A stretch of DNA of 64,000 bases. It comes from Vicinamibacterales bacterium. GTDB lineage: Bacteria > Acidobacteriota > Vicinamibacteria > Vicinamibacterales > SCN-69-37. The notes below the pieces were generated by a model. It ran no database searches and was not told where the DNA came from. It was given only the letters and a program-made list of their open reading frames with translations. Shown one piece after another: positions 1 to 64,000 of this stretch (its first letter is position 1; every line of letters begins with the position of its first letter). The translations under genes and the position numbers were made by a program. The stretch spans positions 996 through 64,995 of the forward strand of contig JAWKHR010000036.1 of assembly GCA_041394725.1 (NCBI GenBank). The letters are read 5' to 3'.

Positions 1-1767
1 GACGCGGCGGCGGCGAAGGCCGCGCTCGACCGGCTCGCGCGCGTGCGCCCGGGCAGCGTCGAGGAGGCCGGCCTGCGCGTCGCCCTCGCGTACGAGGACG
101 GCGGGGCCGCCGCGGTGCCCGCGGCAATCGAGGCCGTGCGCGCCGCCGACCCGCGGTCGGCGATCGGGTACAGGCTGGCCGGCGAGCGCGCCGCGTTCGC
201 CTATCGCTTCGCCGAGGCGTCGGACTTCGCGCGCAAGGCCACCGAGACCGACCCTGACGACCCGCAGGCGTTCTTCGATCTCGGGCTGTACTTGATGCGC
301 ACCGGCGACGAGGGCTCCGCTCGCGCGGCGCTGGAGCGGTCCTGGGACCTCGACAAGAGCGCGCCGGTCACGAAGAACCTGCTCGACCTGCTCGACAAGA
401 TCGACGCCTACACCACGGTCGAGGCGCCGAACATGATCTTCCGGTTCGCGCCGAACGAGGCCGAGGTGCTCAAGGTCTACGCGGTCCCGCTCGCCGAGCA
501 GGCGTATGCGACCTTCCAGAAGACGTACGGCTTCACACCCGAGGGCCCGATCCTCATCGAGGTGTTCCCGCGGCACGACGACTTCGCCGTCCGGACGATG
601 GGCCTGCCCGGTCTGGTCGGCGCGCTCGGCGCGTGCTTCGGGCGCGTGATCACGATGGATTCGCCGGCGGCGCCGGGCGTCTCGCCGTTCTCGTGGCACG
701 CGACGCTCTGGCACGAGATGGCGCACGTGTTCTCGCTGCAGCTCTCGCAGTACCGCGTGCCGCGCTGGCTCACCGAGGGCATCTCGACGTTCGAGGAGCA
801 CCGCAAGGTGCCGGCCTGGGGCCGGGAGCTGACACTCGAGTACGGGCGGGCGATGGCGACCGGGGAGACGTTCGGCGTCAAGGGGCTGCCCGACGCGTTC
901 AAGCGGCCCGAGCACCTCGCGATGGCCTACTTCGAGGCGTCGCTCGTCGTCGAGCATCTCGTCGATCTGAACGGCGACCAGGGACTGCAGACGTTGCTCA
1001 AGGCCTACGCCGAGGGGGCTTCCGACCAGCAGGCGTTCGCGCGCGCGTTCGGCAGGAGCGTGGACGAGGTGGACGCGTCGTTCCACCAGTTCGTGCAGGA
1101 GCGATTCGGGGCGCTGGCGAAGGCCATGGCGCCGCCGGCCTCGGAGGCGGCGGCGGACAACCTGCCGGCGCTCGAGCAGCGCGCGGCCGGCGCGCCGGGC
1201 AACTTCATCAGCCAGCTCACCTACGGCCAGGCGCTCGTCCGCGAGGGCCGGCTCGACGCCGCGAAGGCGCCGCTCGAGCGCGCGGCCGCGCTGGCGCCGA
1301 TGGCGTCCGGCGATGGCAGCCCGCGCGCGCTGCTGGCGATGATCGCCGAGCAGGCCGGCAACCAGGCCGGCGCGCGTGAGGAGTACCGCGACCTGCTCCA
1401 GGCCGACCACACCAACGTCAACGCCGCGCGGCGGCTGCTGGCCGTGTCGGGCGGCTCGACCGACGATCAGTTCTACGCCCTTCGCCTCATTGCCGACCTC
1501 GACCCGTTCGACGCCGACGCCCACGGCCAGCTCGGCCGGCGCCTGTTCGCGCAGGACGACTACGAGGCGGCGCTCCTCGAGTTCCAGGCGTCGCTCGCGC
1601 TCGGGCCGCCGAACCTCGCCGAGGCGCACTCGGACGTCGCGGAGACGTACCTCAAGCTCGGCAAGCGCGACGAGGCGAAGCAGGCGGCGCTCGAGGCGCT
1701 CAAGGAGGCGCCGACGTTCGTCCGGGCGCAGGAACTGCTGCTGCAGGCCATCGGGAGGGCGTCGTGA
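1..1767 (+). CDS. Gluzincin (MA/M1-like) zinc metallopeptidase with C-terminal TPR-like repeats; 5' end probably lies outside the window
   Basis: The frame of ORF 43..1767 stays open back to nt 1. It has HEMAH followed by WLTEG (the HExxH...E gluzincin signature). The C-terminal half carries Ala/Leu-rich TPR-like repeats. Confidence 0.6.
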   Translation, partial: DAAAAKAALDRLARVRPGSVEEAGLRVALAYEDGGAAAVPAAIEAVRAADPRSAIGYRLAGERAAFAYRFAEASDFARKATETDPDDPQAFFDLGLYLMRTGDEGSARAALERSWDLDKSAPVTKNLLDLLDKIDAYTTVEAPNMIFRFAPNEAEVLKVYAVPLAEQAYATFQKTYGFTPEGPILIEVFPRHDDFAVRTMGLPGLVGALGACFGRVITMDSPAAPGVSPFSWHATLWHEMAHVFSLQLSQYRVPRWLTEGISTFEEHRKVPAWGRELTLEYGRAMATGETFGVKGLPDAFKRPEHLAMAYFEASLVVEHLVDLNGDQGLQTLLKAYAEGASDQQAFARAFGRSVDEVDASFHQFVQERFGALAKAMAPPASEAAADNLPALEQRAAGAPGNFISQLTYGQALVREGRLDAAKAPLERAAALAPMASGDGSPRALLAMIAEQAGNQAGAREEYRDLLQADHTNVNAARRLLAVSGGSTDDQFYALRLIADLDPFDADAHGQLGRRLFAQDDYEAALLEFQASLALGPPNLAEAHSDVAETYLKLGKRDEAKQAALEALKEAPTFVRAQELLLQAIGRAS

Positions 1768-2786
1768 TCGGGCGGCGGTGGGGCGGGCGCACCGTCCTGG
1801 TCGCGCTGTTCGCGTCGGCGCTCGCGTTCGGCGCGGCGGGACGGGCCGCGGGGCAGGAGCGCTACGCGCTGCTCGTCGAGGGCGCCTCGGGCGAGCCGCA
1901 GTACGCGACGCTCCACCGGGGCTGGCTCGACGCGCTGCACGGCCTGCTCGTCGATCGGTTCAAGATGAACGCGGCCAACATCGTCGTGCTCGCCGACAAG
2001 CCGGTCGAGGGCGAGTCGCGCGCGACGGCGGACAACCTGCGCGCCGAGGTCGCGAAGCTGGTGCCGCGGGTCAAGGCGGACGACCAGCTGTTCGTGTTCC
2101 TCATCGGTCATGGCACCGCGTCGGCCGGGGAGGCGAAGTTCAACCTCATCGGGCCGGACCTCTCGGCGGCGGAGTGGAAGGACCTGCTCGCGCCGGTGAC
2201 CGGCACGCTGGTCTTCGTCAACACGACGAGCGCCAGCTTCCCGTACCTGGCCGGCCTGTCGGGGCCGAAGCACGTGGTGATCACCGCCACGCGCACCGCG
2301 GCCGAGAAGTTTCACACGCAGTTCGCCGACGCGTTCATCAAGGCGCTCGCCGCGCCGGAGGCCGACGCCGACAAGAACGCGCGGATCTCGATGCTCGAGG
2401 CGTTCACGTACGCGTCACAGCTGGTCGCGCAGGGCTATGAGCGCGAGGACGCGATGGCGACCGAGCACGCCGTCCTCGACGACAACGGCGACGGCCAGGG
2501 CCGGGTGGCCGCCGACGCCGGCGACGATGGGGCGATCGCCGGGATGACCTACCTCGACGCGGAGGTCCTGCCGACGTCGTCGGACCCGGAGGTGCAGGCG
2601 CTGATCAAGCGGCAGGCGGACCTCACCCGCCAGATCGACGACCTGCGCCGCCGCCGCGCGTCGATGCCGCCGATTGCCTTCGACCAGCAGTTCGAGCCGC
2701 TCATCATCGAGCTGGCGACGGTCTCCCGCGAGGTGCGACGCAGGACCGGGGGTCAGGTCTTGGATCGCAGCCTCGACCCGCGGTGA
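1764..2786 (+). CDS. Secreted hypothetical protein (weak caspase/legumain-like resemblance, unverified)
   Basis: GTGA start/stop overlap with the upstream gene. N-terminal signal peptide (VLVALFASALAFGAAG). A coherent 340-aa ORF whose last ~12 codons lie inside the left arm of the 2748-2855 repeat. Confidence 0.5.
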   Translation: MIGRRWGGRTVLVALFASALAFGAAGRAAGQERYALLVEGASGEPQYATLHRGWLDALHGLLVDRFKMNAANIVVLADKPVEGESRATADNLRAEVAKLVPRVKADDQLFVFLIGHGTASAGEAKFNLIGPDLSAAEWKDLLAPVTGTLVFVNTTSASFPYLAGLSGPKHVVITATRTAAEKFHTQFADAFIKALAAPEADADKNARISMLEAFTYASQLVAQGYEREDAMATEHAVLDDNGDGQGRVAADAGDDGAIAGMTYLDAEVLPTSSDPEVQALIKRQADLTRQIDDLRRRRASMPPIAFDQQFEPLIIELATVSREVRRRTGGQVLDRSLDPR

Positions 2787-2855
2787 CTTACGATCCTGAA
2801 ATTCCCCGACCGTGACCGGGCGCGGGCCGCGGCTGCTATCCAAGACCTGACCCCC
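2748..2855. repeat. Inverted-repeat element (family A): 25-nt arms GGGGGTCAGGTCTTGGATCGCAGCC / GGCTGCTATCCAAGACCTGACCCCC
   Basis: Arms at 2748-2772 and 2831-2855 are complementary with one mismatch. Twenty-six nt of the arm are identical to the element at 47231-47337. The centre contains CTGAAAT, as in the other copy. Confidence 0.8.
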
Positions 2856-3609
2856 ACCACGACGGGTTCAGGCGCTCGCGACGGACCAGCCACCGGGCGC
2901 CGAGCAGGCCGATCGCGGCGCCCGCCAGCGCCTCGCACATCACGACGAGCGCCGCCGTGCCTGGCGACACCTGCGACCCCGCGCCGCCCAGGATCTGCAT
3001 CGCCATCCAGACGCCGACGAAGAAGAACGCCGGCAGTTCCACGGCGTCGAACAACCACGGCAGCGGCACCAGCACGAGGACGCGCGACGTGGGGAAGAGG
3101 CCCAGGTAGCCGCCCGCCACGGTCCCGATCAGCCCCGCGGCGCCCACAATCGGGAGGACGCCGGACGGGTCGGGCACGGCCGCCGCCCGCGCCGCCAGCA
3201 GGCTCCCGGCCGCCACCACACCCAGGAACCGCAGATGGCCCAGCCGGTCCTCCAGCGCCGGCCCGAACAGCCAGAGCGCGCCGAGGCTGCCGGCCGCCGC
3301 CAGCCACCCGGCATGGACCATCGTGGCCGTCAACGCACGGCTCCACGAGAATGCCGACGGCACCAGCCCCGTCGCGACCACCCAGGCGTCACGATCGGCG
3401 GGCGGGAGCAGCTGGCCCCAGGCGAACGCAGCCGCCAGGCCTCCGAGGAGGAGCCACGTCATCCAGGGCGTGACACGGGTGGGGACGACGTCGGCGATCG
3501 GGAACACGGGTCGGGGGGAACGGTAGAATGAACGGTTGATGAGTTCTACCACACGGAATGCCGTCACGACGTGCTCGACGTGCGGCGCGCGGATTGCCGA
3601 GAAGGCCAT
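2836..3609 (-). CDS. Rhomboid-family membrane protein, apparently catalytically inactive
   Basis: Multi-TM protein with rhomboid scaffold motifs (HAGWL...LWLFGPALEDRLG, a GxxG helix). The expected GASG reads GAAG and AHLGG reads ALAGA. The true start may lie downstream (GTG at 3552). Confidence 0.6.
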   Translation of the reverse strand: MAFSAIRAPHVEHVVTAFRVVELINRSFYRSPRPVFPIADVVPTRVTPWMTWLLLGGLAAAFAWGQLLPPADRDAWVVATGLVPSAFSWSRALTATMVHAGWLAAAGSLGALWLFGPALEDRLGHLRFLGVVAAGSLLAARAAAVPDPSGVLPIVGAAGLIGTVAGGYLGLFPTSRVLVLVPLPWLFDAVELPAFFFVGVWMAMQILGGAGSQVSPGTAALVVMCEALAGAAIGLLGARWLVRRERLNPSWWGSGLG

Positions 3610-3877
3610 CGTCTGCTACCGGTGCGGCACGCCGACGGCCATCCCCGAGGCGCCCGTCCGGCCCGGGCCGCCCCCGCGTCGTGGGCTGCCGTGGCTGACC
3701 ATCCTGACCGTCCTCGCGATCATCGCCGTCGGCGTCTGGACCGTGCCGATGACGCCCGAGGATTCCTGGCAGCGGATGGCGACCTTCGCGGGCCTGGCCG
3801 TGGCGACGTTCGTGGGCGTCCGGCTGACCCGGCCTCGGCGGCCCGCCGGCCGTGGCGGCCCGCATCGGGTAGACTGA
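3539..3877 (+). CDS. Zinc-ribbon domain membrane protein
   Basis: CSTCG...CYRCG zinc ribbon followed by two hydrophobic helices. TAGAAT lies 9 nt upstream of the ATG. Confidence 0.5.
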   Translation: MSSTTRNAVTTCSTCGARIAEKAIVCYRCGTPTAIPEAPVRPGPPPRRGLPWLTILTVLAIIAVGVWTVPMTPEDSWQRMATFAGLAVATFVGVRLTRPRRPAGRGGPHRVD

Positions 3878-3886
3878 GCACGGTTT

Positions 3887-5509
3887 ATGGCTGCTCCCCG
3901 CCTCGAAGTGCGCGACGTGCTCGGCGAGCGCGTCGTCTCCGTCGATCACCTCCCGTTTGCCATCGGCCGTCGGGAGACCAACGACCTGCGTCTCGGCGGC
4001 AGCGAGGTCTCGCGCGAGCACGCGCAGATCGTCGGCGCCGACGGGGGCGGGTACCGCCTGCACGACCTCCAGTCGCGCTACGGCACGTTCGTCAACGGCG
4101 AGTCCGTCAGCGAGTGCGAGCTGCGCGTGGGCGACCGGATCCGCCTGGGGCGCGGCGGCGGGGCGGACCTGGTCTTTCTCGGCACCGAGGAGGAAGCCAG
4201 CCTGTCGGGCCGGTCGACGACCGGGGCGCGCGACGACCTCCGGCAGATCAACGCGCTCCTCGAGGGCTTCCGTGCGCTCGGCTCCGGCCGCGTGCTGCTC
4301 GACGTGCTCGCGCTCGTGCTCGACGCCGCGCTCGAAATCTCCGGGGCGGAACGCGGCTTCATCCTCCTTTCGGCCGACGATGGCGAGCTGGAGTTCAAGC
4401 TGGCGCGCAACCGCGACAAGCGGACGCTGACCGACCGCACCTTCGACATCAGCAAGCTCATCCCCGAGGAGGTCTTCAAGACGGGGGTGACGCGCGTCGT
4501 GTCGGACCTGCTCGACGCCGGCCTGGCCGACGTCCACATGGGCACGGTCGCGCTCGGCATCCGCAACGTCGTGTGCGTGCCGCTCAACTACGTGCACTAC
4601 GTCGAGTCGGCCGACGCCCGCACCGAGGACCAGCGGATCGGCGTGCTCTACCTCGACAGCCGCGAGAAGGGCCGGTTGCTGTCGGACGCGACCCGGCGCG
4701 GGCTCGAGACGCTGGCCGCCGAGGCGGCCGTCGCGATCCAGAATGCGCGGCTCTACCGCGACAAGCTCGAGAAGTCGCGGATGGAGCAGGAAATGCGGAT
4801 CGCCGCCGAGATCCAGCAGGCGCTGCTCCCGAAGCCGCGCGCGAGCCTCGGGTTCGTCGAGGCCTCGGCCGCGAGCCTGCCGTGCCGGTCGATCGGCGGC
4901 GACTTCTTCGACTACGTGGACGATCCGGGCGCGTCGTTCGGCTTCGCGCTGGGCGACGTGGCGGGCAAGGGACCGCCGGCCGCGCTGATGAGCGCGCTCG
5001 TGCAGGGCATGTTCTCGGCCCAGGCCCGGGTCACGACCGCGCCCGCCGAGGCCATCACCAGCATGAACAAGGCCCTGTGCCGCCGGGGCCTGGAATCGCG
5101 GTTCGTCACGCTCCTCTACGGCGTCATGGGCGCCGACGGCACGCTGACCTACTGCAACGCGGGTCACAACCCGCCGTTCGTCGTCGGGCCGAGCGGCGTG
5201 CGGCGCCTGGAGGCCGGCGGACCGGTGGTCGGGCTGCTCGAGTTCGCACCCTACGAGCAGGAGTCGGTGCAGCTCCAGTCCGGCGACGTCGTGGTCGTCT
5301 TCAGCGACGGTGTCTCCGAGGCGCTCGACCGGGCGGGGCAGGAGTTCGGCGACGATCGGCTGCAGGCGGTCGTCGAGGCCGCCCGCGACGAGACGCCCGC
5401 CGCCATCGTCGATCGCGTGATCGGCGCGGTGCAGGCGTTCAGCGCGGGCGCGCCGCAGAGCGACGACATCACCGCGATGGTCATCCGCTTCGTGGGGGCC
5501 GGGGCCTGA
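3887..5509 (+). CDS. FHA-GAF-PP2C (SpoIIE-type) serine/threonine phosphatase
   Basis: N-terminal FHA motifs (GR...N...L....VSR.HA...YGTFVNG). A central GAF-like region. C-terminal GGDFFDY...GDVAGKG...SDG PP2C/SpoIIE motifs. Confidence 0.85.
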   Translation: MAAPRLEVRDVLGERVVSVDHLPFAIGRRETNDLRLGGSEVSREHAQIVGADGGGYRLHDLQSRYGTFVNGESVSECELRVGDRIRLGRGGGADLVFLGTEEEASLSGRSTTGARDDLRQINALLEGFRALGSGRVLLDVLALVLDAALEISGAERGFILLSADDGELEFKLARNRDKRTLTDRTFDISKLIPEEVFKTGVTRVVSDLLDAGLADVHMGTVALGIRNVVCVPLNYVHYVESADARTEDQRIGVLYLDSREKGRLLSDATRRGLETLAAEAAVAIQNARLYRDKLEKSRMEQEMRIAAEIQQALLPKPRASLGFVEASAASLPCRSIGGDFFDYVDDPGASFGFALGDVAGKGPPAALMSALVQGMFSAQARVTTAPAEAITSMNKALCRRGLESRFVTLLYGVMGADGTLTYCNAGHNPPFVVGPSGVRRLEAGGPVVGLLEFAPYEQESVQLQSGDVVVVFSDGVSEALDRAGQEFGDDRLQAVVEAARDETPAAIVDRVIGAVQAFSAGAPQSDDITAMVIRFVGAGA

Positions 5510-5510
5510 C

Positions 5511-5771
5511 GTGACCCGCCGGGTGCTGTTCCTGGCCTGGCTGGCGGTCGGCGTCGCCGTCTGGAACGGCTTCTTCGACCTCTACGTGTCACGGGGCGCG
5601 CGCGAGTGCCTGCAGAGGCGCGCGGAATACGACGCCGGCCTTGCCCCCGGCCCCGCGCCGGCCATGGCCGAGGTCATGGCGACCGCGCGGCACGACGGCC
5701 TGATCGCCGCCTCGGCGTGGGCCGTCCTCGTGACGGGCCTCGGGCTCGTCACGCTGAGGAGGACGCGGTGA
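5511..5771 (+). CDS. Small membrane protein, hypothetical
   Basis: 86-aa ORF with two hydrophobic helices, tightly packed between neighbouring genes (stop overlaps the next ATG). Confidence 0.4.
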   Translation: MTRRVLFLAWLAVGVAVWNGFFDLYVSRGARECLQRRAEYDAGLAPGPAPAMAEVMATARHDGLIAASAWAVLVTGLGLVTLRRTR

Positions 5772-7011
5772 TGCACAAGCTCATCTACGACTGGAACCGC
5801 GTCGACGCGCCCCGGCGCCCGCGACGCGTGTGATGCTCGACGACGAGACGCTGCGCGACGGGTTGCAGTCGCCGTCCGTCCGGACGCCGTCGATCGAGCA
5901 CAAGATCCGCCTGCTGCACCTGATGGACGCGCTCGGCATGGACACGGCCGACATCGGCCTGCCCGGCGCCGGGCCGCACGTCGTGCAGGACGTCGAGCGG
6001 CTGGCGCGCGAGATCGTGGACGCGAAACTCGCGATTCGCCCGAATTGCGCCGCGCGCACCGTGATCGCCGACATCCGGCCCATCGTGGAGGTCGCGCAGC
6101 GGACCGGCATCGCGATCGAGTGCTGCGCGTTCATCGGATCCAGCCCGATCCGCCAGTACGCCGAGGACTGGACGCTCGACCGCCTCGAGCGGCTCAGCGC
6201 CGAGGCCATCACGTTCGCCGTCGCCGAGGGACTGCCGGTGATGTACGTCACCGAGGACACGACGCGCGCCGACCCGGAGTCACTGCGGCGCCTGTACTCG
6301 ACCGCGATCCGGGCCGGCGCAACGCGACTCTGCATCGCCGACACGGTCGGCCACGCGACGCCCTCGGGGGCCCGCGCCGTCGTGAGGTTCGTGCAGTCGG
6401 TCGTGGACGAGTGCGGCGGCGGCGTCGGGATCGACTGGCACGGCCACCGCGACCGCGACCTGGCGGTGGGGAACAGCCTCGCCGCGATGGAGGCCGGCGC
6501 GACGCGCCTGCACGGCGCGGCCCTCGGGCTCGGCGAGCGCGTCGGCAACACGCCGATCGACGTCCTGCTCGCCAACCTGGTGCTGATGGGGCTCCGCGAC
6601 GCCGATCTCCGGCACCTGCCGGAGACTGCGCAGCTCGCCTCCGAGGCGTGCGGCGTCCCGCTCCCGCACAATTACCCGATCGTCGGCCGTGACGCCTTCC
6701 GCACGGCGACGGGCGTCCATGCCGCGGCCGTGATCAAGGCGTACCCGGAAGGGCGAGCCGGACCTGGTGGACGCCGTCTACTCGGGCGTACCGGCCAGCC
6801 TGGTCGGCCGCGAGCAGGTGATCGACGTCGGCCCGATGTCCGGCAAGTCGAACGTCGTCTACTGGCTCGAGAAGCGCGGCCTCGAGGCCGCGCCCGAGCG
6901 CGTGGAGCGCATCTTCGCGAAGGCCAAGACGTCGGGTGCGGTGCTGTCCGAAGAAGAGATCCTGGGGCGATGGAGGACGTGGAGAACGTGGAGGACGTGG
7001 AGAGAGGCTAG
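5771..7011 (+). pseudogene. HMGL-family 2-isopropylmalate/homocitrate synthase-like gene, interrupted by three small indels as assembled
   Basis: DETLRDGLQ...DTVGHATP...HGHRDRDLAVGN...GERVGNTP...TGVHAAAVIKA motifs. The reading frame switches at GTGTG 5828-5832, CCC 6744-6746 and GGGG 6964-6967. Correcting +2, +1 and -1 gives one 413-codon ORF ending at TAG 7009-7011. Confidence 0.7.
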
Positions 7012-7083
7012 GGCCTCTGGAGACCGTGGCGCAAGGCGGCGCCGGAGCCGGGGCGGCCGGGCATGGAGCCCGTGGGGCGCCGG

Positions 7084-7121
7084 GAGAACGGGGAGTTCCT
7101 CCAGTTCTCTTCTTTCTTCTT
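7084..7121 (+). terminator. Candidate intrinsic terminator
   Basis: Hairpin GAGAAC-GG-GGAG-ttc-CTCC-A-GTTCTC followed by the T-rich run TTCTTTCTTCTT, about 75 nt after the stop at 7011. Confidence 0.4.
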
Positions 7122-7270
7122 GTCCCGTTCTTCTCTCTTCCCGCTTCACTGTTCGCTCCGACTTCGTGTCCAACCCGCGGGTTCTGCCGTTCCACCGGCG
7201 ATTCAGGGCCCGGAGACCAGATCCGCTCTCCCCACGTCCTCCGGGACCGCCACTCTCCCCACGGCGCCCG

Positions 7271-8266
7271 TCACTGCATCAGGTGCTTCTCGATCAGGGG
7301 GAGGGCGGCGACGAGCGTGTCGCCGACGGCCTGCAGGGGTTCGCGGTCCAGCTTGTCCAGGGTGTCGAGCGCGGTATGCCAGTACATCTGGCCGGTGGAG
7401 CTCCAGTATTCGAGGTCGATGATGTCGGCCGCGGGGACACCGGCCTCGAGGAAGGCGTAATGGTCGTCCTCGATCGGCGTCTCCGACATCGGGAAGTAGC
7501 TCGCGTGGCCGACGGTGCGGGCCGCGTTCCAGATGATGTCCTTGAGCCACTTCGTGGACGACGCCTCGCGCTGGAAGCGCGCGTTGCGCTCGGCGATCAT
7601 GTCGACGAGGATCATGGCCTTGATCGACGACAGCGAGCCGTCGGCGCGCGCCGCGTCCACGTAGTGCCGGCTGCCGTAGGTGTTGTCGGGGGAGCCGTTG
7701 TTGGTGCACTCGTCCCAGTTCGTGCAGAACGCCTCTTCGCCGTCGAACCAGACGAGCTCCCAGGTGAACTCGCGCGGGCGGTCCTTGAGGACGCGCGCGA
7801 GCTCCACGAGGAACGCGCCGCTCGACCCGCCGTCGTTGGCGCCCACGAACCGGAAGGCCTTGAACGGTTTCGTGTCGTAGTGCCCGGTCAGCAGGATGCG
7901 ATCGGGCCGGCGGCCAGCCAGCCGGACGACCAGGTTGACCATCCTGACCTGGCCCTGCGGCGTCGGCGTGGTCCAGGCCTGTTCCTCGACCTTCAGGCCG
8001 AAGCTCTCGATCTGGGCCTTGATGTAGTCGCGGGTCTGCTCGATTGCGGGCGAGCCGGCCGGGCGCGGGCCGAAGGCGACCATCTTCTCGAGGTGCGCCC
8101 ACGCCCGCGCGCTGTCGAACGCCGGCGCGGCCTGGGGCGTGTCGGCGGCCCGGACGGGGGCGAACGCGACGCCCAGGACGGCCACGGCCGCGAGGGCGGT
8201 GGCCACCGGGGCCTTTGCGGCGGCGAAGGGGGCGAGGCGAACGAGGCGAACGAGCGCGCGCGTCAT
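7271..8266 (-). CDS. M28-family zinc peptidase (aminopeptidase / glutaminyl-cyclase-like), secreted
   Basis: HYDT...GANDGGSSGA...FDGEE motifs and a signal peptide. AAAGGA Shine-Dalgarno upstream of the ATG at 8266; the ORF is also open to 8305. Confidence 0.75.
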   Translation of the reverse strand: MTRALVRLVRLAPFAAAKAPVATALAAVAVLGVAFAPVRAADTPQAAPAFDSARAWAHLEKMVAFGPRPAGSPAIEQTRDYIKAQIESFGLKVEEQAWTTPTPQGQVRMVNLVVRLAGRRPDRILLTGHYDTKPFKAFRFVGANDGGSSGAFLVELARVLKDRPREFTWELVWFDGEEAFCTNWDECTNNGSPDNTYGSRHYVDAARADGSLSSIKAMILVDMIAERNARFQREASSTKWLKDIIWNAARTVGHASYFPMSETPIEDDHYAFLEAGVPAADIIDLEYWSSTGQMYWHTALDTLDKLDREPLQAVGDTLVAALPLIEKHLMQ

Positions 8267-8333
8267 GCGGACGGTCCTTTCCGCCCGGCGCCGGTGCCGG
8301 GCCATGGGGGCCGCGGGCGGGCGGCGGACGGGC

Positions 8334-9620
8334 TCAGCCGCGCTGGTCGCGCGGCACGTAGTCGCGGCGCGCGGCGCCGACGTAGATCTGCCGGGGCCGC
8401 GCGATCTTCTGGTCCGCGTCGCGCAGCATCTCGTCCCACTGCGCGAGCCAGCCGGCCGTCCGCGGAATCGCGAAGAGCACGGGGAACATGTCGAGCGGGA
8501 AGCCCATCGCCTGGTAGATCAGGCCCGAGTAGAAGTCCACGTTCGGGTAGAGCTTCCGGCTGACGAAGTAGTCGTCCTCGAGGGCGATTCGCTCGAGCTC
8601 GAGCGCAATGTCGGTCAGCGGGTTGCGGCCCGTCACCTCGAACACCTCGTCGGCCGTCCGCTTGATGATCCGGGCCCGCGGGTCGTACGACTTGTAGACC
8701 CGGTGGCCGAAGCCCATCAGCCGGCCCTCGCCGCGCTTCACGCGGCTGATGAAGTTCGGGACGTTCTTCACGTGCCCGATCTCCTGGAGCATCCGCAGCA
8801 CCGCCTCGTTGGCGCCGCCGTGCAGCGGGCCGTAGAGCGCCGCCGCCGCGCCCGCGAGCGCCGAGTACGGGTCGGCCTGCGAGCTGCCGATGCCGCGCAT
8901 GGCGCTCGTGCTGCAGTTCTGCTCGTGATCCGCGTGCAGGATGAACAGGATGTCCAGCGCGCGCTCGAGCACCGGGTTCGGCGCGTACTTGAGCTCCGTC
9001 ATCTTGAACAGCATGTTCAGGAAGTTGCCCGGGAAGCTCAGGTCGTTGTCCGGATAGATGTACGGCCGGCCGATGCTGTGCCGGTAGGCGTAGGCCGCGA
9101 TGCTCGGCACTTTCGCGATCAGGCGCCGGATCTGCAGCCGACGGTTGTCCTCGTCGTGGACGCGCTTGGCGTCGGGGTAGATCGTCGAGAGCGCGCCGAC
9201 CGTCGACAGGAAGATGCCCATCGGGTGCGCGTCGTACTGGAAGCCCTCCATCAGCTTCTTGATGTTCTCGTGGAGCATCGTGTGGAGGGTGATCTCCTGG
9301 ATCCAGCCGTCGAGCTGCGCCGACGTCGGCAGCTCGCCGAACAGGATCAGGTACGTCGTCTCGAGGAACGAGCTCTGCTCGGCCAGCTGGTCGATCGGGT
9401 AGCCGCGATAGAGCAGCACGCCCTTGTCGCCGTCGATGTAGGTGATTCGGCTGCGGCATGACGCGGTGTTCGTGAACGCCGGGTCATAGGTCATCAGCCC
9501 GAAGTCGGTCTCCGAGGTGCGAATCTGCCTCAGGTCCATCGCGCGGATCGTGCCGTGCTCGATGGGGATCTCGTACTGCTTGCCGGTGCGGTTGTCGGTG
9601 ATCGTCAGCGTGTCGGCCAT
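8334..9620 (-). CDS. gltA: Citrate synthase
   Basis: 428 aa counted from MADTLTITDNRTGKQYE. Contains HADHEQN, GPLHGGAN and GFGHRVY citrate synthase motifs. The upstream part of the ORF is Arg/Pro-rich noise. Confidence 0.9.
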   Translation of the reverse strand: MADTLTITDNRTGKQYEIPIEHGTIRAMDLRQIRTSETDFGLMTYDPAFTNTASCRSRITYIDGDKGVLLYRGYPIDQLAEQSSFLETTYLILFGELPTSAQLDGWIQEITLHTMLHENIKKLMEGFQYDAHPMGIFLSTVGALSTIYPDAKRVHDEDNRRLQIRRLIAKVPSIAAYAYRHSIGRPYIYPDNDLSFPGNFLNMLFKMTELKYAPNPVLERALDILFILHADHEQNCSTSAMRGIGSSQADPYSALAGAAAALYGPLHGGANEAVLRMLQEIGHVKNVPNFISRVKRGEGRLMGFGHRVYKSYDPRARIIKRTADEVFEVTGRNPLTDIALELERIALEDDYFVSRKLYPNVDFYSGLIYQAMGFPLDMFPVLFAIPRTAGWLAQWDEMLRDADQKIARPRQIYVGAARRDYVPRDQRG

Positions 9621-9660
9621 GGTCTCGTGTGCGGCGCCGGGCGTCAGCCCTGGGGGCCGG

Positions 9661-9861
9661 TCACTGCGGGTCGGCGCCTGCGTCAGGCCGCGCGACCCCG
9701 GTCTCCTCGTCGTCCGCCGCCGCCGGCGTGCCGGGGATGCGGTAGTCACCCCGCAGCCAGCGCGCCAGGTCGGCCATCCGGCAGCGCTCGCTGCAGAACG
9801 GCCGCCACTCGGGCCGGGCCGGTCGCCGGCGGCAATGCACGCACGGCGACGTGTCGGGCAT
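9661..9861 (-). CDS. yacG: DNA gyrase inhibitor YacG-like zinc finger protein
   Basis: CVHC...[16 protein letters not shown] matches the YacG zinc-finger pattern. Confidence 0.7.
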
Positions 9862-9989
9862 CTCGCTATTGTAGCGGGTTCCGGCGGCCGGTTCACGCGG
9901 GCCCGGCGCGGGACGCGCGATACCGGGCCGCGCGCGTGACCGCAGCCGTCCCGCGGCCGTCAGCGCGGCCGCAGCCGTCAGCGCAGCCG

Positions 9990-10670
9990 TCAGCGCGGCT
10001 CTTCGGCGTGGTGCCGCACGTCCTTCGCCGAGACGAGGAAGATCACGTCCTCGGCGATGTTCGTCGCGTGGTCGCCGATGCGTTCCAGGTGCCGCGAGAC
10101 CAGGATCAGGTCCAGCGACGGCTCGATCGTGGCCGGCTTCTTCAACATGAAGTCCAGCAGCTCGCGGAAGACCAGCGTCTTGAGCATGTCCAGCTCGTCG
10201 TCGCGGTCGAGCACGGACTGGGCCAGCGGCAGGTCGCGCCGCACGAACGCGTCCAGCGCGTCGCGGAGCATGTTCTGCGCGATCTCGGCCATGCGCGGGA
10301 TGTCGATCAGCTCCTTGACCGGCGGGTGGAGCAGATACCGGGTCGCCGCCTCGGCGATGTTGACCGCCAGGTCGCCCACGCGCTCGAGGTCGGTGTTGAT
10401 CTTCACGGCCGAGACGATCACGCGCAGGTCCACCGCCATCGGCTGGTGGAGCGCGAGCAGCTTGAAGCAGCGGTCGTCGATCTCGATGTGCAGCGCGTTG
10501 ATCGCGTGGTCGCCGGTCAGCACGCGCTCGATGGCCGACGCGTCGCGCTCGACGAGGCCCTTGACGACCGTCCGGAGGCGGTCCTCGGCCAGGCCGCCCA
10601 TCTCGAGCAGGCGCGCCTTGAGCTGGTCCAGCTCGTCCTGGAAGTGTCGGGTATGGCGTTCGGTGGTCAT
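9990..10670 (-). CDS. phoU: Phosphate signalling complex protein PhoU
   Basis: Two PhoU repeats ([30 protein letters not shown]), located directly downstream of pstB. Confidence 0.9.
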
Positions 10671-10713
10671 GTCGATCGCGACGGGCCTCCTGCCCGACGG
10701 CCGCGCGGGCGGC

Positions 10714-11549
10714 CTAGCCGAACCGTCCGGTCACGTAGTCTTCGGTCAGCTTCTCGGCCGGGTTCGTGAAGATCTGGTCCGTCGGCCCGCACTCGACCAG
10801 GGTGCCCAGCCAGAAGAAGGCGGTCTGGTCCGAGACGCGCGCCGCCTGCTGCATGTTGTGCGTGACGATCACGATCGTATAGTCGCGCTTGAGCTCGTAG
10901 ATCAGCTCCTCGATCCGCTGCGTGGCGATCGGGTCGAGCGCCGACGCCGGCTCGTCCATGAGCAGGATGTCCGGCTGCACCGCCAGGGCGCGCGCGATGC
11001 ACAGCCGCTGCTGCTGACCGCCCGAGAGCGCCAGCGCCGACTCGTGCAGGCGGTCCTTCACCTCGTCCCAGATGGCCGCGGCGCGCAGGCTCTGCTCGAC
11101 CCGCTCCTCCATGTCGCGCCGGCTGCGCGCGATCTGGTTGATCCGCAGCCCATAGGCGATGTTCTCGAAGATCGACTTCGGGAACGGGTTCGAACTTCTG
11201 GAACACCATCCCCACCCGCCGCCGGAGCGCGACGACGTCGGTGTCGGGCGCGTAGATGTCGCGCCCCGTCGATCCAGACCGACCCCTCGACCGCGTGCCG
11301 GCGATGATGTCGTTCATCCGGTTCAGCGTCCGCAGGAACGTGCTCTTGCGCACTTTTTGGTGGCCCGATGAACGCGGTGACCAGAGTTCGCCCGGATGTC
11401 GATGTGGATGTCGGTGAGCGCCCGCTTCTTGGCAGGTTCATCCGGTCCACGGCGATCTTGAGCGGGGCCTCGACGCCCGTGCCGGAGCCTCGGACGGCGC
11501 GGGGCCGGCCGGGGGCGGCGACGGGGAGATCGGACGGAGCACCGTGGTC
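10714..11549 (-). pseudogene. pstB: Phosphate ABC transporter ATPase PstB, multiply frameshifted and Walker A disrupted as assembled (5' boundary approximate)
   Basis: The C-terminal 132 aa are intact ([15 protein letters not shown]...[12 protein letters not shown]...THNMQQA). Upstream pieces lie in three frames: [45 protein letters not shown] and [13 protein letters not shown]. The expected GPSGCGKST reads GPPKSA plus a frameshift. Confidence 0.8.
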
Positions 11550-12436
11550 GCGGCCGGCCCTTCTGGAAACGATCCGCACGACGATGGCGACCGCGTTCAT
11601 CGTCAGCAGCGCGAGCAGGACGATGATACCGGCCGCGGCGTTGTTCGAGAACCCCGCCTGCGGCTGGGACACCCAGTTGTAGATCTGGATGGGCAGCGCG
11701 TGAACGGCGAGAACACGCTGTCCGGGCGTGAAGTTGACGTAGGTCACCGCCCCGATCACGACGAGCGGCGCCGTCTCGCTGCGACCGCCCGCGACAGGGC
11801 CAGGATCAGCCCCGTCGCGTGATGCTCGGCGTCGCGCCCAGCACCTGGTGCCACGTCGTCTGCCACTTGGTCGCGCCGAGCGCGTAGGACCCCTCCCGGA
11901 TGGACTTGGGCACGGTGCGCAGCGCCTCGCGCGTGGAGAGGATCACCACCGGCAGCACGAGCAGGGCCAGCGTCGCGGCCCCGGCCAGCACGCTCCGGCC
12001 CATGTGCATCGTCCGCACGAACAGGCCGAGGCCGAGCAGGCCGTACACGATGGACGGCACCCCGGCGAGATTCGCGATGTTGACCTCGATCAGCCGCGAC
12101 CACCGGCCGCCGCCGCCGTAACCACTCGAGGTAGAGCGCCGCCGCGACATCCAGCGGGACCGCGATGAGCGCGGTCAGGACCATCAGCCAGATGCTGCCG
12201 ATGAGCGCCGGAAAGATCCCGCCTGGCTCGCGCGTACGGCGGCGGGCTCGTGAGGAAGGCCCAGTCCAGGCTGCCGAGGCCGTCCGGGAGGATGTCGTAG
12301 AGCAGCGCGGCCAGCGCGGCCAGTGCCAGCGCCAGCACCAGCAGGCCCATCGACTGCAGCAACCGGTCGCCCCTGGGCGCCGAGGCGGCCGACCGAAGGG
12401 CACGGGCAGGGCAGGCGTGGCGGCGCCAGTGGTCAC
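11550..12436 (-). pseudogene. pstA: Phosphate ABC transporter permease PstA, frameshifted as assembled (3' boundary approximate)
   Basis: Conserved pieces are spread over three frames: [49 protein letters not shown]...[13 protein letters not shown] and IGAVTYVNFTPG...ALPIQIYNW. The GTG start overlaps the reconstructed pstC stop (GTGA). Confidence 0.75.
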
Positions 12437-13324
12437 GCGTATTCCTCCCGGAACCTGCGCCAGCCGGTGCTGGCGGTTGAGGCAGGAAGGTCATCGGAAC
12501 CCAGGACGATGCCGCCGCGAGATGTTCCGGCAAGCCAGGCGTGCCGCCAGCGTGCTCGCCCTGGCTGACCCTGGGTGAGCGCGGGCGTCGCCGGTCATGC
12601 TCGACTGGGCACGGCGGTTGAGGCGTGATACGCGGTTCGAGGCCCGGCGCGATCGTCTGATCATCGTCTCGCCGACCGCGCGCGAGACCGCGAGGACGAA
12701 CGACGCCGAGATGCCCGAGCGCCGCCGGGACCACCACCGCAGCGCCGCCTGCATCTTCGTCGCCCCGAGGGCGTAGGCGCCCTCGCGCGCCAGCCCGTTC
12801 GGGACGGCGTGCAGCGCGTCTTCGGAGAGCGACGAGACCAGCGGCAGGATCATGATGCCCATCACGATGCCCGGGCCGAGCGCGTTGAACAGCGCCAGGC
12901 CCGGCACGACCTGCTGGAGCATCGGCGTCACGAAGAGCAGGGCGAAGTAGCCGTAGACGACCGTCGGGACGCCGGCCAGGATCTCCAGCACCGGCTTGAT
13001 CACCCGCCGGGTCGCGGGGCGTGCGTACTCACTCAGGTAGATGGCCGAGAGCAGCCCCGCCGGCAGCGCCACCGCCATCGCGATCCCGGAGACGAGCACC
13101 GTGCCGGTGACCAGCGGCAGGATGCCGAAGTGCTTCTGGGCGAAGAGCGGCGTCCACTGCGTGCCCGTGAGGAACTCGACGACCGGCACCTCGCGGAGGA
13201 ACCCGACCGTTTCCCAGAGCAGCACGACGATGATGCCGAGCGTCACGAGGACGGACGTCGTCGCGCAGAGGAACAGGCCTCGCTCGATCACGAACTCGAG
13301 GCGCCGGCGGGCGGTGGGCGTCAT
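12433..13324 (-). pseudogene. pstC: Phosphate ABC transporter permease PstC, frameshifted as assembled
   Basis: The N-terminal ~215 aa are intact (LPLVTGT...[12 protein letters not shown]...[12 protein letters not shown]). The C-terminal third switches frame several times ([27 protein letters not shown], ...RFREEYA-stop at 12433). Confidence 0.75.
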
Positions 13325-13397
13325 CACAGGAGGCGATTGAAGCACAGATGGGCGGCGCCGGTACGCCGGCGCCGCCCGGGTGGTCGGCGCGCGGCCC

Positions 13398-14423
13398 TCA
13401 GTGCATGCCCTTCAGCAGGTCCTCGAGGGACGCGGTGTGCGAGGCGTTGGTGAACATGCTGCCCGTCGTGCGGGCCGCCCAGCGCTTCCGGACCAGGTCC
13501 TGCTCGGCCGGCGCGAGCGGCACGTAGCCCACCTCGCGGATGAGCGCGTCGTCGAGCTTCATGTAGAACTCGACGAACTTCTGGACCTCGGGGCGCTCCA
13601 GCGCCTTGGTGTTGGCGTAGATGAAGAGCGGGCGCGACAGCGGGCGGTAGGTGCCGTTGCGTACCGTCTCGATCGACGGCGCGATCGGCCCGGCGCCGTT
13701 GTCGGGGTTGCCGTCGTCGACCGGGACCAGCTTGAGCTTGTCCTGGTTCTGCTCGAAGTAGGCCAGGCCGAAGTAGCCGAGCGCGTTCGGGTCGCCGGCG
13801 ATGCCCTGCACCAGCACGTTGTCGTCCTCGCTGGCCGTGTAGTCGCCGCGGCTCTCCTGCGCCTTGCCGTTGATCGCCTCGGTGAAGTAGTCGAAGGTGC
13901 CCGACGCGGTGCCGGGGCCGAACAGGTGGATCTCGGCGTCCGGCCAGTCGGCGCGGATCTGGTTCCAGCGCTTGATCTGACCCTGGGCGGCCGGCTCCCA
14001 CAGCTTGTGGAGCTCCTCGACGGTCATCGAGTTCACCCAGGTGTTGCTGTGGCTCACGACGACGGCGAGGCCGTCGTAGGCCACCGGCAGCTCGACGTAG
14101 CTGATGCCCGCGCCGGCGCAGAGCTCGGCCTCGGTCGCCTTGACCGGCCGGGACGCGTCGGAGATGGCGGTCTCGTTCCGGCAGAACTTCTGGAAGCCGC
14201 CGCCCGTGCCGGACTCGGCGACGGTCACCCGGATCGCCGGGTTCTCCCGCTGGAAGTCCTCGGCGACGGCCTGGGAGATCGGGAAGACGGTGGACGAGCC
14301 GTCGATGGCGATGACGGCGCTTTCGGCGCGCTCGGAGGCGCCGCCGCAGGCGGCGATCGTCACGGCCGACAGCAGGGTCGCGGCGAGCGAAATCAGGGGC
14401 CACAGGGGGCGACGGTTTGACAT
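13398..14423 (-). CDS. pstS: Phosphate ABC transporter substrate-binding protein PstS
   Basis: Intact 341-aa ORF with signal/lipoprotein-like N-terminus, GSSTV...SGTGGG...ASRP...GT motifs, and an operon position upstream of pstC. Confidence 0.9.
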
Positions 14424-14465
14424 GTCGCCACTTTATGGCCGCCCGATTTCGCGGCAGTTTCGCAC

Positions 14466-14483
14466 GTGTTAAATCGGTGTAAC
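14466..14483 (-). promoter_or_regulatory. Pho-box-like direct repeat GTTACAC-CGAT-TTAACAC (gene orientation) upstream of pstS
   Basis: 7+4+7 direct repeat, AT-rich in a GC-rich 67-bp intergenic region, 43-60 nt upstream of the pstS ATG. Confidence 0.5.
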
Positions 14484-14490
14484 GTGCCCG

Positions 14491-15246
14491 TCACCACTCC
14501 GACGAGCGCACCCGCGGGCTCCCCGACTCCTCCAGGAACTCGCCGATCTGGCGCCGCAGTTCCTCCTGGATCGAGAGGATCGGCTTGCGGCCCTCGAGGA
14601 CCCGGAACCCGAATTCCTCGGACATGGCCCCGTACTCCTTGAGCAGCGCGCGCTGGTAGGTCCGGAAGTTGTCGTAGATGTCGTCGCCGGCCTTCATGTC
14701 CATGCCGGACTCCCAGTACTCCATGCCGCCGCTCTCGAGCACGCGCCGCGCGAGCGCGTCGACGTCGATCTTCAGGTAGAAGACCAGGTGCGGGCTGATC
14801 GCGAAGCCGTACAGCTTGCGGATCCACTGGCTGTCCACGCCGCGGACCCCGGCGCGCGCGATGGCCGTGTAGATGTAGCGGTCGGCCAGGACGATGAAGC
14901 CCGCCTTGAGCGCCGGGATGATCTCCTTCTCGAGCCGGTCGGCGAAGTCGCACGCGTAGAGCAGCACGAACGTCAGCTTGTTGAGCGTGTTGCTCGACTT
15001 GGCCAGGTCGATCGTCGGCGCCATGAGCGGCGACCGCGTCCACCCGGTCTCCACCACGCCGTAGCCCTGGACCTCGAGCCACTCGCGGAGGAGCCGGATC
15101 TGCGTCGATCGGCCGACGCCGTCGGTGCCCTCGATGGCGATGATCTTGCCGGGGTAGCTGTCGATGTGGAGGTACGGCAGCCCGTGGCCGTAGTAGTGGC
15201 CGGGCGTGACGCCGCCGTGGGCGCCGGCTTCGGGATGCTCGCTCAT
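14491..15246 (-). CDS. Thymidylate-kinase-fold P-loop protein, paralogue 2 (Walker A reads GTDGVGRST)
   Basis: Tmk-like layout (P-loop, LADRYIYTAIAR). ATGA overlap with the upstream paralogue. The N-terminal part of the long ORF was rejected as non-coding. Confidence 0.65.
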   Translation of the reverse strand: MSEHPEAGAHGGVTPGHYYGHGLPYLHIDSYPGKIIAIEGTDGVGRSTQIRLLREWLEVQGYGVVETGWTRSPLMAPTIDLAKSSNTLNKLTFVLLYACDFADRLEKEIIPALKAGFIVLADRYIYTAIARAGVRGVDSQWIRKLYGFAISPHLVFYLKIDVDALARRVLESGGMEYWESGMDMKAGDDIYDNFRTYQRALLKEYGAMSEEFGFRVLEGRKPILSIQEELRRQIGEFLEESGSPRVRSSEW

Positions 15247-15917
15247 GAGGGCTGCTGCTCCAGTCGTTCGGAGACCAGGCGCCGGAAGACGCGCTGCTGG
15301 TCGGTGATGCTGCCCGTCGCGTCCACCACGGACAGGCCGTGCTCGGGCACGATGCGGTCGTATTCCTCGAGGACCTTCGACTGGAACAGCCGGAAGCTCT
15401 CGGTGGCGTTCGTGCTCCAGCCCATGTCGAGGCCGGCCTCGTAGAACTTCAGCTTCACGCGGCGCGCGAGCAGCCGGTCCAGCGAGACGTCGATCGTGAC
15501 GCGGAAGTAGACCGCGAGATCGGGCTTGACCGCGAAGCTGTACAGGTCGCGGACCCATTCGCGGTGGACGCCGCGCGCCACGTCGCGCGCGAACGCGGTG
15601 TAGGCGTAGCGGTCGGCGAGCACGATCATGCCGGCCTTGAGGGGCGGGATGATCTTGTAGAGCAGCCGGTCGGCGAAGTCGGTGGCGTGCAGCAGGCTGA
15701 ACGTCATGGGCGTGAGGGCGTTCTTCTTCTTGCCCGTCTTCGTGGCCGCCTTGACGAGCGCCGACGAATTCCACTCGGTGACGAACACCCGGTGCCCGCT
15801 CGCCGCCAGCCACTTCGCCAGCAGGCCGAGCTGCGTCGTCTTACCGGACCCGTCGATGCCCTCGACGACGAACAGCCGGCCGGGATACGTGTGGGGCGCG
15901 TCGAGCCTGTTCAGCAT
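15243..15917 (-). CDS. Thymidylate-kinase-fold P-loop kinase, paralogue 1
   Basis: GIDGSGKTTQ Walker A and LADRYAYTAFAR (DRY motif). A purine-rich RBS precedes the ATG at 15917. Confidence 0.7.
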   Translation of the reverse strand: MLNRLDAPHTYPGRLFVVEGIDGSGKTTQLGLLAKWLAASGHRVFVTEWNSSALVKAATKTGKKKNALTPMTFSLLHATDFADRLLYKIIPPLKAGMIVLADRYAYTAFARDVARGVHREWVRDLYSFAVKPDLAVYFRVTIDVSLDRLLARRVKLKFYEAGLDMGWSTNATESFRLFQSKVLEEYDRIVPEHGLSVVDATGSITDQQRVFRRLVSERLEQQPS

Positions 15918-17496
15918 GGGGAGAGGCGTCCTTGTCCTTCCTGGTGGTGGCGGGCGCGTGCCCGGCCGCCGCGACGACGTCGATGCGCAGCCCGAGCGCG
16001 CGCGCGAGGGCCTCGGCGTGGCGATGCGCCGCCCAGAGTTCGAGCTCCGCGTCGCCCTTCGCCGTGACCGCCACGCGCAGCGCGTCGCCGGCGTCCGTTT
16101 CGGTGGCGGCCAGCGTGTCGATGACCTGCGTGTGGCTGCGGTCGAGGCCCTCGGCCAGCTGCACCATCGCCGAGAGCACGCGCACGGTCCGGCGGCGCGA
16201 CTTCGAGAGCGCGCCGAACGGCTCGTGCGACTTCTTCGGCCGGCCCTGCCGGTGGTACCGCGCGACGAGCGCGATCATCTCGATCTCGTCGGGCTCGAAG
16301 CCCCGCAGGCCGCCGTTCTTGATGAGGTAGTAGGAGTGCCGGTGGTGGCGTTCGTAGCTGATCGCGTGGCCGATGTCGTGCAGGCGCGCGCCGTACTCGA
16401 GCCACTCGCGCTCCAGCTGGCCCAGTCCATGCCGCGCGGCGGTCGCGTCGAACAGCGCCAGGGCCAGCCGCGCGATCTGCTCGCCGTGGTTCGCACCCGC
16501 GTGGAACCGCTCGGCCAGCTCGATCACGCTGCGCCGCCGGACGTCGGGATACCGCTCCGCGGTCCGGATGTGCGCCGCGTTGCGGCGGATGTAGTCGAGC
16601 ACCAGGCCCTCGCGGAGCGCGAAGTCGGAGAGCGTCAGTTCCGTCGCGCCGAGGTCCTCGAGCAGCGTGTCGATGAGCACCGCGCCCACCGCGGAGAGGT
16701 CCGCGCGACGGGGATCGAGGCCGGGCAGCTCGAGCCGCGCCTCGAGCGGCATCCGCGTGAGCCGGCGGCGGAGCCGGCCGATGTTCCGCACGGCCACGCG
16801 CAGGTTGCGCGACTCCTCGGCCGGGCGCCGGCCGCCCGCGGCCAGGCCGCCGATCGACAGCATCGTGCCCGACGCGCCGATGACGCGCTCGAAGCCGCGC
16901 GCCTTGATCTGGCGCAGGTAGGCCCGGGCCTCGCGCCGGATGTGCCGCACGAGGCGCTCCTCGTCGCGCGGCGGCAGCGGATCGTCCGTGGCGAAGCGTT
17001 CCGTCAGGCGGATCGCGCCGAGCTTGAAGCTGCGCGCCATCTCGACGCGCGTCGCCGTGCCGAGGGTGATCTCCGTGCTGCCGCCGCCGATGTCGATGAC
17101 GACCGACCGGTGCCGGCCGACGCCGACCGCGTAGCCCGCCGCGAGGTGGATCAGCCGCGCTTCCTCGGTGCCCGAGATGACGCGGACGCGGAGCCCGAGA
17201 TCGCGACGGGCCGCCGTGATGAAGTCCGCGCCGTTCTCCGCCTCGCGCACCGCGCTCGTCGCCGTCGCGATGATTTCGTCCACCGCGCGCGACTCGGCCA
17301 GGCGCTTGAACTTCGCGAGCGTCTGCATCGCGGTCGCCACCGCGGCGGGCGAGAGCCGGCGGCCGCCCAGGCTCGCGGCGCCAAGGCGTATCATGTCCTT
17401 CTCGCGGTCGACGACTTCGAAGGAAAGATCGGGTCGGATGCGGCACACGATCATGTGCACCGAGTTGCTTCCGACGTCGATGGCGGCGATGCGCAT
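15841..17496 (-). CDS. ppx: Ppx/GppA-family exopolyphosphatase with C-terminal HD domain
   Basis: MRIAAIDVGSNSVHM...DIGGGSTE (ASKHA phosphatase motifs) plus an HD domain (LHDIGH). The 3' end overlaps the next gene by 77 nt. Confidence 0.85.
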   Translation of the reverse strand: MRIAAIDVGSNSVHMIVCRIRPDLSFEVVDREKDMIRLGAASLGGRRLSPAAVATAMQTLAKFKRLAESRAVDEIIATATSAVREAENGADFITAARRDLGLRVRVISGTEEARLIHLAAGYAVGVGRHRSVVIDIGGGSTEITLGTATRVEMARSFKLGAIRLTERFATDDPLPPRDEERLVRHIRREARAYLRQIKARGFERVIGASGTMLSIGGLAAGGRRPAEESRNLRVAVRNIGRLRRRLTRMPLEARLELPGLDPRRADLSAVGAVLIDTLLEDLGATELTLSDFALREGLVLDYIRRNAAHIRTAERYPDVRRRSVIELAERFHAGANHGEQIARLALALFDATAARHGLGQLEREWLEYGARLHDIGHAISYERHHRHSYYLIKNGGLRGFEPDEIEMIALVARYHRQGRPKKSHEPFGALSKSRRRTVRVLSAMVQLAEGLDRSHTQVIDTLAATETDAGDALRVAVTAKGDAELELWAAHRHAEALARALGLRIDVVAAAGHAPATTRKDKDASPHAEQARRAPHVSRPAVRRRGHRRVR

Positions 17497-17498
17497 GC

Positions 17499-17516
17499 GT
17501 TACACGGTCGTTACAC
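17499..17516 (+). promoter_or_regulatory. Pho-box-like perfect direct repeat GTTACAC-GGTC-GTTACAC in the ppx / CHAD divergent region
   Basis: Perfect 7-nt direct repeat with a 4-nt spacer inside a 37-bp divergent intergenic region. Confidence 0.55.
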
Positions 17517-17533
17517 GGAGGTCGGGTCGGAGA

Positions 17534-18502
17534 ATGCCTCATGCTACCACGCTGATTCCGCGGGACTTGGGCCGCCTGCTGCGCGCCGGCACCGACGCCG
17601 TCCGGCGCCTGCTGCCCGCGGCCGTCCGCGGCAGCGTCACCGGCGTGCACCGCGCCCGGGTGGCCTCCCGGCGGCTCCGGGAGCTGCTGCCGGTGGTCGC
17701 CGTGGCGGCCGGGCGTGATGCGCGGGCGGCCCGCCGGTGGCTGCGGCACCTGACGCGGACGCTCGGCGGGGTGCGCGAACTGGACGTCACCCGCGCGCTG
17801 CTGGCTGCCGAGGCGCGGCGGTGGGGCTGGCCGGCGGCGCCGGTGGCGCGCGTCGATCGGGGGCTCGCGCGCGAGCGGGCGGAGCAGCGCCGGCACCTCG
17901 TCGCGCGCGTCCGGCGTCTCGACGCCGCGCCAGGCCTTGCCGCGCTCGACGCGCTCGCCGCGGACGTCGAGGCGGCCGACGACCTCGCGCCGGCGGCCGC
18001 CGCGCTCGGCTCGCGCGTGCATCGCCGCGCGCGCAAGCTGGCCGAGGCCATCGACGCGGCGGGCACGCTCTATGAGCCCGACGCGCTGCACGCGGTGCGC
18101 ATCGCCGGCAAGAAGCTGCGCTACGCGCTCGAGGTCGCGCACGGCGCCGCGCGCCTCCCGCTCGCGGCCGAGGTGCGGCAGCTCAAGGCGCTCCAGGACC
18201 TGCTCGGCGGCCTGCACGACCGCCAGGTGCTGCAGCACCGGCTGCAGGCCGCCATGGCCGCGCCGCGCGCGGACCGCGCGAGCGTGGTTCGCCTCGAGGC
18301 CTGGGTGGCGAGGCTCGAACGCGAGTGCCGCAACCGGCACGCGCGGTTCGTCCGCCGCGCGCCGCGCCTGCGCGACCTGGCCGTGCGGGCGGCCGTCGAA
18401 ACGCCGCTCGCGCTGGTGCCGGCGCGCCCGGGTCGCATGGGCGTGGCCGACGCCACGGGCGTGCGCGACCGCGCGCGTCGCGCGGGCCGGGCGCGGTCGT
18501 GA
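17534..18502 (+). CDS. CHAD domain protein (polyphosphate-granule associated family)
   Basis: Repeated helical motifs VHRARVASRRLRE and LHAVRIAGKKLRYALE typical of CHAD. Sits adjacent to ppx. Confidence 0.8.
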   Translation: MPHATTLIPRDLGRLLRAGTDAVRRLLPAAVRGSVTGVHRARVASRRLRELLPVVAVAAGRDARAARRWLRHLTRTLGGVRELDVTRALLAAEARRWGWPAAPVARVDRGLARERAEQRRHLVARVRRLDAAPGLAALDALAADVEAADDLAPAAAALGSRVHRRARKLAEAIDAAGTLYEPDALHAVRIAGKKLRYALEVAHGAARLPLAAEVRQLKALQDLLGGLHDRQVLQHRLQAAMAAPRADRASVVRLEAWVARLERECRNRHARFVRRAPRLRDLAVRAAVETPLALVPARPGRMGVADATGVRDRARRAGRARS

Positions 18503-19041
18503 TGGGCGGCATGAATTCGGCGCGACGCGCGGCGCACGCCTCGACGGTGCGGCTGTATCTGGTGCGGCACGCGATCGCCGCCGAGCGCGGGCCGGACTGG
18601 CCGGACGACAGCCTGCGCCCGCTGACGCACAAGGGCCGGGCGCGCTTCCGGCAGGTCGTCCAGGGCCTGGCCCGACAGGGCGTGGACGTGGACGTGATCC
18701 TCACGAGCCCGTTCGTCCGCGCCGAGCAGACCGCGCGGCTGCTGGCCGCGGGCATCTCGCCCGAGCCGCTCGTCGAGCTGACCGCCGCACTGGCCCCCGG
18801 ACAGGCGCCCGACGCCGTGATCCGCGCGCTGGAACCGTACGCCGGCTCGACCGGCGTCGCGCTGGTCGGCCACGAGCCGGATCTCGGCCTGCTGGCCGCG
18901 CGGCTCATCGGCGCGACCTATCCGCTCGAGTTCAAGAAGGGGGGCGTGTGCCGGATCGACGTGCCGGGCCTGCCGCCCGCCGCGCACGGCCACCTCGTGT
19001 GGCACGCGACGCCGAAGCTCCTTCGTTCATCCCGGCGCTGA
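18502..19041 (+). CDS. sixA: SixA-type phosphohistidine phosphatase
   Basis: LYLVRHAIA...RPLT.KG...SPFVRAEQTA histidine-phosphatase motifs. The start overlaps the CHAD stop (GTGATG). Confidence 0.75.
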   Translation: MGGMNSARRAAHASTVRLYLVRHAIAAERGPDWPDDSLRPLTHKGRARFRQVVQGLARQGVDVDVILTSPFVRAEQTARLLAAGISPEPLVELTAALAPGQAPDAVIRALEPYAGSTGVALVGHEPDLGLLAARLIGATYPLEFKKGGVCRIDVPGLPPAAHGHLVWHATPKLLRSSRR

Positions 19042-19077
19042 CCGCGCCCGGGCGGCCGGCGAGACGCTGATCGCTGA

Positions 19078-20340
19078 TCAGACGACGGTGCCGGGCTTCA
19101 CGACTCCGCCCTTGGGCACGACGATGATGCCGTTGCGGATGTAGTAGCCGTCGCCGTCCACGTCCTGGATGTTCCGCTCGTTCACCAGCCGCGCGCCCTC
19201 GCCGATCCGCGCGTTCTTGTCCACGATCACGCGATCCAGCACCGCGTTCGGTCCGATCCCGAGCGGCAGCTCGCCCGGCGAGTCCTCGAAGTAGTCCGCA
19301 CCCAGCAGGATCGACCGGCGCACCGTTGCGCCGCGGTGGATCGACGTCCGCACGCCGACCACCGACTGTTCGATCGCGCAGGAGTCGCAGTAGGCGCCCT
19401 CCGCCACCAGGGCGTCGGTGATGCGGCAGTCGTGGATGCGCGCCGCCGGCAGGAAGCGCGGATGCGTGTAGATGGGGCGTCGCGGGTGGAAGAAGCTGAA
19501 CGGCGCGTTGCGCTCCGTCAGCATCAGGTTGACGTCGTAGAACGACGTCACCGTGCCGACGTCGGCCCAGAAGCCGTCGAACATGTACGGGTGGACGCGG
19601 TGGGTGCCGAGCGCCTGCGGGATGATCTCCTTGCCGAAGTCCACCGCGCGGCTGCGCGCCAGGACCTCGCGCAGCACGTCGCGCGAGAAGACGTAGATCC
19701 CCATCGACGCCAGGAACGGCTTCTCGGCGCTCAGCCGCACCGCCGGCGACTGGCGCGGGGCGCTCGACCCGATCTCGGCCAGGCGGGCTTCGTCCGGCTT
19801 CTCCTCGAAGCCGGTGATCTGGCCCGACCCGTCGAAGAGGAAGATGCCCATCTGCGTCGCGTCGGACGGCGTGACCGGCTGGGCGGCGACGGTGATGTCG
19901 GCGTTGCGTTCGGCGTGGGCCTCGATGAGTTCGGCCAGGTCCATGCGGTAGACGTGATCGCCGGCGAGGATCAGGTAGTACTCCGCCTCGATGTTGCGGA
20001 AGTGCCGGGCGGCACGGCGCACCGCGTCGGCCGTGCCCTGGAACCACTGCTCGCCCTCGGGCGTCTGTTCGGCGGCCAGCACCTCGACGAATCCGTCCGA
20101 GAACAGGTCCAGGCGGTAGGTCTGCGCGATGTGCCGGTTGAGCGACGCCGAGTTGTACTGCGTCAGCACGTAGATCCGCTCGAGGCCCGCGTGCAGGCAG
20201 TTGCTGAGCGGGATGTCGATCAGCCGGTACTTGCCGCCGATCGGCACCGCCGGCTTCGATCGCAGGTGGGTGAGCGGGAAGAGCCGGGTGCCGCGACCGC
20301 CGCCGAGGATGATCGTCAGGACGTCGTTCATCGCGGTCAT
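19078..20340 (-). CDS. glgC: Glucose-1-phosphate adenylyltransferase
   Basis: ILGGGRGTRLFPLT..RSKPAVPIGGKYRLIDIPLSNC and a left-handed beta-helix C-terminus. The start is taken at MTAMNDV. Confidence 0.9.
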   Translation of the reverse strand: MTAMNDVLTIILGGGRGTRLFPLTHLRSKPAVPIGGKYRLIDIPLSNCLHAGLERIYVLTQYNSASLNRHIAQTYRLDLFSDGFVEVLAAEQTPEGEQWFQGTADAVRRAARHFRNIEAEYYLILAGDHVYRMDLAELIEAHAERNADITVAAQPVTPSDATQMGIFLFDGSGQITGFEEKPDEARLAEIGSSAPRQSPAVRLSAEKPFLASMGIYVFSRDVLREVLARSRAVDFGKEIIPQALGTHRVHPYMFDGFWADVGTVTSFYDVNLMLTERNAPFSFFHPRRPIYTHPRFLPAARIHDCRITDALVAEGAYCDSCAIEQSVVGVRTSIHRGATVRRSILLGADYFEDSPGELPLGIGPNAVLDRVIVDKNARIGEGARLVNERNIQDVDGDGYYIRNGIIVVPKGGVVKPGTVV

Positions 20341-20650
20341 TCTACGCGACGGACGGACGTGACCCGTCTCCGGATCTCTTTTTACGGCGCCGTGATCCCG
20401 CCGATACGGCGTCGTCACGAGCCCGTGCGAGAGTGAAGGTGTCGTCGGCGTCAGCCGGTGGCCGGTCGAGGGCGGGTGCGCCGCGGGCAGGATGTTCCGC
20501 GCCGCGACCCGAGGGTGCCTCGCCGTCCACCGCCTGCCGCCGGCGGTCCCCGCCCACGACGTCGTCGCTTCCTCCCAGCCATCATCCTTCGCCGACGCGT
20601 TCCCGGCCGCGCCGTTCACGAGATCGCGTCGAGGCCGCGCGCCCGCACTC

Positions 20651-20668
20651 GTCACCCACCGTTAACCC
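20651..20668 (+). promoter_or_regulatory. Pho-box-like site GTCACCC-ACCG-TTAACCC upstream of the TonB receptor/phytase operon
   Basis: Same 7+4+7 architecture as the other sites, about 90 nt upstream of the ATG at 20759. More degenerate than the best sites. Confidence 0.4.
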
Positions 20669-20758
20669 GTCCGTCGCGCCGCCGTGATGCGCGTTCCCGA
20701 TCATGGGCGCGGACGTCCGGACGCACGGTCCGGCCGCCAACCACAGAGGGGACGACAG

Positions 20759-23470
20759 ATGACGCGAGTGCTGAGGGGAATGCTGGTCGCCGCGCTGCTG
20801 CTGGCCGGTGTCGCACCGGCCGGGGCGCAGGGCGCCGGGACGGGCATCGTGACCGGGAAGGTGACCGACCAGCAGGGCGCGCCGCTGCCCGGCGCGCTGA
20901 TCCGGGTCGAGGGAACGCCGCTCGTGACGGCGTCCGAGCGGACGGGCGACTTCCGCCTGACCGGCGTGCCCGCCGGCGATCGGAAGATCGTGGTGAGCTT
21001 CCTCGGGCGCGGCGAGAAGTCGTCCGCCGTGACGGTCGTCGCCGGCCGGGCCGTCACCGTGGACGTGACGCTCGACGCGGACCTGAACTACAGCGAGACG
21101 GTGACGGTGCAGGGCGACCAGACGATCGCCGAGGGCCAGGCGCGGGCGCTCAACCAGCAGCGCACGGCGCTCAACATCACCAACGTGGTCGCGTCCGACC
21201 AGATCGGGAGCTTCCCGGACCCGAACGCGGCCGAAGCCGCGTCGCGCATCCCCGGCCTGTCGATCGCCCGCGACCAGGGCGAGGGCCGGTACGTGCTGAT
21301 CCGTGGCACCGAGCCGCGCCTGAACTCGATGCTGATCGACGGCGAGCGGATCCCGGCGCCCGAGGGCGACGTCCGGCAGGTCGCGCTCGACGCGGTTCCC
21401 GCCGACCAGCTCCAGGCCATCGAGGTCTCGAAGGCGGTGACGCCCGACATGGACGCCGACTCGATCGGCGGCGCCGTGAACCTCATCACGAAGCAGGCCG
21501 TGGGCCGGCCGACGCTCCTGTTCTCGGCCGCCGGCGGCTACAACGCGCTCCAGCGGAGCGGCGACCAGCAGCAGTTCTCGGGCACGGCCGGCGCGCGGTT
21601 CGGCGGCGGTCGGATCGGGCTGCTGGCCGGGTTCAGCGGATCCTCCCTCCATCGCGGGTCGGAGGACTTCGAGCCGGCGTACGACGACGGGGACCTCGAC
21701 GACCTGCAGCTGCGCGACTACCAGATCCACCGGCAGCGCTACGGCTTCAACCTCACGGGCGACATCAAGGCGGGCCCGACCAGCCTGTTCACGATCAAGG
21801 GCATCTTCAACGAGTTCAAGGACTACGAGATCAACAACCGCCTCCGCTACCGGCCCGGCAACCGCCGGATCGAGCACGTCCTGAAGAACCGGAACCAGAA
21901 CGAGCACATCCGGTCGCTGTCGTTCGGCGGCCAGCACACGCTGCAGAACGGCACCGCCTTCGACTACAAGCTCGCGTGGGCGTCGTCGGAGGAGAACCAG
22001 CCGGATCGGCTCGACACGATCTTCCGCCAGACCGGGATCGACTTCTCGCCCAACGTCTCGGCCGACTTCATCGACCCGGAGAACATCCAGGCCAATCCGT
22101 CGGCCAACGACCCGTCGAAGGCGAAGCTGAACGCCTGGGAGGCCGAGATCTTCGACACGACCGACCGCGACGTGACCGCCTCGTTCAACTACCAGCGGCC
22201 GCTGCGCACGGGGGCGTCGAACGCGATCTTCCTGAAGCTGGGTGCCAAGGTGAAGGACAAGGCCAAGCAGCGCGACAACCAGCTGCTCGTGGGTGAGCCG
22301 ACGAGCACGGTCCTCTTCCCGCAGCTCCAGGACACCAGCTTCGACAACAGCCGGTACCTCGACTTCTTCCCGGCCGGCTACCCGTCGTTTCCCGGCATCG
22401 ACCCCGCCGCGTCGCGGGCGGCATACAACGCCCTGCCGCCGGGCGCGATCGAGATCGACCACGAGGGGGACGCCGAGACCTACGACGCGAGCGAGACCGT
22501 CGCGGCGGCCTACGCGATGCTCCAGATCTACGCCGGGCCGCGCCTGACGATCCTGCCGGGCTTCCGGTTCGAGAACACGAAGGTGGACTACACCGGGTAC
22601 GAGGTCCTGTACAACGACGACGGGGACTACGAGTCCACGCGGCCGGTGAGCGGCGGCGATACGAACGGCTTCTTCCTGCCGGGCTTCCACCTGCGCTACG
22701 CGATCGACGACGCGACGAACGTCCGCGCCGCCTACACGCGCACGCTGGCGCGGCCGAACTACTACGACCTGGTGCCCTACCAGCTCGTCTTCCAGGAGGA
22801 CGGCGACATCGAGCGGGGGAACCCGACGCTGAAGCCGACCGTGTCGAACAACCTCGACTTCCTGGTCGAGCACTACTTCGAGTCGGTCGGCATCATCTCC
22901 GGCGGCGTGTTCTACAAGAACCTGAACGACTACATCTACGTGTTCCGCAGCCAGGAGCAGGCGTTCGGGTCGCTCTACGCGGTCACGCAGCCGCAGAACG
23001 GCGAGAGCGCGAGCCTGTGGGGCCTGGAGCTGGCGTTCCAGAACCAGCTCCGGTTCCTGCCCGGACCGCTCGACGGCATCGGGGTCTACGTCAACTACAC
23101 GCTGACCGACTCGTCGGCCTCGTTCCCGGAGCGCCTCGAGGACGCCACGCTGCCCGGCCAGTCGCGCCACGTCGGCAACGTCGCGATCTCCTATGAGAAG
23201 CGCGGGTTCTCGGCGCGCGCGTCGTGGAACTTCCACGGGAAGTACATCGACGAGGTGGGCGAGGACGCGAGCGGCGACGTGTACTACGACAACCACACGC
23301 AGCTCGACCTGCACGTGAGCCAGCGCCTGACGCGGAACATCCGCGCCTACGCCGACTTCCTCAACCTCACGAACGCGCCGCTGCGCTACTACATCGGTTC
23401 GACGAACCGGCCGATCCAGCAGGAGTACTATCGCTGGTGGACCGCGTTCGGCGTGAAGATGAACTGGTAG
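20759..23470 (+). CDS. TonB-dependent receptor with N-terminal CarboxypepD_reg domain
   Basis: Signal peptide, carboxypeptidase-regulatory-like domain, plug region (ITNVVASDQIGSFPD), a long beta-barrel and a C-terminal aromatic residue (MNW). GAGGGGA RBS. Confidence 0.9.
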   Translation: MTRVLRGMLVAALLLAGVAPAGAQGAGTGIVTGKVTDQQGAPLPGALIRVEGTPLVTASERTGDFRLTGVPAGDRKIVVSFLGRGEKSSAVTVVAGRAVTVDVTLDADLNYSETVTVQGDQTIAEGQARALNQQRTALNITNVVASDQIGSFPDPNAAEAASRIPGLSIARDQGEGRYVLIRGTEPRLNSMLIDGERIPAPEGDVRQVALDAVPADQLQAIEVSKAVTPDMDADSIGGAVNLITKQAVGRPTLLFSAAGGYNALQRSGDQQQFSGTAGARFGGGRIGLLAGFSGSSLHRGSEDFEPAYDDGDLDDLQLRDYQIHRQRYGFNLTGDIKAGPTSLFTIKGIFNEFKDYEINNRLRYRPGNRRIEHVLKNRNQNEHIRSLSFGGQHTLQNGTAFDYKLAWASSEENQPDRLDTIFRQTGIDFSPNVSADFIDPENIQANPSANDPSKAKLNAWEAEIFDTTDRDVTASFNYQRPLRTGASNAIFLKLGAKVKDKAKQRDNQLLVGEPTSTVLFPQLQDTSFDNSRYLDFFPAGYPSFPGIDPAASRAAYNALPPGAIEIDHEGDAETYDASETVAAAYAMLQIYAGPRLTILPGFRFENTKVDYTGYEVLYNDDGDYESTRPVSGGDTNGFFLPGFHLRYAIDDATNVRAAYTRTLARPNYYDLVPYQLVFQEDGDIERGNPTLKPTVSNNLDFLVEHYFESVGIISGGVFYKNLNDYIYVFRSQEQAFGSLYAVTQPQNGESASLWGLELAFQNQLRFLPGPLDGIGVYVNYTLTDSSASFPERLEDATLPGQSRHVGNVAISYEKRGFSARASWNFHGKYIDEVGEDASGDVYYDNHTQLDLHVSQRLTRNIRAYADFLNLTNAPLRYYIGSTNRPIQQEYYRWWTAFGVKMNW

Positions 23471-23577
23471 GTTCGCCGGGGGCCGGGTCGCGGGACCCGG
23501 CCCCCGGTTCGTTCCCGCCCCGGAGGCGCCATCCCGCCTCCTTCCCGCACCGTGTCGCACCGCTCGGAGGCCTCGCC

Positions 23578-24754
23578 ATGTCTGTCACCCCCGGATTGCC
23601 GGCGCCCCGTCGCGGCCGCCGCCTGGTCGTCGTGCTCGCCGCCGGCCTCGTCGCCTCGTGCGGCCGGGCGGTACCCGCGGACGAGCCGGCCGCGCCCGCG
23701 TCGTCCGCGGCGTCCGCGGCCGTCATCCTCCACGACGGCCGGCCCGATCGCGCCCGCGCTTGCCACCGAGGCCGTCCCGGACGACCCGGACGACCCCGCC
23801 GTGTGGCGGCATCCGACGGCGCCCGCCCGCAGCCTGATCCTCGGTACCAACAAGATTGCCGCGCCCGGCGGCGCGCTCGTCGTCTTCGGCCTCGACGGCC
23901 GGATCCGCCAGACGATCGCCGGTCTCGACCGCCCGAACAACGTGGACGTCGAGTACGGCCTCGCGCTGGGCGACCGCCGCGTGGACGTGGCCATCGTCAC
24001 CGAACGCCTGCAGCACCGCCTGCGCCTGTTTGCCATCGACGCCGACACGGGGCAGCTCTCCGATCTCGCGTCCGTGCCCGTGCTCGAGGGTGAGACCGGG
24101 GACCGCGCCGAGCCGATGGGCATCGCGGCCTACCGGCGTCCCGCCGACGGCGCCGTGTTCGCGATCGTGGCGCCGAAGGGCGGGGGGCCGACCGGCTACC
24201 TCGCGCAGTACCGGCTCGAGGGCCACGCCGATGGCACCGTGACCGGCACGCTGGTGCGGCGGTTCGGGCACTTCTCCGAGCGCGGACCGGCCCCCGGCGA
24301 AGCGGGCGAGATCGAGGCCGTCGTCGTCGACGATGCGCTCGGCTGGGTGTATTACGCGGATGAACGTTACGGGATTCACAAGTGGGCCGCGGATCCGGAT
24401 TCGCCGGACGCGGGCCGCGAGCTGGCGGTCTTCGGGCTCGAGGGCTACGAGCGCGATCGCGAGGGGCTGGCGATCTACGCCCGACCGGACGGCACGGGCT
24501 ACCTGGTGTCGGTGGATCAGATCCCGGGCGGGTCGATCCTGCGTGTCTACCGCCGCGAGGGCCGCCCTGGCGCGCCGCACGACCACTCGGAGGTGGTCGG
24601 GGTGATCCGCACCCCGGCCGACGAGACCGACGGTCTGGACGTCGCCTCGGAGGCCTTCCCGGGCTTCCCGCACGGGCTCGTCGTGATGATGAACAGCGGT
24701 CCCCGCGACTTCCTCGTTTTCGATTGGGAGGCGGTCGGAACGGGCCTGAAATGA
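23578..24754 (+). pseudogene. Beta-propeller phytase (3-phytase); lipoprotein signal peptide in a different frame from the mature domain as assembled
   Basis: The mature part (DDPDDPAVW...GTNK...LVVFGLDG...NNVDV...EIEAVVVDD...DREGLAIY...DETDGLDV) is in frame 2. MSVTPGLPAPRRGRRLVVVLAAGLVASCG starts at 23578 in frame 1. The frame change lies between about 23665 and 23762. Confidence 0.75.
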
Positions 24755-24768
24755 GGGCCTTCCGTCCT

Positions 24769-24786
24769 GTTACACAGAGTTTACAC
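24769..24786 (+). promoter_or_regulatory. Pho-box-like direct repeat GTTACAC-AGAG-TTTACAC
   Basis: 7+4+7 direct repeat 60 nt upstream of the small ORF at 24846. Confidence 0.5.
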
Positions 24787-24845
24787 AGGCCCGAAGGCGC
24801 ACTGGGGTATTGATCGTGACGCACGCCCGCAAGGAGTCCTACATC

Positions 24846-25055
24846 ATGTTTTCCCGTGAACGCGTCGAGGCCGGCCACACGCATCGTTTCACCGTCACGC
24901 GTGGCGAGGTCGGCTGGGACGTGCGTGAAGAGCGCGACAGCGAGATCGTCAAGGAGATCACGTACAGCGATTGGCACCGCGTGGAGCGGGCCATGATGGT
25001 CTTCGAGCTCGGTGACCAGCTGGCGGCGGCCCGGGCGGGCTCCGCCGTCTCGTAG
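24846..25055 (+). CDS. Small hypothetical protein (69 aa)
   Basis: Canonical AAGGAG Shine-Dalgarno about 9 nt upstream of the ATG at 24846. Non-repetitive composition (MFSRERVEAGHTHRFTVTRGEVGWDVREE...). A Pho-box-like site lies upstream. Confidence 0.45.
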   Translation: MFSRERVEAGHTHRFTVTRGEVGWDVREERDSEIVKEITYSDWHRVERAMMVFELGDQLAAARAGSAVS

Positions 25056-25065
25056 CGGACCGGCC

Positions 25066-25782
25066 TCAGTCGGCCGGCGCCGAGCCCGCGGTCGGCTCGA
25101 CGAACCGGTAGCCCAGCCCCACGACCGTCTCGATCTGCTGCCCGGCCGGGCCGAGCTTGGCCCGCAGGCGGCCGACGTGCACGTCCACCGATCGCGTCTC
25201 GATGAACCGGTCGTAGCCCCACACCCGCTCCAGCAGGCGGTCGCGCGACAGCACGCGATTCCGGTTCTCCACCAGGCACTTCAACAGCTCGAACTCCCGG
25301 CGCGTGAGCTTCACGGGCTGGCCGTCAACGGCCACCTGGACGGCGTCGAAGTCGGCGAACAGGTGCGCGTCATGGTAGGGCAGCGGCGTCGGCTCGCCCG
25401 TCTGCCGCCGGCGGAGCACCGCGCGGACGCGGGCGGAGAGCTCGCGCAGGCTGAAGGGCTTGGTGACGTAGTCGTCGGCGCCCATGTCGAGGCCGGCGAC
25501 GCGGTCGGCCTCGGCGACCTTGGCGGTGAGCATGATGATGGGCAGCTGCGCCGTGCGGGGCTTGGACCGCACGAGGCGGCAGACCTCGAGCCCGCTGATC
25601 TGCGGCAGGTTCAGGTCCAGGATCATCAGGTCGGGCGTGCGGGCCGAGACGGCCTGCAGCGCCAGGTCGCCGGTCGAGGCGATTTCGACGCTCGTGTCGC
25701 CCTCGCGCTCCAGCGTGTGCTTGATCAGGCCGGCGATGTCGGCTTCGTCCTCGACGACCAGGATGCGGGTCTGTGATGGCAC
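25066..25782 (-). CDS. OmpR/PhoB-family response regulator (no adjacent kinase)
   Basis: Receiver domain (ILVVEDE...DLMILDLNLP...MLTAK) plus a winged-helix output domain (RSVDVHVGRLRAKL...GLGYRF). Confidence 0.9.
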   Translation of the reverse strand: MPSQTRILVVEDEADIAGLIKHTLEREGDTSVEIASTGDLALQAVSARTPDLMILDLNLPQISGLEVCRLVRSKPRTAQLPIIMLTAKVAEADRVAGLDMGADDYVTKPFSLRELSARVRAVLRRRQTGEPTPLPYHDAHLFADFDAVQVAVDGQPVKLTRREFELLKCLVENRNRVLSRDRLLERVWGYDRFIETRSVDVHVGRLRAKLGPAGQQIETVVGLGYRFVEPTAGSAPAD

Positions 25783-25878
25783 TCCCAGGACTCCTCGCGT
25801 GCCGGCAGTCCGCCGCGCGGCGGGCCGGGACGCTGCACCCTCAGGCTATGGGGCCGGCGTTTCCCGGTCGTATCGGGC

Positions 25879-25896
25879 CGGTTAAATGTCGGTTAC
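25879..25896 (-). promoter_or_regulatory. Pho-box-like site GTAACCG-ACAT-TTAACCG (gene orientation) upstream of the orphan response regulator
   Basis: 7+4+7 direct repeat, AT-rich, about 100 nt upstream of the start at 25782. Confidence 0.4.
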
Positions 25897-25911
25897 GTCG
25901 CCCGCGGACGG

Positions 25912-26478
25912 TCAGTCCACGATGTAGCTGTAGACCTTCCACTGTCCGCCCGCCTCGAGGAGGGAACCGAACAGGCGCAGGTCCTCCGTCCGGCCGTCCG
26001 CGTGGCGGACCGAGACGACGGTCTTGGCGTGGATGCGGAACGTGCCGTAGTCGGTGGTGGCGCCGAGAAAACGCACGCGCTCCACGGTCATCGGCTGCCC
26101 GCCGTAGTCCTCGAGCGCCTGGCCGAGGTAGCCGCGGCTCTTCGTGTGCGTGTCGCTCCAGACGTAGTCGGGCGGCATGCCGAACTCGGGTCGGGACGTC
26201 GGCAGCGCCGGCCACACCGTGTCCATGAATTCGTCCTCGGAGACGGCCAGCGCCTCGAGGGTCGTGACGTCGCGCGTGGCCAGGGCCCGCACCACGGCCT
26301 CGGCCGCGGCGTGCTCGGAGGGCTGCAGGTGGGCGAACCGCGAGGCTCCGCCGCCACAGCCGGCGGCGACGGCCATCGCCGCGACGACGGACAGGAGGAC
26401 CGAGCGGAGGCTGAACAGGAGCGTGGGAGCCACCCAGGGGTCGAGGTGGCTCCCACGCGTCGTGCGGAGGCAGGGCAT
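25912..26478 (-). CDS. Hypothetical lipoprotein, last gene of the TonB receptor operon
   Basis: Lipobox AVAAGC after a hydrophobic stretch. An alternative GTG start at 26433 lies inside the hairpin at 26423-26456. Confidence 0.5.
   Translation of the reverse strand: MPCLRTTRGSHLDPWVAPTLLFSLRSVLLSVVAAMAVAAGCGGGASRFAHLQPSEHAAAEAVVRALATRDVTTLEALAVSEDEFMDTVWPALPTSRPEFGMPPDYVWSDTHTKSRGYLGQALEDYGGQPMTVERVRFLGATTDYGTFRIHAKTVVSVRHADGRTEDLRLFGSLLEAGGQWKVYSYIVD
26423..26456 (-). other. 11-bp perfect hairpin GTGGGAGCCAC-N12-GTGGCTCCCAC between the beta-helix gene and the lipoprotein gene
   Basis: Perfect inverted repeat read directly. One arm contains the candidate GTG start of the lipoprotein gene. 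Confidence 0.5.
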
Positions 26479-26489
26479 TCGGGTCGGAC

Positions 26490-27806
26490 TCACTTCTGCA
26501 CGAAGTACGTCCAGCCGCGCGTCCAGTCGTCGGTCACGTTCGGGCCCATCGCGCCGAGGAACAGGGCGACGTCGAAGAAGCCGTCGGCGGGCGGGATGGC
26601 CGGCGCCTGCGTCAGCGCGGGCGAGCCCGGCATCGGACGGAAGTCCGGCGCGGTCAGGTTGAACGGCGCGACGAGCATCGGATCCACCTGCGTGACGGTG
26701 CCGCCGGCGTTGGCGATGAGCGGCGCGGCCAGGCTGTTCCACGGGCTGTTGTTGCCGAAGATGATGCCGTGGGTCGTCTGGAGCGTGCCGAGCGTGATCT
26801 GCTCCTGCGTCGAGGTGTTGCGGACGTCGATCGCGTCGCTGCGCCAGCCCATCAGGATGAAGTTCCGGATGATGCCGGCCGTGCCCTCCCGCAGGCGCAT
26901 GCCGTCGGTGCCTTCCGGCCCGTAGGCGCTGGTGCGATCGCCCACGAAGGTGACGTTGTAGACCTGGGGCGCCGATCGGGGCAGCAGGTCGTTGTTGTTG
27001 CCGTTGTTGTCCGCCTCGATGCCGTTGTCCGCGTCGTCGCCGCGCTGGAGGACGATCCCGAACTGGAGGCGCCCGCGCCAGCCGAAGGTCCAGTCGAAGT
27101 TGTCGTCACCGCTGTTGGTCAGGATCACGTGCTTGGCGTCCACGGCGCCGCCGAAGAACTCCATCCCGTCGTCCTTGTTCATGTGGACCTGGATGTGATC
27201 GACGACGGTGCCGCGCCCGACGGCCTGGAACGCGATGCCGTTCAGCTCGTTGTCCGGGCTGAACTCGATGCCGGCGAACTCGACGCGGACGTACTGCAGG
27301 ATGCCGGAACTGTCGTCGTCGTTGGTGCCGCCGTACTGGCCCGTGGAGCCCTCGCCGATGCCGACGCCGCCGGGCAGGTTGACCCGCGCTCGGCCGTTGA
27401 GGATCAGGCCGCCCCAGTCACCGCGGTTGCGGAAGCCGACCGGCTGATCGGACGTCATCACGATGGGCTGGGCCGCCGTGCCGATCGCGATGATCTGCGC
27501 GCCGCGCTCGATGACGAGCGTGCCGCGGGTCGCCGTTTCGCCGATGACCTTCGTGCCGGACTCGATCGTGAGCCGCGAGGGCTCGCCGAAGAAGACCGCG
27601 CCGCGGATCACCCAGTAGGTGTCGCGCGTGAAGGTCACGTTCTGCGTGAAGCGCCCGCGGACGACGCGGACCGGCTTGTCGATGCCGGGCACGGTGCGCG
27701 GCGAGCTGATCTGGCCCGCCTGCGTGTAGACCGTCGCCTGCTGCCAGGACATGACGGTGGCGATGGCGACCGCCATCGCGAGGCTGAGTTTCACGAGATT
27801 CCGCAT
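26490..27806 (-). CDS. Secreted protein of unknown function, predicted parallel beta-helix-like repeats
   Basis: Signal peptide. Repetitive G/N/D-rich beta-strand pattern (DDGMEFFGG, DDNFDW, NGIEADNN). Starts 13 nt after the TonB receptor stop. Confidence 0.6.
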   Translation of the reverse strand: MRNLVKLSLAMAVAIATVMSWQQATVYTQAGQISSPRTVPGIDKPVRVVRGRFTQNVTFTRDTYWVIRGAVFFGEPSRLTIESGTKVIGETATRGTLVIERGAQIIAIGTAAQPIVMTSDQPVGFRNRGDWGGLILNGRARVNLPGGVGIGEGSTGQYGGTNDDDSSGILQYVRVEFAGIEFSPDNELNGIAFQAVGRGTVVDHIQVHMNKDDGMEFFGGAVDAKHVILTNSGDDNFDWTFGWRGRLQFGIVLQRGDDADNGIEADNNGNNNDLLPRSAPQVYNVTFVGDRTSAYGPEGTDGMRLREGTAGIIRNFILMGWRSDAIDVRNTSTQEQITLGTLQTTHGIIFGNNSPWNSLAAPLIANAGGTVTQVDPMLVAPFNLTAPDFRPMPGSPALTQAPAIPPADGFFDVALFLGAMGPNVTDDWTRGWTYFVQK

Positions 27807-27819
27807 GAGGACGTGTCTC

Positions 27820-30564
27820 CTAGAAGCCGATGAAGCCGAACTGGAACTGGATGACGCGGCCCAGCGTGAACTCGCGCTGGGTCAGGCCGCCCTGGCTGAA
27901 CCGCACCGGCCGGTTGCCGAGGTTCTCGGCCGTGAACCGCACGTTGAACCGCTGGTGCAGCCGCGCCGAGACGACGAGGTCCACCGTGGCCCGGCCGTCC
28001 TCGTAGATGTCCGGCAGGCCCAGCGACCCGACGTCCGCGATCCGCTCGCCCTGGTAGTTGACGAGCAGGCGCGCCGACGCGCGGTCGTTGAACACCTCGA
28101 AGACGCTGTTGAAGAGGTGCTTCGACGTGCCGGCCAGCGGCCGCTCGAGCGAGGTCAGGACGTTCGTCTGGAACGACTCGAGCGTGATGCTCGAATCGAC
28201 GAAGGTGTAGTTGCCGCCGACCATGAAGTGCTCGGCCACCTGCTTCCGCGCTTCCAGCTCGATCCCGACGTTCCGGGCCGACTTCGCGTTCGTGTAGGAC
28301 GTCCGGAGCTGCGCGGTCGGCTCGACGAACCGCTCGATCGGCTTGTCGAACGCCTTGAAGAACACGCTCGCCGCCACGACCTCGGTCGCGCCCGGGAACC
28401 ATTCCCAGCGCGCGTCCACGTTGCGGATGAGCGACCGCTCCAGGTCCGGGTTGCCGACCGTCGCGCGGCCGCCCACGATGTCGGTGAACTCGAACGGCGA
28501 CAGCTCGCGGAACTCCGGGCGGTTGACCGTCTGGCTGAAGCCCACCCGGAAATTCTGGTTGCCGCCGAGGTCCTGCACGAAGTTCACCGACGGGAAGACG
28601 TCGGTGCTCCTGATTTCACCGCGGATGAGCTCCGGGTCGTCGCCCAGGTCCACCGCGAACAGGTCCTGCGTGTCCACGGTCTGGCGGAAGTTCTCGACGC
28701 GGACGCCCGCGATGAGCCGCGCGCGCGAGGTCAGCGACAGGTCCACCATGCCGTAGCCGGCGCCCACGCGCTGCTCGGCGGAGTAGAAGTCGGTGGCGCG
28801 GGTCTCCTCGCGCAGCTCGAAGTGCGTGCCGATGTTGGCGGGCGAGTAGAGCGCTTCGGGGCCGGGCGTCAGGTCGAAGCGGACGACGTCGATCGGCACG
28901 AGCCGGAAGCGGCGCGACGAGAAGTCGCGTTGCCGGCGCGAGACGGCCGGGCCGAACTTCACCTGCATCGGCAGGCCGTGGATGCCCGCGAACGCCGCGC
29001 TCCAGTTGAGCGTGAAGTCCCACGCGTCCTCGTCGAGCGCGTTGAACATGTGGAGGCCGCTCTGCGACTCGTCCGCGAGCTGGTACTCGCCCGAGATCTC
29101 CTCGTAGAGGGTTTCGCGCATGTCCGGCTCGTCACGCGTGGACTTCGCGTAGGAGAGCCGCCACTCGACCCGGCTGTTCGACGCGCCGGGCACGTAGTGG
29201 TCGCCCCCGAACTGGACCGACCGCAGGCCCTCCTCGAGCCGCAGCAGCCGGGCGTTGCGCAGGTTGCGCGACGCGTCGGAGTTGAAGCCCTCGAACGTGC
29301 GCGCCTCGCGGCGCACCTTGTTCGAGGTGAACGTCTGGAGCGTCAGCCGGTGCGACGGGCTGAACGCATAGCCCACGTTCGCCAGCGCCGACGACGAGCC
29401 CGTGGCCGCGCCGACCCGGTAGTCGTAGGTCGAGAACTCGGTGAGCTGCCCGGAGCTGTCCGTCCGGTAGTAGTTCTGCGCCTCGTCCTGGTAGTCGTGC
29501 TTGTAGGACTGGTTGAAGCCCAGCGAGAGGCCGAACTTGCCCCAGCGGTTGCCGTAGGTGCCGCTCAGCGCCTGGTAGGGCCCGCCGCTCTCGGCCAGGG
29601 GCGTCCACGCGTTGGGCAGCTCCTCGGCGAAGTGCTTCAGTTCCAGCTGGCTGACGCCGAGTTCCGGCGTGAACAGGCCGCCGCGCGTGACCCGGCGGCT
29701 CGGGAAATCGCCCGGCAGCGCGAGGTCGCCGTCGGCCAGACCGAGCCAGTCGCTGCCGCCGCTGTCGAAGTCGATCACGTCCTGGCCCCAGGCCTGGCTG
29801 TTGCCGCCAAAGCCGTAGGAGACGTTGGCCAGCTGCCGCGACGGCAGCCGCGTCGGCACGATCTCGACCAGGCCGCCCGCGAATTCGGCCGACCGGTCCG
29901 GCGTGTAGCTCTTGACGACCGTCACGCTGTCGAGCAGGCCCGCCGGGAACATGTCGAGCGAGACCACCTTCTTCTCCGGCTCGGTCGAGGGCAGGATCGA
30001 GCCGTTCAAGGTCGTGTTGCTGTAGCGCTCGCCGAGGCCGCGGACGAAGACGTACTGGTCGCCGACGACCGACAGCCCGGTCACGCGTGCCAGCGCGGAC
30101 GCCGCGTTCGAGTCGGCGTTGGCCTTCATTTCCTGCCCGCCGAGGTTGTCGGTGATCGCGTTCGACCGGCGCCGCTCGAGGAGCTGCGCCGCCAGGCTGG
30201 AGGTCTCGGCGTCCACGGTCTGGCCCGTGACGGTGATCTCCTCGGAGAACCCGGCCAGCGCCAGCGTGACGTCCACGGTCCGCACGACGTCAGCCGCGAC
30301 GTCGACGTCCACCGTCCGGTCGTCGAAGCTGGGCATCGTGACCTTGATCTGCTGCTTGCCCAGCGGCAGGGTCAGGGCATAACGACCGTCGATGTCGGTG
30401 TAGACCACCGTCGGCGTGCCGACCACCGAGACGGTGACACCAGGCAGCGGCTGCCCCTGGACGGCGTCGAGGACGCGGCCCGTGATGCGCCCGGTCGTCT
30501 GGGCGAGGGCAGGGGTGCCCAGGGCGAGAACACACAGCGCCAGGGCGAGGCGGCGAAGAAACAT
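27820..30564 (-). CDS. TonB-dependent receptor with N-terminal CarboxypepD_reg domain
   Basis: Signal peptide, CarboxypepD_reg domain (GRITGRVLDAVQGQPLPGVTVSV), plug, a long barrel and a terminal F (GFIGF). Confidence 0.9.
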   Translation of the reverse strand: MFLRRLALALCVLALGTPALAQTTGRITGRVLDAVQGQPLPGVTVSVVGTPTVVYTDIDGRYALTLPLGKQQIKVTMPSFDDRTVDVDVAADVVRTVDVTLALAGFSEEITVTGQTVDAETSSLAAQLLERRRSNAITDNLGGQEMKANADSNAASALARVTGLSVVGDQYVFVRGLGERYSNTTLNGSILPSTEPEKKVVSLDMFPAGLLDSVTVVKSYTPDRSAEFAGGLVEIVPTRLPSRQLANVSYGFGGNSQAWGQDVIDFDSGGSDWLGLADGDLALPGDFPSRRVTRGGLFTPELGVSQLELKHFAEELPNAWTPLAESGGPYQALSGTYGNRWGKFGLSLGFNQSYKHDYQDEAQNYYRTDSSGQLTEFSTYDYRVGAATGSSSALANVGYAFSPSHRLTLQTFTSNKVRREARTFEGFNSDASRNLRNARLLRLEEGLRSVQFGGDHYVPGASNSRVEWRLSYAKSTRDEPDMRETLYEEISGEYQLADESQSGLHMFNALDEDAWDFTLNWSAAFAGIHGLPMQVKFGPAVSRRQRDFSSRRFRLVPIDVVRFDLTPGPEALYSPANIGTHFELREETRATDFYSAEQRVGAGYGMVDLSLTSRARLIAGVRVENFRQTVDTQDLFAVDLGDDPELIRGEIRSTDVFPSVNFVQDLGGNQNFRVGFSQTVNRPEFRELSPFEFTDIVGGRATVGNPDLERSLIRNVDARWEWFPGATEVVAASVFFKAFDKPIERFVEPTAQLRTSYTNAKSARNVGIELEARKQVAEHFMVGGNYTFVDSSITLESFQTNVLTSLERPLAGTSKHLFNSVFEVFNDRASARLLVNYQGERIADVGSLGLPDIYEDGRATVDLVVSARLHQRFNVRFTAENLGNRPVRFSQGGLTQREFTLGRVIQFQFGFIGF

Positions 30565-30664
30565 GAGCTCGGACCTCCGTGATGGGTAACCCGCCCGCGC
30601 GCGGACGGACGGTCATGACGCCTGCCAGCGTAGGGAGGCCCTGTGATCCACCCGCGACGGCTGC

Positions 30665-30682
30665 GTTAACGGAGCGTTAATT
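30665..30682. promoter_or_regulatory. Pho-box-like site GTTAACG-GAGC-GTTAATT in the divergent TBDR / DUF47-pit region
   Basis: 7+4+7 direct repeat. Because of the TTAA core it reads similarly on both strands (ATTAACG-CTCC-GTTAACG). Confidence 0.45.
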
Positions 30683-30737
30683 GCCAGGCCGGCGCGCGGG
30701 ACGTACGGGGCAGATGCCTGCGATCCGTCACGGTGTC

Positions 30738-30755
30738 GTTACAGTTTGTTTGCTA
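30738..30755 (+). promoter_or_regulatory. Weaker Pho-box-like site GTTACAG-TTTG-TTTGCTA overlapping a TATCAT -10-like hexamer
   Basis: The first half-site is good and the second is degenerate. TATCAT lies at 30754-30759, about 45 nt upstream of the GTG at 30805. Confidence 0.3.
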
Positions 30756-30804
30756 TCATTTCGCCCCGTCGGGCCCGCGTCGGCCCCGGCAGGGAGCCGT
30801 TGCC

Positions 30805-31422
30805 GTGCGCTTCAGCCTGATTCCCCGGGACGAGCAGTTCTTCGCGCTGTACCGCGCGGTCACGAACGAGATCCGCCAGGCGTCCCTGACGCTCGAGGCC
30901 ATGTTCGCGGTGGAGCCGCCGGACCCGTCGAAGGCGGCCCTGCTCAAGGACGCCGAGCACCGCTGCGACACCCTCACGCACGACACGATCCAGCGCCTGC
31001 ACCGGACGTTCATCACGCCGTTCGACCGGGAGGACCTCTACGCCCTGGCGACGTCGCTCGACAACGTGATGGACACGATCGACCACGCGGCCTCGCTCGT
31101 CGCGCTCTACCGCATCACCACCCTGCCGCCGGGCGCGCGCGAGCTGGCGCACACGGTGACGCAGTCGGCCGAGCGCCTGCACCTGGCGCTCGAGGCGCTG
31201 GCCGAACGGAAGCCGGTGCAGCCGCACGCGGTCGAGATCAACCGGCTGGAGAACGAGGCGGACCACGCCTACCAGGAAGCGGTGCGCCGGCTGTTCGACA
31301 CGGTGACGGACCCGATCCTCCTGATCAAGTGGAAGGACCTGCTCGACGAGCTCGAGCGGATCACCGACTGCTGCGAGGACGTCGCGAACGTCATCGAAGG
31401 CGTCGTCGTCAAGCACGGCTGA
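30805..31422 (+). CDS. DUF47-family (PhoU-like) phosphate transport regulator
   Basis: Starts VRFSLIPRDEQFF with a GGGAG RBS. Helical PhoU-like repeats. Sits immediately upstream of a PiT transporter, the classical pairing. Confidence 0.8.
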   Translation: MRFSLIPRDEQFFALYRAVTNEIRQASLTLEAMFAVEPPDPSKAALLKDAEHRCDTLTHDTIQRLHRTFITPFDREDLYALATSLDNVMDTIDHAASLVALYRITTLPPGARELAHTVTQSAERLHLALEALAERKPVQPHAVEINRLENEADHAYQEAVRRLFDTVTDPILLIKWKDLLDELERITDCCEDVANVIEGVVVKHG

Positions 31423-31423
31423 C

Positions 31424-32428
31424 GTGATGGACCACGCGCTCCTCACGATCATCGCGATCATCGTCGTCGCGCTCGTCTTCGACTACATCAACGGCTTCCA
31501 CGACGCGGCGAACTCGATCGCGACCGTCGTGTCCACGCGCGTCCTGTCGCCGGGGCAGGCCGTGGCGTGGGCCGCGTTCTTCAACTTCGTGGCGGCGTTC
31601 GGGTTCGGGACCGCGGTGGCGAAGACGGTCGGGTCGGGCATGATCGACCTGGCGTTCGTGACCTACGCGGTGATCCTCGGCGGGCTGGTCGGCGCCATCG
31701 CGTGGAACCTGATCACGTGGTACTTCGGCCTGCCGACCAGCTCGTCGCACGCGCTGTTCGGGGGCTACGCGGGCGCGGCGGTGGCGCGCTCGGGGTTCCA
31801 GACGATCATCGTCTCGGGCTGGACGAAGACGATCGTCTTCATCGTCGTCGCGCCGCTCGTGGGCCTGGTCGTGGGCCTCGTCGTGATGACGAGCATTTAC
31901 TGGATCTGCCGCGACACCACGCCGGCGCGGGTGGACCGCTGGTTCCGTCGCCTCCAGCTCCTGTCGGCCGCCGCCTTCAGCCTGATGCACGGCGCCAACG
32001 ACGCGCAGAAGACGATGGGCATCATCACGGGCGCGCTCGTCACGGGCGGCTACCTCACGACGTTCGAGGTGCCGTTCTGGGTCGTCATCGCCGCGCACCT
32101 GGCGATCGGCTTCGGCACGCTCTCGGGCGGCTGGCGGATCATCAAGACGATGGGGCAGAAGATCACGAAGCTGCAGCCGGTCGGCGGCTTCGCGGCCGAG
32201 ACCGGCGCGGCCGTGGCGATCTACACGGCCACGGCGCTCGGCGTCGGCATCAGCACCACCCACACGATCACCGGCGCGATCGTCGGCGTCGGCGCGACCC
32301 GCCGGCTGTCGGCCGTGCGCTGGGGGGTGGCCGGGCAGATCGTGTGGGCCTGGGTCCTCACCATCCCGGCGTCGGCCGCGCTCGGCGCGCTGGCCTACGA
32401 GGTGGTGCGCTGGCTGCCGATCGACTGA
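31424..32428 (+). CDS. pit: Inorganic phosphate transporter, PiT family
   Basis: GFHDAANSIATVVSTR and HGANDAQKTMGII duplicated PiT signatures in a multi-TM protein. Confidence 0.9.
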   Translation: MMDHALLTIIAIIVVALVFDYINGFHDAANSIATVVSTRVLSPGQAVAWAAFFNFVAAFGFGTAVAKTVGSGMIDLAFVTYAVILGGLVGAIAWNLITWYFGLPTSSSHALFGGYAGAAVARSGFQTIIVSGWTKTIVFIVVAPLVGLVVGLVVMTSIYWICRDTTPARVDRWFRRLQLLSAAAFSLMHGANDAQKTMGIITGALVTGGYLTTFEVPFWVVIAAHLAIGFGTLSGGWRIIKTMGQKITKLQPVGGFAAETGAAVAIYTATALGVGISTTHTITGAIVGVGATRRLSAVRWGVAGQIVWAWVLTIPASAALGALAYEVVRWLPID

Positions 32429-32456
32429 CGCGCCGGCGGGCCGGTCGCGTGATCCC

Positions 32457-34202
32457 TCAGGCGGCGGGCAGTCGGATGCCCACGATCGCGCCGCCGCCCT
32501 CGCGGTTCTCGGCCCAGGCGCGGCCGCCGTGCAGCTCGACGAGGTGGCGGACGATGGACAGGCCCAGGCCGGTGCCGCCCGGATCGCGCGATCGCGATCG
32601 ATCCACCCGGTAGAACCGCTCGAAGATCCGCGGAAGCTCCGCGTCGGGGATCCCCGAGCCCCGGTCGGCCACCGAGATCTCGATGACGCCGTCGCGCCGC
32701 GACGCGCGGACCTCGATGAGGCCGCCCTCGGGGCTGTAGTGGCTCGCGTTCTCGACCAGGTTGCGCAGGATGTCGTGCAGCTTCGCCGGGTCGGCGTCCA
32801 CGGTCCCGGCGTCCGGGTCGATTCGCAGCTCCACGCGCTGGCGGCGGGCCTGGATCGCCGCCTCCATGTCGTGCTCGACGCCGCGCGCGATCGAGGCGAT
32901 CGTGCACGTCGTCCGCTCGAGCGCCTCCTGCCCGGCGTCGAGGCGCGCCAGCCGCAGCAGGTCGCGCACCAGCCGCTCCATGCGCATCGCGTGGCGGTTG
33001 ATGATCTCGAGGAACTGCGTCGCCTGATCGTCCGCGGGCGGGCCGTCGAGCAGCGCCTCGACGTAGCCGCGGATCGCGGTGAGCGGGGTGCGCAGCTCGT
33101 GCGAGACGTTGGCGACGAAGTCGCGCCGCATCTGGTCGGCGCGGCGCGCCTCGGTCACGTCGTGCAGCACGAGCACCGCGCCGCCGCCGCGCTCGGCCGG
33201 CACCGGGACGACGTTCGAGACGAACGTGCGGCGGCCGCCGCCGTCGAGCTGGACCTCGACCGGCGCCGGCGTCTCCCCGCGCAGCGCCCCGGCGACCTGG
33301 CCGGTGATCGCCGGATCGCGCACGACCTCGACGTACTGGCGGTCCTCGACCGGGTCGGGCAGCCGCAGCATCTGCCGCACGGCCGGGTTGGTCAGGACCA
33401 GGCGGCCGGCGGCGTTGACGAGGACCACGCCCTCGACCATCCCGCCCAGGATCGCGTGCGTGTGCGCGCGATCGCGCGCCATCTCGGCGAGCCGCACGCC
33501 CAGCTGCCGCGCGGTCTGGTCGAGCGTGTTGGCGACCTGTCCGACCTCGTCGCGGCCGTAGTCGCGCGCGGGCAGCGAGAAGTCGCCGTGCCGGTACCGA
33601 TCGGCGGCCGAGACGATGGCCTGGAGCCGGCGGCTGAACGCGAACGACGTGAGCCACGTCAGCAGGAGCGCGACGCCGAGGCCGGCGGCGAGTCCCACGA
33701 GCGAGAGCCGGACGATCGCCGCGAGCCGGCTCGCCACGATGGCGAGCGGGAGCGCGACGCGCACGTAGGCCACCGGGCCGCCGTTCCGGACCGGCACCGC
33801 GGCGTACATCGTGTCCACGCCGGTCGTGTGGCTCAGCCGGCTCGCGACGCCCTCGCCGCGTTCGCGCGCGTCGAGAATCTCGGACCGGGTCGCGTGGTTC
33901 TCGAGCGACGGCAGGTCGGCCGCGGCGACCTCGGAATCCCCGAGCACCCGCCCGTCGGCCGCGACGAACGTGACGCGCCCCCCCACGATCCGCCCGAGTG
34001 CGTCGGCTTCGGCGTCGAGGTCCGCCGCCGGCGGCCGGTTCGCCAGCAGCTCCGCCGACAGGTGCGCGTCGCGGAGCAGCCCGGCCCGGATGTCCTCCTG
34101 CATGGTGCGGCGCGCCGCCGTCGAGACGAGCGACACCGCGACGCCGAGCGCCGCCGCCGTGCCGATCAGCGCGCCGATGAGCGTCCGCGTGCGGTAGGTC
34201 AC
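32457..34202 (-). CDS. phoR: Sensor histidine kinase, PhoR-like (TM-HAMP-PAS-HisKA-HATPase)
   Basis: SHELRTPLTAIRGY H-box plus N, G1 and G2 boxes (NLVENA, DRGSGI, GGTGLGL). The GTG start overlaps the response regulator stop (GTGA). Confidence 0.85.
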   Translation of the reverse strand: MTYRTRTLIGALIGTAAALGVAVSLVSTAARRTMQEDIRAGLLRDAHLSAELLANRPPAADLDAEADALGRIVGGRVTFVAADGRVLGDSEVAAADLPSLENHATRSEILDARERGEGVASRLSHTTGVDTMYAAVPVRNGGPVAYVRVALPLAIVASRLAAIVRLSLVGLAAGLGVALLLTWLTSFAFSRRLQAIVSAADRYRHGDFSLPARDYGRDEVGQVANTLDQTARQLGVRLAEMARDRAHTHAILGGMVEGVVLVNAAGRLVLTNPAVRQMLRLPDPVEDRQYVEVVRDPAITGQVAGALRGETPAPVEVQLDGGGRRTFVSNVVPVPAERGGGAVLVLHDVTEARRADQMRRDFVANVSHELRTPLTAIRGYVEALLDGPPADDQATQFLEIINRHAMRMERLVRDLLRLARLDAGQEALERTTCTIASIARGVEHDMEAAIQARRQRVELRIDPDAGTVDADPAKLHDILRNLVENASHYSPEGGLIEVRASRRDGVIEISVADRGSGIPDAELPRIFERFYRVDRSRSRDPGGTGLGLSIVRHLVELHGGRAWAENREGGGAIVGIRLPAA

Positions 34203-34891
34203 GATGCCGGCGGGGGATCCTCGAGCCGGTACCCGAACTGCTTGACGGTGGTGATCGCCGTGTGGAGCAGCGGCAGCTTCTCGCGCAGGCGCCGCACGTG
34301 GACGTCCACCGTCCGCGTGCCGCCCGTGTACTGGTAGCCCCAGACGTCGGTGAGCAGCACGTCGCGCGACAGCACGCGCCCGCGGTGCTCGATGAGGTAG
34401 CGCAGCAGCAGGAATTCCTTGGCGGTCAGCTTCACGTCGCGGCCGTCCGTCTCGACCAGGTGGCGATCCACGTCCATGACCACCGTGCCGTAGCGCAGCT
34501 GCGTCGGCGGCGCCGCCGGGCGGTCCACGCGGCGCAGGAGCGCCATGGCGCGCGCGACCAGTTCCTTCGGGCTGAAGGGCTTCGTGACGTAGTCGTCGGC
34601 GCCCATCTCGAACCCGCGCAGGCGATCGGACTCCTCGCCGCGCGCGGTCAGCATGATGATCGGCAGCGCCGCGGTCGCCGGATCCTGCCGCAGGGCCTGG
34701 CAGACGAGCAGGCCGTCCATGCCGGGCAGCATGAGGTCGAGGATCACCAGGTCCGGCCGTCGCGTCCGCACCGCGGCCATCACCTCCGACCCCGACGTCA
34801 GCGCGTCGACGGCATGGCCCGCCCGTTCGAAGACGTGCCGGATCAGATCCGCGATGTCCTGATGGTCCTCGACGACGAGCACGCGCGCCAC
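34199..34891 (-). CDS. phoB: OmpR/PhoB-family response regulator, cognate to the adjacent kinase
   Basis: VLVVEDH...DLVILDLMLPGMDG...MLTAR receiver domain plus a winged helix (RTVDVHVRRLREKL...GYRL). Confidence 0.85.
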   Translation of the reverse strand: MARVLVVEDHQDIADLIRHVFERAGHAVDALTSGSEVMAAVRTRRPDLVILDLMLPGMDGLLVCQALRQDPATAALPIIMLTARGEESDRLRGFEMGADDYVTKPFSPKELVARAMALLRRVDRPAAPPTQLRYGTVVMDVDRHLVETDGRDVKLTAKEFLLLRYLIEHRGRVLSRDVLLTDVWGYQYTGGTRTVDVHVRRLREKLPLLHTAITTVKQFGYRLEDPPPAS

Positions 34892-34957
34892 GGCAGCATC
34901 TTATATGGAGACGCCGCGCCCGCGGCGACACCCGCGACCGTCTGGTAAGCTGACCGC

Positions 34958-35989
34958 ATGCCTGCCCGGCGATGGCTCGTGACGACGATGGCCGCGGCCG
35001 CGCTCGGCGCCGCCGTGACCGCGGCGCCCCCCGTCCAGGTGGACGTGACGCGCCTCGGGCCGCAGGTGGGCGACCGGGTCGCCGACTTCCAGCTGGTGGA
35101 CGCGGCCGGGCGTCCGCAGTCGATTCGATCGGCCGCCGGCCCGAAGGGCACGATGCTCGTGTTCTTCCGGTCGGCCGACTGGTGACCGTACTGCCGCACG
35201 CAGCTGGTCGAGCTGCAACGCAATCTTCCGGTGATCCGGCGCGAGGGCTACGGGCTCCTCGCGCTGAGCTACGACAGTCCGGAGACGCTCCGCGCCTTCG
35301 CCGCGCGGCACGGGATCACGTTCCCGCTCGTGCCGGACCCGGGGTCGAAGACGATCGACGCCTGGGGCCTCCGCAACGAGGCCGCGCGCGGCCGCGAGGC
35401 GGGCATCCCGCATCCGGGCACGTTCATCATCGACCGCGACCTCCGCGTGGTCGAGCGCGCCTTCGAGCAGTCGTACCAGAACCGCGCGACCGCGGCCGGG
35501 CTGCTCGCGCGGCTCGGCGCGACGGTCGCGCCGAAGTCACCGACCGACGTCGCCGGCGGCCAGCTCTCGGTGAAGCTCGGCGTCAGCGACGCCACCGCCG
35601 CGCCCGGCGAGAAGTTCTCGCTCCTGCTCGACGTGACCCCGAAGCCGAAGATGCACGTCTACGCGCCGGGGCAGCCGGGCTACATCCCGATCGCGCTCAC
35701 GCTCGACCCGACCGGCGAGTTCACCGCCGGCGAGACGCGGTATCCGACACCCGGGACGTATTTCTTCGCGCCGCTGAACGAGACCGTCAAGGTCTACGGC
35801 GAGCCGTTCCGGCTGACGCGCGACGTCACGCTGGCGCTGACGCCGGAATTCCGGCGCCGGGCGGCCGCGCGCGAGACGCTCGTCATCACCGGGTCGCTCG
35901 AGTACCAGGCGTGCGACGACGCGGTCTGCTACCGGTCGGAGACCCTGCCGGTGGCCTGGTCGGTCGCCCTCACGCCGTTCATCCGCTGA
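34958..35989 (+). CDS. Secreted peroxiredoxin-like (AhpC/TSA-redoxin) / DsbD-N-terminal-like fusion with an in-frame TGA (35183-35185) at the active-site Cys position; candidate selenoprotein
   Basis: ORFs 34958..35185 and 35231..35989 are in the same frame. The junction reads FFRSADW-TGA-PYCRTQL, where this family has WCPYC. The C-terminal domain ends YQACDDAVCY (DsbD-alpha/DsbC-like). Confidence 0.6.
35200..35216 (+). promoter_or_regulatory. Candidate bacterial SECIS hairpin GCAGCU-GGUCG-AGCUGC
   Basis: 6-bp perfect stem with a 5-nt loop containing GGU, starting 14 nt after the UGA. Confidence 0.35.
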
Positions 35990-36003
35990 CGTCGGTCCGG
36001 GCT

Positions 36004-36009
36004 TACAAT
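36004..36009 (+). promoter_or_regulatory. -10-like hexamer TACAAT 7 nt upstream of the ATG at 36017 (possible leaderless transcript)
   Basis: Near-consensus hexamer with no Shine-Dalgarno between it and the start codon. Confidence 0.3.
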
Positions 36010-36016
36010 CACTCGG

Positions 36017-36703
36017 ATGACCTTCGTCACGCTGGCCGCCTCGGCGGTGCTGCTCGGGTTCCTGCACGGTCTGGGGGCCGATCACCTGATGGCGATCGCG
36101 GCCCTGTCGATCGACGGCCGGGGTGACGACCGGCGGCATTCCCGGGTCCTGCGCACCGCCGTCGGGTTTGCCGCCGGGCACGCGATCCTGCTCGGGCTGG
36201 GCGCCACGGCGGCGCTGCTCTTCGGGTGGGTGCTGCCCGCGGCGGCCGAGTCGGGGGCCGAGGCGCTCGGCGGCGTGCTGCTCATCGGCCTGGGCGGCGC
36301 GGGGCTGTGGACCGTGCTGTCGGGGCGGACGTACGGCCACATCCATCCGGTGGACGAGACCGACCGCTGGCACCTCCACCTGACCGCGACGGGCGGGCAC
36401 CCGACGGGCCAGCACGCGGCGGCGTCGAACCTGCCGACCCTCATGGGCGCGGTGTTCGCGGTGAGCAGCCTGCGCGCGCTGATGCTGCTGGCGCCGTTCG
36501 GCGGCGACGTGCGGTCGTTCAGCCTGCCCGTGGTCCTGCTGCTCGTCGTGCTCTTCGGCGTCGGGATCCTGCTCTCGATGTCGCTCTTCGGCGTCGTCCT
36601 CGCGCGCGTCCTCTCGCTGAAGGTCGTCGAACACCTCGGCCGCGCCGCCGCCGTCCTGGTCGCGCTGGCGTCGATCGTGCTCGGAGCGTACTGGGTGCTG
36701 TAA
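36017..36703 (+). CDS. NiCoT/NicO-like metal (Ni/Co) transporter
   Basis: HGLGADH (HX4DH signature) in TM1. A His-rich loop (YGHIHPVDETDRWHLHLTATGGHPTGQH). Six predicted TM helices and no Cys. Confidence 0.6.
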   Translation: MTFVTLAASAVLLGFLHGLGADHLMAIAALSIDGRGDDRRHSRVLRTAVGFAAGHAILLGLGATAALLFGWVLPAAAESGAEALGGVLLIGLGGAGLWTVLSGRTYGHIHPVDETDRWHLHLTATGGHPTGQHAAASNLPTLMGAVFAVSSLRALMLLAPFGGDVRSFSLPVVLLLVVLFGVGILLSMSLFGVVLARVLSLKVVEHLGRAAAVLVALASIVLGAYWVL

Positions 36704-36714
36704 GGCGCTCGAGT

Positions 36715-36875
36715 AACTTTGAAGTTCGAAGTTCGAACTTCGAACCACGGTGGTCGCCTTTCGGCGACGACTCATTTGGCTCGAGATCGACAGACTCACG
36801 GCCGCCAAGAAAAGGGAAGGTCGCCGGCGAAGCCGGCCCCCACGGTTCGAAGTTCGAACTTCGAACTTCAAAGTT
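36715..36875. repeat. AT-rich palindromic element with perfect 32-bp terminal inverted repeats AACTTTGAAGTTCGAAGTTCGAACTTCGAACC
   Basis: Arms at 36715-36746 and 36844-36875 are exact reverse complements. The arms are built of GAAGTTC heptamers. Lies between convergent genes. Confidence 0.85.
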
Positions 36876-36896
36876 TCGCAGACGCCCTCTGTCTCC

Positions 36897-38174
36897 CTAT
36901 ATCTCCCTCAGGCTGCTGCCGCGGCCGGTGAGGAAGAACGTCGCGGTCAGCAGGGTGAGGAGCAGGCCGTTGACGACCATCACCTTCGGCGCCGAGTAGA
37001 CGTCGGCCAGGGCGCCGGCGGTGAGGGCGCCGAGCGGGCCCCCGCCGCGCAGCGCGACCATGTAGATGCTCACCACGCGGCCCCGCAGTTCCTCCGGCAC
37101 GGCGAGCTGGACGATCGAGAAGCTGATCGAGAACAGCGCCATGAACAGGATGCCGCAGCAGAACACGAGGCCGTAGCTGATCCAGGGCGTGCGCGAGAAG
37201 GCGAAGCCGGCAATCGCCAGGCCCATCAGCCCCTGGATGCCCAGCAGCGTTCGGCCCATGTGGCGGAAGCGGCCGAGCGCGCCGATGATGAGCGCGCCGG
37301 CGATCGCGCCGCTGCCCTGGAAGGCCATCAGCAGCGACAGCCGCGCTTCCGGCGTCCCGCCGGCGCTGGCGAGCACCGTGCGGGCGAACGTCGGCAGCAG
37401 CGTGAGCAGCGGCATCGCCAGGAAGGTGCTCACGATGACGAGCGCCGTCAGCGTCAGCAGCAGCCGCTGGTGGCGGACGTAGGTCAGGCCGCCGCGCAGC
37501 TCCGTCCACAGGTCCTGCCGGCCCGACGCCGGGGCCGTCGCGAGCGGCTTGATCAGCATCAGCGCGACCACGACGAAGAAGAACGACAGGCCGTTGAGCA
37601 GGAAGCACCACGCCATCCCCAGCACGACGAGGATGGCCGTGCCGCCCATCGGCCCGAGCACGCGCGAGAGGTTGAACTGCGTCGAGTTGAGCGCGATCGC
37701 GTTCGGCAGGTCGCGTCGCGGCACGAGCGAGGGCAGCATCGACTGGTAGGCCGGCCCGCCGAAGGCCTGCGCGCAGCCCGTGAGGAACGACAGCGTCAGC
37801 ACGTGCCAGATCTCGATTCGTCCGGTGAAGACCAGCGCCGAGAGCGAGAACGCGGTGAAGGCCTGGACGTACTGCGACCAGGTGAGCAGGCGGCGCCGGT
37901 CGTGCCGGTCGGCGATGACGCCGCCGATCAGCATGAACAGCAGGATCGGCAGCTGCGAGAGGAAATCGTCGAGGCCCAGGTAGAAGTTCGAGTTGGTCAG
38001 GTCGAGCACCAGCCAGCTCTGGGCGAACTTCTGCATCCAGGTGCCGATGGTCGAGCCGAGCGCGGCGAACCAGACGAGCCGGAAATCGCGGTGGGTGAGG
38101 GCGCCCGCCACGCGATGGCGCCAGCTCCGGAGCGGATCTTCGGGCGGAGGACTGGCAGGCACGGGGCTGGACAC
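36897..38174 (-). CDS. MFS transporter (EntS/MFS_3-like)
   Basis: 425 aa with about 12 TM helices and an MFS loop motif (GVIADRHDRRRLL). Confidence 0.85.
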   Translation of the reverse strand: MSSPVPASPPPEDPLRSWRHRVAGALTHRDFRLVWFAALGSTIGTWMQKFAQSWLVLDLTNSNFYLGLDDFLSQLPILLFMLIGGVIADRHDRRRLLTWSQYVQAFTAFSLSALVFTGRIEIWHVLTLSFLTGCAQAFGGPAYQSMLPSLVPRRDLPNAIALNSTQFNLSRVLGPMGGTAILVVLGMAWCFLLNGLSFFFVVVALMLIKPLATAPASGRQDLWTELRGGLTYVRHQRLLLTLTALVIVSTFLAMPLLTLLPTFARTVLASAGGTPEARLSLLMAFQGSGAIAGALIIGALGRFRHMGRTLLGIQGLMGLAIAGFAFSRTPWISYGLVFCCGILFMALFSISFSIVQLAVPEELRGRVVSIYMVALRGGGPLGALTAGALADVYSAPKVMVVNGLLLTLLTATFFLTGRGSSLREI

Positions 38175-38273
38175 GGACTCGGCATCTTATCAAGTCATTC
38201 GGGCGCGCCGGGCCGGCGACAGATTACGAGTTTCGCCTCTTGATCGCCTCAGAGGCCTGGCGTATGCTGTGGC

Positions 38274-38288
38274 GAACACAAGGCGAAA
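38274..38288. promoter_or_regulatory. Possible LexA (SOS) box, GAAC-N7-GAAA (= TTTC-N7-GTTC on the other strand)
   Basis: One mismatch from the GTTC-N7-GTTC direct-repeat type of SOS box, immediately upstream of imuA. CGAGTTTCGCC is also present in inverted orientation at 38227-38237. Confidence 0.2.
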
Positions 38289-38294
38289 CTCGGC

Positions 38295-39032
38295 ATGGGA
38301 TCCGCGGCACTGGCACATCTCGAAGGCCTGCTCCAGGCCCGAAAACTGGACTCCACCCTGCTGCGGGCGTGGCTGGCGGAGACCGGCGCGCCGGTCGCCG
38401 CGACGGGCCTGTCCGCCCTCGACGAGGCGCTCGGCGGTGGCTGGCGGCGCGGCGAGCTGTCCGAGCTCATCGGGCTCCGGTCGAGCGGTCGCACGAGCAC
38501 GATCGTGCAGACGCTGGCGGCCGCGACGACCCGCGGGGAAGTCGTCGGCCTCGTCGATGCGCTCGACCGGTTCGATCCGGTGTCCGCCGAGGCGGCCGGC
38601 CTGGACCTGTCGCGCGTCCTCTGGGTGCGCGGGGCGTCCTGCACGGCGGAGCGGGCGCGGCCGGGCGTGCTCGAGCGCGCCGTCCACCAGGCCGTCCGCG
38701 CGCTGGACCTGCTGATCCGCGCGGGCGGCTTCGGCGTCGTCGTCCTCGACGTCGCGGACGTGCCGGCGCTGTTCCTGCGCGCGCTGCCCTCGACCACCTG
38801 GCTGCGCCTGGCGCGTGCCAATGAGGGCAGCCGCACGGCGTGCGTGCTGGTCGGCGCGTCGCCGATCAGCCGCAGCGCGCGCGGCGCGACCGTCCAGCTC
38901 GAGGGCGCGGCGCGATGGGTCGGCGACAGCCCCCAGAGCCGGCGGCTGGGGGGGCTGCAGATTCGCGCGTCGATCGGCCAGGCGCGCCGGTCCCATCACG
39001 CGTCGCCGCACTGGGTGCTCCGCGCGAGCTAG
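38295..39032 (+). CDS. imuA: ImuA-like (RecA/SulA-fold) translesion synthesis accessory protein
   Basis: TGLSALDEALGGGWRRGELSELIG...SGRTS pattern and its position upstream of imuB-dnaE2. Confidence 0.7.
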   Translation: MGSAALAHLEGLLQARKLDSTLLRAWLAETGAPVAATGLSALDEALGGGWRRGELSELIGLRSSGRTSTIVQTLAAATTRGEVVGLVDALDRFDPVSAEAAGLDLSRVLWVRGASCTAERARPGVLERAVHQAVRALDLLIRAGGFGVVVLDVADVPALFLRALPSTTWLRLARANEGSRTACVLVGASPISRSARGATVQLEGAARWVGDSPQSRRLGGLQIRASIGQARRSHHASPHWVLRAS

Positions 39033-39034
39033 CC

Positions 39035-40620
39035 ATGCCGGTGCTCTTCGGCTGTCTCGTCCGGGTGCCCGGCGGCCCGGCTGCCCCGGGCACGCTCGAA
39101 ACGGTCGCGCGCGCCTGTTCGCCGCGTGTCGAGCCGGCCGGCGACGACCGGGTCGTCTTCGATGCCTCGGGCCTGCGGCGGGTGCTTGGTCCGCCCGAGG
39201 ACATCGCGCGCGAGGTGATCCGCCTGGCGGAGCAGCAGGGCCTGGCCGTGCGGCTGGCGTTGTCGGGGACGATGACGGCGTCGTGGCTGCTGGCGCACGC
39301 AGGCCCCGCCGTGACCCCGGCCGTGACCGTCGTCGCGCCCGGCGCCCAGGCGGCGCGACTGGCGCCGCTGCCGGTGACGGCGCTGCTGACGCTGCCGGAG
39401 TGCCTGGCGCCGGCCGATCGCCGGACGGCTGAGGCGCCGCCCGGCGGGGCGCGTGCGCGCGACGTCTCGCCGGCACACCGGGACATCGCGGTCGCCGGCA
39501 GGCCCGGCATTACCGCATGGCGCCAGGACCGGAGGCTGGGGCGCGCGCGCCGGCCGATGCGCCACGCGACGGGGCAGGCGCGCGCGCGGCGCTGGACCGG
39601 TCGAGCGCGCGCGCGGCGCTGGATGCACTGCGCATCGAGCGGGCCGTGCTCGAGCGGTTCGATCGCTGGGGCGTGCGCACGCTGGGCGACGTCGCGCGCC
39701 TGCCGCGCGCCGATGTCCGCGCGCGGCTCGGGCTGGCCGGGCTGCGCATTCACCAGGCGGCGTGTGGCGAGGACGCGACGGTCCTCGTGCCGGCGGACGC
39801 CCCGCGGGTGTTCCTCGAGCGCGCGGAGCTCGAGTGGCCGATCGAGGGGCTCGAGCCGCTGTCGTTCGTGCTGGCGCGGCTGTGCGACGGGCTGTCCACC
39901 GCGCTCGAGCGGGCCGACCGCGGCGCCATTGCCGTCACGACGACGCTCCGGCTGGTCACGCGGCAGGTGCACGTCCGGACGCTGCACCTGCCGGCGCCGA
40001 TGCGCGACGCGCGCGTGCTGCGAACGCTCGTCGGCCTCGATCTCGAGTCGCATCCGCCCGCCGCGGGCATCGACGTGGTGGAGGTCGAAGCCGAGGTCGC
40101 GCCCGGCCGGATCACCCAGGGCTCGCTGCTCGAGCACAGCCTGCCGACGCCCGAGGATCTCGCGACGCTCGTGGCCCGGCTCGGCGCGTTGATGGGCGAA
40201 TCCCGCGTCGGCGCGCCGGCGCTCGTGGACACGCACGACGAGCGCGCGTTCGCGATGGCGCCGTTCCGCGCGACCCCGCCGGAGGCCGGATCCCGGACGC
40301 CGGGCGCCTCGGTCTCCGTGATGCCGGAATCCCCGAGCCCCGGGGCGTCGTGCCTCCGCCGGTTCCGCCTGCCGCTCGCCACCCGCGTCGTCGTCGATCG
40401 TGGCACGCCGGTGCGGGTCGTGCCGTCCTCGCGCGGCGTGCCTGGCGGCGCGGTGGTGGCGTGTGCCGGTCCCTGGCGATCGTCGGGGCACTGGTGGACG
40501 TTCGATCGATCCGCGTGGGATCGCGACGAGTGGGACGTCGAGGTGTCCGAGGGCGCGGTGATCCGGCTGTCGCGTCACCGCGCGACGGGGCAGTGGGCGA
40601 TTGAAGGCATCCTGGATTGA
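39035..40620 (+). pseudogene. imuB: ImuB-like Y-family polymerase homologue, one frameshift as assembled
   Basis: The N-terminal ~130 aa (MPVLFGCLV...VVFDASGLRRVLG...) are in one frame and the C-terminal 367 aa (ORF 39517..40620) in another. The total span is not a multiple of 3. The shift lies between 39433 and about 39600. Confidence 0.7.
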
Positions 40621-40646
40621 GCCCGCCGTTTTTCTCCGACCCCGAC

Positions 40647-43600
40647 ATGTATCTCGAGCTGCACACCGCATCGGCCTTCTCGTTTCTCGACGGCGCGTCG
40701 CTGCCCGCCACGCTCATCGAGCGCGCGGCCGATCTCGGCTATCCGGCGATCGCGCTGCTCGATCGCGACGGCCTGTACGGCGCGCCGCAGTTCTACCGTG
40801 CCGCGAAGGCCGCCGGCCTCAAGGCCATCGTCGGCGCGGAACTCACGATCGGTCCGCCCGATGATCCCCGGGCGTCGTCGTCGGGGGGGCGGGCGCCGTC
40901 GTCAGGTTCCCGAACGCCGAGCGCCGACCGCCGACCGCCGTCGTCGTTCTCCCCGCCCAGTGCCCAGCGCCCGGCGCCTGCGCTCTGGACGCTGCCCGTG
41001 CTCGTCCAGAACGCCGAGGGCTACCGGCAGCTGTGCCGGGTCATCACCCGGGCGAAGCTCCGGTCGCCGAAGGGCGAATGCCGGCTGACGCTGGCCGATC
41101 TCGAGGGCCAGGCGGGGGGACTCGTCGCGCTCGTCGGGCGCGAGGCGTTGCGGGCGGAACGGCACGGCGTCGGCGGGCTCGTGGATCAGCTCGTCGGCAC
41201 GTTCGGCCGGACGAACGTCTGGGTCGAGCTGCAGCGGCACCTCCGGCGCGACGAGCAGGGCGATCTGCAGGCGCTCGTCGATCTGGCGTCGGCGTTCCGC
41301 GTGCCGGTGATGGCGTCGAACGGCGTCCGGTTCGCGTCGCCGGAGGCGCGGCCGCTCTACGACGTCCTCACCAGCATCCGGCTGAAGACGACGCTCGCGC
41401 GGGCGGGGCGGCGGCTGGCGGTCAACGCGGAGCGGTACCTGAAGCCGCCGGAGGTCATGGCGCGCATGTTCTCGGACCTGCCGCAGGCGCTCGCGGGCAC
41501 CGAGGCGCTGGCCGAGCGGCTCGAGTTCACGCTCGCGAACCTCGGCTACCGGTTTCCGGACTATCCGGTGCCGGCGGGGGAGACGCAGGCGTCGTTCCTG
41601 CGACGGCTGACGCAGGTCGGCGCGCGGGATCGGTACCGGCCGTATCACGACCGCGCGCGCGCGCAGATCCGGCGCGAGCTCGACCTGATCGAGAAGCTCG
41701 ACCTGGCCGGCTACTTCCTCATCGTCTGGGACCTCGTCAACTTCTGCCGGCAGCAGGGGATTCTCGTGCAGGGGCGCGGGTCGGCCGCCAACAGCGCGGT
41801 CTGCTACGCGCTCGGGATCACCGCGGTCGATCCGGTCGGCATGGAGCTGCTGTTCGAACGCTTCCTGTCGGAGGAGCGCGGCGAGTGGCCGGACATCGAC
41901 CTGGACCTGCCGAGCGGCGACCGGCGCGAGCGTGTCATCCAGTACGTGTACGAGCGCTACGGGACGCTGGGGGCCGCGATGACGGCCAACGTCATCTCCT
42001 ACCGCGGCCGGAGCGCCGCGCGCGAGGTGGGGAAGGTGCTCGCGCTCGACACGGAGGAGATCGACCGGCTCGCGCGGCTGATGAGCCAGTTCGAGTTCGT
42101 CGACCCGGAGGAGACCATCGGCCGCAACCTCCGGGAATCGGGCCTCGACCCGGACGACCCGCGCTACGCGCAGTTCGCGAGGCTCTGGCGCGAAATCCAG
42201 GACCTGCCGCGCCACCTCGGCCAGCACTCGGGCGGCATGGTCGTCTGCCAGGGGCGGCTGGACGAGGTCGTGCCGCTCGAGAACGCCTCGATGCCGGGGC
42301 GGGTCGTCGTGCAGTGGGACAAGGACGACTGCGCGGACCTGGGGATCGTAAAGGTGGATCTGCTCGGCCTCGGGATGATGGCGGCGCTCGAGGACGCATT
42401 GTCGATCATCAACACGAACGACGCCGGGCCGAAGGTCGATCTCGCCCATCTTCCCCCGGACGACCCCGCCGTCTACCGCATGCTGCAGGAGGCCGACACG
42501 GTCGGCGTGTTCCAGGTGGAGTCGCGCGCGCAGATGGCGACGCTGCCGCGGCTGCGGCCGGAGCACTTCTACGATCTCGTCGTCGAGGTCGCGATCATCC
42601 GGCCCGGGCCCATCGTCGGCAACATGGTGCATCCGTACCTCCGGCGGCGGCGCGGGCAGGAACCGGTGACGTATCCGCACCCGCGGCTCGAGCCGGTGCT
42701 GAAGCGGACGCTCGGCGTGCCGCTGTTCCAGGAACAGCTGCTGCGGATGGCGATGGTCGTCGCGGACTTCAGCGGCGGCGAGGCCGAGGAACTGCGCCGT
42801 GCGATGGGCTTCAAGCGATCCGTCAGGCGGATGCAGCAGATCGAGACGAAGCTGCGGGCCGGCATGGCCCGGAACGGCATCACGCCCGAGGCGGCCGACC
42901 AGATCGTGCAGTCGATCACGTCGTTCGCGCTCTACGGGTTTCCCGAGTCGCACGCGGCGAGCTTCGCGCTCATCGTCTATGCCAGCGCGTACCTCAAGGC
43001 GCACTACCCGGCGGCGTTCTACACGGCGCTGCTCAACAACCAGCCGATGGGGTTCTACCACCCGGCCACGCTGGTCAAGGACGCCCAGCGCCGCGGCGTC
43101 CGGTTCGCGCCGGTGGACGTACAGGTCTCGGGCTGGGACTGCGCGGTGCAGGACGACGGCGCCATCCGCCTCGGCCTGCGCTGTGTCCGCGGCCTTCGCG
43201 AGGAGGCGGGTCGGAGGATCGAGGCCGCGCCGCCCGGGGACGTCCGAGCGCCGAGCGCCGAACGCCGAGCGCCGCCCGTGAACTCACCAGTGCCCGGTGC
43301 CCAGCGCCCAGTGCCGACAAGATTCACGTCGATGGACGACCTCGTCGCCCGCGCCCGGCTCCGGCAGGACGAGGTGCGCCTCCTGGCCGAGGTCGGCGCG
43401 CTCGTCTCGCTCGGCGGCGATCGCCGATCCGCGCTCTGGCAGGCCGAACGCGCCGGCCGCCCGGCTGGGCCGCTGCTGCACGAGATCGGCGATCAACGTC
43501 GGCGGTCGGCGGTCGGCGCGCGGCTCTCGGGCGCCACGTCTCACGACGAGCCGACGGGCGCCGAACACGACGACCCTCGGGCGCCGACCGCCGACGGCCG

Positions 43601-44093
43601 AGCGCCGGAACGAGCACCGTCTTCCCAAGCGCCGAACGCCGAGGACCGAGCGCCGGAACGATCGCCCCTCCCGCCGATGTCCCTCCTCGAGCGGGTGAAG
43701 GCGGACTACGACGGCACGGGGCTCACGATCGGGCCGCACCCGATGGCGCTCGTCCGGGCGTCGCTCGCGCCGATGGGGGTGGCGCGCGCGGCGGATCTCA
43801 GGCGGATCCGGACCGGCCGGCGCGTGCGCGTGGCCGGCGCGGTCATCACGCGGCAGCGGCCCGGCACCGCCAAGGGGTTCGTGTTCCTCTCGCTCGAGGA
43901 CGAGACGGGCATCTCGAACATCATCGTCAACCCGGACACGTTCGCCGCCTTCAAGCGGACGATCGTGGACGAGCCCTACCTCATCGTCGAGGGCGTGCTC
44001 CAGGACCAGACCGGCGCGATTTCGATCAAGGCCGATCGCGTGGACGCGCTCCGCTACGGCGGTCCCGAAGCCGACTCGCACGACTTCCACTGA
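40647..44093 (+). CDS. dnaE2: Error-prone DNA polymerase III alpha-like DnaE2
   Basis: PHP domain (YLELHTASAFSFLDGAS), polymerase core (GRGSAANS...DIDLDL...HSGGMV) and an OB fold at the C-terminus. Carries three low-complexity insertions. Confidence 0.9.
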   Translation: MYLELHTASAFSFLDGASLPATLIERAADLGYPAIALLDRDGLYGAPQFYRAAKAAGLKAIVGAELTIGPPDDPRASSSGGRAPSSGSRTPSADRRPPSSFSPPSAQRPAPALWTLPVLVQNAEGYRQLCRVITRAKLRSPKGECRLTLADLEGQAGGLVALVGREALRAERHGVGGLVDQLVGTFGRTNVWVELQRHLRRDEQGDLQALVDLASAFRVPVMASNGVRFASPEARPLYDVLTSIRLKTTLARAGRRLAVNAERYLKPPEVMARMFSDLPQALAGTEALAERLEFTLANLGYRFPDYPVPAGETQASFLRRLTQVGARDRYRPYHDRARAQIRRELDLIEKLDLAGYFLIVWDLVNFCRQQGILVQGRGSAANSAVCYALGITAVDPVGMELLFERFLSEERGEWPDIDLDLPSGDRRERVIQYVYERYGTLGAAMTANVISYRGRSAAREVGKVLALDTEEIDRLARLMSQFEFVDPEETIGRNLRESGLDPDDPRYAQFARLWREIQDLPRHLGQHSGGMVVCQGRLDEVVPLENASMPGRVVVQWDKDDCADLGIVKVDLLGLGMMAALEDALSIINTNDAGPKVDLAHLPPDDPAVYRMLQEADTVGVFQVESRAQMATLPRLRPEHFYDLVVEVAIIRPGPIVGNMVHPYLRRRRGQEPVTYPHPRLEPVLKRTLGVPLFQEQLLRMAMVVADFSGGEAEELRRAMGFKRSVRRMQQIETKLRAGMARNGITPEAADQIVQSITSFALYGFPESHAASFALIVYASAYLKAHYPAAFYTALLNNQPMGFYHPATLVKDAQRRGVRFAPVDVQVSGWDCAVQDDGAIRLGLRCVRGLREEAGRRIEAAPPGDVRAPSAERRAPPVNSPVPGAQRPVPTRFTSMDDLVARARLRQDEVRLLAEVGALVSLGGDRRSALWQAERAGRPAGPLLHEIGDQRRRSAVGARLSGATSHDEPTGAEHDDPRAPTADGRAPERAPSSQAPNAEDRAPERSPLPPMSLLERVKADYDGTGLTIGPHPMALVRASLAPMGVARAADLRRIRTGRRVRVAGAVITRQRPGTAKGFVFLSLEDETGISNIIVNPDTFAAFKRTIVDEPYLIVEGVLQDQTGAISIKADRVDALRYGGPEADSHDFH
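40912..40978 (+). repeat. Heptanucleotide array inside dnaE2 (GAACGCC GAGCGCC GACCGCC GACCGCC ... CAGTGCC CAGCGCC CGGCGCC)
   Basis: Read directly. Encodes part of a Pro/Ser/Arg-rich insertion after GAELTI. Confidence 0.8.
43246..43315 (+). repeat. Ten phased heptamers inside dnaE2 (GAGCGCC x2, GAACGCC, GAGCGCC, 2 spacer heptamers, CAGTGCC, CGGTGCC, CAGCGCC, CAGTGCC)
   Basis: Read directly. 70 nt in 7-nt phase. A degenerate third array lies at about 43540-43670. Confidence 0.8.
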
Positions 44094-44124
44094 ACGGCTG
44101 AGCGCCCGCCGGGGACCCGGTATC

Positions 44125-45111
44125 ATGTCCCCCGTGTCCGCGCCGCTCCGCCTGGCCTTCCTCGGCTGTGGCTTCATCACCCGGGTCCACAGCCGCCACC
44201 TGCGGGCGCTCGGGCGCGACCTGACCTGGAGCTACGCGAGCCGCGACGCCGCGAAGGCCGAGGACTTCCGGCGCCGGCTGGGCGGCGCGAAGAGCTACGG
44301 CGACTACCGGGCCGCGATTGCCGACCCGGAGGTCGACGCGGTCGTCGTCGCGGTGCCGCCGGCGCTCCATCGAGACCTCGCGCTGGAGGCGCTGGCGGCG
44401 GGCAAGCACGTGCTCGTCGAGAAGCCGGCGTTCCCGGCGATGGCCGACTACGAGACCGTCCGCGCGGCCCGCGAGGCCGCGGGGCGGACCGTGCTCGTCG
44501 GCGAGAACGACCACTACAAGCCGCTGGCGGTCTGCCTGCGCGGCCTGCTCGCGAACGGGGTGATCGGCGACCTGGTCTTCGGGCACTTCGTGACGATCGC
44601 GAAGCGTCTGAAGACGGCCGACGACTGGCGCAACGACGAGACGATGGCGGGGGGCGACGCGTTCTTCGAGGAGGGCATCCACTGGCTGCACGTCGCGGGC
44701 AGCCTCGGCCCGGCGATCACCCGGGCGCACGGGCTGCGGCCGATCCTGCCGCCGGCCGGGCCGGACCGCCGGCGCAAGAGCATGCTCGTGGCCTTCCACT
44801 ACGACACCGGTGCGGTCGGCGCGCTCTACTACAGCCGCGAGGTGCCGTCGCTCTTCCGCGGCCTGCGCCTGTCGAAGCTGTTCGGCCGCGACGGCGTCAT
44901 CTCGTTCGAGTCGAACGGCGCCCTGGTCGTCGTGCGCGGTCGCGGGCTGCCGCGCGCCTACCTGCCGGGATTCCGCGACATCCGGGGCTACCAGGCGATG
45001 TATCGTGATTTCGTCCGCGCCGCGCGGACCGGCGTGCCGCCCGAGATGAGCCTCGAGCGGGCCATGGACGACCAGCGCCTGATGGACCAGATCTACGCCA
45101 GCCTCGACTGA
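44125..45111 (+). CDS. Gfo/Idh/MocA-family oxidoreductase
   Basis: LAFLGCGFI Rossmann start and EKP motif (VLVEKPA). An alternative leaderless GTG start at 44134 lies 7 nt after TATCAT. Confidence 0.85.
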   Translation: MSPVSAPLRLAFLGCGFITRVHSRHLRALGRDLTWSYASRDAAKAEDFRRRLGGAKSYGDYRAAIADPEVDAVVVAVPPALHRDLALEALAAGKHVLVEKPAFPAMADYETVRAAREAAGRTVLVGENDHYKPLAVCLRGLLANGVIGDLVFGHFVTIAKRLKTADDWRNDETMAGGDAFFEEGIHWLHVAGSLGPAITRAHGLRPILPPAGPDRRRKSMLVAFHYDTGAVGALYYSREVPSLFRGLRLSKLFGRDGVISFESNGALVVVRGRGLPRAYLPGFRDIRGYQAMYRDFVRAARTGVPPEMSLERAMDDQRLMDQIYASLD

Positions 45112-45119
45112 CCGATCCG

Positions 45120-46718
45120 ATGACCGCCGATCGCTACGACATCATCATCATCGGCACCGGCGCGGGCGGCGGCACCATGGCCCGCGCGCTCGCGGGATCC
45201 GGGGCGCGGCTGCTCGTCCTCGAGCGCGGCGAGGCCGTGCCGCGCGAGGCCGCGAACTGGGACCCGGCCGTCGTCTGGCGCGAGCTGCGGTATCGCACGC
45301 GCGAGCGCTGGCTCGACGAGGCGGACCGCGAGTTCGTGCCTTACGCGCACTACGGCGTCGGCGGCAACACGAAGTTCTGGGGCAGCGTGCTGTACCGGCT
45401 GCGGCGCGAGGACTTCGGCGAGCTGGAGCACGAGGACGGCGTCTCGCCGGCCTGGCCGATCGACTACGAGACGCTCGCGCCCTGGTACGACCGCGCCGAG
45501 GCGCTCTACGAGGTGCACGGCGCCACCGGCGACGACCCGACGGAGCCGCCGCGCGGCCCGTACCCGTTCCCGGCTGTCGCGCACGCCCCCAACATGGCGC
45601 GGCTGGCCGCTGGGCTGCGCGGCCTCGGCCTGCACCCGTCGCCGCTGCCGCTCGGTCTCCGGCGTCCCGGTGAGCCGGGCGGGTGCATCCTGTGCCGCAC
45701 CTGCAACTCCTTCCCGTGCCGGCTTGGCGCGAAGAGCGACGCCGAGGTCTGCGGCATCGAGCCCGCCGCCGCGTCGGGTGACGTGACGCTCGAGACCGGC
45801 GCGTTCGTGCGCCGGCTCGTGACCGATCCCTCCGGCGCGCGCGTCGTCGCGGTGGAGGTCGAGCGGGGCGGCGAGGTCCGGCGCCTCGAGGCGGGGCTGG
45901 TCGTGGTCGCCTGCGGCGCCGTCAACTCGGCGGCCCTGCTGCTGCGGTCGGCGTCCGACCGGCACCCGGACGGCCTCGCGAACTCGTCGGGTCTGGTCGG
46001 CCGACGCTACATGGCGCACCTCGCGACGATGATGCAGGGGTTCTCGCCGTGGCGGGTCAACCGCGACGAGTTCCAGAAGACGCTCGCGATCAACGACTTC
46101 TACCTGCGCGGGCCGGACACCCGGTTCCCGCTGGGACAGATCCAGTCGCAGGGGCGGACGCACGCGGTGATGGCGAAGGTCGTCGGCGACGGCTGGCACT
46201 GGGGGCCGATCCGCTGGCGGCACATTCCGCTCTGGGCCTATGAGGCCTGGGTCTCGCGCGCCGTCGACTGGCTCGCGATGACCGAGGACCTGCCGCGGCC
46301 GGAGAACCGGGTCACGCTGGCGCCCGACGGCCGCGTGCGGCTGGCCTACCGGCCGAACAACGCGCGCGCGCACGCGCGCCTGGTCGAGGCGCTCCGCGGT
46401 CTGCTGCAGCAGCTGGGGTACTGGTCGCCGAGGGTGTTCGCGCACTCGACGGGCGCGCGCAACACGACGCACCAGTGCGGCACGCTGGTGTTCGGCCGGG
46501 ACCCGCGCATCTCGGTCCTCGATCCCTTCTGCCGGACGCACGACGTCGAGAACCTGTTCGTCGTGGACGCCTCGTTCTTCCCGTCGTCGGCGGCCGTGAA
46601 CCCGGCGCTGACGATCATCGCGCAGGCGCTGCGCGTGGCCGATCACATCCGGGGCGGCGACGGCGCGCGGGCGGCGGCGGCCACCGGGTCCGAATCCGTG
46701 GGACACTCCACGCACTGA
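45120..46718 (+). CDS. GMC-family FAD-dependent oxidoreductase
   Basis: YDIIIIGTGAGGGTMA FAD-binding motif and C-terminal GMC motifs (HQCGT..., VVDASFFPS). Confidence 0.85.
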   Translation: MTADRYDIIIIGTGAGGGTMARALAGSGARLLVLERGEAVPREAANWDPAVVWRELRYRTRERWLDEADREFVPYAHYGVGGNTKFWGSVLYRLRREDFGELEHEDGVSPAWPIDYETLAPWYDRAEALYEVHGATGDDPTEPPRGPYPFPAVAHAPNMARLAAGLRGLGLHPSPLPLGLRRPGEPGGCILCRTCNSFPCRLGAKSDAEVCGIEPAAASGDVTLETGAFVRRLVTDPSGARVVAVEVERGGEVRRLEAGLVVVACGAVNSAALLLRSASDRHPDGLANSSGLVGRRYMAHLATMMQGFSPWRVNRDEFQKTLAINDFYLRGPDTRFPLGQIQSQGRTHAVMAKVVGDGWHWGPIRWRHIPLWAYEAWVSRAVDWLAMTEDLPRPENRVTLAPDGRVRLAYRPNNARAHARLVEALRGLLQQLGYWSPRVFAHSTGARNTTHQCGTLVFGRDPRISVLDPFCRTHDVENLFVVDASFFPSSAAVNPALTIIAQALRVADHIRGGDGARAAAATGSESVGHSTH

Positions 46719-46720
46719 CC

Positions 46721-47233
46721 ATGAGAGCGAGATCCTTCAGTCACGTCGGCATCACCGTCTCGGACTTCAACCGGGCCGTGCGCTTCTACTCGGACATCTT
46801 CGGCTGCCCGCTGGTGGGCGTGGCCGACACGCCGCCGGAGCGCGTGCGGACGTTCTTCGGCGTGGACGCGCCGGCGCCGGCCTGCAAGATCGGGTGGGTC
46901 CGGGTCCCGGGCGGCGGGATTCTCGAGATTTTCGCGTTCGAACCGACGGAGCCGCCCGTCGAGATCCCATGGAACCGGATCGGCCTGACGCATTTCAGCT
47001 TCAACGTGCGCAACACGCAGCGCTGGTACGACTACCTGAAGTCGAAGGGCGTCGAGTGCCTGAGTCCCCCGGAGAAGTCCCCGCGCGGGCACACGTTCTT
47101 CTTCGTGCGTGATTTCGACGGCAACCTGATCGAGATGATCGACCTCGGCTACATGCACTGGGTGCTGCAGTGGCTGGGGCCGCTCGGCGGCATCCTGTTC
47201 CGGCGGGGGATGTACAAGCAGTATTACGGGTAG
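46721..47233 (+). CDS. VOC (glyoxalase/bleomycin-resistance/dioxygenase) family protein
   Basis: FSHVGITVSDFNRAVRFYSDIFG...GLTHFSFNV...DFDGNLIEM. The stop TAG is the first triplet of the repeat element. Confidence 0.8.
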   Translation: MRARSFSHVGITVSDFNRAVRFYSDIFGCPLVGVADTPPERVRTFFGVDAPAPACKIGWVRVPGGGILEIFAFEPTEPPVEIPWNRIGLTHFSFNVRNTQRWYDYLKSKGVECLSPPEKSPRGHTFFFVRDFDGNLIEMIDLGYMHWVLQWLGPLGGILFRRGMYKQYYG

Positions 47234-47337
47234 GGTCAGGTCTTGGATCGCAGCCTCGGCGGCGTCACGATGACGAAACTGAAATACGGTTTCATCATCG
47301 TCAGGCCGCCGAGGCTGCGATCCAAGACCTGACCCTA
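47231..47337. repeat. Inverted-repeat element (family A): ~49-nt arms (32 bp perfect) and 8-nt loop; the termini TAGGGTCAGG... supply TAG stops to both convergent genes
   Basis: 47231-47262 is the exact reverse complement of 47306-47337. Pairing continues with 3 mismatches to the loop TGAAATAC. The arm shares 26 nt with 2748-2855. Confidence 0.9.
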
Positions 47338-48618
47338 CAACTCCTTCGCCAGCGTCTCCATCGCGTCGCCGAACGTGTCGACTTCCTCGAGCGTGGTGTA
47401 GACGTTCGGCGTGATGCGGACGCCCTGGTACTCGGCGTGGCCGATCGGGGTGGCCAGGATGCGCCACTTCGACCAGAGGCGCGACGTGATGTCGCCCGGC
47501 TTCACGCCCTCGAAGCCGACCGTGCCGATCGCGCACGAGAGCTTCGGATCCAGGCTCGTGTGCAGCTGGACGCGCGGGATCTTCGTGAGGCGGTCGGCCC
47601 AGCGCGCCTTGAGGTAGCGCAGGCGCGCGGCCTTGCGCTCGACGCCGATGCCGTGGTGGAACGTCAGCGCCTCGGCGATCGCGTTGTGCGTCGCGGCGGG
47701 GTGCGTGCCGATCTCCTCGAACTTCCGGATGTTGTCCTTCAGCGAGGCCGGCGGCGGCTGCATCGCCCAGTGGTTCGCGATCCGGTCGGGCCGCACGTAG
47801 AGGAACCCGGTCCCGATGGGCGCCAGCAGCCATTTGTGCAGGCTCGTGCCGTAGTAGTCGCAGTCGAAGTCGCTCAGGTCGAAGGGGAAGTGCGCGTAGG
47901 CGTGCGCGCCGTCCACGATCGTCGTGATCCCGCGCGACCGGGCGAGCGCGCAGATCTCCTTCGCCGGGAAGATGTGGCCCGTCAGGTTCGTGATGTGGCA
48001 GAAGTGGATGACCCTCGTGGCCGGCGTGATCGCGGCCTCGAAGCGGCGCACGAGGTCGGCCTGCGCCGGCGGCACCGGGAACGAGATCTTCGTCAGCCTG
48101 ATGCCGTCGCGCGCGACCCGCTGGTCCCACGTCTGGAGCATCCGGCCGTAGTCCTGGTTGGTGGTCAGCACCTCGTCGCCGGGCTTCAGGTCGAGCCCGA
48201 GCTGGGCGATCTGGAGCGCCTCGCTCGCGTTGCGCGTGATGGCGATGTGCTCGGGATCCACGCCGGCGTCCGCCGCGAGCATGCGCCGCACGTTCTCGAT
48301 GCCCGGCTCGACGATCTGCCACATGTGGTACGCCGGCGCCTGGTTCGAGATGTCCAGGTACCGCTTCATCGCCTCGTGCACGACGCGCGGGCTGGGGCAG
48401 ACGCCGCCGTTGTTGAGGTTGATCATCGAGCGGTCGAGCGTGAATGCCTGCTGGACCTCGCGCCAGTAGAACTCGTCGCGCGCGACCTCCAGCGGATCCT
48501 GGGTGGCGACGGCCGCCGAGGCCTCGAGCAGCCGCGCGAGGCCGTCCGGGTTGAAGGTCGCGAGTGCCGTCGCGCCCACCGCGCTCGTCCGCCGCAGAAA
48601 CTGTCGTCGCGTGACCAT
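47335..48618 (-). CDS. Class V aminotransferase-fold PLP enzyme with twin-arginine signal peptide
   Basis: MVTRRQFLRRTSAVGATALA Tat motif. SLHKWL PLP-lysine motif. Isopenicillin-N-epimerase/cysteine desulfurase-like overall pattern. Confidence 0.8.
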   Translation of the reverse strand: MVTRRQFLRRTSAVGATALATFNPDGLARLLEASAAVATQDPLEVARDEFYWREVQQAFTLDRSMINLNNGGVCPSPRVVHEAMKRYLDISNQAPAYHMWQIVEPGIENVRRMLAADAGVDPEHIAITRNASEALQIAQLGLDLKPGDEVLTTNQDYGRMLQTWDQRVARDGIRLTKISFPVPPAQADLVRRFEAAITPATRVIHFCHITNLTGHIFPAKEICALARSRGITTIVDGAHAYAHFPFDLSDFDCDYYGTSLHKWLLAPIGTGFLYVRPDRIANHWAMQPPPASLKDNIRKFEEIGTHPAATHNAIAEALTFHHGIGVERKAARLRYLKARWADRLTKIPRVQLHTSLDPKLSCAIGTVGFEGVKPGDITSRLWSKWRILATPIGHAEYQGVRITPNVYTTLEEVDTFGDAMETLAKEL

Positions 48619-48679
48619 GGCCGTCTCCTGCGCGCCACCCGGATCCCGGCGCCGGCCGGGGCCCGGAGTCCGGCGCGTG

Positions 48680-49975
48680 CTACTGCTTGTACACCCGCCC
48701 GCCCTTCATCACGAACGCGACGCGGCGGAGCGCGCTGACGTCCGTCGCCGGATCGCCGGGGACCGCGACGATGTCCGCCTCGTAGCCGGCCGCGATCGTG
48801 CCAATCGTGTCGCCGAGGCCCATCGACGTGGCGGCCAGCGACGTCGCGCCGGTGATCGCGTCCATCGGCCGCTGTCCGGCGGCCACGCGCGCCACGATCT
48901 CCCGCGCGTTCTGCCCGTGCGCGCCGGCCACGGCGTCGGTGCCCATCGGCATCTTCAGGCCCGCGTCGAGCGCCTTCCTGAAGACGACGGCCAGGCCGGG
49001 CAGCGCCTCGCGCATCGCCGCGAAGCCCTCCTCGTTGAAGTTGCCGCTGCCCAGGAACTTGTCCGTGTTCTCCAGGTAGTTCTGCAGCACCAGCCCGATG
49101 TTCGGGTCGAAGTACACGTCGGCCGCCTTCATCGCCGCGATCGCGGCATCGTCGGCGAACAGGCCGTGCTCGATCTGGGTGCAGCCGGCCTTGACGGCCG
49201 CGATGATCGAGTCGGAGCTGTGCGCGTGCACGAGCGTGCGCAGGCCCTGCGCCTTTGCCTCGCCGCACACGGCGTCGATCTGCTCCTGGGTCACGTTCAT
49301 CCGGCCGCCGTCACGGATGCTCGCAGAGGCGAAGAACTTGATGAGGTCGGCGCCGCTCGCCTTGAGCTGGCGCACCGACTCGCGGAGTTGGTCGGGCGTC
49401 CGGTTGCCGCCCTGGAGCTGGCCGGCGGACGTCAGGATGCGGGGGCCGACGATGAGGTTGGCGGCGATGGCGTCGCGGAGCGCGGGATCACGGTTCCAGC
49501 CGACCGACTGCACCGTGGTCACGCCCGCCATCAGCGTGGCGCGCGCGTTGTCCTGGATGGCCTTCGCCTCCCAGTCGGCCGGCACGTTCGCCTCGCCGTA
49601 CTTGCCGCCGGGCCCGAAGTACCAGTTCAGGTGGACGTGCACGTCGATGAGGCCGGGCAGGACGGTCGCGTTGCCGAGTTCGTACGTGTACGGCCCGCCG
49701 GTGGCGGGCCCGACCGCGGTGATGCGCGAGCCCTGGATGGTGACGACCGCGTCGGTCGTCATGCCGCCGCGGCCGTCGATGACGCGCGCGGCGTGGATCG
49801 TCACCGGCGTGCGTCCGCGGCCCCGTCCGCCCTGCACCGCGTCGGTCGCGGCCATCGCGCTGGTTCCCGGCATTCCGTCAGGCCCGGCGGCGCGGCCGCG
49901 GAGCGCGGGGCCAAACCCCGCGAGGACGAGCAGCACGAGCAACGGGCCGGCGGCACGCGGAAGCGATCGGGTCAC
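48680..49975 (-). CDS. Secreted amidohydrolase-family metallohydrolase
   Basis: PGLIDVHVHL metal-binding motif, HAH and D motifs downstream. Signal peptide after the GTG at 49975 (VTRSLPRAAGPLLVLLVLAG). Confidence 0.75.
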   Translation of the reverse strand: MTRSLPRAAGPLLVLLVLAGFGPALRGRAAGPDGMPGTSAMAATDAVQGGRGRGRTPVTIHAARVIDGRGGMTTDAVVTIQGSRITAVGPATGGPYTYELGNATVLPGLIDVHVHLNWYFGPGGKYGEANVPADWEAKAIQDNARATLMAGVTTVQSVGWNRDPALRDAIAANLIVGPRILTSAGQLQGGNRTPDQLRESVRQLKASGADLIKFFASASIRDGGRMNVTQEQIDAVCGEAKAQGLRTLVHAHSSDSIIAAVKAGCTQIEHGLFADDAAIAAMKAADVYFDPNIGLVLQNYLENTDKFLGSGNFNEEGFAAMREALPGLAVVFRKALDAGLKMPMGTDAVAGAHGQNAREIVARVAAGQRPMDAITGATSLAATSMGLGDTIGTIAAGYEADIVAVPGDPATDVSALRRVAFVMKGGRVYKQ

Positions 49976-50067
49976 TGGGCACCTTCGTGAGTGGAGTCGT
50001 GCGTATATTAGCCGCGATCGAGGCCGCCGGGGCAACCGGGCGAGACGGGGGCGACCGGCGGGCCGGA

Positions 50068-50073
50068 TACAAT
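50068..50073 (+). promoter_or_regulatory. -10-like hexamer TACAAT 9 nt upstream of the ATG at 50083
   Basis: Consensus-like hexamer with no Shine-Dalgarno before the start codon. Confidence 0.3.
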
Positions 50074-50082
50074 GCTCGGCCG

Positions 50083-50514
50083 ATGTCCAAGTCACGGGTC
50101 TTCGTCTCTCCGACGGGCAAGCGTCTCGTGCGCAAGCCGTCGCGCATCGCGGGCTGGGGCGTGTATGCCGGCGAGCGCATCACCAAGAACTCACGCATCA
50201 TCGACTACGCGGGCGAGAAGATCTCGGCGGCGGAGGCGGACAAACGTGAGCACCAGTACCAGGCGAAGGGCCGGATCTGGTGTTTCACGCTCAACCGCCG
50301 CTGGGTGCGCGACGCCGCCGTCGGCGGCAACTGGGCGCGCTACATCAACCACCGGTGCAAGCCGAACTGCTACGTCCAGATCATCGGCGACACGATCTGG
50401 ATCCGCGCGGCCCGGAACATCGAGCGGGGCGAGGAGCTGTCCTACGACTACTGCACCGGCGGCGAGGCAGGCATCTCATGCAAGTGCCGTCCGGGCTGCA
50501 AGACGGTGATCTGA
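50083..50514 (+). CDS. SET-domain protein (lysine methyltransferase fold)
   Basis: GWGVYA...RYINHRCKPNC...GEELSYDY...CKC..GC: SET and post-SET Cys motifs. Confidence 0.75.
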   Translation: MSKSRVFVSPTGKRLVRKPSRIAGWGVYAGERITKNSRIIDYAGEKISAAEADKREHQYQAKGRIWCFTLNRRWVRDAAVGGNWARYINHRCKPNCYVQIIGDTIWIRAARNIERGEELSYDYCTGGEAGISCKCRPGCKTVI

Positions 50515-51179
50515 TGCCCGTGGGCCACGTCCTCTACCTCCACGGCTTCGCCTCGTCGCCCGGCTCCTCCAAGGCGGCCCGGTTTCGCGCGGAGCTCGCG
50601 CGCCACGGCCAGGAGCTGACGAGCCCGGACTTCAACGCGCCCGAGTTCGAGACGCTCACCGTGACGCGCATGCTCGATCAGACGCGCGAGGCGGTGGAGG
50701 ACGCGCCAGGCGACCGGAGCGTCGCCATCATCGGGTCCAGCCTCGGCGCGTTCGTCGCCCTCCATGCGGCGGCGGCCGACCGGACGGGCCGGATCGACCG
50801 GCTCATCCTGCTCGCGCCGGCGCTCGACTTCGGGGGGAACCGCCTGCGCCAGCTGGGCGAGCACGGCGTCGGCCAGTGGCGGCGCGAGGGCTCGCTCGAG
50901 GTCTTCCACTACGCCTTCGGCGAGCCGCGTCGCGTCGGCTACGCGCTCTACGAGGACGCCGCCCGCTACGACGCGCACGCCGTCGATCTCGCCCTGCCGA
51001 TCCTGGTCTTCCAGGGCCGGCGCGACGCGTCGGTCGATCCGGCGATGGTCGAGGCATGGGCGAAGAGCCGGTCGAACGTGGCCCTGCGGATGCTCGACGA
51101 CGAGCACCAGCTCAGCGCGTCGATGGACGGGATCTGGCGGGAGAGCGAGCGGTTCCTGGTGGGGCAGCGCCGGACCTGA
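50514..51179 (+). CDS. YqiA/UPF0227-like alpha/beta-hydrolase (esterase)
   Basis: LYLHGFASSP...GSSLGAF nucleophile elbow. The ATG overlaps the SET gene stop (TGATG). Confidence 0.7.
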   Translation: MPVGHVLYLHGFASSPGSSKAARFRAELARHGQELTSPDFNAPEFETLTVTRMLDQTREAVEDAPGDRSVAIIGSSLGAFVALHAAAADRTGRIDRLILLAPALDFGGNRLRQLGEHGVGQWRREGSLEVFHYAFGEPRRVGYALYEDAARYDAHAVDLALPILVFQGRRDASVDPAMVEAWAKSRSNVALRMLDDEHQLSASMDGIWRESERFLVGQRRT

Positions 51180-51219
51180 GCGATCGCCCTGGGCGCGCCG
51201 CGTCTTTCGGAGCGCGATG

Positions 51220-53022
51220 TCACCGGCCGCCACCAACACGGAGATCCTGTGTCCGATCGTCGCCGTTCGCCAGCGTCACGGGGATCGCGGCAGGCACCAG
51301 CGTCGCCAGAACGTCGGGATCGAACCACGCGTCGTCCTCGACGTCGGTCACGGCCGCCAGGAGGTAATCGCCGGCCGGCAACCCATCGATCACGTATGTG
51401 CCTGCCTCGTCGGGTCGTGCCACGCGGATCCGGTCCGACCGCCAGACCCACGCGGACCGGTCCGACGGGAACATGATGATGAACGGCGGCGCCTGAAGCG
51501 GTCCGGTGCCGCCCTCCACCCGGCCACGGACCTGCGCGGGGCGGCTCGTCATGCGAATCTCGACGTCGATCGCGGCGGGTGACTGGCGGAGATCCAGCGT
51601 GCTGCCGACGCGCCGCCCGTTGGCCGTAATCGACTGTGCGGCCCAGGTCGTACCGGGCTGGCCGTCCAACCCGATGGCATGTACCGTCACCGCATAGACG
51701 TCGGGGAGCAGGCTCAGAATCTCGTGCTCGCCGGGCGTGACGGAGAACGACCCGCCGGAGTCAGCCGGTCGTCCGGGTGCGAGCACGGCCAGGACGACCC
51801 GGCGAAGGGGTGGTACGCCGGTCCCGTCGTCCAGGCTCACGTGGATATCCAGTCGACGCGCCGGCTGGAGCGGCAGGGAGACGACGGTCGCGGTGCCGGC
51901 CCGCACGTCGAGTTCCGCCGCGGCGCCGTACTCGAGCGGCGAGGCAGACGTGGGAACGCCAGCAGACTCGGCGCCGCTCGCGCGGGTCCTGACGCTCACC
52001 CGGTATCGTCCGGCCGCGACCGAACGGCTGAATCGCCCGTCGGGGCCAACCGAGACGCCGAGACTGCCGGACACGTCGAGATCCTGGATGCTGACTCGCA
52101 GCCGGTCCGAATCGAGTCCGGGCGGCACGCCAGTGATGGCGCCGTCAATGCGGCCGAGGCCGACGGGGGCCAGCACGATGTCGATGTCGTCCCGCTCTTC
52201 GCCTGCCCGGACCGTCACGATGTCCGCCTCATTCGCGGTCGGGGTGCCGGGATGGAACACGCGCGCGAACTTCGCGTCGTCGCTGGCACCGGCGGCCGCC
52301 GCGACCTGGTCGCGCGAGTTCGTCCCGGCCTGACCGCGGCCGCCGGCCAGCAGCCGAAGCGCCCGCTGGATGTCCGCTTCGTCGATCTGGTGGATTCCGA
52401 CCTCTCGGAGATACAGCCCCGGATCGGCGGCAACCGCGTACTCGCCGGCCGCCAGGCCGAACACGCGGTAGCGGCCGAGGTCGTCGCATGCGATCAGGTT
52501 GCGAGCCACGAGCGTCTGGAGCGGGGTCAGCGCGCGCCGGCCCTCGACGTACCGGCGCTGGTAGAGGGCGACGCTGCAGTCCGTGACGGGGCGTCCGTGA
52601 CCATCGCGCACCACGCCGCTGATGACCGCGCCCTTCGGCAGGTGAAGCGTGACCCCGGTGCGTCGTTCTCCCGCGGCGAGCGCGATGGGGACGCCGCGTC
52701 TGCCGGCCAGCGCGCCGTGCTCGACCGGCACGTGACCGGCCTTCGCCGCGGCCACGATATAGCGACCGGCCGGCAGGCGGTCGAGGACAAAGCGCCCTGA
52801 TTCGTCCGTGAGGGTGGTGCTGCCGATGCCGCCGGCCTCCACGCTGCGCACCATGACCCAGGCACGAGCAACCGGAATCGAGCCATCGGCCGCGGCGCTC
52901 ACGATGCCGGCGACCGAGGCGCCGGCCGGCTGCTGCTCGGCGCGCGCGAGCAGGGGCCACGAACCGACGCCGAGCGCGGCCGCGACCAGGAAGGCAACTC
53001 CAGTCGCCCGGCCGCGTGTCAT
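51220..53022 (-). CDS. Secreted protein with multiple carboxypeptidase-regulatory-like (CarboxypepD_reg) domains
   Basis: Signal peptide. Repeated G.V.D..G.P...A.V........TD..G.F....L.AG.Y modules. ATGA overlap with the upstream paralogue. Confidence 0.7.
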   Translation of the reverse strand: MTRGRATGVAFLVAAALGVGSWPLLARAEQQPAGASVAGIVSAAADGSIPVARAWVMVRSVEAGGIGSTTLTDESGRFVLDRLPAGRYIVAAAKAGHVPVEHGALAGRRGVPIALAAGERRTGVTLHLPKGAVISGVVRDGHGRPVTDCSVALYQRRYVEGRRALTPLQTLVARNLIACDDLGRYRVFGLAAGEYAVAADPGLYLREVGIHQIDEADIQRALRLLAGGRGQAGTNSRDQVAAAAGASDDAKFARVFHPGTPTANEADIVTVRAGEERDDIDIVLAPVGLGRIDGAITGVPPGLDSDRLRVSIQDLDVSGSLGVSVGPDGRFSRSVAAGRYRVSVRTRASGAESAGVPTSASPLEYGAAAELDVRAGTATVVSLPLQPARRLDIHVSLDDGTGVPPLRRVVLAVLAPGRPADSGGSFSVTPGEHEILSLLPDVYAVTVHAIGLDGQPGTTWAAQSITANGRRVGSTLDLRQSPAAIDVEIRMTSRPAQVRGRVEGGTGPLQAPPFIIMFPSDRSAWVWRSDRIRVARPDEAGTYVIDGLPAGDYLLAAVTDVEDDAWFDPDVLATLVPAAIPVTLANGDDRTQDLRVGGGR

Positions 53023-54965
53023 CGCCCGCCCGCCGTCGTGAGCGCGACCGACGTCTGAAGGCCCGTCCGCACCGTGATGCGCGTCGCGGTGGAAGCCAGC
53101 CCGCGAAGCACGGCCGCCTGACGCCAGTCCCGCGTGAGATCGGCCGGAGCCGCGGCGGCGTAGTAGTCGCCGGGCGGCAGCGACGGAATGGTGAACGATC
53201 CGTCGTCGGCCGTGCTCGCATTGACGAAGTGCGGCGTCGAACGACCGAAATCCACCCACATGGCAGCGTTCACGGGGAAGACCGCCACGACGGCGGCCGG
53301 GACCGGCGAGCCGCGCGGCGTCCGAACCGTGCCGGCGATGGAAGCCGGCGTGTCCGAGAGGATCACGACGACGTCGCCAAGATCCGCGTCTCCGAGTTCG
53401 ATCGGATGGAGCATCACGTCACGGCCGTCGAGTTCAACGCCGGCGGGCCACCAGCCGTCCAGGCGCGGCGCGCTGGCGCGGATGACGTAGCGGCCGGGCG
53501 GCAGGCCGACCGACCGGAATTCGCCCGAGGCGTTCACCCGGGCCTCGCTGAAGAACGCCTCGGCGAGGGGCAGCCCGTCCACCCGTTCGACCGACAGGGA
53601 CACGCGCGTCAGCGCGACGCCGGCGGGCGGCGGGCGTGAACCACGGAACTGCAGGTCGCCGCTGACCCGGGCTCCCGGACGCGCCGTGAGGTCGAGGCGG
53701 GTCACCGGCGTGTCGCCCAGCATGACCGACGCACGCGCCCAGAGCGCGGGAGCATCGCTGAACGGGTCCACCCGAAGGGTCGCCGTCCGAATGCCATTCG
53801 CCGAACCCCCAATCATGCCGAAGCCGCTGCCCGGGGGCTCCGGCATGTCGAGCACGCTCAGCGTCATCGGGCCGGCCGGCGCCGCGGGGAAGACGTAGTG
53901 CCCGCGCTGGTCCGTGAAGGTGACGGCGGCGTCCAGGCCCGATGTCGCGATCGCATCGGAATCCGCCGCCAGCCTGACGGTGACACCCGCCAGTGGCCCC
54001 GCGACGCCCGTCACTGTGCCTTCCAGCCGCGTCATGCGCTCGGGCCGCAACTGGAACGTCACGCCGGACCGCTCTTCACCTGGTGCGAGCGTGATTTGTT
54101 CGGCCTGGGCGACCCCGTCCCCGTTGGGGAAGAACCGCGTGCGGTAGGCGTTGGTGACGCCGCTCCCGTCCGGCACATGCGGTGGTGGCGGCCCCAGCCA
54201 GTGGAGCAGGAAGTCGCCCGACGCCGTGACGTTGGCCGCTCCCGGAGACAGGGGGGGCAGCCCCCAACGCAGCAACTCCCGCGTGGCCGCACTCGGAATC
54301 GTGCCGGGTGAAGATCGCCCCCGGCCGTTCGACGGCTGTGGCACGCTCAGGGCGATCGACGGCACGGCCACGATCCACCCGGATGTCAGGGCGAGGTCTG
54401 CCAGCCGATATTCGCCGCGATCGTCCGTGCGGGCGAGGACCGCGGCATCGCCGCGAACGTAGGGGCGGCCCGCCAAGGCACTGACCGGCAGGGCGCGGAC
54501 CTCGATGCCGACCAGCGGCTCGCCGCGCTCATCGACGACGTGACCGGTGATCGCGCCGTTCTTCCAGAGTCGGAGCACGACATCTGCGACCTTCTCGTCG
54601 CGGGCGAGCGGCAGGGCGCGCTCCCGGGAAAGCGGCGTGGTCTGGCCGACGCCACCGCAGCAGTGGCCTGGAAGGTCGGCGTTGACGGCGTAGCGTCCCG
54701 CCGGCAGGTCGAAGAAGGCGAAGCGGCCCTTGTCGTCGCTGAGGACGACCTGTCGAAACCCTCCTCCGCTGAGGGTGACCTGGGCCTGCGGAACGGCTGC
54801 GTCGGAAGTGCCGTCGACCACGCGGCCCATGATCAGGCCCTCGCCGGGCGTGGTGGGGCGATCCGCGGGTCGTTGGGGACTTGCCGTCAGCCAGGCTGGA
54901 ATGGCCGCGAAGGCCAGGCTCGCGAGCATGGTTGGCGCCAGAATCCGAGCCGAGAGCCAAGGCAT
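53019..54965 (-). CDS. Secreted protein with multiple carboxypeptidase-regulatory-like domains (paralogue)
   Basis: Same repeat architecture as the downstream gene. The start is taken at [20 protein letters not shown]. Confidence 0.7.
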
Positions 54966-55014
54966 GCCGTCCACTCCCCGCACCGGGGCGTCAGGCGCCT
55001 GGCGCCAACAGGCC

Positions 55015-55042
55015 CGGTGCCGAACGCCGAACGCCGAACGCC
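55015..55042 (+). repeat. Intergenic heptamer array CGGTGCC GAACGCC GAACGCC GAACGCC
   Basis: Same heptamer types as the arrays inside dnaE2, here in a 63-bp intergenic region. Confidence 0.8.
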
Positions 55043-55046
55043 CGCC

Positions 55047-56408
55047 CTACGTCCGCCCCCCGCCCAGCTTGAACACGTGGTCGTGCGGCGTCTTGATCGC
55101 GTTGCGCGAGTCCACGACCAGCCGGGCCTGCCGGACGATCGCGTCGTAGTCGAACACCTTGTGATCGGTGACGATGACGACGCAGTCGGCCGCGGCGAGG
55201 GCGGCCTCGTCGAGCGGGACCGAGGCGAGGTCGTGGTCGCCGGGCCAGTCGCGCGCGGCGATGTGGGCGGCGTACGGGTCGTGGTAGCTCACGCGCGCGC
55301 CCTTCTTCTCGAGCGCGGCCATGATGTCGAGCGCGGGCGACTCGCGCAGGTCCTCGATGTCGCGCTTGTACGACACGCCCAGCACCAGCACCGACGAGCC
55401 GCGCACGGCCTTGCTCTGCGTGTTCAGCGCGTCGGCGATCTTGTCCACCACATGGTGCGGCATCGCGCCGTTGATCTGGCCCGCCAGCTCGATGAACCGC
55501 GCCTCGAAGCCGACCTCCTTCACCTTCCACGAGAGGTAGAACGGGTCGATCGGGATGCAGTGCCCGCCGAGGCCGGGGCCCGGGTAGAACGGCATGAACC
55601 CGAACGGCTTGGTCGCCGCCGCGTCCACGACCTCCCAGACCGAGAGGCCCAGCCGATCGCACATCATCGCCAGTTCGTTGACGAGGCCGATGTTGACCGC
55701 GCGGAAGGTGTTCTCGAGCAGCTTGACCATCTCGGCCACGCGCGGCGAGCTGACCTCGACGACGGTCTCGATCGAGGCGGCGTAGAGCGCCTTCGCCAGG
55801 CGCGTGCACTCGGGGGTCAGGCCGCCCACGACCTTCGGCACATTGCGCGTGTGCCACCGCTCGTTGCCGGGATCCACCCGCTCGGGCGAGAACGCCAGGT
55901 GAAAGTCGCGCCCGGCCACCAGGCCGCCCCGCTCGAGTATCGGACGGACGACTTCGTCCGTAGTACCCGGGTAGGTGGTCGACTCGAGGATGACGAGCTG
56001 GCCACGCCGCAGGTGCTCCGCCACGGTCTCGACGGCCGAGACGACGTAGGAGAGGTCCGGGTCCTTGGTCTTGCGGAGCGGCGTCGGCACGCAGATGTTG
56101 ATCGTGTCGAGGTCGGCCAGGACGCCGGTGTCGGTCGTCGCGTGCAGGCGGCCCGCGGCCCGGAGCTCGGCGACGTCGGCGGTCGGGACGTCCCGGATGT
56201 AGGACTCGCCGCGCGCGATGGCGGCCACCTTCGCGGCGTCGAGCTCGATCCCGGTGGCGTCGAAGCCGGCCCGGGCCAGCTCGACGAGGAGCGGCAGGCC
56301 GACGTAGCCCAGGCCGACCACGCCGACGCGGGCGGTCCGGCGATCGAGCCGGTCGAGCAGGGCGGTGGACGGGGTCTCGGTCACGGAAGGCCGGGTCGGC
56401 TGGGTCAT
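55047..56408 (-). CDS. Nucleotide-sugar dehydrogenase (UDP-N-acetyl-hexosamine dehydrogenase-like)
   Basis: [12 protein letters not shown] Rossmann motif and the catalytic GGHCIPIDP motif. Confidence 0.85.
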
Positions 56409-56543
56409 GGCGAATCGCGGTGTAACGCGCGGCGCCCCACGGGCATCCAACGCGACAGCCGCTCATTATCGCACCCGCGGCGGGCTCGCGGCGCGCGGTG
56501 TGGTGTAATTGGAGTGGAACAGCCGACCGACAACGGGGGAGAC

Positions 56544-57509
56544 ATGCTGACGCGCACCAAGAAGCCCTGGGACCTGCCGTACTCGGACGTCACGCCCGAG
56601 CGCGTGTATCAGAACCGCCGCGAGTTCCTTCGCGTCGCCGGCATCGGCTCACTCGGCCTGGCGGCCGGATCGATCCTCTCGGCCTGCGAGGCCACCCCCG
56701 CCGCCGCGCAGGGCACGCTGACCTACACGCGCAACGCGGCGCTCTCGGTCTCCGACGAGCCCAACACCTGGGAACAGCTCACCACCTACAACAACTACTA
56801 CGAGTTCGGCACCGGCAAGAGCGACCCGGCGGCCAACGCCCACACGCTCACGCCGAAGCCCTGGACCGTGAAGATCGACGGCGAGGTCGCCAAGCCGGGC
56901 GACTACAGCTATGACGACCTGGTCAAGCCGGAGGCGCTCGAGGAGCGGGTCTATCGCTTCCGCTGCGTCGAGGCGTGGTCGGCGGTGATTCCGTGGGTCG
57001 GCTTCCCGCTGGCGAACCTGCTCAAGCGCGTCGAGCCGACGTCGAAGGCCAAGTACGTCGCCTTCCAGACGCTCCTGCGGCCGAGCGAGATGCCCGGGCA
57101 GCGCACGAGCGTGCTCGAGTGGCCGTATCTCGAGGGGCTGCGTCTCGACGAGGCGATGCACCCGCTGGCGCTCATGACCGTCGGCCTCTACGGCAAGGAA
57201 CTGCCGAACCAGAACGGCGCGCCGATCCGGCTCATCGTGCCGTGGAAGTACGGCTTCAAGAGCATCAAGTCGATCGTGCGGATCAGCCTCGTCGAGAAAC
57301 AGCCGCCGACGGCGTGGAACACGGCGACGCCGTCCGAATACGGCTTCTACTCGAACGTCAACCCGACGGTCGATCACCCGCGATGGAGCCAGGCGCGTGA
57401 GCGCCCCCTCGGCGGCTTCCTCAAGAACAAGCCCACGCTGATGTTCAACGGCTACGGCGACCAGGTCGCGAGCCTGTACGCCGGCATGGACCTGCGCAAG
57501 TACTACTGA
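56544..57509 (+). CDS. msrP: Protein-methionine-sulfoxide reductase catalytic subunit MsrP (YedY)
   Basis: Tat-like signal (RREFLRVAG), [17 protein letters not shown] and [18 protein letters not shown] motifs. GGGGGAG RBS. Confidence 0.9.
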
Positions 57510-58183
57510 TGGCCGCGCGGCTCTGGCGGGGGCTGGGCACCGTCCTCGCGGCGATCGCCAACTGGCGGTTCTTCAAGCCCGTCGTCTTCGTGGCCTGCCT
57601 CGCGCCGGGCGTCCTGCTGCTGTGGGACGTCTACGAGGGCGACCTCGGCGTGGACCCGGTGAAGACGCTGCTGCACGAGACGGGCGAGACCGCGCTCGCG
57701 ATCCTGCTCCTCAGTCTCACGGTCACGCCGATCCGCCGGCTCTTCCGCGTCACGAAGGTCCAGCTCGTCCGCCGGATGCTGGGCCTGTGGGCATTCTTCT
57801 ACGCGCTGGTCCACCTGTCGATGTACCTGGTCTTCGACCAGCTGTGCTATTCGCTCGCCACGTGCGACTTCGAGACGATCTGGAAGGACATCCTGCTGCG
57901 ACGGTTCATCTTCGTCGGGCAGCTCGCGTTCGTCATCCTCCTGGCGCTCGCGCTGACGTCCACCAAGGGCTGGCAGCGTCGGCTCGGGCGCAACTGGACG
58001 CGCCTGCACCGGCTCGTCTACGTGGCGGCCGGCGCCGGGGTCGTGCACTTCATCTGGATCCAGAAGGCCGACATCAGCGAGCCGCTCAAGTGGGCGTGCT
58101 GGCTGCTCGTCCTGCTCGCCATCCGTGCCGGCTATGCGATTCGCGGCCGCCTGGCGCGGTCGCGGGCGGCCGTAACTGCATGA
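57509..58183 (+). CDS. msrQ: Heme-binding membrane subunit MsrQ (YedZ)
   Basis: Six TM helices with conserved His (LHETGE, ALVHLSMY, LHRLVY). The ATG overlaps the msrP stop. Confidence 0.85.
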   Translation: MAARLWRGLGTVLAAIANWRFFKPVVFVACLAPGVLLLWDVYEGDLGVDPVKTLLHETGETALAILLLSLTVTPIRRLFRVTKVQLVRRMLGLWAFFYALVHLSMYLVFDQLCYSLATCDFETIWKDILLRRFIFVGQLAFVILLALALTSTKGWQRRLGRNWTRLHRLVYVAAGAGVVHFIWIQKADISEPLKWACWLLVLLAIRAGYAIRGRLARSRAAVTA

Positions 58184-58196
58184 GCTGAAACCGGAT

Positions 58197-58217
58197 CCGG
58201 GCCCGAGGCGGGCCCGG
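58197..58217 (+). terminator. GC-rich hairpin CCGGGCCCG-agg-CGGGCCCGG after msrQ
   Basis: 9-bp perfect stem 14 nt after the stop codon, with no T-tract. Confidence 0.4.
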
Positions 58218-58412
58218 AAGTCCTGCCAGTTCGCGCCCCGAATCTGCCCCTTCAGCCGCCGATCGCGCCAGTTACCGACAATTTTGTGTACTTCCCCGGA
58301 CCGCCCCCCTATTCTCGTTGTGTCGCCGGGCGAGGTGTGCCTGGCCATGGGACGGTCCGCCGGTGAGCGGCCGGCCGCCCGGACGAGTGGTTTTCCTAGC
58401 CGAGTGAACCCG

Positions 58413-60479
<2,067 letters not shown>

Positions 60480-60494
60480 GTTTCACCGCGAGGG

Positions 60495-60543
60495 AACACA
60501 CGACGGGCCGGGCGGCCTCGCGCCGCCCGGCCCGTCGTGTGTT
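60495..60543 (+). terminator. 22-bp perfect GC-rich hairpin immediately after the radical SAM gene
   Basis: AACACACGACGGGCCGGGCGGC-ctcgc-GCCGCCCGGCCCGTCGTGTGTT starts 16 nt after the TAG. Confidence 0.6.
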
Positions 60544-60575
60544 GAGGGGCGAGCCGGCGCCCGGGGCCGCCGGGT

Positions 60576-60876
60576 GAAGAAGGGCATGAAGAAGGCATCG
60601 CTCGCTGCGTCTGGCGCCGGTTCCTTTGACATGAAGGGGCAGAAGGGATTGAAGGCCATGAAGGGCGCCGCCCCTCGGTCACCCGGGCCGGCGGGCAGGC
60701 CCGCCGGCCGGCCGTGAGCCGGCCGTGAGGGAGCGGGAAGTCGCGCGGACGAGCAAGGCCGGGAGGCAACAGGGCCTTGTTCGTCCGCGCGACTCCCGCT
60801 CCCTCACGGCCCGGGTGACGCCGCCGCGGCGCCCCTTCATGAGCTTCAGTGTCTTCATCGTCTTCATGTCGATGAG
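60576..60876. repeat. Composite nested palindrome (outer GAAG-rich arms, inner ~37-bp hairpin at 60723-60809)
   Basis: The inner arms CCGTGAGGGAGCGGGAAGTCGCGCGGACGAGCAAGGCC / GGCCTTGTTCGTCCGCGCGACTCCCGCTCCCTCACGG pair with 2 imperfections. The outer arms CATGAAGGGCGCCGC...GGTCACCCGGGCCG / CGGCCCGGGTGAC...GCGCCCCTTCATG also pair. Confidence 0.75.
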
Positions 60877-60970
60877 GACCAGCGACAGACGCGGCACGCG
60901 ATCGCCCCGACCAGCGACAGACGCGGCGCGATCGCCCCGACCAGCGACAGACGCGGCACGCGATCGCCCT
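60877..60970 (+). repeat. Tandem direct repeat, 3 copies of ~31 nt (GACCAGCGACAGACGCGGCACGCGATCGCCCC)
   Basis: Units at 60877-60908, 60909-60938 and 60939-60970 are head to tail with no spacers. Confidence 0.9.
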
Positions 60971-60985
60971 GACGCCGCGCCACGC

Positions 60986-61014
60986 TTGCAGTCCCCGTCC
61001 TGCCCGGCTAGCAT
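60986..61014 (+). promoter_or_regulatory. Sigma70-like promoter TTGCAG-N17-TAGCAT ending 9 nt before the ATG at 61024
   Basis: The -35 and -10 hexamers have 17-nt spacing. There is no Shine-Dalgarno, which suggests a near-leaderless mRNA. Confidence 0.35.
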
Positions 61015-61023
61015 CCCGGCACC

Positions 61024-62304
61024 ATGACCCACGTCACCTCTTCGCGCCGCCCGGCGGCGGGCCGTCGTCTCGCGCGCATCGGGCTCACGGGCTTCACGGC
61101 CTTCCTCCTGGCGGCGCCTGGGCTCGTCGCGCGACAGGCCGCGGCGCGGGCCGGCGGCGGGGGGCAGGCGGCCGCACAGGCCGCGACGTACTTTCCCGCG
61201 AAGGGCGCCTGGGAACGGCGCGAGCCGGCCGCGCTCGGCCTCGACCGGGCGACGCTCGACGAGGCGATCGCCTTCGCCAACGAGCACCAGAACGGGAACA
61301 CGAAGAACCTCGCCGAGGACATTCCACGAACCTTCGGTCGTGAGGCGCCCTACAACGCGCTCATCGGTCCGACCCGGGAGCGCACCGGCATGAACGGCAT
61401 CGTCATCCGTCACGGCTACGTCGCCGCGACGTGGGGGGACGTGGACCGGGCCGACATGACCTTCAGCGTCACCAAGTCCTTCCTCTCGACGACGGTAGGG
61501 CTGGCGTTCGACCGCGGCCTGATCCGGCACGTGGCCGATCGCGTCGCGCCGTACATGCCCGATGGCGTGGACCTGTTCACGGCCGACCACAACCGCGACA
61601 TCACCTGGGAACACCTGCTGCGCCAGTCGAGCGACTGGTCCGGCACGCTCTGGGGAAAGCCGGACTGGGCGGACCGGCCCGTCGGCAACTCCCCGGCCGA
61701 GTGGGAAGCGCGCGAGATGCACGCGCCAGGGACGTACTACAAGTACAACGACACCCGCGTGAACGTGCTCGCGCTGGCCGCGCTGCACGTCTTCAGGCAG
61801 CCGCTCCCGGAGGTGCTGAAGGCGAACATCATGGACCCGATCGGCGCGTCGGACACCTGGCACTGGGAGGGCTACGAGAACTCCTGGGTCACGATCGACG
61901 GCCGGCGGATGCAGTCGGTCACCGGCGGCGGGCACTGGGGCGGCGGGATGTTCATCAACGCCTGGGACCTGGCGCGCTTCGGGTATCTCTTCCTGAACGA
62001 CGGCCGCTGGAACGACCGGCAGCTCATCTCGAAGACCTGGATCGGCATGGCGCGCACGCCGGGGCCGGCCAACGAGAACTACGGCTACATGAACTGGTTT
62101 CTCAACACCCGACACCCGATCACCAACGGCCGTCCCGCCAGGCAGTCCCTGCCGTCGGCGCCGGTCTCGGCCGTGACGTTCCAGGGCAACGGCGCCAACC
62201 TCGTCTACATCGACTGGGAACACGACCTGGTCGTCGTCGTGCGCTGGATCAGCGGGAACTACGACGGGTTCTTTGCGAAGGTGCTGGAGGCGCTCAGGAC
62301 CTGA
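61024..62304 (+). CDS. Serine hydrolase, beta-lactamase/transpeptidase-like family, secreted
   Basis: SVTKS (SxxK) motif, an N-terminal Arg-rich signal peptide, and a YxN-like motif (YKYND). Confidence 0.75.
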   Translation: MTHVTSSRRPAAGRRLARIGLTGFTAFLLAAPGLVARQAAARAGGGGQAAAQAATYFPAKGAWERREPAALGLDRATLDEAIAFANEHQNGNTKNLAEDIPRTFGREAPYNALIGPTRERTGMNGIVIRHGYVAATWGDVDRADMTFSVTKSFLSTTVGLAFDRGLIRHVADRVAPYMPDGVDLFTADHNRDITWEHLLRQSSDWSGTLWGKPDWADRPVGNSPAEWEAREMHAPGTYYKYNDTRVNVLALAALHVFRQPLPEVLKANIMDPIGASDTWHWEGYENSWVTIDGRRMQSVTGGGHWGGGMFINAWDLARFGYLFLNDGRWNDRQLISKTWIGMARTPGPANENYGYMNWFLNTRHPITNGRPARQSLPSAPVSAVTFQGNGANLVYIDWEHDLVVVVRWISGNYDGFFAKVLEALRT

Positions 62305-62323
62305 GCGCCCCTGGGACCTTCGA

Positions 62324-63349
62324 CTATCCGCCCCGCGTGTGCATCTCCAGGTGGCGGTTGGTTCGCAGGACGCCGATGGGGATGTAGGCGCCGCGGTCGC
62401 GGGTGGCCGCGCGCTCCTCGGCGCCGCGGTCGGCGCGGCCGTGCCAGACGGCGCGGATCAGGTCGAGCATCGTCTCGCGTGACGCGCCGGCCCGCAGCGG
62501 GCGGCGGAGGTCCGTGCCGTGCTGCGCGTAGAGGCAGAGCAGCAGCACGCCGTCGGCCGTGATGCGCGCCCGGTCGCACGTGCGGCAGAACGGCTGCGTC
62601 GTGGACGAGATGATCCCGAACGTCAGGCCGTCGGCCAGCCGGAAGCGGTCGGCCGGCGCGGACGTCGTCTCCTCGACGGCCGTGATCGGGCCGTAGTGAT
62701 CCGACAGCCGGTCGAGCATCTCGCGGCGCGAGACGACCGCGTCGGGCCGCCAGTCGGTGGCGCCGCCGACGTCCATGTACTCGATGAAGCGCACCTCGGC
62801 GCCGATGCCGCGCGCGAACTCGACGAGCGGCACCAGTTCGTCGTCGTTCAGGCCGCGCGTGACGACCGTGTCGAGCTTCAGCCCGGTGAACCCGGCGCGG
62901 CGCGCCGCCTCGAGGCCGGCGAGGACGTCCGGCAGCGCGTCCACGCGGGTCAGGCGCTCGAACCGGGTCCGGTCGAGCGTGTCGAGGCTCACCGTCAGCC
63001 GGTGCAGCCCCGCATCGCGCAGCTCGCCGGCCGCGTCGGTGAGCCGGACGCCGTTGGTGGTCAGGGCGAGGTCGCGGACCCAGGGGCGGCGCGCGAGATC
63101 CGCGACCAGGGTCGGCAGGTCGCGCCGGAGCAGCGGTTCGCCGCCGGTGATGCGGAGGCGGTCCACGCCGATCGCGCCGAACAGGTCGGCGACGCTCGCG
63201 AGTTCCTCGTAGGTCAGGACGTCCTCGCGGGGCAGCCAGAGATATGACTCCTCCGGCATGCAGTAGTGGCAGCGGAGGTTGCACCGGTCGGTGACCGAGA
63301 GTCGCAGGCTGCGCAGCGGGCGTCCGAGCGTGTCGGTCAGTGCGCGCAC
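62324..63349 (-). CDS. moaA: GTP 3',8-cyclase MoaA (radical SAM, molybdenum cofactor biosynthesis)
   Basis: RLSVTDRCNLRCHYCMP cluster motif, ITGGEPLLR, and the C-terminal CRTCDR...C auxiliary cluster. GTG start at 63349. Confidence 0.9.
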   Translation of the reverse strand: MRALTDTLGRPLRSLRLSVTDRCNLRCHYCMPEESYLWLPREDVLTYEELASVADLFGAIGVDRLRITGGEPLLRRDLPTLVADLARRPWVRDLALTTNGVRLTDAAGELRDAGLHRLTVSLDTLDRTRFERLTRVDALPDVLAGLEAARRAGFTGLKLDTVVTRGLNDDELVPLVEFARGIGAEVRFIEYMDVGGATDWRPDAVVSRREMLDRLSDHYGPITAVEETTSAPADRFRLADGLTFGIISSTTQPFCRTCDRARITADGVLLLCLYAQHGTDLRRPLRAGASRETMLDLIRAVWHGRADRGAEERAATRDRGAYIPIGVLRTNRHLEMHTRGG

Positions 63350-63436
63350 CCCTCGATTATGGCACCCGGAGGACCGTCTATAATTCGGCGGACGTCTCGG
63401 GCGGCCGTCCGCCCGCCATTCCCGGGGGATTCCGAC

Positions 63437-64000
63437 ATGCGCAGGCTTCGACTCGTGCTGACGATGGGTGTCGTGCTGGTGGCCGGTGCCGGGCTGCTGG
63501 CGCAGCGCGGCCGCGGCGCCGGGGCGGGAGGACAGGAGACGCCGCCGCTCGACCTGCCGGCCGACTCGCCGCGCGTGGCGGCCTTGAAGACCGAGGCGCT
63601 GGCCGAGGTGGACAAGCTCAAGGACTTCTCGCAGCAGATGGTGGACCAGATCTTCAGCTACGGCGAGCTGGGCTTCCAGGAAGTCGAGACGTCGAACTAC
63701 CTGATCGGCATCCTGAAGCAGAACGGTTTCGCGGTCGAGGAAGGCGTGGCGGGGATCCCGACCGCGTTCATGGCGTCGTGGGGCAGCGGCAAGCCGGTCA
63801 TCGCGCTCGGGTCGGACATCGACGGCATCCCGCAGGCCTCGCAGAAGCCCGGCGTCGCCTATCGCGACCCGCTCGTGCCTGGCGCGCCCGGCCATGGCGA
63901 GGGCCACAACTCGGGCCAGGCGGTCAACGTCACCGCGGCGCTCGTGCTGAAGAAGATCATGGAGCGCGAGGGGATCCCGGGCACGATCCGCATCTGGCCT
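63437..64000 (+). CDS. M20-family amidohydrolase (AbgB-like), 3' end outside the window
   Basis: My own translation from the ATG at 63437 gives a signal peptide, then ...SYGELGFQEVETS...GSDIDGIPQASQKPG...GHGEGHNSGQA...GTIRIWP, open to the window end. It is absent from the ORF track because no stop is reached. Confidence 0.7.
   Translation, partial: MRRLRLVLTMGVVLVAGAGLLAQRGRGAGAGGQETPPLDLPADSPRVAALKTEALAEVDKLKDFSQQMVDQIFSYGELGFQEVETSNYLIGILKQNGFAVEEGVAGIPTAFMASWGSGKPVIALGSDIDGIPQASQKPGVAYRDPLVPGAPGHGEGHNSGQAVNVTAALVLKKIMEREGIPGTIRIWP

Follow-up and report, generated by a model that had tools for sequence, protein, structure and literature searches.

A UGA-containing Prx-like gene fused to a DsbD-alpha-like domain in Vicinamibacterales, a probable selenoprotein of the bacterial envelope

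The locus described here raises the question of whether a TGA triplet within a redox gene ends translation, reflects an error or encodes selenocysteine (Sec). In the window, that is, the whole 64-kb stretch of DNA that was analysed, two ORFs, 34958..35185 and 35231..35989, share the same frame. The translation of 34958-35989 (343 codons) contains a single internal stop, TGA 35183-35185, within ...LVFFRSADW-stop-PYCRTQLVEL.... A preliminary description had read this region as one frame interrupted only by that TGA, and translation confirms all of its coordinates. Our analysis makes it very probable that 34958-35989 encodes one exported selenoprotein of 343 residues, with UGA 35183-35185 decoded as Sec through a nearby hairpin and with two redox centres. 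The features are as follows.

34958..35989, + strand: proposed complete selenoprotein CDS of 343 codons and a stop, in which UGA 35183-35185 encodes Sec (U76)
34958..35035, + strand: predicted N-terminal signal peptide, approximately residues 1-26 (MPARRW, a hydrophobic stretch, AAPP), read from the sequence and with an approximate cleavage site
35066..35452, + strand: Prx-fold (AhpC/TSA, Redoxin) thioredoxin-like domain with UxxC, residues 37-165
35183..35185, + strand: predicted Sec codon UGA for U76, which opens the UPYC redox motif
35192..35194, + strand: TGC codon, Cys79, partner Cys of UxxC, aligning with the peroxidatic Cys in the AhpE alignment
35200..35216, + strand: SECIS-like hairpin inside the CDS, 6-bp stem GCAGCU/AGCUGC, apical loop GGUCG
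35525..35986, + strand: C-terminal DsbD-alpha-like Ig-fold domain, residues 190-343
35912..35929, + strand: invariant Cys pair C319-x4-C324 (YQACDDAVCY), presumed second redox centre

The window gene was compared with its orthologues at 80 loci, which come from different GTDB species of the Acidobacteriota/Vicinamibacterales, the best orthologue being 73% identical. At the codon aligned with 35183-35185, where the preliminary description had proposed looking for Cys or TGA, 70 of the 80 species carry TGA and 10 carry TGT or TGC. This constitutes a Sec/Cys orthologue pair, one of the criteria for a selenoprotein. The Cys forms are scattered over at least four places on the family tree, and the several Sec-to-Cys switches show that Sec use is unstable in the family. 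All 81 genes have at least 69 open codons upstream of the codon, counted where the contig extends that far, and are open over their full length downstream. A split or decayed orthologue at the TGA site, which had been put forward as an argument against the selenoprotein proposal, does not occur among these 81 genes. Over the 22 codons that precede the TGA, synonymous and non-synonymous differences stand at 16492:16629 in frame, compared with 4209:31194 and 2362:31324 in the two shifted frames, a pattern indicating that the frame ahead of the TGA is evolving as a coding region does. The alignment also presents another selenoprotein criterion, an in-frame UGA flanked on either side by conserved coding sequence.

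The hairpin is composed of GCAGCT (35200-35205), the loop GGTCG (35206-35210) and AGCTGC (35211-35216). It begins 14 nt past the TGA, and its loop begins 20 nt past it, in agreement with the position, sequence and approximately 20-nt loop spacing first proposed. Considered in the window sequence alone, this hairpin is uninformative, and the comparison with relatives settles the question. A perfect 6-bp hairpin follows 8-20 nt downstream of 5.4% of window positions and of 51 of the 650 TGA triplets. As a single sequence, the 68 nt after the TGA show no extra folding stability relative to shuffles (z = +0.54), and the minimum-free-energy structure of the single-sequence fold favours an alternative pairing that involves the UGA itself.

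Among the relatives and the window gene, the stem is complete, with all six pairs, in 70 of 71 TGA forms but in just one of the 10 Cys forms (Fisher p = 3.8e-10). Stem pair 21-31 changes from G-C to A-U in five loci, a compensatory and synonymous exchange, and to G-U in one. Covariation is confined to this pair, and four of the six stem pairs are invariant, which counts neither for nor against pairing. Every Sec form keeps the GU of the loop (xGUxx), which half of the Cys forms (5/10) have lost. The Gln that follows the stem is encoded by CAA in 63/71 Sec forms and by CAG in 8/10 Cys forms. The family therefore displays a conserved small-loop hairpin with a G shortly 3' of the UGA, which is itself a selenoprotein criterion. 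Part of the nucleotide conservation in the hairpin could stem from the conserved peptide TQLVELQ. The aligned sequences nonetheless show that selection acts on both the UGA codon and the hairpin.

The SECIS of E. coli fdhF is the prototype of the SelB-bound elements that direct Sec insertion in bacteria, and its G23 and U24 have a role in SelB binding. The window hairpin resembles it in lying inside the CDS just 3' of the UGA and in having a loop with GGUC, as a check of the fdhF sequence confirmed. With the U of the UGA as nt 1, the GU occupies nt 23-24 in fdhF and nt 25-26 in the window hairpin. In contrast to the fdhF element, the window stem is a plain helix of 6-7 bp, without a bulged U or an extended lower helix, and its binding by the cognate SelB is a prediction.

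The genes selA, selB and selD and a tRNA-Sec are absent from the 64-kb window, in which Rfam at gathering thresholds also gives zero matches. This absence is expected, because these genes usually lie elsewhere in the genome: sel genes are found within approximately 10 kb of the orthologue in only 5 of the 80 loci. In the four loci L016, L046, L048 and L051, the orthologue has a tRNA-Sec (Rfam RF01852, 59-74 bits, cut-off 47) at a distance of 0.1-2.8 kb. In L046, the tRNA-Sec is followed by selA (TIGR00474, 604 bits), selB (TIGR00475, 369 bits) and selD (TIGR00476, 371 bits), and this selC-selA-selB-selD cluster is positioned directly downstream of the orthologue. The selD of L046 has its own in-frame TGA at the Cys17 position. 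Hairpins after the selD UGA in L008, L016, L046 and L051 are heterogeneous, with a similar GGUC loop in L008 only, so no lineage-wide SECIS consensus is apparent. The matches listed from a SelA-profile scan of genome contigs and from two tRNA-Sec pattern scans belong mostly to other phyla, and L048 is the only orthologue-bearing contig re-found among them. Sec machinery is present in the lineage and sometimes adjoins the gene. We infer that the window's own genome likewise decodes Sec and carries selA, selB, selC and selD. Together, the Sec/Cys orthologue pair, the Sec-form-specific hairpin and the Sec machinery of the lineage support the original proposal that the UGA is a Sec codon.

Among other explanations, the one that fares best, although improbable, is that the family is a true selenoprotein family but that Sec decoding has been lost here, leaving a recently inactivated relic gene or truncated products only. 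The lack of Sec machinery in the 64-kb window and the repeated Sec-to-Cys switches are compatible with such a loss. However, the window gene shows no decay, its hairpin retains all six pairs and the GU in the loop, its frame of 343 codons is intact, and the few loci with sel genes near the orthologue (5/80) make their absence from the window expected.

It is very unlikely that the UGA is instead read by selC* (a tRNA-Sec-like tRNA-Cys), by an acidobacterial allo-tRNA opal suppressor or by near-cognate read-through, with insertion of Cys or Trp. Such tRNAs have been described, including allo-tRNAs in Acidobacteria (PMC5389517), and in every Sec form the UGA is followed by C, a leaky context. 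Yet the UCA-anticodon tRNA of the relatives fits the Rfam tRNA-Sec model and adjoins selA, selB and selD, of which selA encodes the enzyme for Sec synthesis on this tRNA. Moreover, selC* has been reported in other phyla only (PMC5389517), and simple suppression would need no conserved hairpin of the SelB type.

The chance that the gene is a pseudogene, or that its TGA arose from TGC or TGT through an error of sequencing or assembly, is slighter still. Frameshift-like ORF overlaps apparently occur elsewhere in the window, where sequence quality may be imperfect, and Cys forms of the gene do exist. An error would nevertheless have to account for the recurrence of this TGA across 70 assemblies made independently from different species, for TGA-form genes that are all full length with frames intact on both sides, and for a hairpin conserved in TGA forms only. 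A general reassignment of TGA to Trp or Gly (genetic codes 4 and 25), for which the in-frame TGA itself is the only argument, is refuted by the use of TGA as the commonest ordinary stop in the window (it ends 21 of 32 confident ORFs), by TGA 35183-35185 being the sole in-frame TGA of the 64 kb with a GC3 > 0.85 coding signature on both sides, and by homologues in which the aligned residue is Cys rather than Trp or Gly, and we regard its probability as negligible.

Reading the UGA as Sec yields a protein with an export signal and two domains. The N-terminus is hydrophobic after a positively charged start in all orthologues, and the signal is probably of the secretory Sec type rather than the Tat type because the RR pair is unconserved. 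The domain calls of the preliminary description, a peroxiredoxin-like domain and a DsbD-N domain, are confirmed by Pfam: PF00578 (AhpC/TSA) at residues 37-165 (E 4.4e-27, 94.9 bits versus a cut-off of 26), PF08534 (Redoxin; E 5.6e-16) and PF11412 (DsbD_N) at residues 214-329 (E 4e-7, 30.5 bits versus a cut-off of 25), the last being precomputed for most homologues. The full-length model is that of a homologue (P0001) 64% identical to the window protein, with a pLDDT of 92.

The Prx-fold domain is closest, among solved structures, to M. tuberculosis AhpE and ResA. It has the fold in common with canonical peroxiredoxins (AhpE, BCP/PrxQ) and is approximately 30% identical to AhpE over about 140 residues. 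The TGA had been placed at the catalytic Cys of a peroxiredoxin-like protein. It does encode the first residue of UxxC, but in the alignment to AhpE, U76 matches the conserved Thr of the PxxxTxxC motif, not the peroxidatic Cys, which is matched by the nearly invariant Cys79. Where canonical peroxiredoxins have the catalytic Pro, Thr and Arg, the window protein has Arg, Sec and Pro in this alignment, in agreement with the family consensus RSADW[U/C]PYC ... GIP[HF]PGTF. The canonical combination of PxxxTxxC and a conserved Arg is therefore absent, and because the Prx Pro and Arg are missing as well, the domain is Prx-fold but not a canonical peroxidase. In thioredoxin-fold oxidoreductases, the N-terminal position of CxxC is the attacking nucleophile.

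The C-terminal domain, modelled by AlphaFold from the window sequence with a pLDDT of 95.5, has the DsbD N-terminal domain or the ScsB N-domain as its top eight PDB fold matches (E 6e-5 to 9e-4), including the DsbD-alpha domains of E. coli and N. meningitidis. The target-normalised TM is 0.55-0.67 for DsbD chains (probability 1.00) and 0.38 for the longer ScsB chain, and the rmsd of 4-6 A to these matches indicates a distant relationship. A profile of the domain finds no DsbD among PDB sequences, sequence similarity to solved DsbD-alpha being undetectable in this way, and the link comes from Pfam and the fold search only. Two features of a DsbD alpha domain are present, namely a PF11412 match above the gathering score and an Ig-like fold superposable on DsbD-alpha. 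C319 and C324 are both invariant in sets of 16, 62 and 48 homologues, and, lying near the C-terminus of the domain, this pair is a candidate counterpart of C103/C109 in E. coli DsbD, the redox-active pair that a gamma-type Trx domain reduces.

The window protein resembles DsbD and ScsB in its Ig-fold alpha-type domain, in a Cys pair near the C-terminus and in a periplasmic thioredoxin-fold domain of CxxC type. In contrast to DsbD (alpha-beta-gamma), it has no transmembrane beta domain, its Trx-fold domain precedes the alpha domain, and that Trx-fold domain is Prx-derived and Sec-bearing.

Selenoproteins of this kind have been predicted for a long time. The family was named 'Prx-like protein', 'Prx-like 1' or 'Prx-like thiol:disulfide oxidoreductase' (PF00578, UxxC) by Kryukov & Gladyshev (2004) and by Zhang & Gladyshev (2005 and 2008), and it appears in a 2026 review table as 'predicted with high confidence'. 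The preliminary description called UxxC and Prx-like proteins established bacterial selenoprotein classes, and the Prx-like UxxC family is a long-known predicted class (PMC1088965, PMC2398784, PMC13188914). It is defined by an AhpC/TSA domain in which UxxC replaces the TxxC/TxxU of Prx (PMC1088965), and the window protein, with its PF00578 domain and UxxC, belongs to Prx-like 1 by this definition. Two reads of the 2008 GOS selenoproteome labelled '#Prx-like 1', JCVI_READ_1599685 and JCVI_READ_900765, contain SADWUPYCKAQLVELQ, and the former also has a C-terminal ...DYQACDDAICY domain (PMC2398784 supplementary file 3). Comparison by eye of the printed sequences shows SADWUPYC..QLVELQ, ISYDS, FPLLSD, PGTF and DYQACDD to be common to the window protein and these reads, which on this evidence appear to be orthologues of the window gene. 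The papers searched on Prx-like selenoproteins make no mention of the DsbD_N-type C-terminal domain of this subfamily or of its dominance in soil Vicinamibacterales, and the main text of PMC2398784 has zero occurrences of 'DsbD'. The window protein exceeds the cut-off of no dedicated NCBIfam model.

By the standard bacterial mechanism, the in-frame hairpin at 35200-35216 would recruit SelB carrying Sec-tRNA(Sec). The mature protein would then combine a Prx-fold, thioredoxin-type centre, U76-P-Y-C79, with the DsbD-alpha-like centre C319/C324. Its function is most likely that of a periplasmic thiol-disulfide reductase relay. In such a relay, electrons would arrive in the envelope through a membrane transporter of the DsbD/CcdA/ScsB type, would pass from one domain to the other (UxxC and alpha-like, in either order), and would end on oxidised envelope proteins or small oxidants. 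Sec may serve here as a more reactive nucleophile that resists over-oxidation. Substrates of envelope electron hubs of the DsbD/ScsB type are exemplified by the Caulobacter periplasmic peroxiredoxin PprX (PMC3322552).

A bolder and rather doubtful possibility is that the Sec Prx-fold and DsbD-alpha-like domains form a self-contained periplasmic 'gamma-alpha' electron relay that plugs into a separate membrane protein of CcdA/DsbD-beta type. This would be a split, selenium-dependent DsbD hub, and in soil Vicinamibacterales it would act as the principal reductase of the envelope, or else as a peroxide/sulfenate reductase. If so, envelope redox homeostasis in an abundant soil clade would depend on the supply of selenium, since 70 of the 80 species keep Sec.

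Among ORFs within approximately 5-6 kb of the gene in the 80 loci and the window, no conserved neighbour that would name an electron donor or substrate recurs in more than 11 loci. By inspection, ECF-sigma-like and membrane proteins are encoded upstream in about 10 loci. Downstream, 6 loci encode a His-rich membrane protein of 228 aa, and 5 loci have near the gene a pyridine-nucleotide disulfide-reductase-like protein whose C-terminus carries CC.

The window gene is a correct call of an ordinary but routinely mis-annotated selenoprotein gene whose family has been known since 2004-2008, and it leaves general knowledge of selenoprotein biology unchanged. Among the best 120 database homologues, 71 are shorter entries that cover 62-81% of the query. 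The short entries inspected begin downstream of the UGA, with one exception that begins MLVFF and carries Cys, and they are labelled 'hypothetical protein' or 'DsbC/DsbD-like'. Because gene callers split or truncate the gene, the redox centre of an abundant envelope protein of soil Acidobacteriota is invisible in standard annotation. Recognising the gene would mark this genome as a Sec user. It also adds a well-supported SECIS example from a lineage of 71% G+C, and draws attention to the fusion of a Prx-like domain with DsbD-alpha.

The gene at 34958-35989 (+) translates into 343 codons with a single internal stop, the TGA at 35183-35185, in the context ...MLVFFRSADW*PYCRTQLVELQ.... As the preliminary description proposed, ORFs 34958..35185 and 35231..35989 thus lie in one frame, with this TGA as the sole interruption. 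No other in-frame TGA on either strand of the 64 kb is flanked on each side by a strong coding signature (GC3 > 0.85 and GC3 > GC1 > GC2), and TGA is the usual stop in the window, terminating 21 of 32 confident ORFs. The codon is exceptional in the window, and these two observations together exclude a general reassignment of TGA in the organism. Elsewhere in the window, consecutive ORFs of high GC3 on one strand overlap at their ends while differing in frame, at 1-2786 (+), 7271-9959 (-), 40605-46718 (+) and 47335-50179 (-), as where the citrate synthase ORF 8334-9959 overlaps ORF 7271-8518. Indel errors that shift the frame, or real frameshifts, would be expected to leave such a pattern, in agreement with an earlier remark that errors elsewhere are indels.

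Protein searches returned two classes of homologue. One is full length (~337 aa) and carries WCPYC; the other comprises many shorter entries, mostly ~240-260 aa, of which those inspected start downstream of the motif, the expected product of gene callers halting at a Sec codon. Eighty orthologous loci were fetched from different GTDB species, nearly all Acidobacteriota/Vicinamibacterales MAGs, the closest orthologue being 73% identical to the window gene. The codon aligned with 35183, whose identity in orthologues had been put forward as a check, is TGA in 70 loci and TGT/TGC in 10. Across the 22 codons upstream of it in the TGA forms, synonymous and non-synonymous differences stand at 16492:16629 in frame, against 4209:31194 and 2362:31324 in the two shifted frames, a pattern by which the upstream frame behaves as coding sequence. 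Ahead of the aligned codon each locus has 69 or more open codons (contig-end cuts excepted) and a hydrophobic, signal-like N-terminus, and downstream all genes run to full length; the split or decayed orthologues that would have spoken against a selenoprotein were not found among these loci. With 70 independent assemblies carrying TGA in intact genes, a sequence error or a pseudogene is excluded. Cys forms appear in at least four places on a neighbour-joining tree, two of them (L032 and L033) directly beside Sec forms, a scatter that fits repeated Sec/Cys exchange rather than one decayed lineage. One Sec form, L068 (10175), is nested among Cys forms.

The SECIS-like hairpin has the position and sequence first reported for it:

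35200-35205 (+), GCAGCU, first arm of the stem, beginning 14 nt past the UGA
35206-35210 (+), GGUCG, loop, 20 nt past the UGA
35211-35216 (+), AGCUGC, second arm of the stem

Taken as a single sequence, this hairpin is not beyond chance. The 68 nt counted from the UGA are no more stable when folded than their dinucleotide shuffles (z = +0.54), and at a window G+C of 71% a perfect 6-bp hairpin begins 8-20 nt after 5.4% of all positions and after 51 of 650 TGA triplets. On an ungapped alignment of 71 TGA forms, RNAalifold recovers exactly the same 6-bp stem, whose six pairs are all formed in 70 of 71 TGA forms versus one of 10 Cys forms (Fisher p = 3.8e-10). At pair 21-31, 60 distinct sequences have G-C, five have A-U and one has G-U; the double change (CAG to CAA with CUG to UUG) is synonymous on both sides. 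Pair 18-34 is an A·C mismatch in one sequence, and otherwise the remaining pairs of the stem are invariant. Support from covariation is therefore thin, and the case for the hairpin is carried by how Sec and Cys forms differ at synonymous sites. All Sec forms have GU at the loop centre, with the Val codon conserved in 100% of them, and five of 10 Cys forms have lost the GU; past the stem, Gln is encoded by CAA in 63 of 71 Sec forms and by CAG in eight of 10 Cys forms. The Cys forms L032 (10184) and L033 (2037) retain 6/6 and 5/6 pairs, and these look like 'fossil' SECIS elements after recent Sec-to-Cys replacement. The loop GGUCG is similar to the GGUC at the apex of the SECIS in E. coli fdhF, a sequence verified against 5,419 E. 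coli genomes. Counted from the U of UGA, GU occupies nt 25-26 in the window hairpin and nt 23-24 in fdhF, where G23/U24 contact SelB.

No Sec machinery was detected in the window: Rfam gave no match, tblastn with acidobacterial SelA, SelB and SelD gave none, and a Pfam scan of ten large ORFs found them unrelated to selA, selB or selD. The sole ARAGORN result, a doubtful 92-nt 'tRNA-Phe' at 29248-29339 (+), is nested in a minus-strand ORF of 931 codons whose coding signature is strong, has no Rfam tRNA and is probably a false positive. A class-V aminotransferase is encoded at 47338-48705 (-) (PF00266, E 9e-41); this family includes cysteine desulfurases and selenocysteine lyases, and the protein does not belong to the machinery for Sec insertion. 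Among the orthologous loci, a tRNA-Sec lies 0.1-2.8 kb from the gene in L016, L046, L048 and L051 (ARAGORN; Rfam RF01852, 59-74 bits), and in L046 the full set follows:

L046 11150-15592, selC-selA-selB-selD cluster, directly downstream of the orthologous TGA-containing gene

Its selA (604 bits), selB (369 bits) and selD (371 bits) score far over NCBIfam cut-offs, and L051 has the same arrangement. The L046 selD has its own in-frame TGA (AAG*AAK) at the position of E. coli Cys17, which implies a Sec-containing SelD. By these homologies the lineage possesses Sec machinery, sometimes linked to the selenoprotein gene. Among the matches listed, the nearest relatives of L046 SelA (11286-12656) are not from Acidobacteriota but from Deltaproteobacteria and Binatia MAGs (L081-L084, 61-65% identity), which may hint at horizontal transfer of this cluster or may instead be an artefact of where the listing ended.

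Opal suppression, for which tRNA-Sec-like tRNA-Cys and acidobacterial allo-tRNAs have been described (PMC5389517), is unlikely because the UCA tRNA of relatives lies beside selA, selB and selD. It is possible that this particular genome has lost Sec decoding, but neither gene nor hairpin shows decay. The site-specific, conserved UGA and the conserved hairpin downstream, both apparent from the comparative alignments, accord with the selenoprotein call of the preliminary description, which is right.

With Cys in place of the stop, Pfam assigns AhpC/TSA to residues 37-165 (E 4e-27), Redoxin (E 6e-16) and DsbD_N to residues 214-329 (E 4e-7, over the gathering score), bearing out the proposed fusion of a redoxin with a DsbD-type C-terminal domain; no NCBIfam model reached its cut-off. 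The solved structures nearest to the N-terminal domain are M. tuberculosis AhpE, BCP-type peroxiredoxins and ResA. In the AhpE alignment the peroxidatic Cys is matched by C79 and the conserved Thr of PxxxTxxC by U76, while the Pro of that motif is replaced by Arg and the catalytic Arg before GTF by Pro; the family consensus RSADW[U/C]PYC ... GIP[HF]PGTF has the same replacements. The TGA does occupy the first Cys of WCPYC in Cys homologues, as suggested earlier, but the peroxidatic Cys aligns with C79 instead. By alignment and consensus, the domain has a Prx fold whose redox centre is a UxxC of the thioredoxin type, and it is not a canonical peroxidase. AlphaFold modelling gave a confident structure (pLDDT 92, pTM 0.87) for the Cys homologue P0001 (64% identical), and an AlphaFold model of the window's C-terminal 154 residues reached pLDDT 95.5. 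The eight best PDB matches of the latter are E. coli and N. meningitidis DsbD-alpha and the ScsB N-domain (E 6e-5 to 9e-4; target-normalised TM 0.55-0.67 for DsbD chains, 0.38 for the longer ScsB chain). Searching the PDB with a sequence profile of this domain found no DsbD, which makes the relationship a remote one. The domain's Cys pair, C319-x4-C324, does not vary in any of the alignments made.

'Prx-like' UxxC selenoproteins were reported in 2004-2005 and defined as a Prx fold with a thioredoxin-type UxxC, a definition that the N-terminal domain fits (PMC1088965). 'Prx-like 1 (pfam00578, UxxC)' belongs to the abundant families of the GOS data (PMC2398784), and a 2026 review places 'Prx-like thiol:disulfide oxidoreductase, PF00578, UxxC' with the high-confidence predictions (PMC13188914). 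Two GOS supplementary reads under '#Prx-like 1', JCVI_READ_900765 and JCVI_READ_1599685, contain ...FHRSADWUPYCKAQLVELQ..., the second additionally ...TLDYQACDDAICY (PMC2398784); judged by these motifs, both are plainly orthologues of the window gene. The selenoprotein family is already known, and the window gene is a further member. In the literature on Prx-like selenoproteins we found no comment on the DsbD-alpha-like nature of the C-terminal domain, the predominance of Sec forms in soil Vicinamibacterales or the occasional adjacency to selCABD.

The gene at 36017-36703 (+), 28 nt past the selenoprotein stop, encodes a polytopic membrane protein of 228 aa that has a His-rich loop (GHIHPVDETDRWHLHLTATGGHPTGQH), and homologues occupy the same downstream position in L017, L018, L053, L059, L062 and L077. 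No Pfam or NCBIfam family matches this protein significantly (NicO only at E = 0.4), and it may be a metal transporter. In about ten loci (L004, L010, L028, L066 and others), same-strand ECF-sigma-like and multi-pass membrane ORFs, named by eye, precede the orthologue at 1-1.6 kb. Five loci have a nearby pyridine-nucleotide-disulfide reductase-like ORF, also named by eye, that ends ...CCAG and resembles MerA (L056 6683-8071). Among the genes around the orthologous loci, no conserved neighbour names a donor or substrate.

The selenoprotein gene encodes a protein, predicted to be exported, with two conserved redox centres, and its UGA at 35183-35185 would be read by SelB with Sec-tRNA(Sec). After export, the UxxC and DsbD-alpha-like domains may swap electrons. 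The domain pair would act as a reductase in the oxidising envelope, supplied by a membrane transporter of the CcdA/DsbD/ScsB type, by analogy with gamma to alpha transfer in DsbD and with the reduction of the periplasmic peroxiredoxin PprX by ScsB (PMC3322552).
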